Origin: Schmidtea polychroa
Lineage: Eukaryota
Assembly (NCBI GenBank): GCA_044892525.1
Contig: CM097888.1
Location: 92,628,001-92,692,000, forward strand
Length of the DNA: 64,000 bases
Direction of reading: 5' to 3'
The notes below the pieces were generated by a model. That model did not search any database. It saw nothing but the letters and a program-made list of their open reading frames with translations, and had not been told where the DNA came from. Both the position numbers and the translations under genes were made by a program. This document shows, piece by piece, positions 1 to 64,000 of this stretch; within the stretch, counting starts at the first letter, position 1; each line of letters starts with the position of its first letter.

Positions 1-1099
1 CTTAAGGTTATAGGAAATTTAATTTTAGTTTTTCGTCCCATCCCATACTGTTTTGTTCCTCTTAAGATTTTTTATTTACCTTAGAAGAAAAATCATGTAA
101 TTATTTCAATATTTTATAATTGATCAACACTTTTTTATTATTTTGATTTTAATTATATACATTGCAGGGAAGACATCTTTCAGGAGATTTGTTTGGGGAG
201 GAAAATGAGATGTTTTTATAAAATTTCCCTCAAGTGGGTACATTATTCTTACAGTGAGTTCTAAGATAAATAACAAACCATAATGAAACTAATTAAACTA
301 AGCAAAAAATGGGATTAAAAATTTCAATTCCAAATTTCAAAATCAATTTTAATTTTCGATTTTAATTTCAATGTTTGATCATAGTTTGAAATTCGAATTT
401 CATTAGTTATTTGGAATTCTATTCTGAAATCGTATCCGAAATTAGAATTTTCTGTTTTTCGATTGAAAAATTCATCAAATTTAAATTCAAGAATGGGCAA
501 TTCACACATTTCGTGTTGTGCAGAGCAACACAGCATTACTGGGCTTCTATGTCGTTGTTTGAAACAGAAGGATGTATATTACGACATTTTATAATGACAT
601 TTTTTTGATTGGATACCTTATAAACAAGAATTAGACCACCTCTTGGGTCGCGTTTCTTTTTGCGCGGATATGCTCAAGATTCCTATTAATTAAAATTTAA
701 TGTGGATTCCTAATTAATTTTATGAGGTTAAATTTCCGCAAATTTATTTTTGAATTTCTATTGAGTTTTTTGTCAGATTTCTCCTGAGATTCATTCGAGC
801 TTAAAATATTGTAGGTTTCTGCTTTATTTCGAAATTTAATAAAATGTAGAAATGAAAATGGTTTATAGTTAACCAATTTTCTCTCCCAAATCAAACCCAT
901 TATACCAAAAAACGTGGACGTTAAACTTGACTACTCGAAAATTCTTTGGTTAAACCTTTACTTGAAAAACTAAAATTGTTGGAGTTAATAGATATAGATA
1001 GAATAATCTGACAAATATTTGAATAGTAGCAGAATTAGGTGCAATTTCAATTAATTCTGTCCAATTAACTCCGATTTAGTGACGATTATGACACAAATA

Positions 1100-1348
1100 C
1101 ACTCATACCTCGCTTTACGGCCTAGATACGTTCCAGGAAAGTTGGCCGCAAAGCGAAACGCCGCATAACGAATCAAATATTTTGATACAATTTTGATACA
1201 AATAATATGCCTTAAAAGTGGCTATTGCACCTTTTTTTGGCCGTATAACGAAACATTTTAGGCCGTAAATCAAAAAAGTGCCGTAATTAAAGTAGGCCGT
1301 TATAGCGAAAAGCCGTATAAAGAGCAGTCGTATAGCGAGGTATGAGTG
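1100..1348. mobile_element. Tigger/pogo-type MITE (249 bp)
   Basis: Terminal inverted repeats CACTCATACCTCGC(T/A)... / ...GCGAGGTATGAGTG, flanked by TA on both sides (1098-1099, 1349-1350); no ORF. Confidence 0.8.
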
Positions 1349-3280
1349 TATTTGATACACATTACACATTTAATTACACATGTTAACACTTGATTGAGAT
1401 AGTGGCAATATATCTGGTGGCAATAAACATGATTTGGCGCAATTTATAAATTTTTTTAAACGATGCAATTTGGAATTTTTTTCAGTTTTGTATTAAAAGT
1501 ATCCTTTCCAAATTTGGTAGAGTTTGGATGTATATTAAAACTGTGTCAAAGCAGACCCCCCACACATACACAAACTTTGAGAAACATAAATTAGATTAGA
1601 TTGAAATGTGTAATTAAGATGAGCTTGACATAGGCATGCAATGGTGGAATTTATGATTTTCACAAAACTGTATACAGTAATTTTGATTATCCTCACAATT
1701 TAGAAATCAACATTACACCAGAAAAGAACTTATTCTTTTCTGCAACGGCGTCGGCATGAGCATAGTTATATAATGGAATTCTACATTGTAGAACGTCTTG
1801 AACATGCGCACAAGTTTGCCTTTCCATATGTTACACGTATCACCTTCACTTAAGTTGCTAAGCTTTTTTTGTAATGCTCATAAATGCATGATTTGTAACT
1901 TCCAATGTAATATAATATATCCCTTCGGCTTCATTCACAAATACTTGAATTCCTTTGTATCCATTCTTGATTATTTAAATTTAAAATTTTACAATATTTC
2001 CTTGCACGGGAATGGTTGATTAGTTAGTGCAGCGACAGGCACCCTTCATTGAGGAATTGTATCAAATTAAGGGCATTTATTATCCTAATAGTGATGCACA
2101 TTGAAATACATTAATTTAATATGGCGGCGATTTATCAAATTCATGTTGTAAAACTCGATATGAAAATAAATTATTGGAAAAAAGTGATTTTTTATTCATT
2201 AAATTTTTACTNNNNNNNNNNNNNNNNNNNNNNNNNNNNNNNNNNNNNNNNNNNNNNNNNNNNNNNNNNNNNNNNNNNNNNNNNNNNNNNNNNNNNNNNN
2301 NNNNNNNNNNNNNNNNNNNNNNNNNNNNNNNNNNNNNNNNNNNNNNNNNNNNNNNNNNNNNNNNNNNNNNNNNNNNNNNNNNNNNNNNNNNNNNNNNNNN
2401 NNNNNNNNNNNNNNNNNNNNNNNNNNNNNNNNNNNNNNNNNNNNNNNNNNNNNNNNNNNNNNNNNNNNNNNNNNNNNNNNNNNNNNNNNNNNNNNNNNNN
2501 NNNNNNNNNNNNNNNNNNNNNNNNNNNNNNNNNNNNNNNNNNNNNNNNNNNNNNNNNNNNNNNNNNNNNNNNNNNNNNNNNNNNNNNNNNNNNNNNNNNN
2601 NNNNNNNNNNNNNNNNNNNNNNNNNNNNNNNNNNNNNNNNNNNNNNNNNNNNNNNNNNNNNNNNNNNNNNNNNNNNNNNNNNNNNNNNNNNNNNNNNNNA
2701 AAGGCAGTGCCGAATATTCATGAATATCAAATAAACATCGATATATTTACTGATTCATAGTCAAGATTTTTAATAAATACAATATCAATGGAAAAGAAAT
2801 CAGTGGTGNNNNNNNNNNNNNNNNNNNNNNNNNNNNNNNNNNNNNNNNNNNNNNNNNNNNNNNNNNNNNNNNNNNNNNNNNNNNNNNNNNNNNNNNNNNN
2901 NNNNNNNNNNNNNNNNNNNNNNNNNNNNNNNNNNNNNNNNNNNNNNNNNNNTAATTATATTGTTAGTATCTAAATGAGATATTATGTAACTATTAAAAGA
3001 AGTGTATAAGAAAGAATTCGGTGTGACTAAGGAAGATCTATCAATGAAGTCCGTTGATGAATTGAAGCGTTTCCGTGCGTGCGTTGTGTATCCGGCAGGG
3101 CGGCAGCAATTGTAATAAGAAAAGATTATCCAATAATTAACTGAATTGTATACAAATCAATTGTTAAAAAGTGCACGCTCATGTCTATTATATAGTCTAT
3201 AATAATTAATTATTTAATTAATCAATCAAACGGTTTAAATTAATATAAAAAGAAAAGAGCCGACAGAATTTGATTCATAA

Positions 3281-4210
3281 ATGTTTCGGTCTATGATTAA
3301 ATATTTTGTGCTGATTATATTCCTTTGCGGATATTTGAATGCGTCAAAATGCATTGACAGATATTGCGATATAACGCTGAATGCAAATAATGAAACGGTC
3401 TTTGATTGCTCCTTTGGCCAAATGGTTAATTCAACAGTCCAATGCGTTTATAACAAGCGCAATCAAATTATAACTCTGAGCACCTTCGATGATAATTATA
3501 TGTTCATAGATCGAATCGCTCCAGAAGCTTTCAATAGGCTCTTCTCTGGAATAGTTCTGGAAAAGATTTTCATCAATAAACTCCAGTTCAAATCCTTGAA
3601 CGGATCCGATTTTATGGCCCTATCAAATGTATCCAGTATCAAAATAGAAAATCCCATATCATTGGCATTTGATACGTTTCTAACTGTCACATCTCCTAGA
3701 AAGATTTTCTACTTAACGATATCGTGTATTAGTGGAAATAAAAACTCCTCATTTCAAGTCTTGCATTTCAGAACTCCAATGTGGAGAATATTCACTGAGG
3801 ATTGCCACAAGAAATTGGTTTGTCTTCATTCGACATGCAATTCTGCCAGGCTTGACAATATTGCAAAGGTTTCACCATCTACATTTTTTCAAGCTTTTCA
3901 ATTTCAATTGAGCTCTCACTCTTGTTTGTTGAATTCCTCCTGCAAATCTATTCAACATGAGAATCCTGTCAATGTTAAATCACCCAAACGTATCATAGTT
4001 GATGAGAAAGGAAAACAGGCCACCTATCCCAATACTGAGAAAGGGGCACACAGAGACAGTTATTATGACTTTTTAATGAATGTTTTATTGGTAATAATTG
4101 GCATTAATTCTGTCTTTATATTGGTAATCTGTGTCATTCTCATCGTGTGGAGGAGATCCATTTTGGCTTCCCTATCAACACGCAAACGAACATTAAGAAT
4201 TAGAGATTGA
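3281..4210 (+). CDS. Intronless type I membrane protein with degenerate LRR-like ectodomain (309 aa)
   Basis: N-terminal signal-like hydrophobic stretch (YFVLIIFLCGYLNA), Cys-rich cap, three LxxxxFxxL-like repeats (IAPEAFNRL, LNGSDFMAL, LAFDTFLTV), TM helix VLLVIIGINSVFILVICVILIVW, short basic tail; AATAAA downstream. Confidence 0.55.
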   Translation: MFRSMIKYFVLIIFLCGYLNASKCIDRYCDITLNANNETVFDCSFGQMVNSTVQCVYNKRNQIITLSTFDDNYMFIDRIAPEAFNRLFSGIVLEKIFINKLQFKSLNGSDFMALSNVSSIKIENPISLAFDTFLTVTSPRKIFYLTISCISGNKNSSFQVLHFRTPMWRIFTEDCHKKLVCLHSTCNSARLDNIAKVSPSTFFQAFQFQLSSHSCLLNSSCKSIQHENPVNVKSPKRIIVDEKGKQATYPNTEKGAHRDSYYDFLMNVLLVIIGINSVFILVICVILIVWRRSILASLSTRKRTLRIRD

Positions 4211-5576
4211 CAAATCCTCTGTTATAATATATGTAAATAAATTTGTTGATTTCTGTTATATTTATGCTAGATAACGGCCTACTATGATAAACAATAACTT
4301 GTTGTTTGAATAAGGCGATGAATTAGAACAATTATATTGGATTTGAACCCCATATGAAGTATAACTCATGTAAGGTCCATGAGTAAGGTCCATGAGTAAG
4401 GTCCATCATGTAAGGTACTATTTATTAACCCATCACATGTTTCTCAAGATTTTGGTCGTCATTTACAGTGGCGTACGCAGGATTTCCTAAATGGGGATTT
4501 CACAAAAAACTTTATTTTTACTAGTAATAAAGGAAGTTCGATTATTCACAATTTTCACTATTTGTTTAAATTAATTTATTTTTTGACTCAACTTTATTAA
4601 AATTCAATTTCCTGGATTGTGCAAATAATAAACACAGTTTGTTGCCAGTTTCTGGCATGAAACTAGATTATAGATAATGTCTGTGTACACATTCACAGCC
4701 AACTTTATAACTGTCAGAAATGTATTTGCATTAGGTAACAGTTGAACGAAGATTATAATAATTAAAAATTAGACTGTATACCCATTGACCATATCCAATA
4801 AACTTTGGGTAATGTGTAACCGATATTTAAATCATTCCCACTTATCATCGAAATGTTGTCTGTTGCTCTATATGACTTATGATGTTATATACAAGCAAAC
4901 AGGAAAGTTCAAAATGCAAAACATATGCACCGATGGGAAAGGGGGGTGGGTAAACCCATAAGTACTTTCGTTTGAAAACACCACATGACATTTAAGTAAT
5001 CGAATAGAAATCCCAGCGGCCATGGTCTTCCATGTTTATTCGTTAACTGCTTATAGGATGTCAACACTAAGATAGGTCCACGTTCTAACGATTGAGCCTC
5101 GGGTTATCGTTCATAGAAATAAAGAAAAAAGAAATAAAAGTTTTAGAATTTTAAGGGTGAGAAATTCTCCCCTTCAGCCTTAACCGGCACGAATGTTTAT
5201 AAAAATAAAATTTGATTTTTTATTAAATAAATACTTTTTAAATGACGTTTGTCAAAAATTATTTCATAATTTAGAATTCTTAAATTTTCATGTGGCTTTT
5301 CCTTAATACACTTCTTTCTAATATTTTCCAAATTTCCCAATTCATCTTTATAATAAAATATTTTTCATTAATTATAAAATCGTGACATTAAATTCGAAGG
5401 TTTCAGAAACTTAATTTTAAACTAGTATTTTTGAAATAAAGTGAAAATATTTTAATTTGTGATTTTAATTTGAATATAATTTTAAATGAAAATGTCAAAT
5501 TATGATTATTTGTAATAAAATATGAATTATAAATTTTGTTTAAAATTGAATTTCAATTAGCAAATTTTAACGTGAA

Positions 5577-6144
5577 ATGGTAAATTTTGTTTTAAATTTT
5601 TGAATCACTTTCATTTTTAATGTTTAAAAAAAATTTTAAAATTGTCAATTTAGTCCAAAATCAAAGTCAAGAAGACCAGGAAATTGAGAGGACATGTAAG
5701 CCACGGTCATGGTCGAGTTGGTAAACACAGGAAGCATCCTGGAGGTCGTGGTAATGCCGGTGGTCAACATCACCATAGAATTCATTTCGATAAATTCCAT
5801 CCTGGCTATTTCGGTAAAGTCGGTATGAGACATTACCATTTAAGGAAAAATCGTACATTTTGTCCATCCATCAATATCGAAAAATTGTGGAGTTTAGTCA
5901 GTGACAAAACTTATGATACTTATAAAGAAAATGCCGAAGGAAAAGCTCCAGTAATTGATCTCTTGAAAGCTGTAAGGAAATATTTTATTCATTCATAAAT
6001 AATAAATTTTTATAGGGTTACTTTAAATTGCTTGGCAAAGGTGTTTTGCCAAAAGTCCCAGTTATCGTTAAGGCAAAATTCTTTTCCAGACAAGCAGAAG
6101 AGAAGATTAAATCAGTCGGTGGAGCTTGCGTCCTAGTAGCATAA
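5577..6144 (+). CDS. RPL27A: 60S ribosomal protein L27a (uL15), 3 exons
   Basis: Exons 5577-5579 (ATG|gt), 5654-5971 and 6016-6144 with GT-AG introns of 74 and 44 nt; [36 protein letters not shown]...GYFKLLGKG...GGACVLVA* is the canonical uL15 sequence. Confidence 0.97.
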
Positions 6145-7352
6145 TTTCTATAATAAACAATTGGATTTCTATTTGCTTTAAATTATAATTATTTATTGAT
6201 TTTTATTATTAATTGGCAATTTGAATGATTCGCATTTAGTAGATTTTTGTCTTTTTCATTTCATCAGCTCGATTCATTTATCTTATTTACTTTGACAGTG
6301 CAAATCTGACCAAGAATTGCTTACTTTTTAACTTAAATAAGGGCGATAGTGGTAAATTGTTCGATTTTCAACTCATTTTTCATTTGACATTGAATTTTTT
6401 AAATTTGCATTAACCTTTTGACTTGATCGAATTGTTTTATTGTAACAAATGAAAGTGTAATTTATAGTTATATTTTATTTTTTATCAAGGTCTTATGAAG
6501 TTTAGTTATTTCCTTTGGTGCGTGGCGCTTTTTAAAAATGAATCTACAAATATTGAGCAAAAGATTGAAAAAGATGAATAGAAGAATTTTAAAAATTTGG
6601 AAATATAATTTTTAAAATGTTAGAAAACAAGATCAAGGAATCTAAAAACGTCAATTGCTACAGAAAAGAACGAAAATTGAAAAAGAATAAAATTATATCG
6701 AAAGAACTACCAAATTTGAGTTTAAAGGGCGTGATCGATCCAAACTGAACATTTTCAATTTTTCTTGATCAGGCAATTACAGGTCTTTCTTTTTAATATT
6801 TCATTGAATAAAAGTTTAATTGTAAAGTTTATTGTAAATTTTTTGTACTTTCATATATTTTTTACTGGTGACTCGGCTGCGTACTACAGCATTTCTTTTT
6901 TGCACGAAACATTAAATAAAAACAACAAACAATTTAAAATAATACATTCGCAACAAGAGGAACTTCCCAACAGAAAGGATTGTCATTACTCCTGAAAACT
7001 TGATTTCGAATTTAAGAAAGTGTCTCTCCTGACAAAAAATACAATTTCTAAAAAGATGCTCAGACCATATATTTTAAAAATTTAATTAAAAGGTATTTTG
7101 AATCTACGGTTAATTTTACTTATATCACTTTACGTAAATGACTTCATTTTTATTTATATATTAACGGAATTGTCTCTAATACTGCAAACTAAGGATTACT
7201 AAGTAGACTGAGCTTTCTTAATTTGAATGTAATTTTGAAGTTATTTTTTAAAATCATTTTGATTTAACTTATAAACCTTTGTTTAAATATTAAAATATTT
7301 GCGGTTTGAATTTATATTTTGAGTTATTTTTGATATTTTTTGCATTTATAAG

Positions 7353-10024
7353 ATGGAGAGATCAAAGTGCCACATATCGGATTGTGACTTGATAAAGAAA
7401 ACGGATTTTTCAAAACAATATTTTAAAACATACTGCATTAGGCTGAATAGATGCTATGATATTTTAGTAAAGAAAATATATCAAAAATGGGGTAATGAAA
7501 TTTGTTTAAAGAATCTATCGGAAATAGAGCCAGATGAAAAATGTGTGATAATAGGGACACTTTATAAAGTAATATTTTTGTAAATTGCCAATCAGTGAGC
7601 TAAGTATTAGAAAATGGAAAATAAACCAAGTGTTATTAAAGAATGGACTGATGCTTATCAGTTAGGCATTTTACCAGTTGCTCAGCATAAATTAATAGCG
7701 AAAAATGATAAAATAATATTGGAAGATTTCCAGCAGCAAATTCAATTACAATTTGATGAAGTAACAATGAAAACTGCGTCTCTCGTTACTGGAATAACAT
7801 GCGCTGTTCTTGGTTACGAGCCAGAATCAGGAATAGAAAAATTTATAGTTGAAGACATCGTTTTTCCTACTCCTGAATTTCCGCTTCTGAAAAATGTCAA
7901 TAATGTGGGCAATGAAGCTCAATTTATTGCTATCATCAGCGGGCTTCGATTAAACGATGAAACGTCGAAAAATTTGATTCGATTGAGATTATTTTCCGAC
8001 TGGCTTTGTGGAATGCTACCAGTGAATGAGCTGGAAATTGATCCAAGCTCGATCGGTAGGCTGATTGTGGCTGGCAATTTGATCGATGACGGCGATGAGG
8101 AATTCTCACTCACACAGGTAAATTATTTCCATTCTCTTAATTTGAATTATTTAAACGGTTTTTGAGAAGTTTTAATTTACAATTTGATTGGATTATTCAA
8201 TTCAGCCAATCAAATTGCTGTAATAATAATTTATTAATTATGATTACGATTGAATGAGAATTAATGATAAAATTAAGGGGAAATTGACAGATAGAGAATT
8301 CGTTATGTAATTTGTGTGAATTATGAAATTATTCTTTTCTGATTTCCATTCTCAGTGTTCCAGATGTGACAGGAACGGCGGGGAAAGGGATTTACCATGC
8401 TAGAATTACATATTGTAGGATGAGCGAGTGATATAAACTATTGTGGCTAGCAACTGTGAAGCATATCATAATAAATCCTCTAGGTGACATGCATCCCCAT
8501 TCGCCATTCCCCTGGTTACCCTATCAATACTCCTGGCACGGGAGGACCGCATCGATCACAATGTTGCGCTGCACCAGGTCTAGCACCACTCACTCAATCA
8601 TTGTGACAAGATATCCCCATGAATCCCTCATAATCAGCATTCCCACTCATCCACGCGTTGATAAATTGCCATGGCAACGGCTGCATTTATTAGGAATATT
8701 CGCGTTTCACCATTGATCTCTAGGAAACGCCGCTCGTAAAAAAGTCTGAAGTGAGCACTGTGAATAGTCTTATTCGATTGGATGAGTTGCTATGCGGTTT
8801 CTGCAGAACAATTCAGGTGGACGTGATGCCTGGCAAGCTGGATCCCACATCTCTGATGTTGCCACAGAATCCCTTCAATCGAGTCATGTTTCCCCAATCC
8901 AGCAAATGGTCATCGTTCAATGCCCGGCCTAATCCATGGCAATGCTTCCTCGGTGACGGCAGGTTCCTTGTTGGCACTTCCGGTGACTCGATTGATGATA
9001 TCGATCGGTATTCATTTTATTTATAATTTCACAATGGTTAAAAAATAAAAAAAATCATAATAAAAGATAAATAAAAAAATAATTAATTAAATATTTTTAA
9101 TAAAAAAATATATTTATTAAAAAATAAAAAATATTTAAAAAAGATAAAAAGCAAATATTAAAATAAATAATGATAAAAGATAAAAAATATTTAAAAAAGA
9201 TAAAAAACAAATAATAAAAAAAATCATAATAATAATAAAAGATAAAAAATATTTAAAAAAGATAAAAAAAAAATAATAAAAATAAAAAATCATAATAATA
9301 ATAAAAGATAAAAAACAAATAATAAAAATAAAAAATAATAAAAGATAAAAAATAATTAAATATTTTTAATAAAAAAATATATTTATTAAAAAATAAAAAA
9401 TATTTAAAAAAGATAAAAAGCAAATATAAAAATAAATAATTATAAAAGATAAAAAATATTTAAAAAAGATAAAAAAACAAATAATAAAAATAAAAAATCA
9501 TAATAATAATAAAAGATAAAAGATAATTAATTAAATATTTTTAATAAAAAAATATATTTATTAAAAAATAAAAAATATTTAAAAAAGATAAAAAGCAAAT
9601 ATAAAAATAAAAAATCATAATAAAAGATAAATCAATAGATATTCTGATATCGATGATGTACACGAGCGAATGTCGGCAACGCTGACGTGGGGACATCTGG
9701 CCCCCACTGCCCCTGACAGTCAAGAGTGCTACCCGAATGAGGGACCAAATGATCCCCTGGCTCTACTGCATCGACCCCATATTTATTTTGCCGGTAATCA
9801 AATTGATTTTCTGTGTCCATTGGCATAATCAATATATTTATATCCATCTTTCTCTCGTTCCCATTATAGGCAACCAAGATCAGTTCTCATGGAAACGGCT
9901 GGAATATGAAGGCTCAAGCACCGACTCATCACTGTTGGTTACGGTTCCTCGGTTCTCGGAAACTGGTCAGGTCGTCTTTATCGATCTGTTCAATGGCAAC
10001 TGCCAATCATTGACGTTCAAATAA
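7353..10024 (+). CDS. POLD2: DNA polymerase delta small subunit (POLD2/Pol31), 5 exons
   Basis: Exons about 7353-7568, 7611-8117, 8724-9007, 9639-9793 and 9870-10024 joined by GT-AG introns; motifs CVIIGTLYK, SLVTGITCAVLG, IIS-GL, LIVAGN, VDVMPGKLDP, LPQNP, GTSG, WGHLAPTAPD, PHIYFAGNQ, LLVTVPRF match POLD2. Confidence 0.93.
9040..9635. repeat. Nearly pure A/T low-complexity internally repetitive tract in POLD2 intron 3
   Basis: Repeated units such as AAAAGATAAAAAATATTTAAAAAAGATAAAAA and AATAAAAAATCATAAT; almost no C/G. Confidence 0.85.
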
Positions 10025-11185
10025 ATGTTTTTTGTTCTGATTTTACATGTGAATTATCGAGGGGGCCAGGGGAACATTTAGGGTGAGGGGCACAGTAAGG
10101 CACGATGAAATCATAAATTTACACTAATACCAATTGCGCGTTTGAGGTGATTTCTCGGTCCATTTGAAGGCATTCATTTACATATTTAATTATCTAATGC
10201 TTCACCAGAGGAAAGGTAAGTCATTCCAGGCTAGTGGGAACACAAGAGAGAACTCAACTACAACTAATGAATCTAATCGTCAGGTAAAAATTATTTGTAT
10301 TCAGGGGCCATATAAAAATCCCGATTTTGACTCTGTGCTCTTACTGTTGCACATCTTATATTTCTCTGTAAAACAGTCATCTGGAACACCCCTACAGTCA
10401 TAGTTGCATACATAATATACTGATGACTTCGCGCATTTTCACCATGAAAGTTCTAAAGTGAGGCGCTACTACTCTTAAGCTTCCTCGTGAAATTATTCGT
10501 TTCCTAGAGTCTTGACTAATAGTTTAGCAGCTTCTAAACCAATCCAATTTGATATAATTTGATAATTTCCGCTGTTCACTCATTATTATCTATACACATT
10601 ATTTTTCTTTCACAAATGTCACAAACAGATCTTGCGCATCCAAAAGATGTGCTGAGGTCTCAATATTTGTTCTGGTTCTTGTATAAATAAATAAATGAAG
10701 ACAAGTCGAATTATAAAAGTTTATTCAATAATAAGCTTCAGGTACGTGTAAATATACGTTTGGTTTATCAATTCAATTCTTCAAAAATCAGATTCGTGTA
10801 TTTATGTTTTTTGTTAAAATGTTGTATTGTGCGTGCGATGTTTTCTTTACTGCGACTTTCAAAATATGTAGAGCGTTTCTGTCTGCTCTTGGTTGTAATT
10901 TGTTGTCCGGATTTACCTTTGAATGTCACGCAATGAGCTAATTTTTGGGCGATTGAACTGAATTTTAATGGGGTATTTATGCTAAAAAAGTTTTAATAAA
11001 AAAAATTAATTTATTACTGGCATATACGGACGAAATAATATTATTATATTTCTGATTATTAAAGCAGATATTTCATTCTTGTATTATTCTTATTAGATGC
11101 TAAAACAGATTTTCGGGTGTTAGATTTTATATTTCACACTTATTTGCACTTTGGTGCATTCCCCGCACATAAAAAATCACATGTT

Positions 11186-11677
11186 TTTCCAAACTTGCGA
11201 AATGCAATGCAACTCCTCCTAACGATTGAAGTATCCATCACTGCCAGTGAGCATTCCTTTAGTAAACTGAATTTGATTTTGTTGTATTTGTGCGCCTTGA
11301 TGGGACAAAATCGCCTTAGTGAGCGTCGTCTCAGTATTGAACGAAACAAAATGGAAAAGTGTGATTTTGATGATTATTGATAAGATTCCCATAGTAAATT
11401 CTAAGGAAATAAATCTACTATGAAAATTTGCACACACACACACACACACACACAGGAACATTATATGTATGAGAACATAGTTATTTAGGTATGTAAATAT
11501 AATATTTGAATACTATCACTTGCCTGCTCTTGGTTTCTCATCTTCATCGGTTTCTTCTTCACTTTAGTGTTTGGCCATTATTAGATTATGAACTTTTTTT
11601 ATTTTTTGTGGGGGTGGGGTTTGGGGGGTTATGACATTAACCTTGTCCGGGCTCCAAAGACCCTAGCTACACCTCTG
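11186..11677 (+). mobile_element. hAT transposon remnant (C-terminal dimerization domain plus probable right TIR)
   Basis: FPNLRNAMQLLLTIEVSITASEHSFSKLNLI...MGQNRLS...SIE...DFDD matches the hAT dimerization consensus; CTAGCTACACCTCTG at 11663-11677 resembles a hAT terminal repeat. Left end not found. Confidence 0.8.
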
Positions 11678-11878
11678 TGTGAATGTGACGTACAAATTTA
11701 CTGCATATATGAAACTCAATTTGGCAATGATGTATTCATAATGCAGAGGTTTTCAAAGATTAGTAATTGTATTAATAATTATTGCTATAATAACAATAAG
11801 CAAACGATTGTTGGCATAAATTGTAAATATGAAATTAAAAAACGAATATGTTTCATGAGTGATATGAAGAGTAAAAGC

Positions 11879-12605
11879 TCAATTCGAGGAGCTCTTCGTG
11901 ATCGTTGTCAACATCAAACTGATATATGAGGTCAACAGGTCATCCATTTTGTAACCCTAGGAAAACAAAATTAATGTTTGTGGTACTAATAAGGCTACCA
12001 ATGGCGTTTCGCACAGAAGTTTGCGGCCGTGAATCAGGTTGCCAATGGTCATGTTAAAATACGTATTTCCAGAACTCCAATTGCTAATGCTTGAGTAAGG
12101 ATAGTAGTCGAGGGTTTCCTAGAACATACCATTATTCGTTTTATAAATGTTTATAGCTCACTTTCGTTTTTGTATGAATAAGGTATACTCCATTTTTGTT
12201 GATCGCAATGAGAATTTTCTCCGGCACATTCACATTTGTTGATTGCTGTGATAAATTATACAATTTTATTATATATCTCCACTCCTTACTTTCACTTCAA
12301 AGAAGGCCGAGCCGAAAGTTGGCCATAGAAAAATAATTTTTAGAAAGGCAATTTTGGCATCGTCATCACTCATGTTGTGACTGAGATGATATTGATCAAG
12401 AACCTTCTATATCACGAGTAGTGCTAATACGACATGATCAAATAGTGCACTTACTTGCTGCAAGTCCGTTTGAGGATATCTGCTCAATACGTCGGAAGGA
12501 ATTAATAAATCCAGCGATCCTCTACAAATCCAATTAATAGTCAATGAAATTGATAAAATTGTAGACAGTATCAGCCCTAGTAGACCCTCGCAAAAAGACA
12601 CACGG

Positions 12606-12636
<31 letters not shown>

Positions 12637-15600
12637 AGAAACCGGAAAGGAGAGGACTATTGAAATAAAACGTACATATACGATTGCAATTTTGATGTAT
12701 CCTTGCCACAGTGAGCCCGCAATATCAGAGCTCCTAGAATTATTGCATCCTTGACAACAACTTTGTGATATCCATAAAGATATTTCCTCACTTCCTGATC
12801 AATTAAACAACGGTAATTTAACAAATATAAAGGAACAATAATAAAGCAAATGAAAAGGCACATGTGAAAAGCACACGAACAAAGGGCAAATTCTCATTCA
12901 CCATCAGTAAACATTACAAATCCTAAAATTTTGGCTCCTAAACTTCATTGAGCTATTTTTTTATTTTCAAAATCTTTAGTTTTTATAGCTTTATTCACAC
13001 ATTCAGTTAACAGCCCATTAGTTGTGTGCCTAACATCCGTGGTGGCCTTTGGCAAATTAGTAAGCATCTTTTTTTCTTACAATGATGAAAAACTGATTTC
13101 CAGTTCGAGAATTCCACCTTCCTGCCCGCCCTTCGATTAATTATCATCACCTGAAAACTCGTATGAAATATTATTCATTAAAAAATTCAACCCCCCCCCC
13201 CCAAATATGAATATGTATCTGCTCTCATACTAAATTTCATAATATCAACAAGGGAAACCCTGTCTGTTAACAACTGTAAGAAAATCCGTCAGTTATTGTT
13301 AATTGGATTCGCCATTTCTCACCAACTGTTATAAAATATGGGATATTCCATCTTACTCCTTATGATGGATGGAATAAAGGTGCAAACAATGGAAGTTGAA
13401 AACGTCACGCAGATGCATTGCACAGATAAATATAGAACAAAAAATAAACAATTTACAGAACTACAATAATTGCATTTATTAAAAAGCTTGAAGACTAATA
13501 ATCTGTAAATATATCGATGCGTATTTGATGCTTATTTGATGCTTATTTGATGCTCATTTGATATAGTCATCGGCTTCAAGCTTTTGAATAAATACTATCT
13601 CAAAGGGAAGGAAATCAGTGGGGAAATATGAATAAAAAGTTCTTATAACTACAATAATGGCTGGAAATGGGATCCTAATAACATAGATTACATTTCCATT
13701 TATTTATGGGACCAGAACAGACAGAATGATGCAGCAAGGGAGAAAGCGGCACAAGACGTAATTATTAGAAAAATCAAACGTTTCCAATTACTTTGGGTAT
13801 GAGATATAAGGAATTAATAAAATATTTTCACTGGACAACTATAAATTCAACGGAGGTGATCACCTCAAAGAATATTATGACTGGGGTTTAGCAACCAATG
13901 AAACCAACTACCCATTCCGGATCGCAGAATTATAAAATTACCACTTACACATAATTCATCCTCAAACGATCAATGAATTTATCGATAGGAAAACTGTGCT
14001 GATCCCAATTAAAAAAGTGCTTGACACCCTCTGCGTCTCACATAGAAAATGTCATCCAATCATTCATTTAATGTACAACAGAATACGGACCGAGCGGCAG
14101 CGGTGAGAAACTAGTGACAAATGACCATTAAATACAAATAAAGGACCAATAAAAGAATGATATTCACAGAATACTGTGAGCATTGGTGAGCAAATAAATC
14201 AATATGAAGCACATTTTTGCATCAGTGCTGTGCAGAACTGCAATAAAACAAAGAATTGACCATATTTATGTTGAAGAAAGGACATGGAACCGATTAAGGG
14301 CTGCGCTTTGCTATCAATGAATGCACTGTATAATTAATATGACTCTCCGCATCCTATATCTCTTCTTTCAGACTTCCTTATACACTTTTACTTAGTTAAT
14401 TTATCACTGACTTATATGAAGCCAACATGTATCCTCGTAAATATAAACCAAATAGAATTTCCTTGAGGCGAGTTTCATTGGCAGGCCTCAAATCTCCCTG
14501 TAAACTATTTTATGTAAAAAATGTGATGAAAAAAACTGTTGACAATCAATCTTCCATTTACTCCTTGGCAGCAAGCTTTCTAGTTTNNNNNNNNNNNNNN
14601 NNNNNNNNNNNNNNNNNNNNNNNNNNNNNNNNNNNNNNNNNNNNNNNNNNNNNNNNNNNNNNNNNNNNNNNNNNNNNNNNNNNNNNNNNNNNNNNNNNNN
14701 NNNNNNNNNNNNNNNNNNNNNNNNNNNNNNNNNNNNNNNNNNNNNNNNNNNNNNNNNNNNNNNNNNNNNNNNNNNNNNNNNNNNNNNNNNNNNNNNNNNN
14801 NNNNNNNNNNNNNNNNNNNNNNNNNNNNNNNNNNNNNNNNNNNNNNNNNNNNNNNNNNNNNNNNNNNNNNNNNNNNNNNNNNNNNNNNNNNNNNNNNNNN
14901 NNNNNNNNNNNNNNNNNNNNNNNNNNNNNNNNNNNNNNNNNNNNNNNNNNNNNNNNNNNNNNNNNNNNNNNNNNNNNNNNNNNNNNNNNNNNNNNNNNNN
15001 NNNNNNNNNNNNNNNNNNNNNNNNNNNNNNNNAGAGGATGTCGGCAACCTGATCTAACCCAGGAACAGTATTTGTCCAGAGTTTTTTCATAAAAAAAACT
15101 TGATATGCGAAGTCTAATTGTCCTAGTGGAATATTATTAGAGCTATTTTACTAGAAATGATTTACCATCTTTTAAGGGTCGGTGCTTCTTGACCCAATCA
15201 CTGAGCTGCCTGATAAAATCGAAAAAGAAGTCCCCCTCCGGCATGCTAATGGCTTTGTCGATACTTTTGACAAATAATGCGAAGCCTTTATAATCCTTCA
15301 ACCCAATTTTTGAGCAAATATTTTGACAGAGATCTTTGCATTTTGTATTGGAGGTGATCTCGAATGCCTTATTAATATTATTATTTTACATTTATTTATT
15401 AAAGCTAGAACATTTATACATAGATATATACAAAGATATTCCAGATATATTCGTGACGCATTGCATAATCACTAACCAATGGCATTAGGTTACGTAACCC
15501 ACACTCAACTGACCTATCACATTTCATGGCATAACTATTAATATTAATAAAAATATTATATTTGTGTAAGATAAAGATTTGACGAGAGGAATCGCAGAAA

Positions 15601-18600
15601 GATTTGTTGAATTCTGTATTGGAATAATCAGGACCTATTTGAGGTCGAAATGTTTCATTTTATGAATAAATATTGCGGATTATGGCATAGATAGTTATTT
15701 ATTTGAATTATATAATAATAATATTATTGTTATTATTGATTGATTAATTGATTGATTGATAATGCGATCTAATGAAGCCTACTTTGAAGTTCATTGGAGC
15801 GTGAATTATGTCCATAGCCGGTGATCTTGACAGTCAAATCCAACGAGGATGCTTGTATACATCTGCAGTTTTAACATTGGTTTTTACGGAATGTAATTAT
15901 TAGATTAAATATGGCTGCCAACATTGATGAACCTTTAAACGTGTTTCTAATAATAATGCTGTAATTTGTGACCAACAATGCGTAATACCATACCGTATTA
16001 ATAGCAAAGTGTCATGCTCTATAACTTGCGGTTGGTAATATATATTCAAGCCAAAGCTCATGCAAACTGCATCGCCATAAAATGTTTATAAGCATAAACA
16101 CTGTGGAATGCATCTGATTTTAGTTTATTGATTCCCTACCACCCCCTCCCCCCGGGCTCCCAATAATGATTACTAGCCACAGAACGTCTGGTATTATTTG
16201 AATCAAATAAAAAATAAAGATTTCGAATATTTATTATTTCATCGTAATAATATTTAAACAAATCACATCATAATTGGCACGAGGAGTTATTATAAGGATA
16301 ATTGATGGATAAGTAAACATTTCAACATATGACGCGTTAATATAGTCTCTTATAGTACGAAATTGTCTTTCAATTACACCATTAGTATTATGATGATACG
16401 GACTCGAAAATATCAACTCAATTCCTGCTGCCTTTGCAAGTTCTTTAATGCTATTTGCTTCGAAATTCTTTCCACAATCAACATGTAGTTCCTTAGGGGC
16501 TCCAAATTTCAATATCCAATTATTTAACAAAACTGCCTTTATTGTATTTTCATCTTGCTTTCTAATAGGAGTTAGAGATATGTATTTACTGTAATGATCG
16601 ATTATTGCACAAATATATTTTTCTCCTCTGAAGGTTTCTCTTAATGGACCGCAAATATCTATGTATATTTTCTCCATAGGTTCTGAAGCTTGAATTACTT
16701 GGGTTTTTTCTTTTGACTTTGTAGTTAAAACTTTGTTTTTCTGACATGCTTCACATATTGAAATAGTCTCTTTTACTTCATTTAGCAAATCTTCCATATC
16801 AAAATTGTTCCAAATATATTTCATAACTTTTTCTACTCCTGCGTGGCATAATAATAAATGTGTTTCCTTAATCATTTCTCGTCTTTTTGTTTCTGGTATC
16901 CATATTTAGTTTTGATTGGTATAGATAATATTTCCTTTTAACATATATTTATTATTTTTCCTTTCATTTATTTGATCTTTTATTTCTCGTATTTCTGCCT
17001 TATCTCTTTGCCATTCATTTCCATTATTTTCGGTCATCAATGTTAACAATCTAGTTTTTAATCGCCCTGATTTGGGATTATCATGGTCCATCAAACATTG
17101 TACACATTTGCCGCATGTATTCCTAGACAGCATATCTGCATTCGTATGCGCCGTACCTTTTCTGAACTCCATTTCTATGTCTAAACTGCTCAAGTAATTT
17201 ATCCACGTTTGGAACTGTGCTGTTATAGGCTTCTTTGTCGTTAACATAAAAGTTATTGCTTTATGATCAGTGCGCAAAACAAACCGCTTACCGTATAAAT
17301 AATGGTTGAAATGGCGACAGAAATAATATATAGCCAAAAGCTCTTTTCGTGTTATACAATATCCTCTTTCATGGCTACTCATTGCATGGGATCCATATGC
17401 AATAACGTGTTCATGCCCCATTTCATCTCTTTGTGATAATACAGCTCCAATTGTATCAAAGCTTACGTCTGTATCTAATATGAATTCTTTCTTGAAATCT
17501 GGAAATACGAGAATTGGCGCTGTAAAACTTTTATTGTTTTTAACAATCTCTAACAGTCTTTTATTTTCGTTTAATCTTAGAATTTCTATTGCTTTTCGAC
17601 ATCTCTCGTTATCTGTAATCTTTTCCCAAAATCTAGCTTTTATTTCACACACAAATTCATTATATCCTTCTTCATTTTGCTTGATGTAGTTTAATTCAAT
17701 TCCAAACTCTTTCTGCAATTCCACTCCGCCTATTATATCTGGAACAATATTTTTAACTATTATAAATGTTATTTTTCATTCCATATTACCAATTCTAACA
17801 TCAATATGTATTTTTCCGATAATCTCTAATTTACTATCATTTGCACATCTTAACATCTCATCTGTTTTTATGATTTTCACATTCACTAATTTGTCCACAA
17901 CTGCTTCTGCCATTACATTTACTCTTGCTCCTGTATCTAGTAAGCATTCCATTCTGTAGCCCTGAATTTCAAGAGTTGTACTCGGTCTACCTTGCATTTT
18001 GTCATAACTCAATTTCGGTCGTTTCCATTCATCTTTAGTGAAAATATTTTGCTCCTCTGATATTTCATTAATCCACCCGATTTCATTTCTCTCTAATTTA
18101 TCTTCTGCCTTCTTAATAAATTTATAAACTTTTTCATTTACTATTTTATTATTATATTCTGCTTCTTTAATTTCATTATGCTCTTCTTGATTTTTAGGAT
18201 TATTATTATTATTTATTAAAGATCGATCAGCATTAAAATAACTATAACATTTAAAATTATTTAAAGGAAACTTTTTAAAATTACAAATTTTATTACATAA
18301 AGGTTCTACATTATTATATATAAGGATTATTTACACTATTAAAATTATTATGACCAATATTTACATCAATATCAAAATTACCTAGTATATTGCTCCGATC
18401 ATTGCCTCCCGTGTCGAAGCATGTACTTTTGGGTGCTGAATATCCTCATATTTGTCTTCTGCATCATCTGAATACTCCAGTGGCATCGTCTCATCATTAG
18501 CTTCAATTGCTGCAACTGTTCTTCCTGGATTGTTGATCTTTTGTTGATAGCTTGTGGTTCGATGGGCATAATAATTCTTGTTTCTCATGTTTGAATTAGT

Positions 18601-21600
18601 TTGAAACTTCCTTCTTTCCAAATTTGTATAGCAGTCAATCTCCTTGTGTCCACGTAAGTGACATCTCTGGCATTGAATCGTTGAACATTCTCGCCGTACG
18701 AGGCCTTCAACTTCGCATGCCAAACGCGTCATTTTCTTTTTCATTTGGCATTCTCGACTAACATGACCAGTTTTTTTGCATGTCCAGCATTCCAATTGTC
18801 GGTTACTGACATTTCGCTGCTTGAAATTATTATTTCCGTTTACCATTCCTCTTTGAGCAACATCTCTGTAGCTTCTGTAGTTTTAAACAACCGGTGAAGT
18901 TTTCACAACATTAATATGGCCCATAATTTTGTTTACCTTTTCTAATTTCTTTATTGTCGCTTTTATATCTTCTGATGTTTTCAAATCTTTCATTTCGATC
19001 TCTTACACAGTTTGTAAGCAGGCATTTTTCTATTTCTTCTTCATCCCATTTGTGCGCTATTAATTTCTTTGTCATCTTTTAAATTTTCTCTATAAAAGTT
19101 TCGGCTGAATCTGATCCTTGTTCATAACTCGAAGCTTCTTTTAGATCATCCATTAATGATGTCGGTTTCGAAAATGCACATCGAAGTTTCTCTTCCATAG
19201 TTTTTCCTTCGGCTGCTTCATAATCTTCCATTAGCGATCTGTCAAGTAATGTTGTAGTTAATATTACCTGCATCCTAATTGTTGTTTTTGTCGCGCCAAA
19301 AAACCTTTGACAATCCTTGATAAAATATTCTAGATCATCGCCTTTGTGAAATTTCTCAGGCAATAGTCTGCTTATCAATAAATCCGTGGTCGTGGTCGCC
19401 ATGTTAGACGCAATTAAATTCAAATCTTCTTCAAGCATTTAATTTTATAGCAACTTCAAAATTGTGCCGTTTACTAGCGTATTTAAACACCGAGGCGTGA
19501 TAATTAATAATATTAATGTAATTACTGGTCATACATTTAATTGATTTAATTTAATATAATTTAATATAATATGATATAATTTAATATAGAATTTAAATAT
19601 AAAAATTTAACAGAAATAATTATTTCTACTAACTGATCTCACTTCTACCATTTAATCATAATAATTTTATATAGGGGTTTACTAACTCCTTACAATGTGT
19701 AAACAAATCACATCATAATTGGCATGATGAGTTATTATAAGGATAATTAATGGATAAGTAAACATTTCAACATATAAACAACATTCAATAATAATATTTA
19801 ATTGATATTTAATTATCACTTCATAATGATCAGAATCACATCGACAGTTTCCTTTTATCTATTTGTTCGGCCCATGTTGAAATCCTTGCAAACCATTTGA
19901 TATGGTTCCATAGTTACTTCTTACTTATTTTCTATCAAATTGTTTCATTGTCAGCATTTATGTCCATCTCACCATGATTTCACTCTCTAACCCTTCCAAT
20001 TGCTTCCTTATCTCATTGATGCTGTGATGATGGCAACCAAATGTCATCATTCTACTATTCAATTTCTGCATCATATATGATTCGAACATTCTCCTACGTA
20101 TCTATCACCTTCTGTTTCTTCCTTTATCATATCTTTCTAAGAGGTCTAGTCCTCATAAGTATCACAATCAGCACAATCCGTTTGCTTAACTTGTCAACTA
20201 TATCAAATATTTATTCTCCCTTTCCCAAAGCTATTGCAAAACCTTCCCATGGTTCATAGCATCGCCCAAGTTCAATTAATCCTTATTTCAGGCTCTATGA
20301 GCCCTTGATATTTATCAAACTAAAATAGACTCACTTGAACACTTTCATTTGGGAAATATATTTTATGTTGGATGAGCTTGCCCATTTGAACGGCGTTAAT
20401 TTCGATTGCATGAGGGGGATAGCGCCTCTGACCCAGTCTGGAAAGAACACAATTTATCTCTAGATGTTTACAAAACGATTTACTTCAAAGTTTTTTGTAA
20501 ACGAGTCTGACATTCGAGAGCTAGCGGAGAACTTGCGGACCTAAATACCTCGAGGAGTTCTCTATAAAGATTCGAGTTAGGGACCATGATACCAGTTGCA
20601 AGCCAGATTAATTCCCACCCAGCCTTTTCACTTTGACTATAGAAAGCATATAAAATCCCATCAAACAATCCTAAAAACTCACGGATTGGGATTAAATGTT
20701 ACCTGGGTTATCAACTGACAGTAGACCTCATCTTTCAGTATTTCTTGTTTCAAGCAGGGATCAAAAATAGATTCTACAATCTCAGTCGAGCTGTAATTCC
20801 TAGAAGGTTGGTCTCCCATGTAGATGAGAATGGCACTGAAACAGGATATTGCTTGTTGACAGAGATCCTCTTTATTCAATAATTTCTTTAGGAGAGGCAA
20901 CTTTAGCAGCTGGCGACTGTGCTGCCACAAATTGTCAGCAACTTGCTTACCTAGGCTCATGACGAATGACCTATTCCCACTAGCAGGAGTCCTAACGCAA
21001 TCAAATCCCATTTGTATAATTGAAATAAACATAATAAAGCATCAAACCTGAAATATATTTTACTAAATTCCTCCAACGTATGTTGATTCCCTTTCATATT
21101 GTTGCCGTTATTGCTAGGTCCGCCATCATACGCGTCTCCAAAGCTCCGATCACTAAACAAGGCAAGAATATTCTGGGAAGGGAAATTAATAATTGGCAAT
21201 ATGTAAACGATGTCAGCAGGGAAATCTCCATTCTCTTTCGTGCGATAATTCTCCCCATAATACCAATCAGATGTTGAAATTCCTCTCAGGGTGTCGTTGG
21301 TCTCCAATATCAACAGGTCGCCTTTCTCACAGGATAGAAAGGATAAATCTGGAAACCATAAATTCAAGCCTAATTAATAAATTTCCACGTAGGCAAATCA
21401 CCAGGTTTAGAGAATGCTTGCACCACAATTGCATAATGACTTCGCTCTTTGAGACCTTCAAGGAAAAATACAATTAAATCTCTAATATCTTCAGAATTGG
21501 CGCAGTTGAAGGTATAATTGCCTCCTTTCACAGTTGACAACGAAAGTGACTGTCCATGCAATCGGCTCGTGCTGAAAAAGTATATGAAATTCTAATTAAA

Positions 21601-24600
21601 TGGTTAATTATATTTATATTCATATTAATTATATTCATATCTAATTTATATTTAATCACCTACAAGATATACATGCATACTATTCCGCAGCCGCCACCGC
21701 AGCCGCCACCGCCGCTTATGCAGCTGCCGCAAATATACTAATATACTAAGACTTACTTAGAGGTTATGAAATTCATGGTCCTGAATGACTTTTATTAATA
21801 ACATTATGGTATTTGATACGACTTTGTTTNNNNNNNNNNNNNNNNNNNNNNNNNNNNNNNNNNNNNNNNNNNNNNNNNNNNNNNNNNNNNNNNNNNNNNN
21901 NNNNNNNNNNNNNNNNNNNNNNNNNNNNNNNNNNNNNNNNNNNNNNNNNNNNNNNNNNNNNNNNNNNNNNNNNNNNNNNNNNNNNNNNNNNNNNNNNNNN
22001 NNNNNNNNNNNNNNNNNNNNNNNNNNNNNNNNNNNNNNNNNNNNNNNNNNNNNNNNNCTGCTACAATTTCAGGGAAGGAGAGCTCAAGGTGGATGCGTTC
22101 ATTCGAATCAACGAGATAAACCCCGGTCCAGTTAACAGTAAATATAACTTCATTGGTATCCAAGGAGGGGCCTGAGAATTTGACGGCTTCATAAAATCTC
22201 GAAAAGAGCATTGGCCATTTAAGTCTTGCAAAAGTCACAATTTCTTCTTTCAATTTTTCATTCGAAATCGAATCTTTACTAGAAGTTTCATTTAAATTCT
22301 TCACCGCCTGAAACCCATAGGTAAAATATCCCCATGACGAACTCGTCCTCAATTACTTGATTGAGTAGGCTCAGCCAATATTTTTTCTTTTCTTTTGTCG
22401 TTCCGATGACGGACCGAGGAAGGTATTTATGGAGAATTTCCTCCGTCAAATCTGTCACGTTGTCGATCCTCAGTTGATAGGCGCACAATTTGCACATGTC
22501 CTTATCCTGCAATTGAAATTGGAAATATAATGTTTGAACTTCAGTATTCACATACGGTATCACATCGATATTCACCGAATTTGATGCCCCTCATGACCTG
22601 ATGGTAAATGAGATCTGTAGCAACACTGTCCTCACAAGCGCTATGCCAGGGCGTGAAAATCTCTTTGCGAAAAAATAATCTCCACTGTGCTTTTGATTCT
22701 ACTTGACCTTTTTCTTTAGCGAATTGTTCGCATTGACTAATTGCATCCATTACATGATCTCCACCACTGCCAATTGAGGAGACCTGTTATAATGTAGCAA
22801 TTACTAAGCAAATAATTATCTCTTTCTATAATGCTCAACCTCAATAGGCGAAGAGCCATATCAGTAATCAGCGATTTATTCGCAGACATTGACGAGTTGC
22901 ATATATCATATCTGCTGGAGAAAGTTCGGATAGTCCCCAAGATAAGAAGGTAATAAAAGTAATAAAAGGTAAATAAGAACAAGTACAATACTAGAGGTAT
23001 GAGGAAATCAAGGAACAACTGACTGATGAAGAGAAATGGAAGCTCCTAAACAGAATTCTCCTCAGCTGTAGCTAAGGGATAACCATAATGAAAGCGCTGA
23101 TTGGAAAGCTCAAATTTATTATCAAGGCCAAATCAAAAGGAAATATTCCTCAAAGCAATTTATTTGTCTGTTGATATAATCATTGATAACATTTAATTGC
23201 CCTCCTTATCAAGGCTATCAAGCATCGAGGGGTCACAAATATATTGATTATTCTATCATGGCAATATTGATTGGTCATAAATATATTGATTATTCTAGCA
23301 GTGCAATATTGATTGGTTATAAATATATTGATTATTCTAGCAGGGCAATATTGATTGGTCACAAATATATTGATTATTCTATCATGGCAATATTGATTGG
23401 TCATAAATATATTGATTATTCTAGCAGTGCAATATTGATTGGTCATAAATATATTGATTATTCTAGCAGTGCAATATTGATTGGTCATAATTATATTGAT
23501 TATTCTAGCAGTGCAATATTGATTGGTCACAAATATATTGATTATTCTAGCAGGGCAATATTGATTGGTCATAAATATATTGATTATTCTAGCAGTGCAA
23601 TATTGATTGGTCATAAATATATTGATTATTCTAGCAGTGCAATATTGATTGGTCACAAATATATTGATTATTCTATCATGGCAATATTGATTGGTCATAA
23701 ATATATTGATTATTCTAGCAGGGCAATATTGATTGGTCACAAATATATTGATTATTCTAGCAGTGCAATATTGATTGGAAACCGAGATTGTATTTGTGTT
23801 AAGTCAATATTTTTATATCATCAGCAATTTCCAGCAAAATTTGGAGGCAGATCGGAGGNNNNNNNNNNNNNNNNNNNNNNNNNNNNNNNNNNNNNNNNNN
23901 NNNNNNNNNNNNNNNNNNNNNNNNNNNNNNNNNNNNNNNNNNNNNNNNNNNNNNNNNNNNNNNNNNNNNNNNNNNNNNNNNNNNNNNNNCTCTCCATCAA
24001 TTGTGAAAGGAAAATTCATGAAAATTATGGTTTCCCCCCAAAAAAGAAAATGTCCATTCCTCACCTCATTCTCAGATAAAATGGTCAGCTTGGAAAATGG
24101 GGCCAAAACAAAATATTGTGAAATCAAAACTGAATGTTACCCAAATTCTTACTTTATCAAAAATGGCAATGAAAAGAGAAAATCCGAATTGATCCTTCAG
24201 GCAAATTTTCTGTGACAATATCGAGCATAATTCTTGGGCCGTTGACGCAGAATCCGCGAAAATCGTCTCCGTGTTGCCGTTCATACAAGCCACGGCGAGT
24301 ATTATTGGCTCTTTGTGTTTGATCGCCTTCAATTCTAACCAACTTGGTGGCTGATTTCGAGTTCCGTTTGAAAATGTTCGTTGCAACCGGAAAACAATAA
24401 ATTTCGCGTAATCTTTGAAATTCGTTTGAATAAAATTGCGCAAGGTCCTGACGAACTTTTCGGTCGGCGCAAAACAGCCAATACACAGGTTCAATAGGAT
24501 CAGACCTGGAAAATGAAGGATTACAAAGGGATACACGGGTCCTTTTACATACAACTGTGAGCCATATCACACACACACACACACACATGACAACTAAATG

Positions 24601-27600
24601 CTCCTTATTAACATGACCATACTGGTCACAACTCTATAAGGGTTACAGATATGGTCATTATTGCATTTAAACTACTATCACAACCTCCAATAATGTGATT
24701 TCAACATGTCTGCTGCGACACTGACACGCAGTGAGAGACGCCTCATAAAGCTCACAAATACGTTTTGCAGCTGATTTTCAGCAATGCATTCTATGCGATT
24801 AGGTCTCCGTTTGCAAGTCTCCTGAAATGCAAGGCTCGATCAATTCATATTAGCCCTTGTACCATATGAATCTCAAGGGATAAAATCTAGTGATCATGGG
24901 GCGATGCATTCAGTAATGAATGCGCCTTATTTTGATAAAGTGAACCTATTTTTGAAACTTGGCAAGTTCATGAGTAGAAGGTTCATACATGAACAATAAA
25001 CCCTAGAAAGCTCTTCAATTCATACGCAATTCAGTAACTAGGCGCCATGAACCTGACTAATGGGAAATATTTATAATATACAATCTAGAAGGATTCCGCA
25101 TGAGCAATAAGAGTAAATACGACAAATATATTATTCCCACCTCTACTCACGCTATCCAACTTCCCATTGTCCACCAACTGTTTGCAGATCTGACAATAGA
25201 TCTCATCTCGCAGCTCTGGAATTAGAATGCCATTTCCAATTATAAAATGCAATTTCTCTAAGTTTGAAGTCGGCCTCTCTTCTAATAAAGAACTCAAAGT
25301 CTTCGTATTCAGCGGATTCTCAGCATCCTTCAGATGATTGACAACTTCATCTGTGAACTTTGACTTCTTTTTCAGGGTTAAGGACACGATGTTCTTTCTG
25401 TTTGTCCTCATTGAGAGATTCTCGAATGGCATTCCATNNNNNNNNNNNNNNNNNNNNNNNNNNNNNNNNNNNNNNNNNNNNNNNNNNNNNNNNNNNNNNN
25501 NNNNNNNNNNNNNNNNNNNNNNNNNNNNNNNNNNNNNNNNNNNNNNNNNNNNNNNNNNNNNNNNNNNNNNNNNNNNNNNNNNNNNNNNNNNGCCTGGAGT
25601 GTAAAATAAATAAAGAATTACTATATTTAGAAACAGTATAAATAAAAATTACTGAAAATAAAAGATAGGTTTTATTAATTACTATTAATAGATTTAGGTA
25701 ATATATAGGAATATTTGATAATACTATTACTATATATAGTAATTATAAAATTACTATTAATATAATAAATAATTATAATGTGATATAAATACTGGTTCAA
25801 ACGAGAACCAAGGGACGATAAAAACATAGACGAGAAAATTGACGATAACTTGCGGACGAGAAAAACTGTCAAGAAAGTTCGAAAAGAAATTGAAACAATA
25901 ATTTAGAAAATTATTATCACTTTGAAAAAAAAACGAAAACGTGATTAGAGAATCACTGTGTTAATTATTTAATTTAGAAGTGCAACATTTACGATCAAAT
26001 TAGTTCATTATTGTGATTAAAGAATCACTGTGTTTATTTTAATTAATTTCAACGCAACTCCGAGTTGTTTAAATTGGATATAAACAATAGCCCACACACG
26101 AAGAAATTCCGGCTCCAATTTCAAATCAATATCAACGGAGAAATTCTACTATAAATTGATCATCAAATTAGTTGAGACGAAAAAAAAAGGAAAATCAGAA
26201 ATTAGTCGAGAGCTAAGAATATTGTCGTCACAGAATTGTAAAGAAGATTGGTCTACAACATTGTTTAAACATTCAGGTAGATTTGATTATCAAGGGATAA
26301 ACTAGTATCCCGTTAAATAGGTAAAATTAAAGCGAACACAAAGTATAGATCTTTTACTTTAGTGTTCCCTGGGAGCCTCAAAATCATTCCCTCTTACTTG
26401 CCCAACTCTTTTAGTCGAATTGCGATCGTTGTGCTACACAGGAGCCATCGATTTCTTGCAGGCTGTGGTAAACAGTAAGGATTAATAAATCCGTTTTCTT
26501 GTACTCTTTGTACATATATTATAAAGTTCGTTTTGTAAATTATAAAATACATATTTATAAACAGAGAAAGAGTTTGTTTTGTTTTTTTAACTCAGTAATT
26601 TAAATATTAAACGCGCAACCACATTAAATATAATTTATTTATATTCATTTATATCTTTTTTCATTTATTTAACCTATTGGAGTCATTTGTGTTAGGATCT
26701 ATTGTCCCCGTTTTTCGATCTTAACATTTTGGTGAGCCCGACGTGATCTAATTTACGGGGGGAATAAGAATTTTATTTATAAGAGGCAAACATCTTTTTG
26801 AATCATTGAGTTAAGAAATAGAAGGGTAATAAATTTAAGACCAGGTAATAGAAACCAGCAAATAATGGCAGAGATAAATAATTTACAAAATTTAAACGAG
26901 AATAATTTACAAAATAATAATGTGCCAGTAGCTCAACCACCAGCGGTAGATTTTATGAGATACCCAACAATTCCGATTAAACCATTTAGTGGAAATCCAG
27001 GGGAGTTTCCAGAATTTATGTCCGAATATTTTCAGTTAGCCAGAGCATTAGGATTCCCGGAACCGGTAATGATTTTGAGATTACCTTTATATTTAAAAGG
27101 GATGGCACGGGAAATATATAACGATGTTATAATAGCCGAGCATCCAGTTGAATGGAATGTATTACGATTAGCATTACAAAATAGAATATTACCGGGGGAT
27201 GCAACTAGAGTGCTGAGACAACAGTTTTATAACAGGCGACAAAATTCGGGTGAGCATGTTGGGGAATTTTCATATCAAATAATGATGTTGGCAGAGAGAG
27301 CATTTGGTAATAGGGCAGCCTGGAATGATGCAACTAGAGCATTAGTAAAAGATCAGTTTTGGTCTGGGTTATCGTCAGCAATGAGAAATGCACTCAGTTT
27401 ACACATAGGAGATAATTTAGAGGAATTAACTCGTAAAGCGTGTTTAATTGAGAGTAGCATTGAGAAGTCAAACAATTTTGCAATTAGTAGCAACAAGTCA
27501 GACATTGAGTGTTTTAATTGTCATAAAAAGGGACATATGTCAAAAGATTGTAAAAGTAGGAATAATTCTCCAGGGGACAAATTATGTACCAAGTGTGGGA

Positions 27601-30600
27601 GAAATAATCATGTGGCATCAAACTGTAGAATTTCGGACCTAAATTGTGAGAAATTTTGTGGAAAATTTGGTCATATTATGCGTTCATGTCCACAAAATCA
27701 GTTATCTAATAACAATGGTAGTGGCAACAATGGTAATAATCGATCAAAGCAGACAACGTTTGCAGTAAATTCAGACCACAAATTAACGTATTTGCAGCAG
27801 CTTGAATTAGAAATTCAAGAAGTAAGAAACAGGTTAGCAAGGCTAACAACAAATGAAACTGATGGGTACGATGAAAATGAAGGTGTTTATATGACGTCAG
27901 CCAGAAAAAGGCGAAATAAAAATAATTATGTAGAACTTGAAGTGTTGATGCTTCAAGAGAGTCCAAGGGAGGACAAAGAGGAAAAGACTATGGTCATGGA
28001 ACCAGAGGTCTGTGAGGGTTTACAGGTTTCACCCAGGAAAAATCTAGTGGCTGTGGCAATGGAGCCAGAAGCCAACAGAGAAATAGAAGGTTTACCGGTT
28101 TCACCAGTCAAAAATCGTAAGGCTATGGACATGGATCCAGTAGTTAATGAAATTGTTCCAACAGAAGTTTTGGAAAAAAGATGGGCTTCGGTCATTAAGC
28201 CGGAAGTTCTTCTAGCCACATCATCCATGCGAGGTGAGTGTGGTAGCGAACCAATAAAGGTTAGAGAAGCATCGAAAGAGGAAAGAAATCCCATCGATGA
28301 CTGTAGAAAAATACTATTACGCAAAAGCGTATGGCAAAGAGAAATGAGACAGAAATTAGAAAATATTCGTTTAAACCCTGTTAATGAGAATGAGGTTGAC
28401 AAAGTAATGGATATCATATCAGAGTTAGACAGAAATGAGGAATATTATCCAGAATTGAGAGAAATTCTGAGAAATATTGGCCTAAATTGGAAACAAAGAG
28501 AGAATCTGGAGGATTCTACCATTTTTGTATCTTTCCCAAAGGGTTGTTTTCGTAGATATACAATTAACCCAAGTGAAAAGGTAGAAGTATTGGCAAAGAG
28601 AGTTTCGGTGGTAAAACCTCAACAGAGATGCAAACTATACTTATTGGGAGAAAGATTATTAGAGGGAGAAACCTTGTTAGATTGTGGTATACTACCAGGG
28701 AAAAATATGGTTATAAAAGCAAAGTTTCACAAGGAAACTGTTACAGTAGTGGACTTGGATAATGTCCTTACTATAAGCGAGATTGAAATTGATCAATTAA
28801 ATCAAATATCAGCCGTACCACATAGATTGGGAATTGAACTGATGAAAAACCCAAGAGATGGGGAAGCCATTAAGATGATAATGGATTGGATACTGGAGTT
28901 GCGAATCCCAGTAGATACTCTTAGAGAGATAATGCCATTGGTGGTGCCTTTAGTAAAAGAGACATCACAATTCCAGACACAAGCAAAGATGCTGTTGATT
29001 AAAAATGGACATGCTATTAGACATTTGGAAGGTAGACAAGGTCCAGTGATGTTAGATATCAGGATACCCAGGAGAGGACACCTGATACAACAATTCTCAT
29101 GTTATCATAGGGTAAAGAAACTGAGAAAAAGGATATCAGAAATATTAAAAGAGTCATTCCTAATAATGATACATGGTTGTCAGGTGGATGACGACGAATT
29201 TCTAGTAGATGTTGGATGTTTTCCCAATGAGGAAACAGTTGTATTAATATTACTGGTAGAGTTTCCAGAGGATGAATGGGCAACTTTGAGATTGCCAGAT
29301 AATGCTGAAATGGAGGATGAAACAGTACATCCAGAGCGAAAACATTTAGACGGGAATACTCATCAGGAACCCGTAACTACAGTAGATTTAGATGAAGAGA
29401 TAGATAAATATCTCAAGGAACTTGATAACACTGAAGACGAGTTGGTCGAAATATTTCCTACAGAGGAAGATAATGAAGTACAATTAAATCGAGATGAAAC
29501 AAACATCGGAGCTAGTACATCGCGACAAGCCGAGCCACCAAGAGAAAGAGTGAGCCCGAAATTAGTAGAGAATAAAAAGAAAAGGGAGAGAAGGGGTAGA
29601 CCGAGGAAAAGTCAAATGAACCCACCTCCAAGAGAACTTCTAAAACCAGTTACAATACAAAATGTAACTAAGCAGGCTCTAGCAGGGATAGCTAGCCAAA
29701 TCGATAAAAGCGTTGGAGACGCTAGTGATAAAACGGAAACATGGAAAAGACTGAATCAAATCTTACGACTGATTAAGCCCGATTGGCAAATCAAGAAAGA
29801 TAAAAGTGTTAATGTTGACAAAATTGCAGAAAAAGTCAAGAAAGCTATGGAAAAGATTCCAGGAAGCACTACGGAACAGGAGATGTTCGAAATAGCAGGG
29901 CAATTCATAGATGAAGGCCTGACGAAAGGGAAAATGATAACGATTCTAGCCTTAATGTTTAAAAATGCATTGAGCATAATTAAAGATGATTCGTCGAAAA
30001 TTCCAGCAGCCATAGACAAGCTGACTGATATCATCGAAGTGAATTTCAGAACATGGATGACTGAGCACAAGTTTTGGGATATAAAAGAAACGAAAGGAAA
30101 ATATGAATTAAATGAAGAATTGTTGACAGAAAATATTTCAAGTAGTCCACGGGGAACAGGTGGATTTACTAGTTGGATGATGATGTTGTTGGTAATGATG
30201 GGAATACTGCGACAGACAAATTCCCTAACGGCATATGATTGTAGTGAACCAATACTATCGCGAATCTACTCATTAGTTGACACAGTGGAATGCAAGGAAG
30301 CATATCCAGATAAAGTTGCAAAAAGGGAAGACGTAGAATATCATGTTTATCAGCAAACAGAGTTTTACAGAACCAGAGTGAGGGAATGTCGAATACAGAG
30401 AGCGACGTTCGAATATTACTGTGGATCGAATAGTTATTCAGCATTTTTAGGAGCTAAACTCATTCCTATACCGTTAATCATCCCACCAGAGGATTGTGTA
30501 AATGCTTTCCGGTCAAAAACAGTCAAAATAGATCAGGAGGTAACAATTACCGCGGAAGAGGGGAAAAAGTTGGGTATAACTATTACCCGGGGTGGACCGA

Positions 30601-33600
30601 TAGCAGAAGATGGTTCTTGTCATGGTAGAAAGAAAGTTAGAGGTTCTAATGTAGTAAGCTATGTGGTAACAGTTGAGGACTACACAGTAGAGCTGATAGA
30701 GTACGAAGGAACTTTCGAAGTATCCACGGGAAAAATGATGTCTCATCCAGAATGCAACGTGAAATATGGTTATTGTAAAACCAGTTTAGCAGTATTAACG
30801 TACCAATCAATGAGAGATTTTTGTGATTTAGGATACCTGAAAAAGGTAGTATTTTCAAGGCTAGATGGGAAGAGTTTTACGTCTCAGGATTCACAACAAA
30901 GTGGTTGGGGAGACAAGATAACTCACAAAACGAAAAAGGAAGTAGTACCGGAGAAAAGCACAGCAGTAGTATTAGTCTCCAAGGACCCAACAGATGCAAT
31001 TCGTTTAGTCAGAAAGAAACAGACAACGAAATGTGGTGTACCAATATTTGAAACCAACTACAAGGGAATATACTTAGCATACAAGTATGTTCCAGCAGCA
31101 GAATCATTGCATCTATCAGATATTAAAATAGCCAAGTATATCAATAATAAGATTGATTTCTTGTATCATGATCTGCAGAAACAATTATTAGATGTCTATC
31201 AGGAAGTGATCCTGAACGACTGTCGTTTGAATCGGGAAATAATACGGAATAGATTAGCAATATCTATAGCTAATCCGGATCTAATAATGCCAATGTTGAC
31301 AGAGGAAGGAACATTCGGCAGAATTTTGGGCGAAGCAATTTATAGCTATCAGTGCAAAGCAATAGAGGTGGAAATTACCAAATATGATCGATGTACATTG
31401 GAGTTACCAGTGAAATATAAAGGAAAATTGAGATTCCTGATGCCAGTATCACACCAGCTATTAAAGGAGGATACCTCACCATTGACAGCAATTTGCAATC
31501 CAGCAATGTCACCATTATACAAAATTAACAATATTTGGATTTCGTTGCCAGATAGAAAACCGCCTTCAAAACCAGTTGAAGTGCTTCAAGCGACAAAGTT
31601 AGAAACTAAAATGGAGTTTCAACCATTAAACGAGATGTCAAAAGGAGGAGTATATACTCCGGAAGATATTGAAGAAGCTCGGAGAGCAATCGTATTTCCC
31701 CAAATCAGAAATAGGGGAGTGACGGAAATAATAACAAGAATCTATCAATCATATGATGGAAAACCGGACTATAACTTATTATTTGGACCAGAACATTATA
31801 AACAAGCTGCATCCAATGTAATACGGAAAATCTGGGGTAGATTTACAAGCTTTGGCATTTTTGTAGCAGGATGTTCAGGTATATATGCAATAGTGATGAT
31901 ATTGAAAATAATCATATCGCAATTATTTTCTACCTATAGTATCTTCAAGATCGGGGGATGGTCTTGGAAGTTGCTACTAGGAATGTGTCCAGTTTGTGCA
32001 GATTTTGCAGTATTTCATCATCATAATAAAGAGATTAAAAGAATGAAGAGACAAACTATAAAGAAGCATGAGTTAATAATGTATGAACCTAGTCATCGAG
32101 ACGATGACAATTCTGACGAGGGAGGTAACCTAGAGGGCTATGAGACTTCAGACAACACCTCAATAAAACCAGACAACAAAAAACCGAAATTTCAAAATTT
32201 TGAAAACAGTACTTTACAACAGTACCCTGTTAAAGCAAAAAGGAGGAAACGGCAGGAGTGGCCCGTAAATTACTTGTCTCCATACGAGGGTAGAAAAAAG
32301 ATAATACCAGAACGAGTTGAAGAGGAAATGTTAAAGAGGCTCGAGTTTAGAACGAATACAGATATATCACCATCTACCTCATACCCAACGTATAAAATGA
32401 AGTTCGAGACAATGCCACCCTTGGGTACATCAGTATTTGAGATGGTACCGAAATATCCATTTAGCACGTTGGAACGGCTAAAGGAAGAGTATAAAGATGA
32501 AATAAAATCAGAAAATGACAAAGATAGTGATGATCAACAAAAGTTCAGAGACAATATTCGAGGAATCTCAACAATATTAATGGTCAATATGGGTAAAAAG
32601 ACTCATAAACCTACGATTAAACTAAAAGTTAACAGGCATACGGTACATGCCATTATTGATTCAGGATCAGATTTGACATTGATCGAAGCAAATTTATTAA
32701 ATGAAAAAGAATTACAAGCAATAGTGCCGACATTACTTGTTGCATCGGGAGCAAATGGACAACCTATCAATGTTATCGGAACATTAGATTGCGAATTAAG
32801 GTTGTGTGATCAAAAATTTAGACACGATATCAAGGTCACTAGACAATGTATGGCAGAATGTATCGTGGGAATGGATATATTGAAAAAGTTAAAAGATATT
32901 GTATTTGATTGTGCAACAGGTGAATTAGTGAAAATGACTGGTAGAAAACGGAAAACCTACAGTGTGGATGTAGTGTTTTTGGATAGAACGGTGACAATAC
33001 CACCGAGGACCGAAACAGTTTGTTTCGTAGCAACACACCAAGAGGTGGAAGGAGATGTTATTTTCGAACCCAGTGAGCAGTTCGTAAATAGGTATAAAAC
33101 GCCTATGGTGCAAAACTTGGCAACAGTACGGGGAGGAAGGATCCCGATTAGATTAACAAATCTAGCGAGCAAATCATTGAGATTATACCCAGAGACTAGA
33201 GTGGGTAAAGTGATACAACTTTCTAACATGCAGAAAGAGCATGAATCGATATTAGCAGTAGAAGAGGATGAACGAGATCCTGATATCGAATATTACGACG
33301 CACCGAGCTGCGATAGTAAAGCTTTATCTAGAAAAGAAAATATCAGAGTCAATCAATTATTACGTAAATATGACCAAGTTTTCGCAAAACACGAATATGA
33401 CTTAGGGCAAGTTAATATTCTAGAGCATGAGATTAAATTAACAGAAAATAAACCGATAAAAATTCGCCCGTACAGAATACCTCAAAGCATACAAGGGTCC
33501 GTTGACAAACAAATTAATGCAAAAATATAATATAATCAGACCCAGTAAATCTCCATATTCCTCACCTTTGGTGGTTGTAGCTAAAAGAGACGGCTCAGTC

Positions 33601-36600
33601 AGATTATGTAATGACTATAGGAAATTAAATGAACAAACAGTTAGTGATAATCACCCGCTACCTTTGCTAGACTACATTTATGATAAAATGAAAAATTCAA
33701 AGTTGTTTACTGTGATGGATGCACAGAAAGGTTTTTATCAAATAAAGATGAGCGAAGACTCAATTCCTATGACAGGATTTTCTACAAGTAGTGATCATTT
33801 TGAATACTTAGTAATGCCGTTTGGATTAAAAGGAGCCCCTCCAACTTTTCAGAGAGCAATGAATATCATGTTGATGGATGCACATCACGCAATGGTATAT
33901 ATAGACGATATTATCATCTTCTCGGAAGATTTAGATAAACATTTGGAACATCTAGAAGACATTTTCAAAAGATTGATTATGGCAAACCTGAAAGTAAAGC
34001 CAAGCAAATGCAAATGGGCAGAATCGGAAGTGATTTACGTGGGGCATGTAATATCACACGATTGCGTAAGACCAGATCCGGCGAACACGGATAAAGTAAA
34101 GAATTTCCCACAACCAGTGAATGTAAAACAAATCAAAGGATTTTTAGGGTTGACGGGATACTATCGGAAATTTATACGAAATTTTTCAGCAATAGCTTTT
34201 CCTCTAACTACCTTAGAAAAGAAAGGTATAAAATTTTTATGGGGAGAAGATCAGCAACAGGCATTCGATAAGTTAAAAGATGCACTATGCAAACCACCAA
34301 TTCTACGATTTCCAGATTTTAAAAGACAATTCATGGTGATGACCGATGCATGCACAAGAGGTATAGGTGCCGTTTTGGGACAGAAAGACGAAATTGGCGA
34401 TGAGTACGCAGTAGCATATGCAAGTCGTGGATTGAAGCCACACGAAAAAAGTTATGCTGTAATAGAATTGGAAGCATTAGCATTAGTATTTGCAGTGGAA
34501 AAATTTAGTCATTACCTATGGGGCAGAAAGATAATTTTCTATACGGATCATAGACCATTGCAATGGCTGTTAAAACATAGGGATGAAGCATCAAAATTAG
34601 TAAGATGGGCATTGAGATTACAGCCATATAATATCGAAATAGTATATCGTAAAGGTAAAGCTAATGGTAATGCAGATGCATTATCACGAATGGAACAAGA
34701 GCCTGAGTTAGAAGATATAAAGGAAGGAAGATTAGAAGGAACAATCTTCATGCTAACAAGAGAGGCTAACACTTTGAGCGATATAGTAGAAGCGCAAAAA
34801 AATGATGACGAAATCAATATGATCAGACAAGCTATAGAAGCAAAGGCCATACCAAATGAATTTCAGAAATATTGGGAGAGACATAAAGATAAATTCATAT
34901 TGGAAGAAGGGCTAATCAAATACGTTGAATCAAGGGATAATGTAATATTAGTACCAAAGAAATACAGAGAATCACTATTATTACAATACCACGACGGAGC
35001 ACTGGGAGGACATCTCTCAGTTAGACATACACTGTCAAGATTAAAAATGAAATACTTCTGGCCAGATATGAAAGATGATGTTAAAAAGTGGTGTCAATCA
35101 TGTAAGATATGTATAACCAGAAGGAACACAGGCAGGAAACCACATGTTCCATTGAAACCAATGCCAGTACCGTCCTCGCCAATGGAGATGACTGCTATGG
35201 ACGTACTAGGGCCGTTTAAAGAATCAAAAATGGGAAATAAATTTATCATAGTATTTTGCGATTACTTAACCAAGTGGCCCGAAGCATTCCCAATTCCGAA
35301 TCATAAGGCAGACACAATTGCCAGAATCTTTGTAGAACAAATAGTATTCAGATATGGTGTTCCAACAAAATTACTTACCGACAGAGGAAAGGATTTCATG
35401 AGTAATCTGTTAAAAAGTATAAATGATTATTTTGGTATTTTAAAATTAAATACCTCACCATACCATCCACAGACGGATGGATTGGTAGAAAGGTTCAATG
35501 GAACCTTGGCAAACATGTTATCATCATACGTAAACTCAGGTCAGACGGACTGGGATGTACACATACCATCGTGTTTGTTTGCGTACAGAAATGCTGTTCA
35601 TTCAGTAACAGGAGAAACACCTTTCTATCTGATGTATTTAAGGCATAACAAGATGCCAGTAGATCTTATATTTTATCCGAAAGCTTCACAGAATTGTGAT
35701 GAGGAAAATTACTTATTCGAGATGAGAGAGAGAATGCAAGAAGCCTGGGAAAAAGCAGGTTTGAACATTCGTTATAACCAAGAAACGATGAAGGAATATC
35801 ATGATCGTAAAGCGAAGGATCATGGGTTTTTGGTAGGAGATTATGTCATGTTAGAAGGACATTACAACAAAAAAGGTTTATCTCCAAAATTAATGAGAAA
35901 TTACAAAGGGCCGTATCAAATTTTGAAAGTCACAGAAACAAATTTAGTCTTGCAGTTAGTGACAAACAGAAAAGCAGAACCGATAATGGTTCATGCAAAC
36001 AGATGTAAAAAGATAGCCCCACCAGAAAAGGAGAAACCAAAATCAGAAATCGATGAATTCGAAATAGATAAGAAATCGAAAAAGAAAACGTTGGAATCAT
36101 ACAAAAGTATCCTAAAAGGACAACCGGAACGATACCCTTTACGATCTCGGCAAGTACCGAAAACAGTTACATTTCTAGCAGTGATTAGTTGTGTTATGAT
36201 GATTGGACAAGCATTCGAGGTATTCACACCTAAAGCCAGTCAACATCCAGATATCGAATATCAACGAACAGATAGAGCGTTCAGATTTCATTTAACGAAT
36301 ATACAATGGCATAGATATGATTTATATTTGGTAGCTGCTGAAAGAGGGATATCATTTCACTTGAATACATGGGATCGAGTAAAAGTAATAGAAGGACTTA
36401 TGCCGAATACAAGTTATCTATTAGAAATCAAAACATTTTTTGCAGATCCAAACGTTTTTGCAGACGGAGGAGATTGTGTAGATAAAGCAGCATGGATTTT
36501 GAAGACTGCAAAATTTACCAAAAAAGTAGAGATTTCATATCTCGGGCAGATAGTAAGATTTACTCATCCACGGTGGAAAAGAAATGACACATCTTCCACT

Positions 36601-39600
36601 CACGATTGGAGGACGAATAATAAAATTGCGCTAATCGTCATATTAGAAAACGACCAGCGAGTCGAGAGATTAGTGCTCAACCATGCGTATCTAAGTAAAA
36701 GATGGAAAATCAAACCAGATACCGTGATAAAAGCGAATATTTCGTATTTGGAATTTACGGAGAGAACCGGTTGGTATACAATATATCAAGAAATAGTAAA
36801 TCTAATACCTCCCACAAAGGGAGAACTAACTAGCAAAGAAGGAAAGGCTAGATTAGTAAATATTCCTGGTTGTAAAGGAATAAATGCTTTAGATTGGTTT
36901 AGTATTAGAAAGGTAGCGAGTGTAAAACAGCCCCGCATAACTAAAATAATTAATAATTGTAGTTGTCAAAATACGTTAAAGGGGGCAGCGAGGGAGAAAA
37001 CGCCAACATGGCTATTGTTAATTATGATAGGGGGAGTAATTTGCATGATTTTAATTTTGCTCTTAACCACCCTATGGATGTTTAGATTAAATATACGAGA
37101 TATGCGTTATTGGGAAAATATTTACGAAACCGAGGTATAGGGGGAAAGTCTCACCATATACTAGGAAGTGTAAATATATATAGTTATTTATTTTATATAT
37201 ATGTTATTTATATTAGTATGTAGACTAATGTGGGCTCAAATGAGCATTGGTAAAATCAGACATCAGCGTATGTCGACTTTGGTTACCCTGCGAGGGTCTA
37301 TCACGAAAGTGATAAAAGCTGTTAATTATCTTATTTTTAGAAAAATGAATTATAGCAGAGAATCAAAGCCGCCAGTCAAGGCAAATCGACGACACCCATT
37401 AGCAACGTACAATTCCCAAACTCGAGTGGAAACTGAAGTGTATAGCACCTATAAAGAAGAGTATGTATATCGGTTCATCGGAACCACGGTAGCAGCAAAG
37501 ATGAATCACCTCACCTCAAACTATTGGTATTATCCCAGGAGAGTGGATATTCCAAATGACTTCAAATTTCCAGGAGGGCCTCGAAGGCAAATGATGGTAA
37601 CGGTTATAAATAACCAAGGTAGATTAAAATTGGCGGAACTATGTAGAGAGTATGGTTCAAGTCCGAAAGTAGAAAACATTTGGATCCATGCGATCAATAG
37701 GCCATTTACTGTGTTTATGGCGGGTTTAGAGCTACCTGTTGAATTAGAAAAACAGTGTACTCTGGAGATATACCACGCTGATGGACGAGAACGGAATATT
37801 ATGATCCAGGCAGCGGCGGTGGACACCATAATCGTAGTGGAAATCTTAGACTTCAGGAAACCATACTCTATAGTTAGCAAAAACGAGCCAACTTGGATTT
37901 ATAATGTAAATGAAGCTGATATACAGCAGTGTAAATCATTCGTGAGGAAGAAGTTAACCAAAGCCGAGGAGGATGAGGCTACAATTTTCATATCGGCAGG
38001 TTTTGCCAAATCCCGAATCGAATTGAAGGAGACAATTATCCAAATCGCAATTATGGATATGAGAGGAAATAATTTATTGAGTGCGATAGTGACTCCCAGA
38101 GATCCAGTAAAACATTACCAAACGCACCAATATAAGTTAAAAGAACCCGACATTAGAGGAAATCTCGATGAAGACGATTGTCATCATCTGATAAGAAAGA
38201 TCTGCGATAAGAAAATACTGGTAGGTATTTTACTTAAAGATCTGATCTCGGTAGCCAATCTACCAGTGCAGCGAATTTTGGGTATTCGTGACCTTTCGGC
38301 AAATAAACTATTGGAAACCAGAGGAGTCCCAAAGATCCATGGTCATTACAGTTTGGGATTCCTGACAAAAACTTTCCTGCGTACGGTTCCCGGAGAACCA
38401 AGGAATTTAGTGGTCACCAATGAGGCACTGGCAATACGTGCTGTTTATTTACATATCAGAAACGAATGGTTAGACCATATCACGATACCTCAGGAGGAAT
38501 TCATTTCCGCAACTACAGCAGCGATAGTTGAACAGGAAATGACGCAGAAGAGGAGATTACCTGAGCAACCATCTACATCAGAGCAACCCCAGCCCAAGAG
38601 GAAATCACCTGTGGATCTACCACCGCCTCCAGCCATATCTATTGGAGAAGAAGATGAATATGAAACATGTGCTAGTGAAATAGAGACAGCAAAATCACCT
38701 AAACAACCATCAGGAGCTGCCTATCAGCCAAAGGATAAATCGGATAATGCGGTCAGAAAAGAAAATCCAGAAGGAGGCAAGGTGAAAAAGATGTTAAAGA
38801 AAATGTTACCCATTAAAAGAGACAAATCGAAGTTAAAGTTGAAGAAAGTTGTTAAACCGTCGGAAGGAACGACAAAAGATACACCCAGCGGTTCGGAAGA
38901 TAGGACTATTAAACCTCAAAAGATATTCAGCGAACCAGATGATGACATTATGGAAGTTGCCTTTCAACCTCCGGTTAAGGAGATGCAGGAAGCAATAAAG
39001 GTTAAATCTGAACCTGTGGTAAGGCAGAAATTGTTAAAGATTGCCAAGGAGAATATCATCAAGAAACCAGTTTCGGTTGATGTGGACGGTTTCGAACCAA
39101 TGTGGTACAAACGTCCGGATAGTAAATGGAAACCCAGAGCGAAGGAGTATGACTGCCAACCAGTCACGAGAATGGCAGTCAATAATAACCAAAAATATGA
39201 TGTTTATGACGTAGACGGGATCCCTTACGTGGTGTCTACAGTCATATTAACAAGTGCTCTGGATGGTAAGCCTTTAGCAGTGAGTTTTGAGCCAGATGTC
39301 TTACAGAAGAGGAAGAAGAAGTTGTTGCAGCAATACGTCATTGCGAATAGCTACAGCACAAAGGAAGTGCACCTTTACAAAGTTCCAGACCCAGATCCCG
39401 ATGATCTGGATATCTAACCCAAGAGCGTTGCCACCCAACATGTGTCGTCAAATTCAAATGTGTACAAAATAACTTAACTATTATTTGAGTTGTGTTTTTC
39501 AGTGTTCTGACATTCATTATTTGTGATCTGAAACATTTATATTTTTTGTGTTTTGTCTTATTTGATTAATTTTTATGTTTTATTGTAATACTGTTTACGA

Positions 39601-42600
39601 AAAGCCTTTCCTTAGTCTTGGTTTTGTCTTGTTTTCGAGACGAAAATCTTTTAGGGGGTAAGACTTGTTAGGGATAGGCCTGGGGCCTGGAGTGTAAAAT
39701 AAATAAAGAATTACTATATTTAGAAACAGTATAAATAAAAATTACTGAAAATAAAAGATAGGTTTTATTAATTACTATTAATAGATTTAGGTAATATATA
39801 GGAATATTTGATAATACTATTACTATATATAGTAATTATAAAATTACTATTAATATAATAAATAATTATAATGTGATATAAATACTGGTTCAAACGAGAA
39901 CCAAGGGACGATAAAAACATAGACGAGAAAATTGACGATAACTTGCGGACGAGAAAAACTGTCAAGAAAGTTCGAAAAGAAATTGAAACAATAATTTAGA
40001 AAATTATTATCACTTTGAAAAAAAAACGAAAACGTGATTAGAGAATCACTGTGTTAATTATTTAATTTAGAAGTGCAACATTTACGATCAAATTAGTTCA
40101 TTATTGTGATTAAAGAATCACTGTGTTTATTTTAATTAATTTCAACGCAACTCCGAGTTGTTTAAATTGGATATAAACAATAGCCCACACACGAAGAAAT
40201 TCCGGCTCCAATTTCAAATCAATATCAACGGAGAAATTCTACTATAAATTGATCATCAAATTAGTTGAGACGAAAAAAAAAGGAAAATCAGAAATTAGTC
40301 GAGAGCTAAGAATATTGTCGTCACAGAATTGTAAAGAAGATTGGTCTACAACATTGTTTAAACATTCAGGTAGATTTGATTATCAAGGGATAAACTAGTA
40401 TCCCGTTAAATAGGTAAAATTAAAGCGAACACAAAGTATAGATCTTTTACTTTAGTGTTCCCTGGGAGCCTCAAAATCATTCCCTCTTACTTGCCCAACT
40501 CTTTTAGTCGAATTGCGATCGTTGTGCTACACAGGAGCCATCGATTTCTTGCAGGCTGTGGTAAACAGTAAGGATTAATAAATCCGTTTTCTTGTACTCT
40601 TTGTACATATATTATAAAGTTCGTTTTGTAAATTATAAAATACATATTTATAAACAGAGAAAGAGTTTGTTTTGTTTTTTTAACTCAGTAATTTAAATAT
40701 TAAACGCGCAACCACATTAAATATAATTTATTTATATTCATTTATATCTTTTTTCATTTATTTAACCTATTGGAGTCATTTGTGTTAGGATCTATTGTCC
40801 CCGTTNNNNNNNNNNNNNNNNNNNNNNNNNNNNNNNNNNNNNNNNNNNNNNNNNNNNNNNNNNNNNNNNNNNNNNNNNNNNNNNNNNNNNNNNNNNNNNN
40901 NNNNNNNNNNNNNNNNNNNNNNNNNNNNNNNNNNNNNNNNNNNNNNNNNNNNNNNNNNNNNNNNNNNNNNNNNNNNNNNNNNNNNNNNNNNNNNNNNNNN
41001 NNNNNNNNNNNNNNNNNNNNNNNNNNNNNNNNNNNNNNNNNNNNNNNNNNNNNNNNNNNNNNNNNNNNNNNNNNNNNNNNNNNNNNNNNNNNNNNNNNNN
41101 NNNNNNNNNNNNNNNNNNNNNNNNNNNNNNNNNNNNNNNNNNNNNNNNNNNNNNNNNNNNNNNNNNNNNNNNNNNNNNNNNNNNNNNNNNNNNNNNNNNN
41201 NNNNNNNNNNNNNNNNNNNNNNNNNNNNNNNNNNNNNNNNNNNNNNNNNNNNNNNNNNNNNNNNNNNNNNNNNNNNNNNNNNNNNNNNNNNNNNNNNNNN
41301 NNNNNNNNNNNNNNNNNNNNNNNNNNNNNNNNNNNNNNNNNNNNNNNNNNNNNNNNNNNNNNNNNNNNNNNNNNNNNNNNNNNNNNNNNNNNNNNNNNNN
41401 NNNNNNNNNNNNNNNNNNNNNNNNNNNNNNNNNNNNNNNNNNCAGCTTCCTCTGCAGCTTTCAAAATGTCTTGCTTATTGAACTGTCGGCCAAGAGATTG
41501 ATATATTTTTGTCATTATAGGAACTGAATTCGCTTGAGATGTCTGACTCTGGTTCACCAAAGGTTCAGGTAGATCTTTCATAAACCTCAGAATGGCTATC
41601 CACACTGCCAGTGCTGACTAGAGAAGAAGATATTAAAACAATCATATTACTGGACTGCAATATATATACTATTTGATGGTTGGGGTTCGAATGAAACAGC
41701 AAAGGTTTCCTTAAAGGTTTTCGTGAGAAATTCGGATCAGAATCCTTCTGGAAATAAGTGGCAGCAAATTTTGTGAATGTGAATTCTGAGACGTCCTCAT
41801 CGAGAATGTTGACCAAATAATCAGGCATCGTTGTAGCAAATACCGAGCTGACATCATTGAGAGCGTTCATCCGTGACATCTCCAGATCCTGGAATGCTCT
41901 CGGTGCATGGGACAATGAATTTGAGAGAGATTTCACGCTGTAGCCATCAATCGAGCCGAAAATCTCATCAAGCTAAAATAAGAAAAGAAATCAAATTTCT
42001 GTGGAAATTTCATTCTAGTTCAATTAGGCGTTGTCAGTAATTTGATTCAGTGTCCATGAATTATTAATGAAATCAAGCTGAATTATGAATGAGCAAGAGT
42101 TGTTTTACCATCTCTGATTCATCCACTGGCTGGTTGCGCCTCCTCTCTGCCTCTGCAATCCTCTGTTTCATGTTCCTATTGTCCTTGATTTGCTGCTGGG
42201 CCTCTGCTAGTGACTGGCTGTGGATTGCATTGAGCCGCACCTGAATTGCAATATACAGCATCATCACTCGGCATCCTTGCTAGAACATTTCATAGCTACT
42301 CAAGCATTACAAGAAACCAGGAAAAGAGAAAGTACGCCAACAAAAGAAATAAAATCACCGAATTTTTATTTCAAATATCAAATGTTAAATGAAATCATTT
42401 ATTTATTAGTGAGACTGGAGGGGAAGCTTTATGAATTTGGTTGTACTTTCTGTTATTGTTAGGCACTTAATGCCCCTATATAACTGAGAGCCCCCCCCCC
42501 CACCCTCCCCTCCTCCTCCGTTCCTTATATCAATGCTACATGGGAAATTATCAGTAGAGAATCCTTTGATAGAAATCTGTAACGGAGAAAATGTTTTTAT

Positions 42601-45600
42601 TCCGATCGAATATAAAATAAATTTTACGTTCACCCACCAATCTAGCACCGAGGGTATCCCAAGCAAAGGTTTATGGAATGAAGATTAAAGGGTCATAATT
42701 ATAATGTCACCCAGATTAAGGAAATCATATAAATTTGGTTACTCNNNNNNNNNNNNNNNNNNNNNNNNNNNNNNNNNNNNNNNNNNNNNNNNNNNNNNNN
42801 NNNNNNNNNNNNNNNNNNNNNNNNNNNNNNNNNNNNNNNNNNNNNNNNNNNNNNNNNNNNNNNNNNNNNNNNNNNNNNNNNNNNNNNNNNNNNNNNNNNN
42901 NNNNNNNNNNNNNNNNNNNNNNNNNNNNNNNNNNNNNNNNNNNNNNNNNNNNNNNNNNNNNNNNNNNNNNNNNNNNNNNNNNNNNNNNNNNNNNNNNNNN
43001 NNNNNNNNNNNNNNNNNNNNNNNNNNNNNNNNNNNNNNNNNNNNNNNNNNNNNNNNNNNNNNNNNNNNNNNNNNNNNNNNNNNNTTTTTTCTGCCTCCTC
43101 ACTAGCCTTTTCCTCCGACATTTGATTTTTTAATAAGTTTACATCTTTTTTCTTTAAGCTGAGAGCTTCCTTCAATTTCATGTCCTAACAAAAAGTAATG
43201 CATATGAAAAACAAAAGTGATGCATATGCATTGCATAGACAATGCATTACATAGGCAATGCATTAGCATTTACAATATTTTGATAAATTTACTTCTTTCT
43301 TTAACACTTTGAATTTTTTCAAAGCACAAAATTTGCGAATTTGAGATTGTATCTTAACAATTGCTTTCTTCTTTTGTTGAAGCTTATCCCTGGTCAAGCG
43401 TCCTCTGCAATATCTCTGGACATTACGTATAAAACCTTTAAGGTCTTTCAATTTTTTGCTAGCGATCTTTGCCCTGAAACTGGCTTGTAAAAGGCAGAAA
43501 CCTTTCTTAATCTAAACAAGTAAAAAAGTAAAAGTATTATTGGACCATTCGTGAACCTTTAGAAATTTTCGACGAGTCAGTTTCATTCTTACGAATGTTT
43601 GAATCTGTATTGCAGCAGATCTTTTCTTTAGAAACCGAGTTCGATGGTAATATTTCCTCCACGTCTTTTGAATGAGTATAATCCGATTGCTGAGCGCCTT
43701 GTCTCGCAGGTCTTCCAACATAACGTCTTGCGCATCCTGAAACGAAGCAACTTAGAGATATTTCTAGTGCAATTTATAAATGACCTTGAGGAAAAGCTTT
43801 GTCTTCCCAATCTGATATCCGTTTGGATCGAGAATATTTTTGCATATCAGTTTAGTGATCTCTCTGCTATCCTTGCACCTGAAACTTGACTGGATTCCGG
43901 GCACTAGAATCCTATAACGGTCAATGAAATCTGGAAATTCATGGCGAATCGGGTATCCGGCCTTCCTGATACGAATTGTCTCCATCATGCCCGAATAACG
44001 CAGCTGCCTCAAACAGAGAGACCTGTCGAATTCCAGTTTCTTCTTCAACTCATTTGGTTTGATGCACCTGACAAAAAATGGCTCTCTTTCCATCAGTATT
44101 TTCATCAATGAATCCAAAGACTTTCTAAATTGGATTCCCAGCGTAGGCGCTCGCTTCCTCGTATCAAATCCCTATAGGAAACATTTCCCAAATTATTGGA
44201 AGCCATTTCATAAGTCAATTAAAATAACTAGAAAATAATTCTGATACAAAGGGGGGGGGGGTCAGTGAGATCTTTTTATTATTAGTGGTTGGCCTCAATT
44301 ATGATAAGAGGATATCTCTTTCATAATGTAAGACCTTTCACAAATATGATGGCCAGCAAGTCTTTCAAATATTCTTTTCATTAATAAATCAACCAAAAGT
44401 GAGAGCAATTGAAAAATATTTTTTAACAGAAAAATTTATTAATTAAAAATAATAATGGCCAATCAAAATGTTGCTAGAGAAGTGGCTGTCGGATCTGCTG
44501 AAATCAGCTCCACTAACCAATAGGACAAAGTCTCCAATTTCTTACCGGACCAACAGAAAATATGAACCGATAAAAAAATAACAACAAAGGAATTATTGTT
44601 TACAATGACCATGTAAGGTGTGAATAGGTAAGGTGTGAATAGGTAAGGTGTGAATGGGTATGGTGTGAATGTGTAAGGTGAATAGGTAAGGTGTGAATGG
44701 GTAAGGTGTGAATGGGTATGGTGTGAATGGGTAAGGTGAATAGGTAAGGTGTGAATGGGTAAGGTGTGAATGGGTATGGTGTGAATGGGTAAGGTGAATA
44801 GGTAAGGTGTGAATGTGTAAGGTGTGAATGGGTAAGGTGAATGGGTAAGGTGTGAATGTGTAAGGATTGCATATGTAGTGTGAATAGGTATGGTGTGAAT
44901 GGGTAAGGTGTGAATGGGTATGGTGTGAATGGGTAAGGTGAATAGGTAAGGTTAATAGGTAAGGTGAATAGGTAAGGTGAATAGGTAAGGTGTGAATGGG
45001 TAAGGATTGAATATGTAGTGTGAATGGGTATGGTGTGAATGGGTAAGGTGAATAGGTAAGGGGAATAGGTAAGGTGAATAGGTAAGGTGAATGGGTAAGG
45101 TGTGAATGGGTAAGGTGTGAATGGGTAAGGGGAATAGGTAAGGTGAATGGGTAAGGTGTGAATGGGTAAGGTGTGAATAGGTAAGGTGTGAATGGGTATG
45201 GTGTGAATGGGTAAGGTGTGAATGGGTAAGGTGTGAATGGGTATGGTGTGAATGGGTAAGGTGTGAATGGGTAAGGTGTGAATGGGTAAGGTGTGAATGG
45301 GTAAGGTGAATGGGTAAGGTGTGAGCAGGTAAGGTGTGAATGGGTAAGGTGTGAATGGGTAATGTGTGAATGGGTAAGGTGTGAATGGGTAAAGTGTGAA
45401 TGGGTAAGGTGTGAATAGGTAAGGTGTGAATGGGTAAGGTGTGAATAGGTAAGGTGTGAATGGGTAAGGTGTGAATGGGTAAGGTGTGAATGGGTAAGGT
45501 GAATGGGTAAGGTGTGAATGTGTAAGGTGAATAGGTAAGGTGAATAGGTAAGGTGAATAGGTAAGGTGAATATGTAAGGTGTGAATGGGTAAGGATTGAA

Positions 45601-48600
45601 TATGTAGTGTGAATGGGTATGGTGTGAATGGGTAAGGTGAATAGGTAAGGGGAATAGGTAAGGTGAATAGGTAAGGTGTGAATGGGTATGGTGTGAATGG
45701 GTATGGTGTGAATGGGTAAGGTGTGAATGGGTATGGTGTGAATGGGTAAGGTGTGAATGGGTAAGGTGTGAATGGGTAAGGTGTGAATGGGTAAGGTGTG
45801 AGCAGGTAAGGATTGAATATTTTAAGTGATTTATTAAAATGATTTAAAATCAATTTTGAAAGTAAATAATTAGAATTATGAATAACTTTTTGTTAAATAA
45901 ATGTGAAATAGTAAAATAATGAATTCTTGTGATAAATGACAGTGATCAACAGCCCAAATGTATCAGTGATGAAATCAGTCAATTAGAACTCATTTTCTAT
46001 GCCATTAACAATGTTGTTTAGCTCTAGATTTTGTGATACAGTAACTTTTACTTTTCATATACATTGGGTATATTTTTGTTTCAGTTGTACTTGGTATAGC
46101 AGTCCTACACGAATTTCCTGCCGGCGTTATGACATTTACTGATTGGATATCTTCCTCTCTTATCAATCAGTCACAGACAGGCTTATGAATTGTCTATGAG
46201 TTTTCGTGCCAGTTAGCATTCATTATCTCCAAATGCCTCGAAAGTGTGTAAATGGCACTGATAACAGTTATTATGTGTGCGATAAAGTGAAATTTGCCAG
46301 ACAGAAACGTTCTCTAACTCCAGTAATTAGGAATGCTTATCACTGTTATTTTGGGTGCAAAATTGAAAACCAAGATAAAAGCTGGCGCTACATATTTATT
46401 GCAATACTTTTGCTTTTAACCTCCACAACTGGCTTAATCAATGAGTTCAATGCCTTTGCTGTTCATATGATAAGGAGAGACCCAACCAATCATGTCACAG
46501 ACTGCTATTTTTATATCGTGTCATACCTACAGCACGGAATGTCCAAGAAGAAAGAATTTATTTATTTATTTTTTTCAATCAAAAATATTTCAGTCAAAAT
46601 GTTAGCCAATGGAAACATTCAAAAAAAGTTAGATTTAACGAAGCAATTCTCATTATAAACAGACGGCCAACAATACACTAAAGAAGAGATCAATGAAATC
46701 AGTGCCGGATTTAGATCTGATAAGGCCCTAGGCTATTTGAAATATGGGGCCCTTTATAAGACCAGATATAATATCTCAGCGCCAAATATGATTTTTGGAT
46801 ACCTAGAGAGATAAACTGAAATACAATTAAGAATTATAGATAGTGAAATAATAAATCTTTAATTTAAAATCATTTTAATTCATAACAAACTTAAAAATGC
46901 AAATTCTGATAAAAAGAAGCAAAAGATCTTTTAAAAAAACAATATACAAAGGCTTATTATCTAATCTCTTGAAACATGCTATGAGAATTAAGGAATTATA
47001 TTAAACTGAAATATTTTCTTTCTTGCCTTTGCCTGAGAAAAGTCACTGAGGACATCATCGAATGATAAACTGTGTAGTTTGTCACTTTCTATACACATGA
47101 GAGTAAGCGAACATAATTTATCTTGAGTCATTGTTGTTCTAAATTCAGAAGCTGTAGAAATTTATCAGTATTCTCGGTTGTCATAATTATGGCTAAACAA
47201 ACCCTAGACACAATAGCGCTTTGCCTTTGTTCTTCGAATTGACGTCCTAAAAGAATTGGATGAAGAGTATAGGACGTTTCAAACATGCGGCAGTAGGAAA
47301 AATAATGCTGCAGTATATTTAGGTCGACATGACAATTTCTCATTCGGACACTTTTTGGGGCCCTAATAAAGTAAGGGCCCTAGGCTATAGCCTGTGTAGC
47401 CTATACGTAAATCCTACACTAAATGAAATTATCAATATGATTTGTTGTTATTGACCTTGAGAATAACTTTTAAAAATTAAAAAATAATAATTTAAAATAA
47501 TATAGAAAAACAATATAATTTTAAAAGATCAAAAGGATTTAAAAATCAAAATAGAAACATTTTTAATAATATTTAAATTGAGTAAATAAATAGTTATTGG
47601 CAACTATATTTTATAAATATTTTAAGATAGTATTTATTAAAATTGGTTTCTATGAGCTAATTATAGAAGCCCTTTAAAAATTTTTCTAATTGAGTCGTTT
47701 TGAATTTTAAAGGATATTTAATTATAATAACATTTTTAAATNNNNNNNNNNNNNNNNNNNNNNNNNNNNNNNNNNNNNNNNNNNNNNNNNNNNNNNNNNN
47801 NNNNNNNNNNNNNNNNNNNNNNNNNNNNNNNNNNNNNNNNNNNNNNNNNNNNNNNNNNNNNNNNNNNNNNNNNNNNNNNNNNNNNNNNNNNNNNNNNNNN
47901 NNNNNNNNNNNNNNNNNNNNNNNNNNNNNNNNNNNNNNNNNNNNNNNNNNNNNNNNNNNNNNNNNNNNNNNNNNNNNNNNNNNNNNNNNNNNNNNNNNNN
48001 NNNNNNNNNNNNNNNNNNNNNNNNNNNNNNNNNNNCCTTTTGCTGCAAATAATGTATTTAATGAAAGAATTTTCGACTATACGATAGTCCTTGTCAATCT
48101 CCTGGAATTTAGCAATGTTCTTCTTCAAAATACCCTTCAATCTTTCTTTTATTTCCTTTCTCTTAATTCTCATTGGTTGTAAATATACTGAATTGTTTTA
48201 CTAAAAACTTTTAAAATTTTTTTATAATTTTTATTTTTTACATTTAAAATTTCAAAATGACACAAACTAAAATTTTTAAATTTTTTACAGCTTCTATAAT
48301 TAGCTTCTAGAAGCCTAATAAAATATTTGAAAATATTCTAAATAAAGCCTCCAATAACTACTTATATATGCTATTTAAATATTTCAATAAATGTGTCAAT
48401 TTTGATTTTCAAACCCTATTTTTTAAAATTTTTTTCTATATTATTCTAATTATTACTTTTTAATTTATTCTTATTTTTTTAATTTCTTTGTATATTGTCA
48501 GTTATTCTCAAAGTCAATGACAACAGATCAAATTCATGATTTCATTGATTTCTTCTTTAGTGTTGATCTTTGGCTGTCTGTTTATTATGAGAATTGCTTC

Positions 48601-51600
48601 TTTGATTCTGACATTTTTCTTTTGGATGTTTCCATTAGCTATGATTTCTATTGAAATATTTTTTCTTTCCTCTGTTGGCTGACACTGCCGGAGATGTCTG
48701 CCCAACGAGGATGTTCCACCAGGATCTAGATGTTCTTTAACTCTTTGGTGCAATGTCCTGAGGGTACTTCCAATGTAGATTTCATTGCATACATTGCACG
48801 TGATGCAATAGACGATGTTTTTTCTAAAGCACATATCTTTCGGTGTCTGGCAGTTTTTCATTGTGCAATTGTTTTCTCTATTTATGTTGCCTGCCAGAGC
48901 CCTTCTCAATGTCCAAGATTTATGTGCTATCCGAATTGGAAGACCGGTACGTTTAAGTTCTTTCAGGATCTTGAAGTCGAGTATGTCACTGATGAATGGG
49001 ATATTCAGATAGAAATATTTCTGATTCTTTTGTGTTAATTCCCTAGATCTTCTTGGGGTAGAATTCATTTTTTCAATGTCCTCACTTTGGTATCCGTTTC
49101 GTTGTAGGATTTTATTGAAATTTGATTGCTCTTTAAAGTTTTCGTTTTTCTCCGTGCATCGATTGGCTATTCTTCGTTTCTCGTTTCTTATGACATGTAC
49201 TTTCTGTAAGTATGGAAGCGCTGATCTTTGGTGCATAAATATTTCTTTGCGAGCTGGTTTTCTGTAGAACCCGTATGTTGGAGTATTTTCTTCTATTTTG
49301 ATTCTCAAATCCAATAAATTGAGGGATCCATCTTCTTCCGGATATTCGATTTCGAACTTAATATCTTGATGAGCCGCATTGAATGAATGAAATATTTCCT
49401 CCGCTTCTTTTCTGTTTTTGGTCAAGATGAAGATATCATCTACATATCTTGCATAGAAACCGATGGGTTGTATGGTCCTCAGTGTCTGTCGTTCGAGGTT
49501 ATCCATAAAGATGATTGCTAGCAGTCCTGATATGCTAGAACCCATAGGCAGACCTTTAACTTGTTTATAGATATTTTGTTCAAAGGTAAAATAGGTGTTC
49601 TCGAGGATAACAGTAAGTAGTTTGGTGATATTCTCGATATTCATTTCCTTTATTAACAAGTTGCTTTCTCTTAATTTCTTTTCTAAACATTGAATAGCCT
49701 CTTTTGGTTCCATAGATGTGTATAGTGATACGACATCAAGACTAAATGGGTATTGGAATTCTCTATGACAAGTCATGTTATTATTTAGTCTTGTCATGAG
49801 GCAGTCGCTGCTTTGAAGATGGTGTGGTATCGTGTCCAATAAAGGTTTCAAGATCTTTGCAAGGAGCCAACTTGTTTTAGTTGTTGGTCCATTTTTGTTG
49901 GACACTATAGGTCTAATTTTGATACCAGGACCCTCTTTGTGAGTTTTAATTAGGTGGTAGAAGTTAGGAAGATCAGAATTTTTTGTGACGAAGCTGTTGG
50001 TTATTCTGTTGTTGAGCCTCATTTCCAAAGCTATGGCTTTCCATACTTTGTTGATCTTCATTTCGATGGTGTTTGGTGACATGCGGCTGACTTTCTTGTA
50101 TGTTTCGATGTTGCCGAGGTGTTCGTAACCAGCTTCACAGTAACGATTCTTCTCTATAATGCAAAATTCTCCCCCCTTGTCACTTGGTAAGTAAACGTAC
50201 GGTTTCTTTTTAAGGGATTTTAATATTGCCTGTTCGTCTTTCGTTAGGTTTGAGAGATATGGTTTTCTTCTTTCCTTCTCAACTAACTCCATGATTTTGT
50301 GACAGACCTTTGAGAGTGTTGAATCTAATTCTGCATCAGGATTTGGTTGATAGAGTTTATCTGTGTTTATGTATACTACTCTCATTTTCATGAGATATTG
50401 TATTGTTCTATTTGATCTGGTACGCAATGCGACTGACAATATACAAAGAAATTAAAAAAATAAGAATAAATTAAAAAGTAATAATTAGAATAATATAGAA
50501 AAAAAAATTTTAAAAAATAGGGTTTGAAAATCAAAATTGACACATTTATTGAAATATTTAAATAGCATATATAAGTAGTTATTGGAGGCTTTATTTAAAA
50601 TATTTTCAAATATTTTATTAGGCTTCTAGAAGCTAATTATAGAAGCTGTAAAAAATTTAAAAATTTTAGTTTGTGTCATTTTGAAATTTTAAATGTAAAA
50701 AATAAAAATTATAAAAAAATTTTAAAAGTTTTTAGTAAAACAATTCAGTATATTTACAACCAATGAGAATTAAGAGAAAGGAAATAAAAGAAAGATTGAA
50801 GGGTATTTTGAAGAAGAACATTGCTAAATTCCAGGAGATTGACAAGGACTATCGTATAGTCGAAAATTCTTTCATTAAATACATTATTTGCAGCAAAANN
50901 NNNNNNNNNNNNNNNNNNNNNNNNNNNNNNNNNNNNNNNNNNNNNNNNNNNNNNNNNNNNNNNNNNNNNNNNNNNNNNNNNNNNNNNNNNNNNNNNNNNN
51001 NNNNNNNNNNNNNNNNNNNNNNNNNNNNNNNNNNNNNNNNNNNNNNNNNNNNNNNNNNNNNNNNNNNNNNNNNNNNNNNNNNNNNNNNNNNNNNNNNNCT
51101 TTCAAAAAGAATTTTAAGAAATTGGCTTTTAGTTGTTTGAATTAATTCCGTCAGATCGGCATTGAAGAAATCTCGGTTTTTCTCCAGGAATCCCTCAATC
51201 TGATAATGGACGACTCCCGCAAAATGCTCTATTCCAAATATCTAGAATATACGATTCTCTCGACCCGATCAGTAAATAAAATTTACTTTGACAATGTCTG
51301 CCTTTTGCTTGATGAACCTTGAATGCTTGGAGCAAGTATTGACGAGTTTATTGAGAAGCGAGTGATCTGTGCCTTTGGGGAATCGGCTTTCCTCATCGAT
51401 CAGCGCGAGAATGTTGCAATTCCTCACACCGATCAAGTCCAATGTTTCCTGATTGTCTGTGAATGCGATATGTTGCCAGTCGATCAGTTCTGCTGCGTAT
51501 TCCTCTTGCTCCATCTTGAATATGTGCCGAACGAAGAACTGCTGGAGATTCTCATTTGCGTAATTTATACAAAGCTGTTCGTAGCTGTTGTTGTCGAAAT

Positions 51601-54600
51601 TCTCAAATCCAAATATATCAAGCACGCCTATTGAGGTGTATTTGGAATTGAACTTTGCATTCAAGCTCGATTTAGGAACTTGTGACAAAGCAGGCCGATA
51701 AATGGCCGTATTAATCTTCTCCACTATCCATACGAATAACCTCCCATAAATACCCTTGACAAGGGCGTCCCTGATGTTGATGCCTTGAGCTACCGAGACG
51801 TTGGTAACGACAAAATCATCTCTCGTAATAATGTTTTTGGTCGTTAATGCTTTTCTTAGATCTTCTGAGTCGACCTGAATTGACCATATCAATTGACCAT
51901 ATATATTGGTTCCATAGCGAATGGATAACCTGCAATAGTTGACTAGAAAAATCGAATTCTGAGTCCATCACAACTTCACACGAGTCCATGTTTCTCTCCA
52001 TTTTTGCCCTGAAATTTATGTTACCTAGGTGCAGAAATGCTGCCAATAGTTGGAATATTTCTTGGCATTCATCCTCCGTGAACGTTAACACCTTCATCGC
52101 CGAATGGAGGGTGGGAAAATCAACTATATCCGTACTTCCTTTGAGATCAATTCGGCCGCCCTAAATGAAACTGTAGAATTGAACTGATCCGGATATATTA
52201 ATAAGAATAAATAAAGCATTTACTCATAAAGAAAGGGTAGCTAAAGGTTTGCTATAATGCGAGTTATCAACTGCCGGAACCTCGTATTAGTTTAATTATT
52301 ACTTAATGATTGGGCCAATTGAGATTATCATTCATTGGTTACTGATGCGGCATTTAATGATTGGGCCAATTGGGATTATCATTCATTGGTTACTGATGCG
52401 GCATATAATGATTGGGCCAATTGGGATTATCATTCATTGGTTACTGATGCGGCATATAATGATTGGGCCAATTGGGATTATCATTCATTGGTTACTGATG
52501 CGGCATATAATGATTGGGCCAATTGGGATTATCATTCATTGGTTACTGATGCGGCATATAATGATTGGGCCAATTGGGATTATCATTCATTGGTTACTGA
52601 TGCGGCATTTAATGATTGGGCCAATTGGGATTATCATTCATTGGTTACTGATGCGGCATATAATGATTGGGCCAATTGGGATTATCATTCATTGGTTACT
52701 GATGCGGCATATAATGATTGGGCCAATTGGGATTATCATTCATTGGTTACTGATGCGGCATTTAATGATTGGGCCAATTGGGATTATCATTCATTGGTTA
52801 CTGATGCGGCATATAATGATTGGGCCAATTGGGATTATCATTCATTGGTTACTGATGCGGCATATAATGATTGGGCTAATTGGGATTACCATTCATTGAT
52901 TGCTGATGCGGCATTTAATGATTGGGCCAATTGGGATTATCATTCATTGGTTACTGATGCGGCATATAATGATTGGGCCAATTGGGATTATCATTCATTG
53001 GTTACTGATGCGGCATATAATGATTGGGCCAATTGGGATTATCATTCATTGGTTACTGATGCGGCATATAATGATTGGGCAATTGGGATTATCATTCATT
53101 GGTTGCTGATGCGGCATATAATGATTGGGTATGCGGCATATTATAGTAGTAAACATTTTTTATAAATAAATAACTGAATTGCAGCTACGAAAATATGATT
53201 TCTTGATACTTGCTAATTTGCGTGCCTTATTTTTTATTATTATGATAATAATTTTCTTTTCAGAATTTTCATTAAAAAATTTTTTTTGAAAACTTTCTAA
53301 ATTCTTTTTGAAGGAATTAATCATATCCCGACTGCCCTACCAGATGGCATAATATTAATATGATGGCTACCCCACCTCCTCCTGCCTCCCATTAATTCTC
53401 AACTAATGTATCAATTGAAACTTAAAGCTGGTCAAATTTGATACTCAACAATCGACTAGAAATTCATTGCAGAATCAAGCCATCGGTAGCACCATAACTG
53501 GCCCGGCACCCCCACCAGCACAGCACCGGCACAGCACCAGCACAGCACCGGCACAGCACCGGCACAGCACCAACACAAGCACCATCAATGGCATCACAGA
53601 GGATTGCAGAACACCTACGCAACAATAAAATGATCAAACTATTTACATATTGTGTGATGATCATAATTTCATTGAATAATATTATTTGGTAAACACTGAT
53701 CCAAGAGATCTAATCAATACCTGATTCAAATACACGTAATGATCGCTTGTCCGTAACCCGAATTTTGAACGTGTTTCCAATGGCAATCCTTCCAATATAC
53801 AATAGAATACATGATAATTGCGCTCGTCACGCATTTGACTAACGATGCGAGACTTCTCCAATAAGAACTGATCAATTTTCGCTCCTTCTATCGCACCATT
53901 GACCCCAAAATAAATGTCAATGTATTTTCCGAATCTGCTTGAATTGTCATTGCGTATTGTTTTTGCGTTGCCAAATGCTATAACCAATCAAATAGCTACA
54001 ATAAAATTTTGCCGTTTATTCAACCGGGTACCTTCGAGAATTGGATTTGAGTCAAGAACTTGCTGTTCGATCCATGAGTGCTGACCACTTACCGCAGCAA
54101 GAAATTGTAGGATCAGTTTTGTGCTTTCGGTCTTTCCAGCTCCACTTTCGCCACTGATGATAATGGATTGATCCCGGCTGACCCGACGCATGTTATTGTA
54201 TGCGTTATCGGCAATTGCAAATATATGGGGGGACAAGTCACCAATTTTACAGTTTTTATAACTTTTGATCTCTTTGGGAGTATAGATAGGTAGGACCGCA
54301 TAAGGGTTGACGGCAACGAGAATCCGGCCAGTGTATGTCTAGCGTGCATTGATATTAACTTCCAAGGCTCTTACAAACTTACATAAATTTCATTGCGCTT
54401 GTAACGAATCAAGAGATTCCGCAAGATTCCAGCTTCATTCAAATCTCCAAGGGATATCATGTCATCAACCCCTTGTAAAGATGACACATGCATGTGCCGT
54501 ATCTTGGTGCCAGGCTTCAAGATGAATTGCTAGAAGAGAATAAAGTTATAAATGGCAAATAATGATATCAGAACGCACCCCCCCCTCCCCTCCCTCTCAC

Positions 54601-57549
54601 CTACCACCTGGAGATAATATTAATACTCCATTTCAGATACATTTAATATTAATTGTTGGGTTATTATTTATTGCATTCGGTATTGTTTCTGGCTCCTCGT
54701 GCTCTTTGTCTCAATTAATCAAATGGATCCCATTGGGAATCTTTCCTGTTTATATACCGATATATGTTTCACTGACTCGCTAACCGTTTTTATATTTTGA
54801 TTTCAGAATTGACTTTACTCTTACTTTCTTATTCAGTTCGCCCTTCAACCAACTGGCAGTTGATCACTATTGTCCTTGTCTTGATATAAACCTTTCCTTA
54901 CAATTCCCTCTGACACAACCATTGAATTAGCGAACGAGCAAATAATTATATGAGCTGCGATTGGTTGCCAGCAAGCCAATTATATGAGCTGCGATTGGTT
55001 GCCAGCAAGCCAATTAGGTAGGCAACCTCACCTCACCTTGCTGCCCCAGATCCAATCCAGCTAATCTAATATTGATCATCTCTTAGCTGATTATGGAGAA
55101 ATGATTCATTTCATTATTCTCTTATTATATATCTTGTAGGACTCCTCCATTGATTTTATATTATTGTTTTTGAATTTGTCTCATTTATTGATATCCATAA
55201 ATTTTTGTTTCTAATTATTTACTTTTTCAAATTTTTAATTAATATTTTAATTTTTATAAGATTTTGCATTTTATGGATTTGCTAGACAAACTCCAACATA
55301 ATTGACATCATTAATATTTCACAGGTCCCCCAGTCCTTCTCCAGCCCCCTCAGCCCCCTCATGATGAATTACAGTCGTATCTCAATCCTATTGGTTCATT
55401 TACATTTCACCCGTTAAACTGTTCATATGACCATCGCATGTCAATATTATTTGCGCATTATATATTATTAACTATAAATTATAAGTATTATTCCTATATA
55501 AATCTAAAATGTGAAATAAAGAAACGACAGTAGAATGAAATGTTTCATGTTTTTGATTGAAATATTGTTGGTAAAAGGATTTCAATAGTTATCAGTGATC
55601 CTGCGTTATCAGTGATCCTCTGTTATATATCATGAGTTGCATATATGAAGGAATCCATTGTATATCTCAGCTGATGCCCCATGAGCCTTACTGAAACACG
55701 TGAATTATCCCATATGGTCTACATGGTCCCAACTGCTCTAAGTTATGCTCCATTAAATGATTCAAACAACAAGACAGAAGTAAGACCGATGGATTTGTCA
55801 ATAATACGGTTATTGAACGGATTTCATTAGTTCGCACATGATAAGATCTGACCAATGAGATCTCCTCTCCATCCTAATACCAGCAAATGGCCATCAAATC
55901 AAACCCGTCAAAGAACCAAGCTTGACTGCCAGATAAAATATATTTTGATCCTTCAAATAGCATGTCCACAAGTCTAGAAGCGTTGCTAGCTGGTGGCTTT
56001 GCAGCAATTCATTCAGTGACAAGATTGCAAATCTTTGTTTCATATTAATTTAGTAATACTCAGTGGGGGGGGGGGCTTGCAATATTCAATATTGATCATC
56101 CTCTGATGCCCTGGGCTATCCTCCATTCCATGCAATATGATCAGGGATATCATATCCATGCTGTCAATTGCGGTCCCTACGGCATTCCCATAATTATATC
56201 TCATCACCAATCTGGGGGGGGGCTTGCAATATTCAATATTGATCATCCTCTGATGCCCTGGGCTATCCTCCATTCCATGCAATATGATCAGGGATATCAT
56301 ATCCATGCTGTCCCTATGGCATTCCAATAATTATATCTCATCACCAATCTGGGGGGGGGGGGCTTGCAATATTCAATATTGATCATCCTCTGATGCCCTG
56401 GGTTATCCTCCATTCCATGCAATATGATCAGGGATATCATATCCATGCTGTCCCTATGGCATTCCAATAATTATATCTCATCACCAATCTGGGGGGGGGG
56501 GGGGGCTTGCAATATTCAATATTGATCATCCTCTGATGCCCTGGGCTATCCTCCATTCCATGCAATATGATCAGGGATATCATATCCATGCTGTCAATTG
56601 CGGTCCCTACGGCATTCCCATAATTATATCTCATCACCAATCTGGGGGGGGGGGGCTTGCAATATTCAATATTGATCATCCTCTGATGCCCTGGGCTATC
56701 CTCCATTCCATGCAATATGATCAGGGATATCATATCCATGCTGTCAATTGCGGTCCCTATGGCATTCCCATCATTATATCTCATCACCAATCTGGGGGGG
56801 GGGGCTTGCAATATTCAATATTGATCATCCTCTGATGCCCTGGGCTATCCTCCATTCCATGCAATATGATCAGGGATATCATATCCATGCTGTCAATTGC
56901 GGTCCCTACGGCATTCCCATAATTATATCTCATCACCAATCTGGGGGGGGGGGCTTGCAATATTCAATATTGATCATCCTCTGATGCCCTGGGCTATCCT
57001 CCATTCCATGCAATATGATCAGGGATATCATATCCATGCTGTCCCTATGGCATTCCAATAATTATATCTCATCACCAATCTGGGGGGGGCTTGCAATATT
57101 CAATATTGATCATCCTCTGATGCCCTGGGCTATCCTCCATTCCATGCAATATGATCAGGGATATCATATCCATGCTGTCAATTGCGGTCCCTATGGCATT
57201 CCCATCATTATATCTCATCACCAATCTGGGGGGGGGGAGGGAGGGAGGGAGAGGAAATGGGGAAATGTTTGAAAGCAACATTTGATTAAATTATTAATCA
57301 ATTATTATCATGCTGAAATGAAAAAGCCAAACATAGAAATGCAAAATATAAAAGTGCCCACATTTCCATCATCATCAATGACTGTGATTTGATCCTTCAC
57401 AATGTCCTTGATCCTAGCACCAATTGGAACCGATTGTGAACCTTTGCTCAATGATTTATTCTCGATCCAAACAAAATCACCCTTCAATCCAATCATAACC
57501 AAAGATTTATAAACAAATAAATGTTGCTTACCTTCTGTGGAACAACCAT
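11879..57549 (-). CDS. MYO7A: Myosin VIIa (crinkled-like): motor - IQ - coiled coil/SAH - MyTH4 - FERM - SH3 - MyTH4 - FERM; multi-exon
   Basis: Start exon 57549-57532 (MVVPQK), then 57481-57362, 54529-54383, 54338-54032 (P-loop GESGAGKT), 53977-53721 (NDNSSRFGK), 52160-51930, 51874-51287 (DIFGFE), 51241-gap, 44171-43785, 43736-43557, 43511-43293, 43184-gap. MyTH4-1 is split across 41.4-41.9 kb and 25.1-25.4 kb; FERM-1 at 24.5-22.1 kb, SH3 about 21.2-21.35 kb, MyTH4-2 at 21.0-20.3 kb, FERM-2 at 15.37-11.88 kb ([11 protein letters not shown]; [12 protein letters not shown]; [13 protein letters not shown]). Stop TGA at 11879-11881. A few codons fall in N-gaps. Confidence 0.95.
16256..19775 (-). 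mobile_element. Degenerate, RT-deleted Ty3/Gypsy LTR retrotransposon in a myosin intron
   Basis: Minus-strand order: gag (19438-19079), CCHC knuckles ([28 protein letters not shown]), protease LLDTGA (about 17940), RNase H ([15 protein letters not shown]...ADMLSR), integrase (HLLLCH..CEAC; DICGP; VDCGK; GVIER) truncated. No YxDD RT core. Near-identical 75-bp direct repeats at 16256-16330 and 19701-19775. Confidence 0.88.
23231..23778. repeat. 42-bp minisatellite, about 13 copies, intronic
   Basis: Unit GGTCA(C/T)AAATATATTGATTATTCTA(G/T)CA(G/T)(T/G)GCAATATTGATT; explains the repetitive ORFs 23180-23740 and 23183-24079. Confidence 0.95.
25592..26726 (+). repeat. 5' LTR (first 19 nt hidden in gap; full length about 1154 bp)
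   Basis: Matches 39685-40805 with no difference seen by eye; ends ...GATCTTAACA immediately before the PBS. Confidence 0.95.
26730..26747 (+). promoter_or_regulatory. Primer-binding site complementary to the 3' end of tRNA-Trp
   Basis: TGGTGAGCCCGACGTGAT, 3 nt after the LTR; differs at one position from the classical animal tRNA-Trp PBS TGGTGACCCCGACGTGAT. Confidence 0.85.
26865..33530 (+). CDS. Retroelement polyprotein part 1 (2221 aa): Gag, zinc knuckles, 2 UBL-like, AT-hook, Bcl-2-like, chuvirus/gB-type Env, aspartic protease, dUTPase-like
   Basis: Gag ([12 protein letters not shown]...LPLYLKG.A), CCHC motifs 27510-27689, UBL-like 28518-28728 and 29046-29260, RGRPRK 29589-29609, BH3/BH1/BH2-like 29670-30080, signal plus Env 30165-32024, protease IIDSGS at 32658, [10 protein letters not shown]...PIRLTN at 32960-33215. 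Confidence 0.9.
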   Translation: MAEINNLQNLNENNLQNNNVPVAQPPAVDFMRYPTIPIKPFSGNPGEFPEFMSEYFQLARALGFPEPVMILRLPLYLKGMAREIYNDVIIAEHPVEWNVLRLALQNRILPGDATRVLRQQFYNRRQNSGEHVGEFSYQIMMLAERAFGNRAAWNDATRALVKDQFWSGLSSAMRNALSLHIGDNLEELTRKACLIESSIEKSNNFAISSNKSDIECFNCHKKGHMSKDCKSRNNSPGDKLCTKCGRNNHVASNCRISDLNCEKFCGKFGHIMRSCPQNQLSNNNGSGNNGNNRSKQTTFAVNSDHKLTYLQQLELEIQEVRNRLARLTTNETDGYDENEGVYMTSARKRRNKNNYVELEVLMLQESPREDKEEKTMVMEPEVCEGLQVSPRKNLVAVAMEPEANREIEGLPVSPVKNRKAMDMDPVVNEIVPTEVLEKRWASVIKPEVLLATSSMRGECGSEPIKVREASKEERNPIDDCRKILLRKSVWQREMRQKLENIRLNPVNENEVDKVMDIISELDRNEEYYPELREILRNIGLNWKQRENLEDSTIFVSFPKGCFRRYTINPSEKVEVLAKRVSVVKPQQRCKLYLLGERLLEGETLLDCGILPGKNMVIKAKFHKETVTVVDLDNVLTISEIEIDQLNQISAVPHRLGIELMKNPRDGEAIKMIMDWILELRIPVDTLREIMPLVVPLVKETSQFQTQAKMLLIKNGHAIRHLEGRQGPVMLDIRIPRRGHLIQQFSCYHRVKKLRKRISEILKESFLIMIHGCQVDDDEFLVDVGCFPNEETVVLILLVEFPEDEWATLRLPDNAEMEDETVHPERKHLDGNTHQEPVTTVDLDEEIDKYLKELDNTEDELVEIFPTEEDNEVQLNRDETNIGASTSRQAEPPRERVSPKLVENKKKRERRGRPRKSQMNPPPRELLKPVTIQNVTKQALAGIASQIDKSVGDASDKTETWKRLNQILRLIKPDWQIKKDKSVNVDKIAEKVKKAMEKIPGSTTEQEMFEIAGQFIDEGLTKGKMITILALMFKNALSIIKDDSSKIPAAIDKLTDIIEVNFRTWMTEHKFWDIKETKGKYELNEELLTENISSSPRGTGGFTSWMMMLLVMMGILRQTNSLTAYDCSEPILSRIYSLVDTVECKEAYPDKVAKREDVEYHVYQQTEFYRTRVRECRIQRATFEYYCGSNSYSAFLGAKLIPIPLIIPPEDCVNAFRSKTVKIDQEVTITAEEGKKLGITITRGGPIAEDGSCHGRKKVRGSNVVSYVVTVEDYTVELIEYEGTFEVSTGKMMSHPECNVKYGYCKTSLAVLTYQSMRDFCDLGYLKKVVFSRLDGKSFTSQDSQQSGWGDKITHKTKKEVVPEKSTAVVLVSKDPTDAIRLVRKKQTTKCGVPIFETNYKGIYLAYKYVPAAESLHLSDIKIAKYINNKIDFLYHDLQKQLLDVYQEVILNDCRLNREIIRNRLAISIANPDLIMPMLTEEGTFGRILGEAIYSYQCKAIEVEITKYDRCTLELPVKYKGKLRFLMPVSHQLLKEDTSPLTAICNPAMSPLYKINNIWISLPDRKPPSKPVEVLQATKLETKMEFQPLNEMSKGGVYTPEDIEEARRAIVFPQIRNRGVTEIITRIYQSYDGKPDYNLLFGPEHYKQAASNVIRKIWGRFTSFGIFVAGCSGIYAIVMILKIIISQLFSTYSIFKIGGWSWKLLLGMCPVCADFAVFHHHNKEIKRMKRQTIKKHELIMYEPSHRDDDNSDEGGNLEGYETSDNTSIKPDNKKPKFQNFENSTLQQYPVKAKRRKRQEWPVNYLSPYEGRKKIIPERVEEEMLKRLEFRTNTDISPSTSYPTYKMKFETMPPLGTSVFEMVPKYPFSTLERLKEEYKDEIKSENDKDSDDQQKFRDNIRGISTILMVNMGKKTHKPTIKLKVNRHTVHAIIDSGSDLTLIEANLLNEKELQAIVPTLLVASGANGQPINVIGTLDCELRLCDQKFRHDIKVTRQCMAECIVGMDILKKLKDIVFDCATGELVKMTGRKRKTYSVDVVFLDRTVTIPPRTETVCFVATHQEVEGDVIFEPSEQFVNRYKTPMVQNLATVRGGRIPIRLTNLASKSLRLYPETRVGKVIQLSNMQKEHESILAVEEDERDPDIEYYDAPSCDSKALSRKENIRVNQLLRKYDQVFAKHEYDLGQVNILEHEIKLTENKPIKIRPYRIPQSIQGSVDKQINAKI
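33502..37140 (+). CDS. Retroelement polyprotein part 2 (1212 aa): RT, RNase H, integrase, FN3-like membrane protein with PDZ-binding tail
   Basis: [35 protein letters not shown] (33898-33909), TDAC...[47 protein letters not shown], then RYPLRSR, hydrophobic segment, FN3-like, TM (37005-37080), C-terminus ENIYETEV*. Confidence 0.95.
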   Translation: MTNKLMQKYNIIRPSKSPYSSPLVVVAKRDGSVRLCNDYRKLNEQTVSDNHPLPLLDYIYDKMKNSKLFTVMDAQKGFYQIKMSEDSIPMTGFSTSSDHFEYLVMPFGLKGAPPTFQRAMNIMLMDAHHAMVYIDDIIIFSEDLDKHLEHLEDIFKRLIMANLKVKPSKCKWAESEVIYVGHVISHDCVRPDPANTDKVKNFPQPVNVKQIKGFLGLTGYYRKFIRNFSAIAFPLTTLEKKGIKFLWGEDQQQAFDKLKDALCKPPILRFPDFKRQFMVMTDACTRGIGAVLGQKDEIGDEYAVAYASRGLKPHEKSYAVIELEALALVFAVEKFSHYLWGRKIIFYTDHRPLQWLLKHRDEASKLVRWALRLQPYNIEIVYRKGKANGNADALSRMEQEPELEDIKEGRLEGTIFMLTREANTLSDIVEAQKNDDEINMIRQAIEAKAIPNEFQKYWERHKDKFILEEGLIKYVESRDNVILVPKKYRESLLLQYHDGALGGHLSVRHTLSRLKMKYFWPDMKDDVKKWCQSCKICITRRNTGRKPHVPLKPMPVPSSPMEMTAMDVLGPFKESKMGNKFIIVFCDYLTKWPEAFPIPNHKADTIARIFVEQIVFRYGVPTKLLTDRGKDFMSNLLKSINDYFGILKLNTSPYHPQTDGLVERFNGTLANMLSSYVNSGQTDWDVHIPSCLFAYRNAVHSVTGETPFYLMYLRHNKMPVDLIFYPKASQNCDEENYLFEMRERMQEAWEKAGLNIRYNQETMKEYHDRKAKDHGFLVGDYVMLEGHYNKKGLSPKLMRNYKGPYQILKVTETNLVLQLVTNRKAEPIMVHANRCKKIAPPEKEKPKSEIDEFEIDKKSKKKTLESYKSILKGQPERYPLRSRQVPKTVTFLAVISCVMMIGQAFEVFTPKASQHPDIEYQRTDRAFRFHLTNIQWHRYDLYLVAAERGISFHLNTWDRVKVIEGLMPNTSYLLEIKTFFADPNVFADGGDCVDKAAWILKTAKFTKKVEISYLGQIVRFTHPRWKRNDTSSTHDWRTNNKIALIVILENDQRVERLVLNHAYLSKRWKIKPDTVIKANISYLEFTERTGWYTIYQEIVNLIPPTKGELTSKEGKARLVNIPGCKGINALDWFSIRKVASVKQPRITKIINNCSCQNTLKGAAREKTPTWLLLIMIGGVICMILILLLTTLWMFRLNIRDMRYWENIYETEV
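37345..39417 (+). CDS. Accessory ORF3 of the LTR element: unknown N-terminal domain, degenerate DEDDh (REXO4/ISG20-like) exonuclease fold, low-complexity tail
   Basis: Open frame 37201-39417; likely start ATG at 37345 directly after the acceptor-like TTATCTTATTTTTAG; 37981-38469 aligns by eye with the REXO4 exonuclease domain. Confidence 0.75.
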   Translation: MNYSRESKPPVKANRRHPLATYNSQTRVETEVYSTYKEEYVYRFIGTTVAAKMNHLTSNYWYYPRRVDIPNDFKFPGGPRRQMMVTVINNQGRLKLAELCREYGSSPKVENIWIHAINRPFTVFMAGLELPVELEKQCTLEIYHADGRERNIMIQAAAVDTIIVVEILDFRKPYSIVSKNEPTWIYNVNEADIQQCKSFVRKKLTKAEEDEATIFISAGFAKSRIELKETIIQIAIMDMRGNNLLSAIVTPRDPVKHYQTHQYKLKEPDIRGNLDEDDCHHLIRKICDKKILVGILLKDLISVANLPVQRILGIRDLSANKLLETRGVPKIHGHYSLGFLTKTFLRTVPGEPRNLVVTNEALAIRAVYLHIRNEWLDHITIPQEEFISATTAAIVEQEMTQKRRLPEQPSTSEQPQPKRKSPVDLPPPPAISIGEEDEYETCASEIETAKSPKQPSGAAYQPKDKSDNAVRKENPEGGKVKKMLKKMLPIKRDKSKLKLKKVVKPSEGTTKDTPSGSEDRTIKPQKIFSEPDDDIMEVAFQPPVKEMQEAIKVKSEPVVRQKLLKIAKENIIKKPVSVDVDGFEPMWYKRPDSKWKPRAKEYDCQPVTRMAVNNNQKYDVYDVDGIPYVVSTVILTSALDGKPLAVSFEPDVLQKRKKKLLQQYVIANSYSTKEVHLYKVPDPDPDDLDI
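39653..39663 (+). promoter_or_regulatory. Polypurine tract
   Basis: AGGGGGTAAGA immediately upstream of the 3' LTR start TGTTAGGG at 39666. Confidence 0.7.
39666..40805 (+). repeat. 3' LTR (last 14 nt or so hidden in gap)
   Basis: Starts TGTTAGGGATAGG after the PPT; matches the 5' LTR at offset 14093. Confidence 0.95.
44611..45820. repeat. 15/13-bp minisatellite (GTGTGAATGGGTAAG / GTGAATAGGTAAG) with higher-order duplications
   Basis: Direct reading; generates the spurious PYPFT-repeat ORF 44600-45853. Confidence 0.95.
46233..46560 (+). pseudogene. Remnant of a Chapaev3-like (CMC) transposase N-terminus
   Basis: MPRKCVN..D..YYVC...QKR.LTP.IR.AY..YFGCKI.NQDK.W and [13 protein letters not shown] recall the Cys/His-rich N-terminal motif of Chapaev3-type transposases; internally deleted. 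Confidence 0.6.
46585..47741 (+). mobile_element. Older, diverged Penelope-like 3' fragment (ORF end plus 3' UTR), interrupted by a hAT element
   Basis: Removing the hAT insert gives [46 protein letters not shown] (stop 47452-47454), homologous to the C-terminus of the 48514-50439 ORF; the downstream AT-rich UTR is a diverged copy of 48036-48502. Confidence 0.85.
46700..47421 (-). mobile_element. Non-autonomous hAT element (722 bp) with 8-bp TSD
   Basis: TSD AATGAAAT at 46692-46699 and 47422-47429; imperfect TIRs CAGTGCCGGATTTA / TAAATCCTACACTA; internal remnant [29 protein letters not shown] (dimerization domain). Confidence 0.9.
48036..50898 (-). mobile_element. Penelope-like retroelement, 5'-truncated, bounded by inverted pseudo-LTR arms of at least 467 bp
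   Basis: Arms 48036-48502 and 50432-50898 are near-perfect reverse complements of each other; the RT-GIY-YIG ORF lies between them. Confidence 0.9.
48514..50439 (-). CDS. Penelope-like reverse transcriptase plus GIY-YIG endonuclease (641 aa open frame, N-terminally truncated)
   Basis: [15 protein letters not shown]...[40 protein letters not shown]; GIY-YIG: [28 protein letters not shown]...IKEAILI...PKIN. Confidence 0.95.
   Translation of the reverse strand: MSVALRTRSNRTIQYLMKMRVVYINTDKLYQPNPDAELDSTLSKVCHKIMELVEKERRKPYLSNLTKDEQAILKSLKKKPYVYLPSDKGGEFCIIEKNRYCEAGYEHLGNIETYKKVSRMSPNTIEMKINKVWKAIALEMRLNNRITNSFVTKNSDLPNFYHLIKTHKEGPGIKIRPIVSNKNGPTTKTSWLLAKILKPLLDTIPHHLQSSDCLMTRLNNNMTCHREFQYPFSLDVVSLYTSMEPKEAIQCLEKKLRESNLLIKEMNIENITKLLTVILENTYFTFEQNIYKQVKGLPMGSSISGLLAIIFMDNLERQTLRTIQPIGFYARYVDDIFILTKNRKEAEEIFHSFNAAHQDIKFEIEYPEEDGSLNLLDLRIKIEENTPTYGFYRKPARKEIFMHQRSALPYLQKVHVIRNEKRRIANRCTEKNENFKEQSNFNKILQRNGYQSEDIEKMNSTPRRSRELTQKNQKYFYLNIPFISDILDFKILKELKRTGLPIRIAHKSWTLRRALAGNINRENNCTMKNCQTPKDMCFRKNIVYCITCNVCNEIYIGSTLRTLHQRVKEHLDPGGTSSLGRHLRQCQPTEERKNISIEIIANGNIQKKNVRIKEAILIINRQPKINTKEEINEIMNLICCH
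52303..53128. repeat. 51-bp minisatellite, about 16 copies, intronic
   Basis: Unit GATTGGGCCAATTGGGATTATCATTCATTGGTTACTGATGCGGCAT(A/T)TAAT; explains the [17 protein letters not shown]-repeat ORF. Confidence 0.95.
53513..53580. repeat. Short GC-rich 11-bp tandem repeat (CAGCACCGGCA)n
   Basis: Direct reading, about 6 imperfect copies. Confidence 0.8.
56065..57237. repeat. Tandem array of 8 units of 136-150 bp separated by poly-G runs, in myosin intron 2
   Basis: Periods 147, 140, 143, 150, 149, 149 and 136 nt; two core variants differing by a 10-nt indel; G-runs of 8-15 nt. Confidence 0.95.
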
Positions 57550-59385
57550 ATATAGAATCAGCTAATAAGTTAATGATAATATGATAATAAGTCTAGATAA
57601 ACAATTCCTTCACTGCAACATCTTTATCAAAATATCCAAATCAGTCACACCAGCCGATTACAAAATAGAAAACATTAATGAAATCTATTCAATATTCAAA
57701 TTCTAATTCAAATAAATATCTGCTGCAAGTAGATCAAAATTACGCGATTAAACAAATGTCAAATTTAGGTTTTATAAATAATAAATTTTAAATTATTATT
57801 TCATTCTATGAAATTTGTGATTCACCTTGACAAATATTATTATTAGTTTTATTTAATTTAGTAAATGAAAATCTATTTGTATTAGTTTTCTTTGAAAATT
57901 CTTTGTTCCTTTTTATTTTCATTTTATTAAATATTTGTAGATTTACTTTTTGCCAATCACCTTTAATTAAACCTTTAAAATTACTAAAAAAATATTTGAG
58001 GATCACCCTGCAAACTGGTCCGACATATATTCCTGTGAAAGAATATCTCCGACAGTGTTAAGGAAAGTAAGCCCAAGTCCGCCCGGGAAGAATGTCAACA
58101 ACTGTTTGTTTATAAAACCAATCGTCCGTGACAATAATTATTATTGAATATGAATGTACTAAAATGGACTACACTTCATTAGATAAAACCAATAATATTT
58201 CAGGCAAACGTATCACTGGGAACCCTCGCTGATTGATGCTTGTATTTATTTTGATTCCTCAATTTTTGTTTTTTATTATGCACGAATGACACGAAACTCC
58301 GAGTTTAATATATAACTATGGAATAACTATGGAATAAATGGTAACACAAGAGTTTCTCAGTTAAATTGACACCAGTTTTCCATTATAAAAAGTGATGGCC
58401 TGAAGGCGTTTCCTTATTATAAGTAATATGATATTACCACATTCCACTCTATGAGAACTTTTGTTTTAAGGTTTGTAGAAAATTTTGGATACTTCTGGAA
58501 GAAGTGAATTGCTGATAGATGTTGAGCAGGGAAAACACAATGGCCAATAATCCTTCTAAAACCCAAGCATTGGATTAGTCCATAGTCTTCCAATCCCGAA
58601 TAATTATTAATTGTTTAAATAATAGCCTGACTTAGCTGACTTGATATTATTTTGGCTAAAGTGTTTAAGAAATAAGAAATCTTTTATTTTCTATGTTTGT
58701 AAAATAAACTGAACACAAAATATTTAAAATAATAAAGCAATTGATATTGAGCCACAAATGTAAACCATTTGTAACTTTAACCTCCTAACATTTTGTGAAA
58801 AAACTATCGGCACAGATGTATCTTGATATCGTCCATATCATTCATTCCCGAGATGAGCAGCAGAATTATACATAAGATATTTTCCGTGAAATCTGAAAAT
58901 ACTTTTGGAACAGGGCCAGACTCGACTTTTAAGCTAAAAACCTAAAAGAAAATTTTAATATTGGCAGCGGAAACGAAGATATGCGGTATGGACGTAGCTT
59001 TGAAGGAAAGAGTAAAAATGCTCTAATTACAAGTTACAACTGGTCTTCTGGTGATATCAGCTGTAACTTTACGTCAAATAGTATGGTTGCAGAATCCACT
59101 TTCTTTTAATCATATTACAGGTATGCCTCGTTTTATGGCGCTTCCATCATACGGTGCTAAAATATTTTTCTGCGCTTGACTCGATGTTACACCAACCATG
59201 TGCTGTACAGCTTTTAATCAAAACATTTTCCATGTGGCGTTCAGATTGAACGCATCATTCATAACACGTGCATCGCTCTCCACTTGACCACCAAATTTAA
59301 TAGTGTTACAATTGTGTTAATACGCATTTATATTACGTATACATACCTTCACTGTATACAATAATAGACATGGTCCTTAGGATTA

Positions 59386-59820
59386 GTGAAAGGAAGAGTC
59401 GTAATTGACAATAACTTTAAGAGAAGTTCGAAAGTTGGCAAAAGATTGCTGAACGGTATCACATGCTACACTGAAATTCTTCGAGAGAGAAAGAGATGCT
59501 CAATTAACCAAACGACATTAACATCTCAATTTAAGGGTCCGATGACGAGTCTCAACTATCTCCTTCAACCTTCCTTCAATGATATTAATATCGTTTTTAA
59601 AGCTAAAATATATTATTTTTATTTTATTTACCTTTAAGTATTTTATTTTTAAATTGAAACTGTTATTTTCAGCCTAGCGCCATTGCACAAATAATAAATG
59701 ATAGTGTAAACAAGTTTTAAGGTGTTTATATGTTGTAGCGAGTGAAAAAAAGCAAGAGACTCGCATTGAGGCGGTGGTCTGGAATCATACTTGCCGTATT
59801 ATCGAGGTATACATGTACTA
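59386..59820 (+). mobile_element. 3' fragment of a Tigger-type transposon
   Basis: RSSKVGKRLLNGITCYTEILRERKR...QTTLTSQF resembles the Tigger transposase C-terminus; the TIR-like CCGTATTATCGAGGTATACATGTA abuts the gap. Confidence 0.65.
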
Positions 59821-60479
59821 CNNNNNNNNNNNNNNNNNNNNNNNNNNNNNNNNNNNNNNNNNNNNNNNNNNNNNNNNNNNNNNNNNNNNNNNNNNNNNNN
59901 NNNNNNNNNNNNNNNNNNNNNNNNNNNNNNNNNNNNNNNNNNNNNNNNNNNNNNNNNNNNNNNNNNNNNNNNNNNNNNNNNNNNNNNNNNNNNNNNNNNN
60001 NNNNNNNNNNNNNNNNNNNNNNNNNNNNNNNNNNNNNNNNNNNNNNNNNNNNNNNNNNNNNNNNNNNNNNNNNNNNNNNNNNNNNNNNNNNNNNNNNNNN
60101 NNNNNNNNNNNNNNNNNNNNNNNNNNNNNNNNNNNNNNNNNNNNNNNNNNNNNNNNNNNNNNNNNTCTCCCTTTGTGCAAGATTGAAGCTGTCAAATGTT
60201 AATAGAAAAAACAATTATTATTGTTCAATGAAAACTAAAGAATAGAATACGATTGAAAACAATATAAAAATTATAAATAATAACTGATAAAATCCTAATA
60301 AAAGAAATATAAATTTCGTTTTGACACAGATTTGATTTGGATAAATTTTTGGCAGACTTCCTAATGAAATAAAATGTGAAACTAATTTATCTGGGAAAGA
60401 ACGAGGGCAGGAGGGGGGGGCGGCTAAAACAAAAAAGCTCTGACAAGATTTTTATGCAACCGTTCTTATATATTGAGTA

Positions 60480-61696
60480 GAGTAAAACCTCCATATAAAG
60501 TACACCACATTTGCAAACAATTCTTCTTCGGGAGTACTTCTTAAAGGTCGCTGTACTGATAAGAGAAATATTGAAAAATACCAAAAGTTTGATACGCCAT
60601 ATTCAATATAAATTGAGGGCCTTTATAAATGGCCAATGTCATGAAGTTTAAATTTCTAGCAAATAAATTGTCTCAGCCATGAAGAGACATAAACATTTAA
60701 TATAAAGGATACAACAATTATTTTTTAATTAAGAATTCATTAGGCAACTATAATGCGGTCCCTTCCCTGTTTACAACCTTTGCAAGAATCTCCGGTTTGT
60801 GCAAGCGCTTTATCTGGTATAGCTCTAAAAAATATCCTGTCTCGTCCATATTGAATACATTACGAGCCTCGTACCCTACTACAATTGTTCTAGTTTCATT
60901 TTCCATTATTCAACTGATATTTGGTTTATAGTTCCCGATTCTCCCAATGTTGCATCGTTTGATATTATGACGACTTCTGAACTTATCTAGCCATTCTTCT
61001 TTGGCATTAAAGTCTAATCGATCAATCCCAGGAGCATCCGATATTTTGAGGGCCTTTGTAGAATTGGCTCAGTGATATGATAATTTAACGAGTGTGAACA
61101 ACATACCACCTATATAAAGCTACATTAACCTCATTGTTTGTCGATTGTCTGGCTCTTTTTTATGAACCTCCTCCTTCAGCCATTGACATTATCTCCGACT
61201 GTTTGTCTTTCACCACTTCAACACATCCCTTAGACGCATCAAAATATTTTGCCGTTTGACTTTCACTTTTATTCCTTCGTAGATATTCTATAATCTTTAT
61301 CTTCTTCTCAAAATCCACAAACTGTCTTTTTGTTGCTCTGGTGTTGTTGCGATTTCCCATTTTCATATAGGCTCATAACAATTTAATTATGAAATAATTC
61401 CCCTAATATTAAAACAACTTAATTGCTTTTATTATTTAACCTTTGAATCATATTATAAATATATTTCACTAATAAACCTATAAATAGAATTTTCAACATT
61501 ATAACAAATATAAGATAATAAATATAATGATATTCTTTCTATTGAGTTAATTAATATTTTTTTAATTCTATAAATTAAATTTTGTACTTTAAAGCAATGT
61601 ACCCCTTAAAAGTACAAATGCGGCTCATCTTCATATTTTTTGTACATTTAAGAGGTGTAATTTTTAGTTGGCGTACTTTATAAGAAGGTCTTACTG
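60480..61696 (-). mobile_element. Internally deleted Tigger/pogo element with decayed transposase
   Basis: TA-flanked imperfect TIRs (GAGTAAAACCTCCATATAAAGTAC / GTACTTTATAAGAAGGTCTTACTG); minus strand encodes HTH-psq (KRQFVDFEKKIKII), CENP-B HTH (WLDKFRSRHNI) and VFNMDETG, with stops and frameshifts. Confidence 0.9.
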
Positions 61697-63189
61697 TATC
61701 NNNNNNNNNNNNNNNNNNNNNNNNNNNNNNNNNNNNNNNNNNNNNNNNNNNNNNNNNNNNNNNNNNNNNNNNNNNNNNNNNNNNNNNNNNNNNNNNNNNN
61801 NNNNNNNNNNNNNNNNNNNNNNNNNNNNNNNNNNNNNNNNNNNNNNNNNNNNNNNNNNNNNNNNNNNNNNNNNNNNNNNNNNNNNNNNNNNNNNNNNNNN
61901 NNNNNNNNNNNNNNNNNNNNNNNNNNNNNNNNNNNNNNNNNNNNNNNNNNNNNNNNNNNATGTGCTTATACCTCTGCTAGGATCCAGATATACATGAAAG
62001 GTATGTGGACAAGAAGCACTCATTTGTGAACCTTTTTCACCTATTTATATTAACTATGTCAATGAACATTTGCCACAAAAGATTATTTTAACATCTGTTT
62101 TATCATTGTGTCATGCTAAAATATTTCATAACATTCTTCCCGCTAAGGAATTTCCACCAAGGTCTCCAAATTTAGTGTAAATTTACCCAAATCTCTACAG
62201 CATCAGTGAGAAACGCATGTTGCATCATGAAATCACTGAAACAAATAAATTAGAATTCATATTCAATTGCGGAGAAGTTGCCAACTAAACTCGATGAAAA
62301 CACTGAATAATTCCTGGGCAACAGTTACAGATCATTGCTACACGTTCTGCCAATGATTTCCCGTGATTTCATGCGGCAACTGTTTCTGTTTCACGGATCA
62401 CTGATTTCATCCTCATCATCACCAATATCATCAGCATCATTGCCCACAATAAGCCCGATTACTGGGACTTTTAATTTCATCCTAGCGTGAAAATGATTGT
62501 AAAATTGACTTACAGGATAATACTCACATTGATGAATATTTGATATAAATGACCAGAAGCGATTCATTGCAATCGTTCGTGAGAGCTCAAATGATGCACT
62601 TGGTGAGGAAGTGTGGCTGGATTCTGTAGGAAATTGTTGAGTCATGAAGGAAACAGTTGCGATTAGCTATTTATCATTGCCGAAAACACAGATATGAGCT
62701 GGAATCGTTTCATTTTCATGTTGTTTTTCCAGTTACGAGATTCTCTACCAAACGCGCCATGAAAAGTTAAGTTCTAAATAATTACAATTAATCAAAAATA
62801 ATTTCCATTTTTATTGACTGAAAATAATTTTTGGAATTGTTTGACTGAATCGCATTTCTCACATTAACAAATGAGGGACGGACACGTCATTTCAATTAAT
62901 GTGCTAACTGTTCATTCGACGCACACATACACGTTAGTGGCATGCAGTCAGAAATGGATGTATATCCTTTAACTTACAACTACAAACTCAATCTCACAAT
63001 TATGCCTTATTCAAACGCCTGAGAGTGACACAAAAATTATTTGCTTATAGAATATTCAATTTGGAAATGTAATAAATACCACATATTGGCGAGTATTTCA
63101 ATGTGACAAATAGTAACGCAGTGCGCCTTATGATACGAAATGGTGATAGTAATCTGTATATTGGTAACTACTAAAGAAAATAATACGAG

Positions 63190-63945
63190 GCAGAGAAGGG
63201 CTATAAATCTTATGGGGCCCTTTTGTAATTTCTTTTAACAAAAAGTGGATTTGTTTCCTGCTGTTATATAGTTAAAATAATAGTTTAATTTCGACAATAA
63301 TATTACATTTATTCATGTATAAAATATATAAACATGAACTACAATTATATTAATTTAGAAACATTTTCTTCTAGAATTTTTCTCTGCAAAATCTTCAACA
63401 ATGGAATCAAAATCCATTTCGTGAAGGAGTTCAGATTCTATAGCCATTGATGATAAGGCATTAAGTCGGTCTTGCCCAGTGCAGCTTCTTATATGACTTT
63501 TATCACGATATAATGTTGAAAATGATCTTTCATCTCACAGTTGGTCACAGGGATAGTAAAATATATTCTTAAAAAGATTCTAACATTTCAAGATGTTCCC
63601 AACATAACGTACTTATCCAGGTGGGTCATTAAGTCTACAACTTTAACATCATCTTCTGTCTTTATTGTAGAAGAAAACTGCAAAAATTCGTCTACGAGTT
63701 CCCTTTCTAAATCACTAGGGTATGCATCAACTAGATAAATACAGTTGTCTCAATTCTGCCACTTAGTTCCCTGAAATCTGTTAAATATACGAAAAGATAT
63801 TTTAATTTCAAATGTGCAAGTTGTCATTTACCTTGTTCAGCAGCCAAGGAAACGACCATTTTTTGTAATAATAATACAAAATTTCGGTCACCGCCAGTCG
63901 GGCTCTAGGCTTCAGCCTTGACAGCCTGAGGGTAAATCCAGACCT
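63190..63945 (-). mobile_element. Non-autonomous hAT element retaining only the transposase C-terminus
   Basis: Flanking direct repeat AATACGAG (63182-63189, 63946-63953); minus strand reads YPSDLE..VDEF...RIFLRIYFTIPVTNCE.RSFS.L...RSCTGQDRLNALSSMAIES...DFD.IV.DFAEKNSR. Confidence 0.85.
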
Positions 63946-64000
63946 AATACGAGAGATGATTACATACACTAATTCCTTCTCTAAATACCGTAACGAATAT

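Follow-up and report, generated by a model that had tools for sequence, protein, structure and literature searches.

The 64,000-nucleotide stretch of Schmidtea polychroa DNA analysed here (the window) contains one damaged member of a young Ty3/gypsy family, a 15.2-kb LTR element on the plus strand, which on balance we explain as a GAG-ENV-POL errantivirus akin to the planarian Burro elements and more compact than these, with cargo that probably aids an enveloped mode of spread. A preliminary description of the same DNA had taken the architecture as a whole to be undescribed. This does not hold for the core layout gag-UBL-BCL2-env-pol, which is already published for planarian Burro elements (PMC6431247), but two components do appear to be undescribed in print, as far as the literature available to us goes: (i) an FN3 membrane protein with a PDZ-type tail in planarian elements, and (ii) an exonuclease ORF present in intact-looking and disabled forms across sister families.

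The anatomy and family assignment of the element are close to certain. The order protease (PR), reverse transcriptase (RT), RNase H (RH), integrase (IN) in Pfam searches, together with TG...CA LTRs, a primer-binding site, a polypurine tract and a short target duplication, identifies a member of the Metaviridae, the inner features being read in the window and the outer ends and duplications in other copies (Table 1). LTR identity, sequence and Pfam matches likewise bear out the LTRs, priming sites and gag/PR/RT/RH/IN motifs that had been reported. The paired LTRs of the window copy (25592-26712 and 39685-40805) show no mismatch over the visible 1,121 nt; their outer ends run into N on both sides, so that neither junction of this copy, and hence no target-site duplication, can be read. 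The primer-binding site is one that we take to be for tRNA-Trp. The extra coding sequence had been described as lying in open frame, which is not the case in the window copy: it carries a frameshift near the start of RT, has lost an in-frame segment behind the zinc knuckles (near 27655), and is divided into three long frames, 26802-33530 (2,242 aa), 33460-37140 (1,226 aa) and 37174-39417 (747 aa, stop to stop). At the RT site, 19 of the 20 other copies fetched have a single open frame and the twentieth an in-frame stop.

Table 1. Features of the 15.2-kb element in the window (positions in the window).
Feature	Position	Strand	Evidence or remark
5' LTR, visible part, first bases in N	25592..26726	+	identical to 3' LTR; CA end as in other copies
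Primer-binding site, 18 nt	26730..26747	+	sequence; same site after LTR in families A, A', B, C
gag: first ATG, capsid region, three CCHC zinc knuckles	26865..27690	+	PF00098 1.7e-8
Helical bundle 1 and ubiquitin-like domain 1	28290..28730	+	AF2 pLDDT 70-90; NEDD8 profile 4e-5; Foldseek ubiquitin
Helical bundle 2 and ubiquitin-like domain 2, internal	28779..29255	+	ISG15 profile 1e-4; AF2; Foldseek
Divergent Bcl-2-like domain; AT-hook-like basic motif before it	29658..30092	+	family profile; AF2 model
env internal signal peptide	30162..30224	+	hydrophobic helix in AF2 model; position kept in all families
env, class III (mononegavirus/gB-type) fusion glycoprotein, C-terminal membrane anchor	30225..31946	+	PF24664 5e-81
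Aspartyl protease	32604..32894	+	PF00077 6e-7
PR-RT intervening segment	32955..33242	+	homologous to Burro segment called dUTPase-like; ~1e-15 to Burro-like element
Frameshift private to window copy, near RT start	33460..33530	+	frames; comparison with other copies
Reverse transcriptase and RNase H	33580..34629	+	PF00078 4e-31; PF17917 8e-35
Integrase: zinc-binding domain, core, C-terminal part	34951..36039	+	PF17921 1e-19; PF00665 3e-8
Second membrane protein: signal peptide, ectodomain, TM, short tail	36160..37140	+	hydropathy; AF2; Foldseek
Two FN3 domains of second membrane protein	about 36253-36804	+	AF2 all-beta model; Foldseek
TM of FN3 membrane protein	36997-37098	+	hydropathy
Second ORF	37345..39417	+	N-terminal domain, exonuclease fold, lysine-rich middle, conserved C-terminal domain
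ISG20/REX4-type exonuclease fold in second ORF	about 37891-38502	+	profile search; alignment with sister enzymes
Polypurine tract	39653..39665	+	sequence; same in other copies
3' LTR, visible part, last bases in N	39666..40805	+	identical to 5' LTR; comparison with other copies

The family numbers at least 40 copies in the genome, and tandem copies occur. One gag-env-pol frame of 3,516 codons is found in 10 of 151 genome matches, the LTR pairs are 98.9-100% identical in 18 of 20 copies, and 4-bp target duplications flank 14 of the 20, although six of these lie within AAT tracts, where they are less telling. The frameshift and deletion of the window copy, as well as the tandem copies, might suggest a chimeric assembly, or unrelated insertions nested in one another, as the origin of the 15-kb unit. 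However, independent insertions are collinear over the whole length, each with its own flanks and duplications, and the order of the modules is common to families at 87%, 48% and lower identity, so that the chimeric reading is refuted and its probability negligible. Independent copies bounded by LTRs contain the modules again, as do five further families. Since they are thus recurrent, supported by profile or fold searches and under purifying selection, the objection that the unit is a chimera fails. Against the sister family at 87% identity, dN/dS indicates purifying selection on all cargo modules, with values of 0-0.05 for gag, 0.12 for the Bcl-2-like domain, 0.04 for env, 0.25 for the FN3 ectodomain, 0.04 for the exonuclease fold and 0.04-0.07 for the second ORF. 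An RT-RH-IN tree of sequences from this genome, with long branches and three other gypsy sequences as outgroup, groups five families with a Burro-like element in a single clade, with support 100/100.

Planarian Burro elements have been described as encoding gag, Ubi/SUMO-like, BCL2-like, in-frame mononegavirus-like env and dUTPase-like modules (Arkhipova & Yushenova 2019, PMC6431247), and interference with apoptosis and ubiquitination has already been proposed for them (PMC6431247). Burro / GYPSM1 shares with the window element a three-CCHC gag, Ubi/SUMO-like and BCL2-like domains, env and the organization as one giant polyprotein; in the window element, too, env lies in frame between the BCL2-like domain and the protease, and a Ubi/SUMO-like domain is present. 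Burro is reported to exceed 30 kb with its LTRs and to have an ORF1 of about 4,900 aa, that is, about twice the size of the element described here, so 'giant', the word chosen in the preliminary description, is appropriate for 15.2 kb in relative terms only. The MATH, ankyrin, TRAF and BIR-RING modules of Burro are absent from the window element in Pfam searches. A Burro-like element of the same genome, which belongs to the same clade, does contain MATH, BIR/RING and ankyrin modules, and likewise finishes with a signal, an ectodomain, a TM segment and the PDZ pattern; neither the FN3 ectodomain nor the exonuclease-fold ORF found a profile match in the three Burro-like loci examined. Elements of GAG-ENV-POL type and 14.5-18 kb have been catalogued in Schmidtea (Chary & Hayashi, eLife 2026, PMC13524379). 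One of them, Smed_errantivirus_4 of Schmidtea mediterranea, agrees with the window element in gene order, env type and size (14.9 kb listed), and 74 of 101 env residues, counted by eye, are identical; at about 73% env identity the two represent distinct families. PMC13524379 gives no tRNA site for Smed_errantivirus_4, and the words exonuclease, Bcl, ubiquitin, fibronectin and accessory are absent from its main text. The window element also agrees with the HSV/gB-type errantiviruses in being a gypsy element of many copies whose class III env follows gag and precedes pol.

Profile or fold searches support each of the cargo assignments made previously (UBL, Bcl-2, FN3 and pseudo-exonuclease), with Foldseek on AF2 models yielding ubiquitin and tandem FN3 matches. 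For gag, a sister family gives a Retrotrans_gag match as well (2.6e-8). The alignment reveals no C-terminal di-glycine of conjugatable modifiers in the ubiquitin-like domains, which, judged by their sequence, are integral ubiquitin-fold domains. The Bcl-2-like domain forms seven helices in the AF2 model, and a profile built from seven family members matches Bcl-xL and BFL-1/A1 at 3e-6; the domain alone has no Pfam match, it is missing from the Foldseek matches listed, which ubiquitin filled, and its canonical BH1/BH2 signatures are gone, with the BH1 Gly and BH2 Trp residues alone left in the window family. The adjoining env signal peptide, which would double as a tail anchor for the Bcl-2 domain, has a hydropathy below the 1.6 threshold in the window copy and family B and above it in families C and D. 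The fusion protein is kept at full length in every family examined, in frame between gag and protease, and hydropathy places its TM at aa 1681-1715. The PR-RT intervening segment, taken alone, has no PDB match.

The protein encoded after integrase gives tandem FN3 as its best Foldseek match (3e-7), and the matches listed are FN3-containing chains, the model itself being modest (mean pLDDT 59, TM-scores about 0.3). Its library matches are FN3 proteins or relatives, and by sequence the ectodomain has no Pfam fn3 match. The tail ends in a class I PDZ-binding pattern, which also ends the intact polyprotein in families A/A', B, C, D and E/F and in the Burro-like element, terminates both library relatives, and survives where the remaining tail cannot be aligned; in a comparison set, just 8 of 261 other ORFs end in this way. 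The ectodomain is the fastest-evolving folded module, with 60% identity versus 93% for env.

The exonuclease fold of the second ORF matches ISG20L2 (2e-14) and ISG20 (1.5e-10) in profile searches. Its DEDDh set (D-E-D-H-D) is mostly lost in the window family: the Exo I pair is Ser and Gly, the Exo II Asp and the catalytic His are both replaced by Leu, and the last Asp by Glu. Such substitutions suggest that the enzyme is likely disabled as an RNA-trimming exonuclease in the window family; the fold looks disabled in families A, B and D, while sister families E and F retain D, E, E, H, D and look intact. An exonuclease-fold ORF also follows pol in the Ty3/gypsy elements Juno and Vesta of bdelloid rotifers (Rodriguez et al. 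2017, PMC5408684), but their ORF3 is reported as of DEDDy/RNase D type with intact residues and env replaced, whereas the ORF described here is of DEDDh ISG20/REX4 type and stands beside env. Its ATG directly follows a splice-acceptor-like site, with acceptor-like context in families A, B and D; a spliced joint was seen in none of the contigs examined. The ORF was not seen in four family-C copies examined and is therefore not essential to the clade.

How might these parts act together? Hydrophobic segments are located where the proposed topology requires them, and we consider it quite probable that the polyprotein is threaded through the ER by means of two internal signal peptides and two membrane anchors, in the manner of alphavirus or flavivirus polyproteins. 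Cleavage by host signal peptidase and by the protease of the element would then release four sets of products: (i) Gag together with the Bcl-2 domain, which the env signal peptide would hold on the membrane; (ii) the fusion protein; (iii) the enzymes; and (iv) a surface protein of type I with a tail that may dock on PDZ scaffolds. The cargo likely keeps the producing cell alive and places the element at cell contacts. In this scheme the Bcl-2 domain would restrain apoptosis, the FN3 protein would assist the fusion protein in attachment or localisation, and the second ORF, expressed from spliced RNA, would provide a nuclear RNA-binding regulator of genomic RNA. For the last of these we propose as functional analogue CERV, the accessory protein of the C. 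elegans gypsy element Cer1, which is made from spliced RNA and regulates the genomic RNA of Cer1 in this manner (Sun et al. 2023, PMC10309623). Taken singly, each of these roles has even chances at best. The infectivity put forward in the preliminary description, and the roles it gave the cargo in apoptosis, ubiquitin signalling and RNA surveillance, are hypotheses.

Movement of the element between cells, presumably as an enveloped particle, appears somewhat probable. The FN3 ectodomain evolves fastest among the folded modules, a pattern that a decoy or interference protein would be expected to show, and would fit an element that replicates solely inside the expressing cell and uses env and the FN3 protein for assembly at internal membranes or for receptor interference, by which related elements would be kept from entering again. 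Yet it is difficult to see why every family examined should keep a full-length fusion protein, at dN/dS 0.04, if no membranes were fused, and a site of action at the plasma membrane is indicated by the PDZ pattern, which makes replication confined to one cell rather unlikely. Cargo kept mainly for its benefit to host stem cells, rather than for the element's own need, would be in line with the protection of stem cells by the Burro1 IAP (B-IAP), as cited in PMC13465017. This form of mutualism is quite improbable, given that selection was measured between transposing subfamilies, that the modules are part of the polyprotein with which young, dispersed copies replicate, and that a single domesticated locus was not encountered. 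Both ideas about the cargo could hold together.

Returning to cell-to-cell spread, it is tempting, if doubtful, to speculate that in planarians the GAG-ENV-POL elements, with Burro among them, amount to infectious retroviruses with two glycoproteins. They would combine, in one membrane-threaded polyprotein, a class III fusogen with an FN3 attachment or junction-targeting protein bearing a PDZ-docking tail, and would add a regulator of Rev type whose ancestor was a captured ISG20/REX4 nuclease turned RNA binder within the clade. The Burro layout is the basic scheme of an entire clade of planarian elements, 13-30 kb in length, among which accessory modules are exchanged. The second surface protein and the exonuclease ORF offer small, testable handles on env-bearing gypsy elements outside insects, and touch on the question of how such elements reach other cells and avoid killing stem cells.

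On its sequence, the element can be classified as a GAG-ENV-POL gB-type errantivirus: its envelope gene, coding for a Monjiviricetes-type fusion glycoprotein (Pfam, 5e-81), is placed between gag and protease, and zinc knuckles, protease, RT, RNase H and integrase are likewise matched by Pfam. Three long frames occupy the unit of ~15.2 kb, and its LTR repeats at 25592 and 39685, with N at both outer ends, are identical at 1,121 of 1,121 comparable bases. The preliminary description of an LTR-bounded element with gag, pol enzymes and extra coding sequence is borne out, except for the open frame, since the window copy is broken: it alone, when compared with 20 fetched copies, has a frame change near the RT start and an in-frame deletion near 27655.

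Features of the element and of the surrounding window
Feature	Position	Strand	Basis or remarks
5' LTR	ends at 26726	+	sequence
Primer-binding site	begins 26730, just after 5' LTR	+	sequence
Second ORF	37345..39417	+	
3' LTR	begins 39666, polypurine tract immediately before	+	sequence
Open frame	3281-4210	+	309 codons; without Pfam match
Second, broken Ty3/gypsy element	16234-18882	-	Pfam matches in four stop-separated frames: zinc knuckle, protease, RNase H, integrase; no RT match and no env (Pfam)
Penelope-like element	47838-51098		604-bp inverted arms, 99% alike
Penelope-like frame	48514-50451	-	645 aa; RT + GIY-YIG
Tandem array	23231-23778		42 bp period
Tandem array	44613-45801		15 bp period, strongly G-skewed
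Tandem array	52304-53129		51 bp period
Tandem array	56064-57237		149 bp period

Probing the 781-Mb own genome with 801 bases of env gave 121 candidates, with 40 scored matches at 90-100% identity; a Bcl-2-region probe yielded 151 matches, ten of them within a 3,516-codon open frame. Twenty of the 40 env matches were fetched for comparison; all are collinear with the window element, and the RT site is read through in 19/20. LTR pairs (98.9-100% identical) were detected in 18/20 and 4-bp duplications at 14/20, six of these 14 within AAT tracts. Pair identity, duplications and collinearity therefore argue for a young family and against a chimeric 15-kb unit, which we reject. AAT microsatellite tracts flank 6/20 copies (loci L002, L005, L007, L008, L010, L020), hinting at a possible target preference. 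Near 100.9 Mb of contig G000:C2, three copies lie head-to-tail at 14,218-bp spacing with LTRs in common; on contig G000:C3, a second-ORF piece is amplified in tandem with a ~2.9-kb period (~106.49-106.52 and 107.05-107.20 Mb; some 40 among the matches listed).

The architecture also recurs beyond family A, to which the window copy belongs, the same module order being present in the related families A', B, C, D, E and F. Identity to the element is 87% over ORF1 for A', and 48% over cargo and env but 32% in the second ORF for B. By alignment, the ubiquitin-like unit and the FN3-like domain are each single in D; ectodomains are longer in C, E and F, and the four copies of C examined showed no second ORF. 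A BIR search of the own genome also found a Burro-like element, the polyprotein of which comprises gag, helical and ubiquitin-like units, MATH, a Bcl-2-like region, env, pol and ankyrin repeats, followed by TRAF and BIR-RING as separate ORFs. Its tail 3' of the ankyrin repeats (L120-L122) consists of signal, ectodomain, membrane anchor and PDZ-binding pattern; the FN3-tail profile did not match this ectodomain. In a 13-row tree built on RT-RNase H-integrase (E and F left out; long branches flagged by the tool), the Burro-like element falls into one group with A, A', B, C and D (100/100) versus three other gypsy sequences.

The ubiquitin-like and Bcl-2-like domains proposed earlier are supported by profiles and predicted folds. 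With a profile of eight family members, the first ubiquitin-like domain matched NEDD8 (4e-5), the second ISG15 (1e-4), and the helical domain before env BFL-1/A1 (1e-4; Bcl-xL at 3e-6 with a focused profile). The AF2 model comprises a helical bundle plus beta-grasp, twice, then a seven-helix domain, and Foldseek returned ubiquitin chains for it. Both ubiquitin-like domains lack a terminal di-glycine in the alignment, and in the element's family BH1 and BH2 have degraded signatures. Dozens of Pfam Bcl-2 matches in the own genome lie in short frames (~150-180 codons), apparently another repeat type.

The FN3 membrane protein is likewise supported: 3' of integrase, hydropathy predicts (i) a signal-like segment, (ii) an ectodomain, and (iii) a strong membrane anchor, the ectodomain model is all-beta, and tandem FN3 domains are matched (best 3e-7). 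Five proteins came up in a search of 1.84 billion representatives: two are relatives with the same layout, and three have FN3-type repeats, two of these being assigned via Pfam and one by inspection. Intact polyproteins of the Burro-like element and of A/A', B, C, D and E/F, related lineages and thus not independent trials, end in [S/T]-x-[V/L] (five tripeptide types), which we take to be the class I PDZ-binding pattern, compared with 8/261 other ORF ends; both library relatives terminate likewise. Class I PDZ-binding patterns occur in HTLV-1 Tax and HPV E6.

The second ORF carries an ISG20/REX4-type fold (ISG20L2, 2e-14), and the alignment shows Exo I acidic pair, Exo II aspartate and histidine all replaced in the element's family, in agreement with the pseudo-exonuclease initially proposed. 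Families E and F (L146, L151, L153) have an intact-looking DEDDh-type catalytic set. The simplest reading would be that an active nuclease was captured and that A, B and D later lost catalysis but kept the fold. In these three families the ATG lies 2-4 bases past a pyrimidine-rich AG, which suggests a spliced RNA; no spliced joint was found in the contigs searched. A literature search with incomplete coverage of key works found no published description of the FN3-PDZ protein or of the ISG20-type ORF, and both appear undescribed in print. Rotifer gypsy elements carry intact, DEDDy-type exonuclease ORFs (PMC5408684), in contrast to the ISG20/REX4-type with replaced catalytic residues.

The modules are under purifying selection. 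Versus A' (a single pair per module by the Nei-Gojobori method, with dS close to saturation in places), env has a dN/dS of 0.04, the Bcl-2 domain 0.12 and the FN3 ectodomain 0.25. Values for the two ubiquitin-like domains, from few changes at low dS, are 0.19 and 0.43, and the second ORF's folded parts give 0.04-0.07. Along the element, dS alternates between 0.1-0.2 and 0.7-2, which points to recombination between subfamilies.

The architecture had been thought undescribed, which does not hold for its core. Burro combines gag, Ubi/SUMO-like, BCL2-like, in-frame mononegavirus-like env and dUTPase-like modules (Arkhipova & Yushenova 2019, PMC6431247). Chary & Hayashi (PMC13524379) catalogue six GAG-ENV-POL errantiviruses from Schmidtea, 14.5-18 kb in length; number 4, Smed_errantivirus_4, has 74/101 env residues in common with the element, and this similarity points to a Schmidtea-like planarian as the probable host. 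Hence the suggested mobile lineage with captured host modules is upheld in part: profile and fold matches support the domains, whereas the core layout was in print for Burro.

Given the order signal, env, anchor, enzymes, signal, FN3, anchor, tail, Gag, Bcl-2 domain and enzymes would be cytosolic and both ectodomains (env, FN3) would lie in the lumen, cleavage presumably being effected by signal peptidase and the element's own protease. The Bcl-2 domain may be tail-anchored via the env signal peptide, the FN3 protein may dock on PDZ scaffolds and either aid attachment or steer budding, and the second-ORF product, made from spliced RNA, could be a nuclear RNA-binding regulator. For Burro, interference with apoptosis and ubiquitination was proposed by Arkhipova & Yushenova 2019 (PMC6431247), and stem-cell protection is reported for the Burro1 IAP (as cited in PMC13465017). 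The element is predicted to work like a compact Burro, yet by size and module set it is not Burro.

Follow-up and report, generated by a model that had tools for sequence, protein, structure and literature searches.

A predicted class III envelope protein encoded in frame between Gag and protease in a planarian Ty3/gypsy errantivirus

A 15.2-kb unit of Schmidtea polychroa belongs with the planarian Burro/Smed_errantivirus elements, as a Ty3/gypsy errantivirus that is young and multicopy. Within the 64,000-nucleotide stretch of DNA that we analysed (the window), sequence and modelling support the assignment of positions 30165-32024 to a predicted chuvirus/gB-type (class III) envelope protein (Env), in frame between Gag-UBL-UBL-BCL2 and the protease. 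Made within one frame that runs from Gag to a second membrane protein, this Env is probably a class III fusogen, serving an enveloped particle that would move from cell to cell. The order in the element is Gag-UBL-UBL-BCL2-Env-PR-RT-RH-IN-membrane protein, and its features in the window, all on the forward strand, are as follows.

25592..26726, + strand: 5' LTR, visible part (all 1121 visible bases match the 3' LTR; ...CA end at 26726)
26730..26747, + strand: primer binding site, complementary to host tRNA-Trp(CCA)
26865..27700, + strand: Gag, with its capsid region plus three CCHC zinc knuckles (zf-CCHC E 4e-11, Retrotrans_gag E 0.052)
28512..29291, + strand: two putative ubiquitin-like segments (UBL; the first from weak sequence matches, the second from cross-family conservation only)
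29652..30101, + strand: BCL2-like domain, directly 5' of the Env signal (Pfam Bcl-2 and profile matches)
30165..30224, + strand: Env internal signal sequence (alignment; predicted cleavage before [LM][TV]AYDC)
30225..31850, + strand: predicted class III (chuvirus/gB-type) fusion glycoprotein ectodomain (PF24664, Foldseek; 542 aa, 14 Cys)
31851..31955, + strand: Env transmembrane (TM) segment (hydropathy peak 2.27), then a cytosolic linker of ~200 aa up to the protease
32592..32921, + strand: aspartic protease (DSG at 32652; RVP E 6e-7, gag-asp_proteas E 9e-7)
32952..33251, + strand: conserved protease-RT spacer segment (28-36% identity across families), at the dUTPase-like position of Burro
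33460..36129, + strand: RT, RNase H and integrase (RVT_1, RT_RNaseH, Integrase_H2C2, rve)
36130..37140, + strand: in-frame post-integrase type I membrane protein (sequence features, conserved in five subfamilies; FN3 leads)
37174..39417, + strand: ORF3, with an ISG20/REX4-like DEDDh exonuclease domain at about 37924-38493 (profile matches, alignment)
39650..39665, + strand: polypurine tract, immediately 5' of the 3' LTR
39666..40805, + strand: 3' LTR (TG start at 39666; end masked by N, ~40819 by offset)

The assignment to Ty3/gypsy rests on the TG...CA LTRs, primer site, polypurine tract, CCHC Gag and PR-RT-RH-IN order (Pfam), and the RT_RNaseH/RT_RNaseH_2 and Integrase_H2C2 matches are consistent with gypsy. 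The reverse complement of the primer site equals the 3' end of host tRNA-Trp genes called by ARAGORN, and the same site is present in subfamilies A', C and D. The outer LTR ends of the window copy are masked by N (the 5' LTR would start at ~25573, from the 3' LTR offset), and sister copies carry LTR pairs that are 99.5-100% identical and flanked by 4-bp target duplications. The family has multiplied recently.

The original prediction of a chuvirus-like class III glycoprotein was supported by Pfam PF24664 (Monjiviricetes_fusion), which matched Env at 273 bits where the cut-off is 27 (E 5.2e-81), and by structural searches. In Foldseek, a low-confidence, single-chain AlphaFold model (mean pLDDT 47, pTM 0.28, 8 sequences) retrieved a chu-like virus GP as its best match (E 4.7e-20) and HSV-2 gB at E 5.9e-7; top matches in both libraries were all class III, but TM-scores were only 0.13-0.26 (0.13-0.18 for gB). 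Because of the poor model and these low scores, what the fold searches provide is local 3Di similarity and not a superposition. Sequence searches of solved structures with Env gave no match.

The anticipated Cys-rich ectodomain of about 540 aa corresponds to the 542 aa found here, in which 13 of the 14 cysteines are invariant in all eight aligned sequences (36-93% identity). The motifs named beforehand all lie where they were placed and in one frame: FTSWMMM at 30165, LTAYDC at 30225, YYCG at 30414, a ten-residue motif at 31032, CTLELPV at 31392, GGVYTPEDI at 31644, FGIFVAG at 31851 and GWSWK at 31956. An internal signal and a TM segment are likewise supported, the former by small residues at -3/-1 before [LM][TV]AYDC in 5/5 subfamilies and the latter by hydropathy. 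The Env ectodomain of the window's family contains no N-glycosylation sequon, which is odd for a glycoprotein, and no furin site. Its gene is under strong purifying selection (dN/dS 0.038), similar to that on the protease (0.036).

In the window copy, env lies inside a stop-to-stop frame at 26802-33530 (2,242 aa), 3' of the Gag zinc knuckles and 5' of the protease DSG, as the original prediction had it. This frame stops just past the protease, and RT-RNase H-integrase is in another frame (33460-37140); the break falls near 33,510-33,530, at the RT start, where sister copies are continuous. Because the frame breaks before RT, the window copy is unable to make Gag-Env-Pol as one chain. A single Gag-Env-Pol frame of 3,516 codons is present in 10 of 12 near-identical sister copies, and in each of four further subfamilies one frame spans the coding region, at 3,334-3,513 codons. 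At none of the 60 loci examined was env placed elsewhere: the protease follows it on the same strand in all 60 and in the same frame in 53. A search that scored 68 of 2,581 candidates and fetched 30 leaves room for stand-alone env copies. A protein search at polyprotein lengths returned three matches, and three outside proteins have the same order, which the unrelated public protein P0001 holds within 3,181 aa; a search with env alone, covering 7,998 candidates 341-1,085 aa long, gave no match at E<=0.001. The frame break of the window copy, together with a Gag (first Met at 26865) whose knuckle region is shorter than in the sisters, might suggest local rearrangement or misassembly, but this is refuted by the other copies, as the order is common to all these loci, five subfamilies and the three outside proteins, and we give it next to no chance. 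Contigs of run X1, guessed to be RNA, covered 29 of 30 bins with no splice-like joint, an observation uninformative on expression or splicing.

The domains that precede the in-frame env are identified by weak but concordant matches. For the first ubiquitin-like segment these are to Pfam ubiquitin (E 0.0026, below cut-off) and PDB polyubiquitin (E 0.26). The BCL2-like domain (dN/dS 0.11) matches Pfam Bcl-2 at E 0.008 in the window and at E 0.0008 in family D, with no match reaching the cut-off, and a five-family profile ranked Bcl-xL, Bcl-2 and BOK at the top of the PDB (best E 0.002). No Pfam match to a dUTPase was found in the protease-RT segment.

In mosquito BEL/Pao elements the glycoprotein gene is reportedly positioned after pol. 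Their chuvirus-derived glycoproteins represent capture of the same class by an LTR element, of a superfamily other than Ty3/gypsy (Dezordi et al., 2020, PMC7642597). The gag-env-pol order, which the original prediction had called unusual, stands as an observation; the novelty thereby implied does not, since the order has been published (PMC6431247, PMC13524379). Planarian Burro elements were described in 2019 as the first case of an in-frame env between gag and pol, in a polyprotein with Gag and its CCHC knuckles, ubiquitin/SUMO-like and BCL2-like domains, env and then PR-RT-RH-IN; that env, between BCL2 and protease, matches arthropod and fish mononegavirus glycoproteins (PMC6431247). GAG-ENV-POL gB-type errantiviruses were catalogued in 2026 from Nematoda, Bryozoa and Platyhelminthes (Chary and Hayashi, eLife, PMC13524379), and like them the window element has env between gag and pol and a signal/TM-flanked ectodomain with conserved cysteines.

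Burro/GYPSM1 shares the anatomy of the window element, with UBL and BCL2-like domains before an in-frame env, but exceeds 30 kb and encodes 4,873-5,140 aa, against 15.2 kb and ~3,500 aa here; it carries MATH, BIR and ankyrin cargo, to none of which the window element has Pfam matches, and a dUTPase-like domain between PR and RT where the window element has its conserved segment (Arkhipova and Yushenova, 2019, PMC6431247). Because of its 15.2-kb length, the 3,516-codon family frame and the missing MATH/BIR/ankyrin matches, we regard the window element as a compact relative and not a Burro. Smed_errantivirus_4 and the other Platyhelminthes GAG-ENV-POL gB-type elements have the gene order, gB-type env and ~15 kb span in common with it, and the 252-aa env domain I-II of Smed_errantivirus_4 aligns with the window env ungapped at ~164/252 identities (65%, by eye; PMC13524379 supplement 2). 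Judged by sequence, the window family is the counterpart of Smed_errantivirus_4, but a distinct, diverged family; the env start of family B resembles that of Smed_errantivirus_2 (PMC13524379). The main text of that paper mentions neither BCL2, FN3/fibronectin, exonuclease, polyprotein nor Burro, and it gives the Smed elements no primer tRNA; that of the window element is tRNA-Trp.

The post-integrase membrane protein begins with an RYPLRS motif, followed by a signal, an ectodomain of 259 aa (36214-36990) that contains 4 sequons and the motif L-x-x-N-x-x-Y twice, a TM segment and a short tail ending YETEV-stop; a PDZ-type T-x-V/L C-terminus is found in five subfamilies, and dN/dS is 0.21. The ectodomain is likely FN3-type. 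It gave no Pfam or PDB sequence match, but FN3 Atlas leads of 0.85-0.91 were obtained, and 2 of 6 profile matches are FN3-repeat proteins. With a model of the family D tail (pLDDT 40; not the window's own tail), the top Foldseek matches were tandem FN3 (E 5e-4), and VIA gave a best Z of 6.8, mixed with C2 and YEATS. HHalign detected no homology of the B/C/D-type tail ectodomains either to the A-type ones or to P0001, so a common origin rests on position, RYPLRS-like motif, topology and C-terminal motif only. An A'-C tail identity of 67% was disregarded as an apparent end-gap artefact. This protein appears to be unpublished: our literature search found none described, nor anything on FN3 with integrase in planarian or LTR elements, and section 7 of the Burro description mentions neither such a protein nor a DEDDh ORF3 (PMC6431247), both present in the window element; Burro figures or supplements (Grohme et al., 2018; Sacco et al., 2022) could already show one.

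ORF3 (dN/dS 0.034) was identified with a four-sequence profile, which matched ISG20L2 at E 4.6e-9 and also SDN1 and ISG20. The catalytic D-E-D-D-H residues are present in families C and D and replaced in the window's family and A', and the exonuclease was not found in the 5.6 kb 3' of the family B frame. Rotifer LTR elements likewise have a DEDD-family 3' exonuclease as third ORF, but theirs is DEDDy and replaces env (Rodriguez et al., 2017, PMC5408684). That of the window group is ISG20/REX4-like (DEDDh in C and D, with degenerate catalytic residues in the window's family) and occurs together with env. No ISG20-like ORF3 with lost catalytic residues was found in the literature on such elements.

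The shared frame predicts that Env is made 1:1 with Gag, as originally proposed. LTR elements require Gag in excess of Pol, which favours a reading in which splicing or processing of RNAs yields the working proteins, Env does not equal Gag 1:1 and the one frame reflects genomic arrangement only; ORF3, too, has no obvious route to translation from full-length RNA. We consider this very improbable, as five subfamilies whose env genes are 40-93% apart all keep an open frame from Gag through BCL2, Env and protease to Pol, which a splice-only scheme would not require. For a polyprotein made as one chain, the four hydrophobic segments (Env signal, Env TM, second signal and second TM) suggest four passages across the ER membrane, which would leave Gag-BCL2 and Pol cytosolic and Env and the second ectodomain lumenal. 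Host signal peptidase is predicted to free the Env N-terminus, and Gag-BCL2 may stay anchored through the signal segment, by analogy with tail-anchored BCL2 proteins. Pol would be tied to the Env tail until cut by the element's protease, and a single membrane would thus bring together Gag, Env and Pol with no need for a Gag-Pol frameshift. The most likely part of the second membrane protein would be in attachment, or in sorting to a domain of the cell surface.

Env might instead be kept for fusing or bridging neighbouring cells or internal membranes, with capsids passing from differentiated to stem cells and no free virion. The selection on env is equally compatible with free virions and with cell-cell fusion, the PDZ-type end would suit junction targeting, and BURRO1 of S. 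mediterranea is de-repressed after smedwi-2 loss in differentiated tissue and not in neoblasts (PMC8532177), but the closest relatives of Env are virion glycoproteins, and we regard such a role as unlikely. An Env that serves as the fusogen of an enveloped particle is the reading we prefer; our literature search found no report of particles, fusion or infection for these elements. As a tentative extension, possible but on balance doubtful, these flatworm elements would be two-glycoprotein retroviruses with a flavivirus-like polyprotein of four crossings, in which a gB-type fusogen, an anchored Gag-BCL2 and an Env-tethered Pol are joined by a separate FN3-type protein for attachment, which evolves fast and whose PDZ-binding end would direct budding towards cell junctions, with a herpes-like division between binding and fusion.

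Since the env layout is already published, by itself it extends a known planarian group by one family. A signal-cleaved Env would part Pol from Gag, and packaging would therefore have to differ from that of textbook Gag-Pol elements. Should the second surface protein, kept in all five subfamilies, prove to be an attachment factor, it would account for the way in which a gB-type fusogen reaches the right cell. Planarians, in which pluripotent stem cells take the place of a germ line, are a workable model for soma-to-stem-cell spread.

The original prediction had placed a chuvirus-like envelope gene (env) between gag and protease, and every motif on which it relied is found at 30165-32024 in a single reading frame. 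The internal signal and transmembrane region that it proposed are both present, and the ectodomain, described as Cys-rich and of about 540 aa, spans 542 aa with 14 cysteines, 13 of which are invariant in all eight aligned env sequences (36-93% identity). Its chuvirus-type identity is borne out by a match to Pfam PF24664 (Monjiviricetes fusion glycoprotein) at 273 bits (cut-off 27; E 5.2e-81). Contrary to expectation, env of the window's family has neither an N-glycan sequon nor a furin site.

The AlphaFold model of the ectodomain, built from a shallow alignment of the same env sequences, is poor (pLDDT 47, pTM 0.28). When it was searched with Foldseek, the best matches among viral structures were chu-like, qin- and xinmovirus glycoproteins (top E 4.7e-20) and those in the PDB were herpes gB (top E 5.9e-7) and baculovirus gp64. 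These matches support the predicted class III assignment; their TM-scores are low (0.13-0.26), so that they favor the class short of structural proof.

The gene lies in a 15.2-kb Ty3/gypsy LTR element with a polypurine tract directly 5' of the 3' LTR and RT, RNase H and integrase downstream in gypsy order. Both LTRs are identical over the visible 1,121 bases, their outer ends being masked by N.

Features of the element and of the surrounding myosin VII-type gene
11960-25435, minus strand: MyTH4-FERM exons (two MyTH4-FERM blocks) of the myosin VII-type gene
26730-26747, plus strand: primer site, complementary to the 3' end of host tRNA-Trp(CCA) genes
26802-33530, plus strand: stop-to-stop frame holding env (2,242 aa), with Gag zinc knuckles at its start and aspartic protease just before its end
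30165-30224, plus strand: hydrophobic, signal-like segment of Env
directly after the 30165-30224 signal, plus strand: Env ectodomain, in the same reading frame
31851-31955, plus strand: Env transmembrane segment, in the same reading frame
37174-39417, plus strand: ORF3, with an ISG20/REX4-like exonuclease domain (E 4.6e-9)
43515-54529, minus strand: motor and IQ exons of the myosin VII-type gene

The window copy is inserted, in antisense orientation, into an intron of the myosin VII-type gene, whose introns also house several other repeats. Further features of the window are a Penelope-like element (47838-51098; RT and GIY-YIG at 48514-50451, minus strand) flanked by 604-bp inverted repeats of 99% complementarity, a decayed second gypsy element (16234-18882, minus strand) with protease, RNase H and integrase pieces split by stops, and an exon (7611-8165, plus strand) matching a DNA polymerase delta subunit OB-fold domain. 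The primer tRNA-Trp(CCA) genes form a large tandem array with 284-bp spacing (L107, from 55.02 M onward on G000 C4), with 821 pattern matches genome-wide.

The predicted gag-env-pol order, with env between the Gag zinc knuckles and protease in one frame, recurs across copies and subfamilies. When the BCL2-env-protease stretch served as a DNA query, with 40 of 463 candidates scored, it returned at least 41 matches, 35 across the full 3.1 kb; the env profile alone (68 of 2,581 candidates scored) uncovered a second family. Protease lies 3' of env on the same strand in all 60 loci fetched, 30 picked by the query holding both genes and 30 by the env profile alone, and shares its frame in 53. The frame of the window copy is broken near 33,510-33,530, where RT starts, and its Gag is shorter than in near-identical sister copies; all 12 sisters are open over 6.1 kb around env, including this site, and 10 carry a single 3,516-codon Gag-Env-Pol frame (one of the others is internally deleted, one broken). 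Four other subfamilies, A', B, C and D, with env 93%, 43%, 40% and 40% identical to the window's, show the same order in single frames of 3,513, 3,334, 3,419 and 3,437 codons, and env precedes protease in three public proteins, one a full Gag-Env-Pol of 3,181 aa. Misassembly of the window copy is ruled out by this repetition in 60 loci, sisters, subfamilies and public proteins. In two of the public proteins, P0002 and P0003, several aspartic protease domains stand in tandem after env, and RT is absent.

Between the window's family (A) and A', the one pair compared (Nei-Gojobori), dN/dS is 0.038 over the 542 Env ectodomain codons, like that of protease (0.036), RT (0.023) and integrase (0.017). 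By such sequence criteria Env is functional, and the arrangement is real, intact and selected. Among the copies fetched, those of families A, C and D have LTR pairs 99.5-100% identical and 4-bp target duplications, so insertion was recent. Synonymous distance to A' (26865-39414 against L065/L066) is 0.15-0.27 in Gag, UBL, RT and RNase H and 0.6-2.2 in BCL2-Env-protease and integrase-tail-ORF3, a mosaic which suggests that subfamilies have exchanged entire modules by recombination. Three head-to-tail copies share LTRs at 14,218-bp spacing (L087-L091, G000 C2), with a similar tandem in family C (L102-L103). An internally deleted copy (L083-L084, G000 C4; LTRs 99.9% identical) has a 2,818-codon frame of Gag-Env-protease plus part of RT joined to the end of ORF3, and is possibly a mobilized non-autonomous form retaining env. 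Several family A copies (among L061-L064, L077-L082 and L092-L093) have flanks within (AAT)n microsatellites, which suggests a target preference.

For the planarian Burro elements, Arkhipova and Yushenova (2019; PMC6431247) described a polyprotein with an in-frame env between a BCL2-like domain and protease. Elements of gB type with GAG-ENV-POL order have been catalogued by Chary and Hayashi (2026; PMC13524379) from Nematoda, Bryozoa and Platyhelminthes; Schmidtea mediterranea accounts for six. The Smed_errantivirus_4 env row there aligns gap-free with the window's env (~164 of 252 residues identical, counted by eye), so the window's family is its counterpart and the host is probably a planarian. 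The element was rejected as a Burro, since it is half as large and gave no MATH, BIR or ankyrin matches; it is a compact relative. The env arrangement belongs to an already known kind of element.

The Gag-Env interval holds two ubiquitin-like segments and a BCL2-like domain, whose matches are weak and below Pfam cut-offs, yet concordant. The catalytic motifs of ORF3 are intact in families C and D. The window's family has lost them, although its ORF3 is still conserved (dN/dS 0.034 against A', one pair). The open frame 5' of the first Met (26802-26864) encodes a conserved [YI]-[NK]-L-R-[SP], present also in L071, L100 and L102, four families in all, which hints that translation may start further 5'. 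This motif resembles the RYPLRS motif found after integrase and the foamy virus Gag nucleosome-binding motif.

Past integrase the frame continues in all five subfamilies: RYPLRS is followed by a signal, an ectodomain (259-336 aa) with many N-glycan sequons, a TM segment and a short tail. The five C-termini (ETEV, ETEV, ETRL, ETWV and ETFV) all fit the class I PDZ-binding pattern [ST]-x-[VLI], at a chance of 0.024 per end from composition, though they represent no more than two clearly independent lineages. Among proteins from a tail-profile search, two distant ones also end T-x-V, an end the profile itself included; the tail of P0001, the third public protein, does not fit. Several leads tentatively suggest an ectodomain of FN3 type: paired L-x-x-N-x-x-Y motifs, Atlas neighbors with FN3 and TM (0.85-0.91), two FN3-repeat proteins among six tail-profile matches, and, for the family D model (pLDDT 40), best Foldseek matches to tandem FN3 (E 5e-4) and mixed VIA matches (FN3 with C2 and YEATS, Z ≤6.8). 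Pfam and PDB sequence searches gave no match, and HHalign found no homology when A-type tails were compared with those of B/C/D type. On the envelope side the tail changes fastest: it is 60% identical to that of A', with a dN/dS of 0.21 (one pair, Nei-Gojobori). The last 178 codons of this membrane protein recur in each ~2.88-kb unit of a satellite (G000 C3:106.49-106.52 M and 107.05-107.23 M). We found no published description of this protein in the literature covered, which excludes Grohme et al. 2018 and Sacco et al. 2022.

The single frame has four hydrophobic segments, and the chain would be threaded through the ER membrane four times; a splice-based scheme is very improbable. Signal peptidase, for which the Env signal offers small residues at -3/-1 in all five subfamilies, would free the Env N-terminus and leave Gag-UBL-UBL-BCL2 anchored by that signal, while protease, RT and integrase would hang from the Env tail and the second signal until released by the element's own protease. 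Env trimers would fuse an enveloped particle, or the donor cell, with a target cell; Env probably serves particle entry, and direct cell-cell transfer is an unlikely use. The second membrane protein may help attachment or sorting, and BCL2 and ORF3 may blunt host death and RNA defenses. The value of the element lies in its second surface protein and in how a retroelement polyprotein with four predicted membrane passes is processed.

Follow-up and report, generated by a model that had tools for sequence, protein, structure and literature searches.

The locus raises the question of what a planarian retroelement encodes between its Gag and its envelope, where two ubiquitin-like segments lie in one open frame, and of what this segment might do for the element. 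It is located in a stretch of 64,000 nucleotides from Schmidtea polychroa (contig CM097888.1 of assembly GCA_044892525.1, positions 92,628,001 to 92,692,000, forward strand), hereafter referred to as the window. A previous reading made from the letters alone (the sequence-only reading) had described a tandemly duplicated module of a helical domain, a ubiquitin-like domain (UBL) and a motif resembling a SUMO-interacting motif (SIM-like motif) after Gag, and had proposed that it works as a non-conjugatable di-UBL adaptor. The duplicated unit is a four-helix domain followed by a UBL without di-Gly, and is present twice in a Gag-Env-Pol polyprotein. The features of the element are as follows (coordinates in the window, strand, description):

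25592..26726 (+), 5' LTR, recognized by identity to the 3' LTR; its start lies inside an N-masked stretch
26802..33530 (+), ORF1 polyprotein, 2242 codons in one open frame (Gag, cargo, Bcl-2-like, envelope, protease)
26865..27700 (+), capsid part of Gag with three zinc knuckles of the CCHC type (zf-CCHC in three stretches, E 1.6e-8; Retrotrans_gag E 0.047)
28284..28511 (+), helical domain H1, homologue of H2 (helical in AF2; HHalign 87%; dN/dS 0.04)
28512..28730 (+), UBL1, predicted beta-grasp, no di-Gly (Pfam, AF2, Foldseek)
28746..28760 (+), SIM-like acidic hydrophobic motif 1 (window's family only)
28788..29039 (+), helical domain H2, four helices, predicted to be TND/LEDGF-IBD-like (AF2 pLDDT 83.6; fold searches)
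29040..29270 (+), UBL2, no di-Gly, with the basic helix face and acidic loop common to the modules (profile homology)
29271..29501 (+), acidic linker of 77 residues, 27 of them D/E and 6 K/R; contains SIM-like motif 2
29379-29393 (+), SIM-like motif 2, inside the acidic linker after UBL2
29574..29615 (+), basic stretch with the AT-hook core Arg-Gly-Arg-Pro; possible nuclear localisation signal
29835..30077 (+), Bcl-2-like domain (PF00452 E 0.006, below the Pfam cut-off), in the same place as in the published Burro
30225..32099 (+), Monjiviricetes-type fusion glycoprotein, env (PF24664 E 5e-81)
32604..32894 (+), aspartyl protease (RVP E 6e-7)
33460..37140 (+), RT, RNase H and integrase with a C-terminal extension, in a separate frame in the window copy
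37174..39417 (+), third ORF, no Pfam match
39666..40805 (+), 3' LTR; its end lies inside an N-masked stretch

The element is a young, multi-copy, Burro-like LTR retroelement. The visible parts of its LTRs are identical (25592-26712 and 39685-40805, over 1121 nt), and the 3' end of the 5' LTR was read from the sequence as a CA before a primer-binding-site-like TGG. The LTRs surround gag, protease, RT, RNase H and integrase in the gypsy order; env lies in frame between gag and protease within ORF1, with a signal-peptide-like stretch ahead of it, and the cargo of UBLs and a Bcl-2-like domain (the latter a match below the Pfam cut-off) sits upstream of env. Pfam matches to MATH, BIR and ankyrin were not found in the three ORFs of the element, nor was a UBA match in its ORFs; FxGF motifs were absent from the three ORFs, and no PWWP-like reader was seen in ORF1 by Pfam. 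The C-terminal extension of the integrase (36160-37140) ends in a hydrophobic segment, with a weak transmembrane Pfam match only, and the third ORF (37174-39417) is present in a second family (F2, see below) as well.

The element type, the order of its genes and the placing of a UBL ahead of Bcl-2 have been published before. Burro/GYPSM1 are giant gypsy-like planarian elements (Arkhipova and Yushenova 2019, PMC6431247), and the available part of their description agrees with the window element in a Gag with three CCHC knuckles, an env in frame between gag and protease, and a Ubi2/SUMO-like domain before a BCL-2-like domain. Unlike these giants (>30 kb), the window element measures about 15 kb and its ORF1 lacks MATH and BIR; the available text of PMC6431247 names one UBL and does not mention a repeated unit, a helical domain or an AT-hook. 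Layout, env type and size also agree with Smed_errantivirus_1 to 6 (14.5-15 kb for four of the six), the GAG-ENV-POL HSV/gB-type errantiviruses of Schmidtea (Chary and Hayashi, PMC13524379); the main text of that report, as far as available, contains neither 'ubiquitin' nor 'bcl' and does not describe the cargo. By eye, the window env is nearest to Smed_errantivirus number 4, and family F3 is nearest to number 2. New here are the repeated helical-UBL unit, the predicted TND/IBD likeness of its helical domain and the downstream AT-hook core, of which no description was found in the literature searched, the Burro papers being covered in part.

In the genome the module region yielded at least 114 matches, in the window's family and in a sister family at about 40% identity. 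Five two-module families were distinguished: F1 (window), F2 (L024), F3 (L042), F4 (L044) and F5 (L062). Copies with stops were left out of the alignments; among the 51 module-2 matches shown, 4 had stops and 3 were partial or very short. Nine listed copies carry one single frame of 3516 codons, so that an unbroken frame encodes cargo and integrase as parts of a single polyprotein; the window copy shows a frame change near the protease-RT junction and, compared with one other copy, misses 69 residues in the knuckle region. The same genome holds a Burro1-like frame of 4791 codons, to which ORF1 aligns at about 30% from the linker onward, and at least 150 BIR matches, mostly within frames of 392-393 codons.

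Both UBL segments were found where they had been placed, after Gag and within the open frame 26802-33530. The tandem duplication is borderline in pairwise comparison within the window and clear across the five families. In the window alone, the whole-module self-similarity score was reached by 42 of 3000 shuffles with hand-picked borders and by 120/2000 and 64/2000 with looser borders; the score of UBL1 against UBL2 was reached by one shuffle in 2000, and that of the two helical motifs originally paired (LNP... and KNP...) by 108/2000. That pairing is off by one helix, the H1/H2 match being between the last two helices. Module profiles, built from four of the five families on which they were tested, found the respective other module in 5/5 two-module families (E 4e-5 to 7e-14). 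When profiles of the parts were compared, HHalign gave 87% for H1 against H2 (E 3.6e-6, 0/100 shuffles, reversed control 0.5%) and 96% for UBL1 against UBL2 (E 1.4e-9, 0/100 column shuffles). Across 21 modules that share about 20% identity, the core columns are conserved. Within F1, where few changes were available, purifying selection is seen in all four domains: dN/dS was 0.04-0.37 in the domains vs 0.56-0.61 in the upstream linker (two pairs).

Word-indexed protein searches with the module region gave no match, and a full HMMER search over 1.84 billion representatives gave 304 matches at E 0.001; the best 150 of these were listed and are mostly poly-UBL proteins without the helical domain. 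The helical domain was present in 12 of the 157 proteins examined; a UBL match follows at least one helical copy in 11 of them, and the twelfth protein ends at that point. Relatives carry the unit once (P0010, P0021, P0060 and P0157, read from Gag onward), twice (P0004, P0038 and partly P0023) or probably three times. The three-fold arrangement refers to two giant families. With the best decoy at 0.088, their last unit stands out clearly (E 2e-7 and 1e-12), the middle one is probable (1e-5 and 0.0025) and the first one is weak (0.007 and 0.14). In a module tree, most last or single modules cluster apart from the first modules with weak support, and some first and middle modules sit on long branches. 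On this grouping the duplication is placed before both the F1/F2 split and the splits among F3-F5; the tree fits one or several events. The relative P0060 combines one module with an env and four protease-like stretches.

For UBL1, the expected beta-grasp fold was borne out. Its Pfam ubiquitin match (E 0.0015) falls short of the curated cut-off. An AF2 model built from a two-sequence alignment has a mean pLDDT of 48.7, with about 80 for the first module, and modelled UBL1 superposes on ubiquitin with a Foldseek TM of about 0.8 and a structural Z of about 12. UBL1 is thus a beta-grasp domain as modelled. UBL2 alone had no ubiquitin match in Pfam and its own part of the AF2 model stays under pLDDT 50, so that the same claim holds for it by profile homology: its family profile matches the C-terminal UBL of ISG15 (E 0.003 and 0.0003), which is its best PDB match, and the UHRF1 UBL as well, and UBL2 is assigned to the beta-grasp fold on the basis of its homology to UBL1 and ISG15.

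The lack of a di-Gly also held, with no GG near the end of either UBL; among 26 UBL ends examined, one has GG within 12 residues, and none in the window's family does. The column equivalent to Ile44 of ubiquitin has Ile in 2/21 modules, Lys, Arg, Asp and Glu also occurring, and the Lys48 position is Glu in UBL1. The UBLs of the 21 modules have in common a helix with a strongly basic face and, ahead of an invariant Gly, an acidic loop. The proposed ISG15/Rad23-like di-UBL logic keeps the beta-grasp fold and the missing di-Gly as its basis and is otherwise weakly supported, as the UBLs are not adjacent and the Ile44 column is variable. As in ISG15/FAT10 and Rad23/Dsk2, the fold is a beta-grasp, with ISG15 as noted nearest in the PDB; unlike in ISG15/FAT10, di-Gly is lacking and the UBLs are separated by a helical domain, and unlike in Rad23/Dsk2, no UBA was seen and the Ile44 patch is not conserved. 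The case for a Rad23- or ISG15-like function of the UBLs is weak, SIM-like motif 1 being confined to one family and the Ile44 patch lacking conservation.

The helical domain is the part for which a new identity is suggested. Its likeness to TFIIS-N/LEDGF IBD was noticed in the alignment and recorded before the fold searches were made. Folded alone with AF2 from 24 rows, including the poorly aligned P0158, H2 forms four helices (pLDDT 83.6); in AF2 with a two-sequence alignment, H1 has a long first helix, not a hairpin. Across the 21 modules, the last helix closes with conserved basic residues and a conserved Gly. The top Foldseek match of the H2 model was the LEDGF TND (probability 0.93, TM 0.62, E 0.7), and 16 of the 44 rows shown were LEDGF IBD or PNUTS; there were no matches at E 0.001, the best E of 0.7 being not significant. 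A structure search over all representatives placed TNDs in 12/50 rows (LEDGF, HRP2, TFIIS, MED26, Elongin A, IWS1/Spn1 and PNUTS; one row assigned from entry title and length), aligned over almost their full length. Listed above the TNDs, and tied with them in Z, were three rows of HEAT/ARM type (Z 9.3); these matches are spread over 160-200 residues, the TND matches over about 85. When the 447 chains from Foldseek were realigned, the LEDGF IBD, one protein many times over, accounted for 12 of the top 13 rows (Z 8.8-9.8, rmsd 1.9-3.8 A, 71-85 residues aligned, 10-19% identity), with the best non-TND at Z 8.6; all Z values of H2 fall short of about 13, the value that the tool gives as a guide for helical domains. 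An MIT reading of the domain was rejected, as the MIT matches have an rmsd of 13-14; BAG and death folds, also considered, are absent from the listed Foldseek rows and stay candidates. The ESM Atlas gave only weak matches to H2, under 0.8, and BFVD none at E 0.001.

On these grounds H2 probably adopts a TND-like fold. Descent of the helical domain from TNDs would at present be a matter of likeness between predicted folds, without sequence support: Pfam on 16 helical segments gave no Med26 or LEDGF match and no consistent family, the TND/IBD profiles PF08711 and PF11467 were not matched, and MED26 was matched at E 2 only. HHalign of the helical profile (P0158, P0054 and P0016 dropped) against host TND/IBD alignments, of which the IBD alignment consists of three partial rows only (the search for host IBDs yielded one protein), gave under 2%, with several pairs below the reversed control. 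The host candidate donors comprise one LEDGF-family match above the cut-off and 26 of 35 Med26-family matches above it. Two LEDGF-like IBD exons (L072 and L073, the latter below the Pfam cut-off) were seen in the host, as was an expanded family of many near-identical IWS1-like TND matches (L078-L084) at about 164-172 Mb of C2. According to the available part of PMC9987994, TNDs consist of five helices. The modelled H2 fold superposes on the LEDGF/p75 and HRP2 IBD and the TFIIS N-terminal family (71-85 residues, 1.9-3.8 A) and, like LEDGF/p75, shows basic residues near the last helix and an AT-hook-like motif in the same chain; unlike them, it has four helices, 10-19% identity and no profile-level homology, is always fused to a UBL and is encoded by a mobile element.

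The SIM-like motif claimed after each UBL was retained in part: motif 1 occurs in one of the five two-module families, and motif 2 recurs. Searched with a pattern derived from the window sequence itself, a SIM-like motif was found within 120 residues after the last UBL in 6/15 sequences vs 0.74 expected, and in 4/13 when F1 and its sister F2 are set aside. An AT-hook core lies within 200 residues downstream in 8/14 relatives vs 0.05 expected (P0016 skipped as too short); F1, F2 and the giants have it, and it is absent from F3-F5, P0017, P0023 and P0157; both motif counts are non-independent owing to the relatedness of the sequences. Pfam AT_hook matches the relative P0038 at E 0.027, and in the window the Arg-Gly-Arg-Pro core stands in a basic context as an AT-hook-like motif, predicted to contact DNA. 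SIM-like motif 2 may matter: it is a putative ligand of SUMO or, acting in cis, of a conserved basic face, either that on the UBL helix or that on the helical domain.

We tentatively read the unit as an element-encoded scaffold, whose predicted TND-like half would bind acidic motifs in chromatin or transcription factors of the host and whose AT-hook-like motif would hold DNA. A chromatin role is proposed because a predicted TND-like domain, an AT-hook and a basic stretch share one chain. TNDs lack catalytic activity; what they recognize are acidic helical motifs in transcription factors (PMC9987994, as far as available). Their contacts with TND-interacting motifs involve hydrophobic pockets together with a patch of basic residues, of which the modules show conserved basic columns. 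In the proposed sequence of events, the cargo would be released from Gag and Env by the element's protease together with signal peptidase, and the accessory protein excised between nucleocapsid and envelope would carry the binding scaffold. The basic stretch would drive nuclear entry, the helical domains would bind or titrate TND-interacting motifs (SPT6/IWS1 type) and thereby favour the element's own transcription or integration, and the UBL would act as a fixed partner surface, not as a modifier. One point against a chromatin scaffold is the end of the cargo, formed by a Bcl-2-like domain and the signal-like stretch of env: without a further cleavage, this end could fix the cargo in a membrane.

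A bolder version, in which the element encodes its own LEDGF, i.e., a captured and repeated IBD/TND with UBL and AT-hook that tethers integrase or hijacks the host TND-TIM network, appears doubtful. If true, it would be the reverse of the lentiviruses borrowing a host domain, TNDs being known as host scaffolds exploited by viral integrases. Its narrowest form, a self-made LEDGF whose helical domain binds the element's integrase and whose AT-hook tethers the integration complex to chromatin, is quite unlikely. The LEDGF IBD is the best structural match, and where the frame is unbroken cargo and integrase belong to one polyprotein; IBD plus AT-hooks is the layout of LEDGF itself. The TND assignment is itself a prediction, three families lack the AT-hook core and no PWWP-like reader was seen in ORF1. 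LEDGF and HRP2 TNDs serve lentiviral integrases as tethers, which favours such a role, and it is for lentiviral integrases that IBD binding is described, which speaks against extending it here (PMC9987994, available part). The passive alternative of a passenger or spacer without function, to which the copy number of one to three and the long branches of some first and middle modules would conform, is highly improbable, being largely refuted by the purifying selection on the domains and by core columns conserved at about 20% identity.

Two other readings place the unit outside chromatin. That of the sequence-only reading, a non-conjugatable UBL adaptor engaging the proteasome, p97 or SUMO machinery through its UBLs and SIMs, is rather unlikely. 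Its foundations are the beta-grasp fold without di-Gly, the SIM-like motif after the last UBL in 6/15 sequences and the conserved basic face on the UBL helix, as in the SIM groove of SUMO. Ile in the Ile44 column of 2/21 modules, Glu at the Lys48 position of UBL1 and a motif after the first UBL in one family out of five argue against it; since some relatives have a single unit, a di-UBL is dispensable, and the helical domain is left unexplained. Also in its favour, the giant Burro is reported to carry MATH, BIR and Bcl-2 domains, which have links to ubiquitin and to the control of apoptosis (PMC6431247, available part). In the remaining reading, the unit acts in the cytoplasm on the Bcl-2-like domain next to it, as the regulatory part of a membrane-anchored anti-death protein, and the TND likeness reflects a HEAT fold of the generic two-hairpin kind. 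In 7/7 families read in the genome the Bcl-2-like domain comes after the last module, HEAT/ARM fragments tie with TNDs in Z, and Burro1 is reported, second-hand in the available part of PMC13465017, to protect stem cells via an IAP domain. We regard this reading as improbable, as the AT-hook core stands between the unit and the Bcl-2-like domain in 8/14 relatives and P0060 keeps unit and AT-hook without a Bcl-2 Pfam match.

If the preferred scaffold reading is true, a mobile element with its own TND, present in one to three copies and each time joined to a UBL, would represent a new way of steering transcription or integration, in a stem-cell-rich host in which a giant relative is reported to affect regeneration, and an unannotated part of the Burro polyprotein gains a testable identity; if the TND reading fails, a modest refinement of the published layout is left.

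Several further observations were made. Compared with the copies L058 and L049, synonymous divergence within the modules is about 0.12; from 29271 onward, immediately behind UBL2, it jumps to 0.5-0.64, a level that extends through env, which points to recombination between subfamilies at the module edge. Between the middle and last modules, by eye, the second giant family (L066) has an acidic stretch where the Burro1-like family (L067) has a MATH-like domain. Ahead of the AT-hook, at about 29500-29525, lies a short Ser/Thr-rich motif that, by eye, F1 and F2 share with the G1 giant, which carries a MATH domain; the motif is reminiscent of ligands of MATH/TRAF domains. Elsewhere in the window, a run of stop-separated frames occupies 16234-18882 (-) and a 645-codon frame 48514-50451 (-), and tandem arrays of 42-bp and 13/15-bp units lie at 23100-23900 and 44560-45860.

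Follow-up and report, generated by a model that had tools for sequence, protein, structure and literature searches.

The giant gypsy elements of planarians, Burro and GYPSM1, have LTRs and one polyprotein that contains Gag with three CCHC knuckles, ubiquitin-like and Bcl-2-like modules, an Env in frame between Gag and protease, and RT-RH-IN; the section of the paper that deals with these elements mentions neither a second membrane protein nor FN3 or a PDZ motif (PMC6431247). The GAG-ENV-POL errantiviruses with an HSV/gB-type Env, Smed_errantivirus_1-6, have the gene order and the Env type of the element described here, and how gB-type errantiviruses enter cells without attachment partners is stated there as unknown (PMC13524379). 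The words "fibronectin", "PDZ", "attachment" and "accessory" occur 0 times in the main text of that report (a count outside which figures and GitHub files lie), and "fibronectin" and "fn3" occur 0 times in its seven supplements (PMC13524379). The Env of HTLV-1 is a retroelement membrane protein with a class I PDZ motif, proposed to act at cell-cell contacts, where the motif binds DLG1 and promotes fusion (PMC4810129). There the fusion protein itself bears the motif; in our element a separate protein encoded behind the integrase does, and the two have no sequence kinship. Receptors and adhesion proteins of the host that contain FN3 domains (cytokine receptors, receptor phosphatases, neogenin) share with the separate protein of our element the signal, FN3-like units, stalk, helix and a short PDZ-ended tail, but the element protein is too degenerate for Pfam and lies in a retroelement polyprotein, and no specific host donor of it was found. 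Two-component entry, in which a fusion protein works with a second surface glycoprotein, is used by herpesviruses (gB with gD/gH/gL) and paramyxoviruses (F with H/HN/G); the element resembles these systems by analogy only, and PDB sequence searches with the region behind the integrase revealed no homology (0 matches). To our knowledge, gypsy elements are thought to carry one envelope protein at most, and no published description of a second membrane protein was found in the literature searched, beyond the reach of which lay Repbase reports, subscription papers, figures and bioRxiv supplements.

The window, i.e. the whole stretch of 64,000 nucleotides analysed, contains a Burro-like Gag-Env-Pol gypsy retroelement of Schmidtea polychroa, with a Ty3/gypsy Pol (PR-RT-RH-IN) flanked by LTRs and a class III Env in frame between Gag and protease (PF24664 in the Gag frame, E 5e-81). 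This type of element is already published; it is for the predicted second membrane protein that no description was found. The element is laid out as follows:

25592..26726, forward strand: 5' LTR, left edge under N, ending ...TAACA, identical to the 3' LTR
26730..26747, forward strand: primer-binding-site-like sequence (TGG...) after the 5' LTR, from the sequence
26802..33530, forward strand: first part of the polyprotein, Gag to protease (Pfam zf-CCHC, PF24664, RVP)
30249..31946, forward strand: Env, a class III (gB/Monjiviricetes-type) fusion glycoprotein within the polyprotein, with the protease behind the Env helix
33580..36039, forward strand: RT, RNase H and integrase (H2C2, core, GPY-type C-terminus), from frame and Pfam
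37138..37152, forward strand: purine run resembling a 3' polypurine tract, a possible internal PPT, overlapping the stop of the extension
37174..39417, forward strand: ORF3, 747 codons between stops, a likely degenerate DEDDh exonuclease with an acidic/basic region
39653..40805, forward strand: polypurine tract and 3' LTR, LTR start TGTTAG at 39666, right edge under N

The first part of the polyprotein comprises, in order, Gag with three CCHC knuckles, a ubiquitin-like region, a likely Bcl-2-like region, an internal signal with Env and its helix, the protease and a likely dUTPase-like region, a label taken from PMC6431247; in the window copy this frame is broken near its end. The ubiquitin match of the window element (E 0.12) is below the cut-off, and the Bcl-2-like label is based on the match of family C only (E 0.02, beside ubiquitin at E 6e-4, both under the cut-offs). 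Multi-copy Bcl-2 matches in short frames (L131-L133) were dropped, as they came without RT, integrase or Env. ORF3 had no Pfam match but is linked by tblastn to the ORF3 of families D and F, and acidic motifs were seen by eye in that of family E. The two LTRs agree at 1121 of 1121 comparable bases, so the element is very young. It is multi-copy in the genome with a unit of ~15 kb, and 10 of the 30 best-scoring copies have a single 3516-aa frame. The element family is among the most abundant repeats of the genome. Burro proper (the giant Burro1/GYPSM1) was ruled out as its identity, since Burro/GYPSM1 exceed 30 kb (PMC6431247), against ~15 kb here, and ankyrin, MATH/TRAF and BIR domains were absent from the window element in a Pfam search; such cargo is present in another family of the same genome. 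A Burro1-like family of S. polychroa falls in the same integrase clade as the window element and ends in a helix and ATLV. The window family Env has no exact match among the listed Smed_errantivirus Envs, the closest of the six being that of Smed_errantivirus_4, roughly two-thirds identical by eye, and family F resembles Smed_errantivirus_3 (PMC13524379). An identification of Smed_errantivirus_4 with subfamily B was rejected, because the B Env is 92-94% identical to the window Env.

The Pol frame (33460-37140, forward strand, 1226 aa) encodes RT, RNase H and integrase and then continues, as an earlier note on this DNA had put at about 330 aa, for 336 codons from RYPLRSR to the stop. Hydropathy and small residues at -3/-1, on which the topology is based, support the prediction, also made in that note, that this extension is a second type I membrane protein, distinct from Env. 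Its parts are:

36130..36150, forward strand: RYPLRSR basic motif at the integrase end
36160..36213, forward strand: predicted internal signal sequence (hydropathy), with a predicted cut after ...IGQA
36217..36510, forward strand: ectodomain domain 1, likely a degenerate FN3, with LMPNTSY at 36397-36417
36511..36816, forward strand: ectodomain domain 2, beta-rich, with a weak case for an FN3/Ig-like domain
36817..37008, forward strand: stalk with three cysteines, the fastest-changing part
37009..37077, forward strand: transmembrane helix, Kyte-Doolittle peak 3.06
37078..37140, forward strand: predicted cytoplasmic tail of 20 aa ending WENIYETEV plus stop (TAG, 37138-37140), with the class I PDZ-binding pattern at 37129-37137

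Apart from the signal-like segment of 18 residues (Kyte-Doolittle peak 1.91, small residues at its end) and the helix, no hydrophobic segment of the 1226-aa frame exceeds 1.6, and an Arg directly follows the helix; hydropathy thus also predicts the signal, helix and short tail of the earlier proposal. The signal is identical at 18 of 20 residues between subfamilies A and B, and counterparts that end in small residues before the ectodomain occur in all genome families examined and in most outside relatives. The ectodomain of ~260 aa has four N-glycosylation sequons. RYPLRS is present in families A-E, with LRS/TRS variants in family F and the Burro1-like family, and probably either tethers the integrase to chromatin or forms the n-region of the signal; it resembles the chromatin-binding motif of foamy viruses. 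Direct searches for homologs of the extension returned 0 of 1071 and 0 of 3190 candidates.

The two FN3-like domains that had been proposed fared differently. Domain 1 is likely an FN3 domain, as judged by motif and profile: its LxPxTxY E-F strand signature (LMPNTSY, with alternating hydrophobics over 11 residues) aligned with host FN3 in hhalign at E 4e-4 over 18 columns, with 0 of 25 shuffles as good, and on a profile of 24 clade repeat units the domain scored above 499 of 500 shuffles. That profile matched host FN3 at a probability of 80% (E 1.3e-5, 64 columns, 0/30 shuffles), a match favoured by the choice of the 24 units, made by eye on the L-x5-Y motif. The best match among 1.84 billion proteins was a protein with five FN3 domains (E 3e-6); the second, the repeat protein P0009, was judged to be chance. 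Pfam fn3 at its curated cut-off had no match in the window ectodomain, and the relatives reach only E 0.13-0.7. In the suggested AlphaFold and Foldseek check, the matches of family C are mostly tandem FN3 (best E 2e-3) and its domains 2-3 appear Ig/FN3-like, at only Z 5.3-6.7 against mixed Ig-like folds; the A/B ectodomain model (pLDDT 32) was not usable and its Foldseek list was noise. For domain 2 the case for a second FN3 is weak, with E 0.044 on the clade profile (1/30 shuffles as good), 16 of 25 shuffles as good on the host FN3 profile, and Atlas FN3 rows at 0.86-0.89 that are a lead only. Ectodomains across the clade contain one, two or three FN3-like units, those of the Burro1-like family and P0022 have unrelated cysteine-rich units instead, and no alignment was found between the A/B and family C ectodomains (BLASTP E 0.6, hhalign 0.3%). 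Because it is not constant across the clade, the ectodomain fits a spacer or a decoy as well as a receptor binder. The idea of a captured receptor is not supported, since the window ectodomain did no better than shuffles (38/500) against a 48-domain host FN3 profile, no host donor gene was found, and the module is old and clade-wide; a Pfam fn3 search over the genome gave 143 matches, none recognised at element copies.

Conservation of the C-terminus across copies was borne out. A class I PDZ pattern (S/T-x-V/I/L) ends 43 of 45 copies of subfamilies A and B: among the 30 best-scoring copies of subfamily A, 28 end ETEV and two ENGV, and all 15 of subfamily B (62% identical) end S/T-x-V/I, a pattern found at 23 of 766 frame ends (3.0%) in the background. 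Five other genome families with different ectodomains have PDZ-type ends as well, namely ETRL in C (3/3), ETWV in D (11/12), ETFV in E (5/5), SSLV/STLV in F (6/9, with two F-type copies ending TMST) and, after the helix, ATLV in the Burro1-like family (3/4). These counts exclude L071 (no match), L076 (decayed, stop lost) and L079 (same copy as L032), the partial or decayed L111-L115 and L117, and the duplicates L083, L084 and L116. A helix follows the integrase in 9 of 12 outside relatives, and seven of these nine end in the pattern; two have a helix and non-class-I ends (GYSK, DEIV), and two are without such a protein. Among 108 other gypsy Pol proteins there were two helices, four patterns and one protein with both. 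In a tree of 56 integrases, 8 genome loci and the 12 outside proteins form an exclusive clade (support 0.995, midpoint root), so that these helix and motif counts, drawn from members of shared ancestry, are not independent events. The likeness of ETEV to the end of HTLV-1 Tax, which in full is also ETEV, comes down to the shared class I pattern, with no kinship. The Tax end is given as class I "TEV", under the rule S/T-X-hydrophobic (PMC4810129), and by this rule the tail has a class I pattern, since positions 0 and -2 are kept across the clade and -1 is free to vary; in the window it is T-E-V then stop at a free C-terminus. The host genome encodes class I PDZ domains, one of them close to Dlg/PSD-95 PDZ3, and modelling of the last 30 residues in complex with the Dlg-like PDZ3 of the host (0.29, mark 0.34) favours neither side. 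The clade-wide class I end likely lets these elements steer the membrane site of assembly or spread, and it makes junction or polarity targeting, as had been suggested, a reasonable role. The reading of ENIYE as EPIYA-like is not supported: an EPIYA motif, a substrate of Src-family kinases, reads E-P-I-Y-A or nearly so, and ENIYE has only I-Y in common with it, without P and A. Families A-F keep a tyrosine at a distance of 4 to 6 residues from the C-terminus, but 0 of 7 PDZ-ending outside relatives do, the near-end forms in relatives being SYYE, IVYEE, QYTM or none; their longer tails contain tyrosines and one PPSY.

Between subfamilies A and B the extension is under purifying selection, with dN/dS below 1 in every part (~0.03 in the signal, 0.10-0.56 in the ectodomain, 0.30 in the helix, 0.08 in the tail), values that are rough because dS is near saturation. 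A stretch beginning RD(M/I) and running on for 11 residues differs by seven silent changes and one conservative change. The tail within subfamily A has a dN/dS of 0.85 (two silent, eight replacement variants), and its last codons, with low silent variation, adjoin the conserved purine run that is common to A and B and absent after the family D stop; in view of this ratio and of the adjoining run, DNA-level constraint contributes at the tail. Identity between A and B is 48-74% in the ectodomain vs 92-97% in the integrase, and subfamily B consists of mosaics, in which an A-type Env is combined with another second protein.

On the basis of what is directly observed (the frame, hydropathy, selection, the clade-wide S/T-x-V/I/L end and an Env inside the polyprotein), we hypothesize that the conserved second protein, predicted to be of type I, serves as an accessory envelope protein whose PDZ tail anchors and whose FN3-type ectodomain attaches, a proposal to which we give nearly an even chance. 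The internal signal would re-open translocation after the integrase, signal peptidase would cut behind GQA, in the same way as at the signal that precedes Env, and the integrase would be freed from the left-over anchor by the element protease or a host intramembrane protease. Single-frame copies would make the second protein in equal numbers with Gag and Env. The tail may bind PDZ scaffolds of the Dlg/Lin-7 type and so hold the membrane proteins of the element at cell junctions or contact sites, and the likely FN3-type ectodomain may assist the gB-type Env by helping attachment to the adjacent cell. A PDZ domain binds its ligand at a free carboxyl end, which in a Gag-Env-Pol polyprotein the last protein alone offers without proteolysis; this protein would therefore supply the trafficking tail that the internal Env lacks and that HTLV-1 has on Env itself, the adhesion-like ectodomain being exchangeable. 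We propose more tentatively, and regard as doubtful, that the clade evolved a two-glycoprotein system, in which a gB-type fusogen is partnered by an attachment protein built on FN3; the PDZ tail of the latter would set up a junction-anchored synapse through which the element spreads from cell to cell, for example into planarian stem cells.

A constant tail on an exchangeable ectodomain would also be expected of a host-cell modulator, a receptor mimic in the producer membrane that ties up PDZ scaffolds and alters polarity, survival or proliferation with no role in entry, as Tax and Ad9 E4-ORF1 exemplify for modulation through such scaffolds. The longer tails of relatives, with their tyrosines and PPSY, agree with this, and the clade has other host-control cargo (Bcl-2-like, ubiquitin-like, ankyrin, MATH/TRAF and BIR; PMC6431247), but a soluble protein would suffice for the task, and here a signal, a glycosylatable ectodomain and a helix are under purifying selection inside a structural polyprotein, so we find this role unlikely. 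The divergence of the ectodomain against the integrase, its differences between co-resident families and the mosaics of subfamily B would suit a block to superinfection or an immune decoy, in which the ectodomain, at the cell surface, takes up the receptor that the element itself uses, or a ligand of host defence, and the PDZ tail only retains it there. That function is improbable given a dN/dS below 1 in every part, a host ligand or donor found neither with the host FN3 profile nor in the genome fn3 search, and the fact that retroviral interference is normally done by Env itself.

Two further alternatives deny the extension a surface role. If the signal were unused, the whole extension would remain joined to the integrase, in the cytoplasm or anchored in the membrane, and serve as a tail to position capsids or integration complexes. 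The no more than moderate hydrophobicity of the signal core would fit this, as would the occurrence of FN3 domains inside cells; yet every genome family and most outside relatives have a signal-like segment before the ectodomain, and it is in extracellular domains that sequons and Thr-rich stalks are typically seen, which makes this alternative very improbable. Hardly credible, and largely refuted, is a passenger, with ETEV kept only through overlap with a DNA signal (the internal polypurine tract) and an extension without function. The low silent variation of the last codons and the conserved purine run at the stop would fit it, but family D ends ETWV without a purine run after the stop, the PDZ pattern recurs with unrelated DNA across the clade, and selection acts on the whole extension.

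An accessory envelope protein with a clade-wide PDZ end would be a concrete candidate for the entry of gB-type errantiviruses, testable by RNAi in a model animal, and, if the two-glycoprotein system is real, would be their missing attachment partner. It may also give a possible reason for the odd Gag-Env-Pol order, in which the sole free C-terminus would be used by a trafficking tail, and would tie the most abundant repeats of this genome to the junction and polarity scaffolds of a stem-cell-rich tissue.

The second membrane protein is housed in an LTR retroelement with the following parts.

About 25.6-40.8 kb of the window: the LTR retroelement
26802-33530, plus strand: first frame, with Gag (three zinc knuckles), a class III viral fusion glycoprotein (Env; PF24664, E 5e-81) and protease
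33460-37140, plus strand: second frame, with RT, RNase H, integrase and then the extension
37174-39417, plus strand: ORF3, common to families A, B, D and F

All 1121 comparable bases of the LTR pair are identical, and therefore the insertion is very young. In this copy the frame is interrupted near 33.5 kb; a single 3516-aa frame is present in 10 of the 30 best-scoring copies of the genome searched (781 Mb, four large contigs). Its Gag (26802-27760) has about 70 codons fewer, in the zinc-knuckle region, than that of L071, a copy of the diverged subfamily B. The same layout is found in the Burro elements (PMC6431247, in the section on Burro) and in GAG-ENV-POL gB-type errantiviruses (PMC13524379, in its text and supplements), where Smed_errantivirus_4 has the nearest listed Env in a comparison by eye; the window element is a new member of this already published kind. 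Burro1 RNA has been seen in tissues upon piwi loss, according to an excerpt of PMC8532177, and giant elements bearing BIR, MATH and ankyrin also occur in the same genome. The second membrane protein is unmentioned in those same parts of PMC6431247 and PMC13524379, and no description of it surfaced in literature searches whose scope lay outside Grohme 2018, the Repbase reports and figures.

Behind the integrase comes RYPLRSR, then a hydrophobic segment that ends in GQA. Some 260 residues bearing four sequons follow, and after them a single strong helix and a tail of 20 residues closing with ETEV-stop. The window sequence thus bears out the earlier note, which had the frame continuing through a signal-like segment, ectodomain and TM helix to ETEV, and we hold this predicted architecture with high confidence. 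A search at the DNA level yielded 162 candidates, of which 40 were scored, all 89-100% identical, and a protein search found subfamily B, 61-63% identical. Comparison of the window with a single B copy gave pS 0.45-0.68 and pN 0.05-0.30 over the extension. Within A, the window element's own subfamily, the dN/dS values (27 of 30 copies) are as follows: signal 0.14, ectodomain 0.21, helix 0.34. These figures indicate that the extension is a selected coding region. The A tail gave 0.85 in the same copies, from only 10 variants; it borders on a conserved run of purines, a possible source of added constraint at the DNA level. At the polyprotein stop (37138-37175), this run and a TGTAAA motif resemble a 3' PPT and LTR start, and may represent an internal PPT or a relic predating the gain of ORF3. 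RYPLRSR, which we take to be similar to the foamy Gag chromatin-binding motif, may by analogy tether the integrase to chromatin. In foamy Gag, an arginine anchor is confirmed (PMC6042332, in excerpt).

The terminal ETEV is conserved among copies, ending 28 of 30 in A, and all 15 B copies have an S/T-x-V/I terminus. Further families of the same genome bearing Env or Bcl-2 were followed, and every one carries a signal-like segment, ectodomain, helix and tail behind the integrase.

Tail ends in the further families, with the copies that have them
Family C: ETRL, 3 of 3
Family D: ETWV, 11 of 12
Family E: ETFV, 5 of 5
Family F: SSLV or STLV, 6 of 9
Burro1-like family: ATLV, 3 of 4

Copies departing from their family's end have stops or frame shifts, and two F-type copies have TMST; in the background, 23 of 766 frame ends show the pattern. 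In the family C tail (L081), PPSY lies immediately upstream of ETRL, presumably fitting the PPxY late-domain or WW-ligand pattern.

The 12 close relatives from outside that an integrase search returned (E 1e-137 or better) were set off by a gap from ordinary gypsy proteins. A helix follows the integrase in 9 of the 12, seven of which end in STLV, STLV, ETSL, TTAV, GTVV, ETIV or ETLV, tail-end counts across the clade being those of related members and not of independent events; among the remainder, one is truncated after signal and first domain and two are without a second protein. The 108 other gypsy proteins show a helix in 2, the end pattern in 4 and both in 1. In the integrase tree (midpoint root; 56 tips, including a sample of 36 of these 108) the 20 members of the group stand together as an exclusive clade (support 0.995), and the end pattern is retained down to 48% integrase identity with the window's. 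Positions 0 and -2 are conserved, and variation falls on -1 and the remaining tail residues; as predicted motifs, the clade's ends follow the class I PDZ rule, S/T-X-hydrophobic (PMC4810129). The label "EPIYA-like" given earlier to ENIYE is unsupported, because its tyrosine, retained in families A-F, is absent in the outside relatives. Extra aspartic-protease-like domains occur in several clade members (P0014, P0017, P0018, P0019), lying between integrase and second protein in P0018 and P0019, a possible route for integrase release.

The ectodomain had no match in Pfam, PDB or word-based searches, and several weak lines point to FN3. Its ten best family matches in the Atlas all belong to the FN3 clan (0.87-0.89; a lead only), and the top match of an A/B profile against 1.84 billion proteins was a five-FN3-repeat protein aligned at the L-x-P-x-T-x-Y strand. 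With hhalign, domain 1 matched 48 host FN3 domains (E 4e-4, 18 columns). A further profile was built from 24 repeat units of other members of the clade, chosen by eye on the motif; it matched host FN3 with 80% probability over 64 columns, and domain 1 beat 499 of 500 shuffles against it in A and 500 of 500 in B. The FN3 match of domain 2 is weak. On the FN3-like fold claimed earlier, Foldseek matched the model of family C (overall pLDDT 41, domains 2-3 partly 50-67) mostly to tandem FN3 receptors (best E 2e-3), and VIA matched it to mixed Ig-like sandwiches (Z up to 6.7); the A/B model gave no usable fold. A/B and family C ectodomains did not align over their whole length, and no host donor for the proposed captured receptor emerged from Pfam fn3 across the genome or a host FN3 profile against the ectodomain. 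Clade members differ in the ectodomain, which consists either of one to three FN3-like units or of unrelated units rich in cysteine. Judged from these sequences, the clade's constant is signal, helix and PDZ-type end, with the ectodomain exchangeable.

B copies (L071/L072, L128-L130) are mosaics: their identity to the window is 92-94% in Env and 99-100% in RT, but silent sites are near saturation from the RNase H end onward; integrase and second protein were exchanged as one block. An array at G000:C3:106.49-107.23 Mb (L077) repeats second-protein residues 145-322, at 86-88% identity, in dozens of tandem units spaced about 2.87-2.88 kb, by sequence a satellite derived from the element's 3' part. 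Family E ORF3 (L107:1898-3388) shows, by eye, DEDDh-exonuclease-like acidic motifs; the window family's ORF3 has S-A-G at the first motif and is therefore likely an inactive nuclease. In the Burro1-like element (L089:3360-4385; L087:7484-8947), one more accessory frame encodes a predicted helix, and a TRAF-like frame (zinc fingers and MATH) lies behind the polyprotein. Multi-copy Bcl-2 matches lie in short frames of elements without RT, integrase or Env match (L131-L133). At 47838-51098 of the window, 604-bp inverted repeats (99%) enclose a 645-codon minus-strand frame (48514-50451), likely a DNA transposon.

Regarding function, that the extension is a passenger is scarcely credible; an uncleaved integrase tail is quite improbable, a decoy seems improbable, and a host-cell modulator is unlikely.

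We tentatively favour an accessory envelope protein. Env sits mid-polyprotein, its helix followed by the protease, and so lacks a free C-terminus unless one is generated by cleavage; binding to PDZ domains generally requires the carboxyl end to be free. If a further internal signal acted behind the integrase, another type I protein would result, and its tail would form the actual end of the chain. HTLV-1 bears the PDZ motif on Env, where it binds DLG1, controls trafficking and has a role at contacts between cells (PMC4810129). In the window element the motif lies on a separate protein behind the integrase, and this protein would supply what HTLV-1 has on Env itself. Dlg-like class I PDZ domains are present in the host, and a Lin-7-like one was recognised by eye. 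Attachment would fall to the ectodomain; the discussion of PMC13524379 leaves that role open in gB-type errantiviruses. The second protein may be, at a little under even chances, a PDZ-tailed accessory envelope protein with an attachment ectodomain.

Follow-up and report, generated by a model that had tools for sequence, protein, structure and literature searches.

A conserved accessory gene, likely spliced, in a Ty3/gypsy element of Schmidtea polychroa appears to encode a beta-helix protein with an ISG20-type pseudo-nuclease that may bind RNA

A stretch of 64,000 nucleotides from the planarian Schmidtea polychroa (contig CM097888.1 of assembly GCA_044892525.1, positions 92,628,001 to 92,692,000; called the window in the following) contains an open reading frame, ORF3 (37345..39417), for which an earlier note made from the sequence alone had proposed a probably inactive exonuclease in the position normally taken by env. 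This raises the question what ORF3 encodes, and what a mobile element might do with a nuclease that has lost its active site. ORF3 is carried by an LTR retroelement of ~15.2 kb (~25573-40819), all features of which are given here on the + strand. Its 5′ LTR (25573..26726, ~1154 bp) and 3′ LTR (39666..40819) form a direct repeat with an offset of 14093 bp, the start of the 5′ LTR being inferred from the 3′ LTR (25438-25591 is N) and the end of the latter also being inferred (N from 40806). Both LTRs are identical over 1121 of 1121 comparable bases, which indicates a very recent insertion. The primer-binding site, starting with TGG 3 nt past the 5′ LTR (26730..26747), is one that we take to be tRNA-Trp-like; an identical site is present in the related family B described below, and its 15-mer occurs 1807 times in the genome. 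A polypurine-tract-like stretch (39653..39664) lies ahead of the 3′ LTR. The element runs antisense to a myosin VII-like gene and is flanked by exons of it, with the junctions themselves consisting of N.

The front of the polyprotein (26865..33530, within an open frame at 26802-33530) comprises Gag with CCHC knuckles, a ubiquitin-like and a Bcl-2-like segment, an envelope fusion glycoprotein and an aspartic protease. Pfam searches of this part yielded PF00098 (E 2e-8), PF24664 (E 5e-81) and PF00077 (E 6e-7), together with weak ubiquitin-like (E 0.006) and Bcl-2-like (E 0.008) matches, both below the cut-off. Reverse transcriptase (RT), RNase H and integrase were assigned by Pfam to the polyprotein rear (33460..37140), which ends in a predicted membrane protein. 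The order from protease through RT and RNase H to integrase, together with the LTRs and the primer-binding site, identifies the element as Ty3/gypsy. The env core (30939..32099, membrane anchor at ~31857-31913) is of the class III, mononegavirus/gB type and corresponds to a Monjiviricetes-type fusion glycoprotein (PF24664); it lies between gag and protease, in frame with pol in sister copies, so that the idea of ORF3 having replaced env or standing in its place has to be rejected. ORF3 follows pol, the position of env in insect errantiviruses, without itself being env. An insect-errantivirus-type env within ORF3 is ruled out by hydropathy as well, since the highest 19-residue value of ORF3 (1.81 in the window, 0.5-1.6 in four relatives) is below the values of the two membrane anchors of the element (2.3-3.1). 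Between integrase and ORF3, a type I membrane protein with a signal-like segment, ectodomain, transmembrane segment and tail is predicted from hydropathy (36166..37137). It yielded no Pfam or PDB match, and its tail ends in E-T-x-V in six of seven aligned rows, the seventh of which stops early. In the window copy, the stretch joining protease and RT contains a frame break at ~33.5 kb. Env and pol are found in a single frame of ~3300 codons in all four near-identical sister stretches examined (L107-L110), so the window copy is broken at this point, and ORF3, counted as the third ORF in the earlier note, is really the second gene of the unbroken element.

The stop-to-stop frame of ORF3 spans 37174-39417 (747 amino acids), and the ATG at 37345 gives an accessory protein of 690 amino acids with no membrane segment. 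This is in accordance with the ORF previously noted, and all window peptides quoted for it are present. The acceptor-like site that had been placed 4 nt before the ATG was found as well (TTATCTTATTTTTAG at 37326-37340); it is a T-rich stretch followed by TAG, with its AG at 37339-37340, and constitutes a putative splice acceptor. An AG within 2-5 nt of the ATG, which occurs in shuffles at a frequency of 4-6% per family, is present in A1 (TAG) and A2 (CAG), the subfamilies of the window element's family A, and in the related families C (CAG) and D1 (TAG), and in A1, A2 and C this acceptor is the sole YYYAG within 200-376 nt. D2 contains TGTAG, which is not YYYAG, near the ORF3 ATG, and B1 and B2 have no YAG within 8 nt of it. 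The strict YYYAG acceptor count is four of seven families, the TGTAG alternative having been added after inspection of D2, and since the families are not independent, this recurrence counts as roughly two separate observations. Upstream of the acceptor AG, A1 and A2 share no conserved frame, which supports 37345 as start. A candidate splice donor (CAG/GTAATA, 26842..26851) lies 20 nt ahead of the gag ATG; its CAG/GT is kept in six family-A copies, and family B has no clear equivalent. A search for a retrotransposed spliced copy gave no exact matches in the genome, with the search by full-length matches covering the best 40 only. These signals suggest that ORF3 is likely to be expressed from a spliced mRNA, with trans-splicing, which occurs in flatworms, or an internal promoter being possible too.

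When the window ORF3 and its parts were searched directly against Pfam and PDB sequences, nothing relevant was obtained, and its relationship to exonucleases became apparent through sister elements. Scanning the genome for PF00929 gave ten matches. One is an ERI1-like gene of the host; the other nine are copies of elements, which align to ORF3 at ~22-27% over the main stretch and whose surroundings have the identical gag-Ubl-Bcl2-env-pol architecture (RT identity 54-55%). A wider genome search yielded 1278 candidate copies, of which ~150 were scored, giving the families B, C and D. ORF3 of family B scores 27 bits against PF00929 (cut-off 24) and matches ISG20L2 (E 9e-7) and ISG20 (E 3e-6), and a joint profile reached E 4e-13. 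When 10 sister ORF3s of B, C and D with intact sites were combined into a profile, the window ORF3 matched it with 87.7 bits (E 8e-27, residues 66-384), compared with 3.3 bits for the best of 200 shuffles. The assignment of the window ORF3 to PF00929 is thus indirect, by way of the sister score and this profile match.

In ESM Atlas features, PF00929 clusters were found at 0.93-0.95. An AlphaFold model, which was built on a 14-row alignment including intact sisters and therefore leans on intact homologues, has a pLDDT of mostly 75-90 in the exonuclease domain, compared with 32 for a single-sequence model. With this model, ISG20L2 was the first (E 4e-7, TM-target 0.76) and ISG20 the fifth (TM-target 0.74) Foldseek match, ISG20 was at the top in VIA (Z 15.6, rmsd 3.7, 161 aligned), and SDN1 was a further structural neighbor. 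An RNase H-like DEDD fold, whose absence the earlier note had regarded as speaking against its reading, is therefore predicted. The domain, at 37978..38484 (ORF3 residues 212-380), has a predicted DEDDh fold of the ISG20/REXO4 type, in which the active site is degenerate, in line with the REXO4/ISG20 domain first recognized at 37981-38469 (residues 213-375). Among known proteins, ISG20/ISG20L2/AEN/REXO4 (PF00929; PDB 1WLJ, 7YW5) are the best sequence-profile and structure matches, with 14-18% identity between ORF3 and ISG20-type chains in structural alignments. REXO4 itself was not among the PDB matches, and REXO4 and ISG20/ISG20L2 are not separable as source. No host donor gene was found in the PF00929 genome scan, which misses intron-split genes. 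A set of 5.8 billion proteins contained no ORF3 match in a word-seeded, length-limited search that provides no evidence of absence, and IMG/VR contained no ORF3 relative.

The active site differs sharply between the families. Relative to the sisters, the ExoI residues D and E are changed to S217 and G219 and the ExoIII His to L355/N354 in the window ORF3, just as the earlier note had suspected for ExoI DxE and the ExoIII His. For the ExoII acid, the ungapped register gives L300, with D299 one position earlier, and the ExoIII D position is E360 in the BLAST register or a gap in the MAFFT register; family A keeps at most two acids, of which one is off register. The full D-E-E-H-D set is absent from all 42 family-A rows: S217 is present in 40 of the 42, and 38 share S217, G219, D299, L300, N354, L355, N359 and E360, the others being two with a one-site difference and two misaligned by frameshifts. 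For family B, 28 distinct places were compared (37 rows less 9 duplicates), and D-E-E-H-D is complete in 20 of them; it is likewise complete in all 16 C/D rows, a set picked for long ORFs. The sisters thus have E instead of the D of ISG20-type enzymes at ExoII; as they have the ExoIII His and match ISG20-type chains, a DEDDy type is ruled out. The intact active site of the sister clades had been missed by the earlier note. According to a study on ISG20, one catalytic mutation abolishes its RNase activity (PMC9157404), and as a single such change suffices there, the family-A nuclease is likely inactive, judged by its sequence. Some residual activity may be retained via D299/E360 near the pocket. 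The net charge of the exonuclease domain is +8 and +6 in family A versus 0 to +4 in five intact families, part of this gap being the lost acids. The window ORF3 is very probably a pseudo-DEDDh exonuclease.

Despite these losses, the exonuclease domain of ORF3 is under purifying selection. It is better conserved than any other part of ORF3, with 89% identity between A1 and A2 (dS ~1.8) and a dN/dS of 0.036-0.039 (bootstrap 0.016-0.081), values that are approximate as dS is near saturation. The corresponding identities are 77% for the beta-helix domain described below, 58% for the linker and 79-82% for the C-terminus. The uncorrected pN/pS of the exonuclease domain is 0.093, close to that of env (0.062), while the linker has 0.30, and no sign of positive selection on ORF3 was seen at the domain level. 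The earlier note had also considered that ORF3 might be decayed in sister copies: all 690 codons are intact in 14 of the best-scoring 30 copies, the window copy included, and the other 16 of these are truncated. With fold match, lost catalytic residues and a dN/dS of ~0.04 together, its proposal of a pseudo-nuclease stands. The RTs of A1 and A2 are 99-100% identical, and pS is 0.67-0.78 in ORF3 versus 0.17 in RT; a near-saturated ORF3 beside a near-identical RT suggests that modules were exchanged by recombination. The trees of RT and of ORF3, both unrooted and with long branches meeting, agree in separating A from B/C/D, fully supported in each case, and between the clades ORF3 accumulated ~5.2 and RT ~1.0 changes per site, a difference of about five times. 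The simplest history is one capture followed by loss of catalysis in clade A, where the direction of the active-site change rests on cellular outgroups, the ORF3 tree being unrooted.

The N-terminal part of ORF3, previously considered unrecognized, is predicted to be a double-stranded beta-helix of the cupin/AlkB type (37537..37857, residues ~65-171). In VIA it resembles ALKBH1 (Z 10.3), ALKBH6 (10.1), a cupin (9.1) and JmjC (9.0), as well as pirin chains, with these matches (Z 9-10) tied among themselves, and Foldseek returned cupins (E ~1e-4), including the CENP-C cupin, which is a metal-free dimerization domain. The confidence of the model is moderate (pLDDT ~53-72 at residues 81-170, <50 before). 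ESM Atlas gave no usable match for this domain, and profile searches gave weak Pfam hints, namely DUF7881_N (E 5e-4) in two of seven and Cupin_3 (E 0.06) in one of seven. Metal binding by cupins and 2OG-Fe(II) oxygenases involves an HxH or HxD motif and a distal His. Neither HxH nor HxD is present at the expected strand in any family, the seven aligned rows containing one invariant His only, so the domain is probably not an oxygenase. The exonuclease domain is followed by a linker (38485..39069), which is acidic/proline-rich at first and rich in lysine further on (residues 480-600 have a net charge of +13), the latter part possibly serving nuclear or nucleolar targeting. The small, unassigned C-terminal domain (39070..39414) has 17-21% identity to B/C/D, with a weakly similar hairpin-like motif.

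Since most of the cutting residues are lost and selection nevertheless preserves the gene, ORF3 is likely to hold RNA instead of degrading it. On balance we favor a conserved accessory gene, likely spliced, encoding an RNA-binding ISG20-type pseudo-nuclease joined to a beta-helix. The common ancestor would have carried an active 3′-5′ exonuclease, of which clade A would have lost catalysis and retained the RNA-binding cleft. As a separately expressed, soluble protein, ORF3 would then hold structured RNA or RNA 3′ ends, with the beta-helix acting as interaction or dimerization module. The RNA held would most likely be the transcript of the element itself, which ORF3 might shield from, or route past, host decay and small-RNA silencing. 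According to PMC5785220, RNA is bound by inactive Exo domains in Exuperantia, and Egalitarian can dispense with the catalytic residues. Exuperantia is also a structural neighbor of ORF3 (Z 10.0); both proteins are encoded by cellular genes of separate origin, so the likeness is a functional analogy only. RNA binding by ORF3 is probable, and the element's own RNA as its main target is a more tentative suggestion. Fold conservation by itself does not show what ORF3 binds.

The main rival explanation is a host-directed decoy, as the earlier note had proposed, in which the dead domain sequesters either small RNAs of the host or proteins that partner with one of its nucleases, REXO4/ISG20-like or piRNA-trimming, and in this way weakens silencing in trans. 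The element does have other candidate host-modulating cargo in its sub-threshold Bcl-2-like and ubiquitin-like segments, the divergence of ORF3 between the clades outpaced that of RT about fivefold, SDN1 is among the structural neighbors, and an arenavirus DEDDh ExoN suppresses innate immunity (PMC7968707). We nevertheless consider this unlikely, given that no sign of positive selection was seen at the domain level, that no host target emerged, and that an active nuclease, which the higher-copy sisters keep, would destroy small RNAs better. A bolder reading, rather unlikely in our view, would have two coexisting clades of enveloped flatworm retroelements share a captured ISG20-like protein, as nuclease in one and as dead RNA-end clamp in the other, the dead form being a suppressor of piRNA or RNA-decay defense that is spliced like a complex-retrovirus accessory gene.

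ORF3 might also be a protein scaffold, with two dead enzymes serving as interaction surfaces, for example in capsid/RNP assembly or nuclear import, and with no binding of nucleic acids. In family A, neither fold has its catalytic or metal ligands, Foldseek matches include the CENP-C cupin and the linker is lysine-rich, but the exonuclease domain is basic and its conservation exceeds that of the beta-helix domain (89% vs 77%), making a pure scaffold quite improbable. Still less probable is a nuclease that remains active through a rearranged site built on D299 and E360. Both residues are kept in at least 40 of the 42 family-A rows, and Maelstrom keeps the fold without DEDD (PMC7968707) and reportedly uses other residues; against this, neither the ExoI acids nor the His are left, and the alignment shows no replacement Cys/His tetrad. 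The lack of direct Pfam or PDB matches and the 16 truncated copies might finally be taken to indicate a decaying relic or a chance resemblance, for which almost no room is left by the score of 87.7 bits, where the best shuffle reached 3.3, by the dN/dS of ~0.04 and by a 690-codon frame kept despite near-saturated synonymous divergence. Neutral decay is rejected by the same dN/dS, the pN/pS of 0.093 and the sister-profile match.

Elements with parts of this architecture have been described before. Flatworm GAG-ENV-POL errantiviruses of the HSV/gB type, including Smed_errantivirus_4, were reported by Chary and Hayashi (eLife 2026, PMC13524379). Smed_errantivirus_4 resembles the window element in having env between gag and pol, in its size of ~15 kb and in being multi-copy, and over the first 100 residues of its listed segment, a comparison by eye with the window env shows 73 matches. 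The terms exonuclease and DEDD are absent from the main text of that paper, and exonuclease, DEDD, ISG20 and RNase_T from seven supplements; the parts covered give no description of the ORF downstream of pol. The giant gypsy element Burro/GYPSM1 of planarians is described with Gag, Ubl, BCL2, mononegavirus-like env and protease in one frame (PMC6431247); the window element shares this front layout and the presence of accessory ORFs, and the section on Burro there names no exonuclease. Burro proper (>30 kb, MATH/BIR/ankyrin cargo) is ruled out, as the window element is half the size and has no MATH, BIR, ankyrin or dUTPase match. The gag-env-pol layout as such is therefore already published for Burro (PMC6431247) and flatworm errantiviruses (PMC13524379). 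Likewise, DEDD ORF3s are known from LTR elements of bdelloids: according to PMC5408684, Juno/Vesta LTR retrotransposons and Terminons carry a DnaQ-like exonuclease as separate ORF after pol, whose motif is also DEED. Those are intact, RNase D-like DEDDy enzymes in env-less lineages, and their accessory exonuclease activity is stated there as yet to be demonstrated (PMC5408684). The window ORF3, in contrast, is ISG20-like and DEDDh, fused to a beta-helix, located beside env and dead in one clade. Within the literature covered, which takes in few subscription papers and neither Repbase/Dfam nor bioRxiv supplements, no ISG20-like or pseudo-nuclease ORF was found in planarian elements, and neither was a fusion of ISG20-like DEDDh and beta-helix with live and dead clades beside env.

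One genome thus holds a natural matched pair, consisting of an intact DEEDh form with hundreds of candidate copies and a dead form maintained by selection. As RNAi and small-RNA sequencing are routine in this host group, the roles of catalysis and binding are directly testable. The published GAG-ENV-POL layout of errantiviruses would also be extended toward the plan of complex retroviruses with a separately expressed regulator.

The retroelement (about 25573–40819, forward strand) has exons of a myosin VIIa-like gene on both sides of it (about 14.5–52 kb, reverse strand), with a match to PDB 3PVL at an E-value of 9e-10. The insertion may be intronic; its junctions with the flanking sequence read N. 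Additionally, the window contains a reverse-strand RT ORF of 645 aa with a GIY-YIG-like end (48514–50451), which is flanked by 604-bp inverted repeats with 99% complementarity, the complete unit (47838–51098) being Penelope-like by appearance. A second, small and broken Ty3/gypsy element, whose short direct repeats lie at positions 16242 and 19687, is located on the reverse strand at about 16.2–19.8 kb. The forward strand carries an ORF of 309 aa (3281–4210) that starts in a signal-like manner and has a hydrophobic segment at the C-terminus, as well as an exon (7611–8165) with a putative resemblance to the small subunit of DNA polymerase delta. Tandem repeats are present at 23.1–23.9 kb (42-bp unit), 44.5–45.9 kb (13–15-bp unit), 52.2–53.2 kb (51-bp unit) and 56.1–57.2 kb (about 149-bp unit).

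At its end, the polyprotein of the retroelement contains a predicted second membrane protein (36166–37137, forward strand), which is also present in the related copies L055, L091, L093, L095, and L096. Identity between families is only about 20%; in six of the seven rows of the alignment across families, the last four residues are E-T-x-V, a terminus compatible with a class I PDZ-binding motif. The ectodomain displays fibronectin-III-like patterns as judged by eye, and searches of Pfam and PDB yielded no match for it.

Deleted, tandem and satellite forms were found in the searched genome, G000. Three family-A copies near one another on C1 (L052, L053, and L054) have an internal deletion and are devoid of env and pol, the retained gag through Bcl-2-like region being fused to the ORF3 region. 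On C2 (100.87–100.91 Mb), three family-A elements form a tandem array with a spacing of 14218 bp, probably with LTRs in common. C3 harbors dozens of tandem repeats (about 106.49–106.52 Mb and 107.05–107.22 Mb) with a unit of about 2.87 kb, and each of them contains the 3′ half of the sequence for the exonuclease domain of ORF3; these repeats are a satellite derived from the ORF3 gene.

Subfamily A1 (the window element) was compared with A2 (L049 and L051). Synonymous divergence amounted to 0.17 for RT, 0.21 for RH, 0.52 for IN, 0.49 for env, and 0.67–0.78 for ORF3. Divergence thus increases along the element, which suggests that accessory modules were exchanged by recombination; the ORF3s of D1 and D2, subfamilies of a sister family, are mosaic as well.
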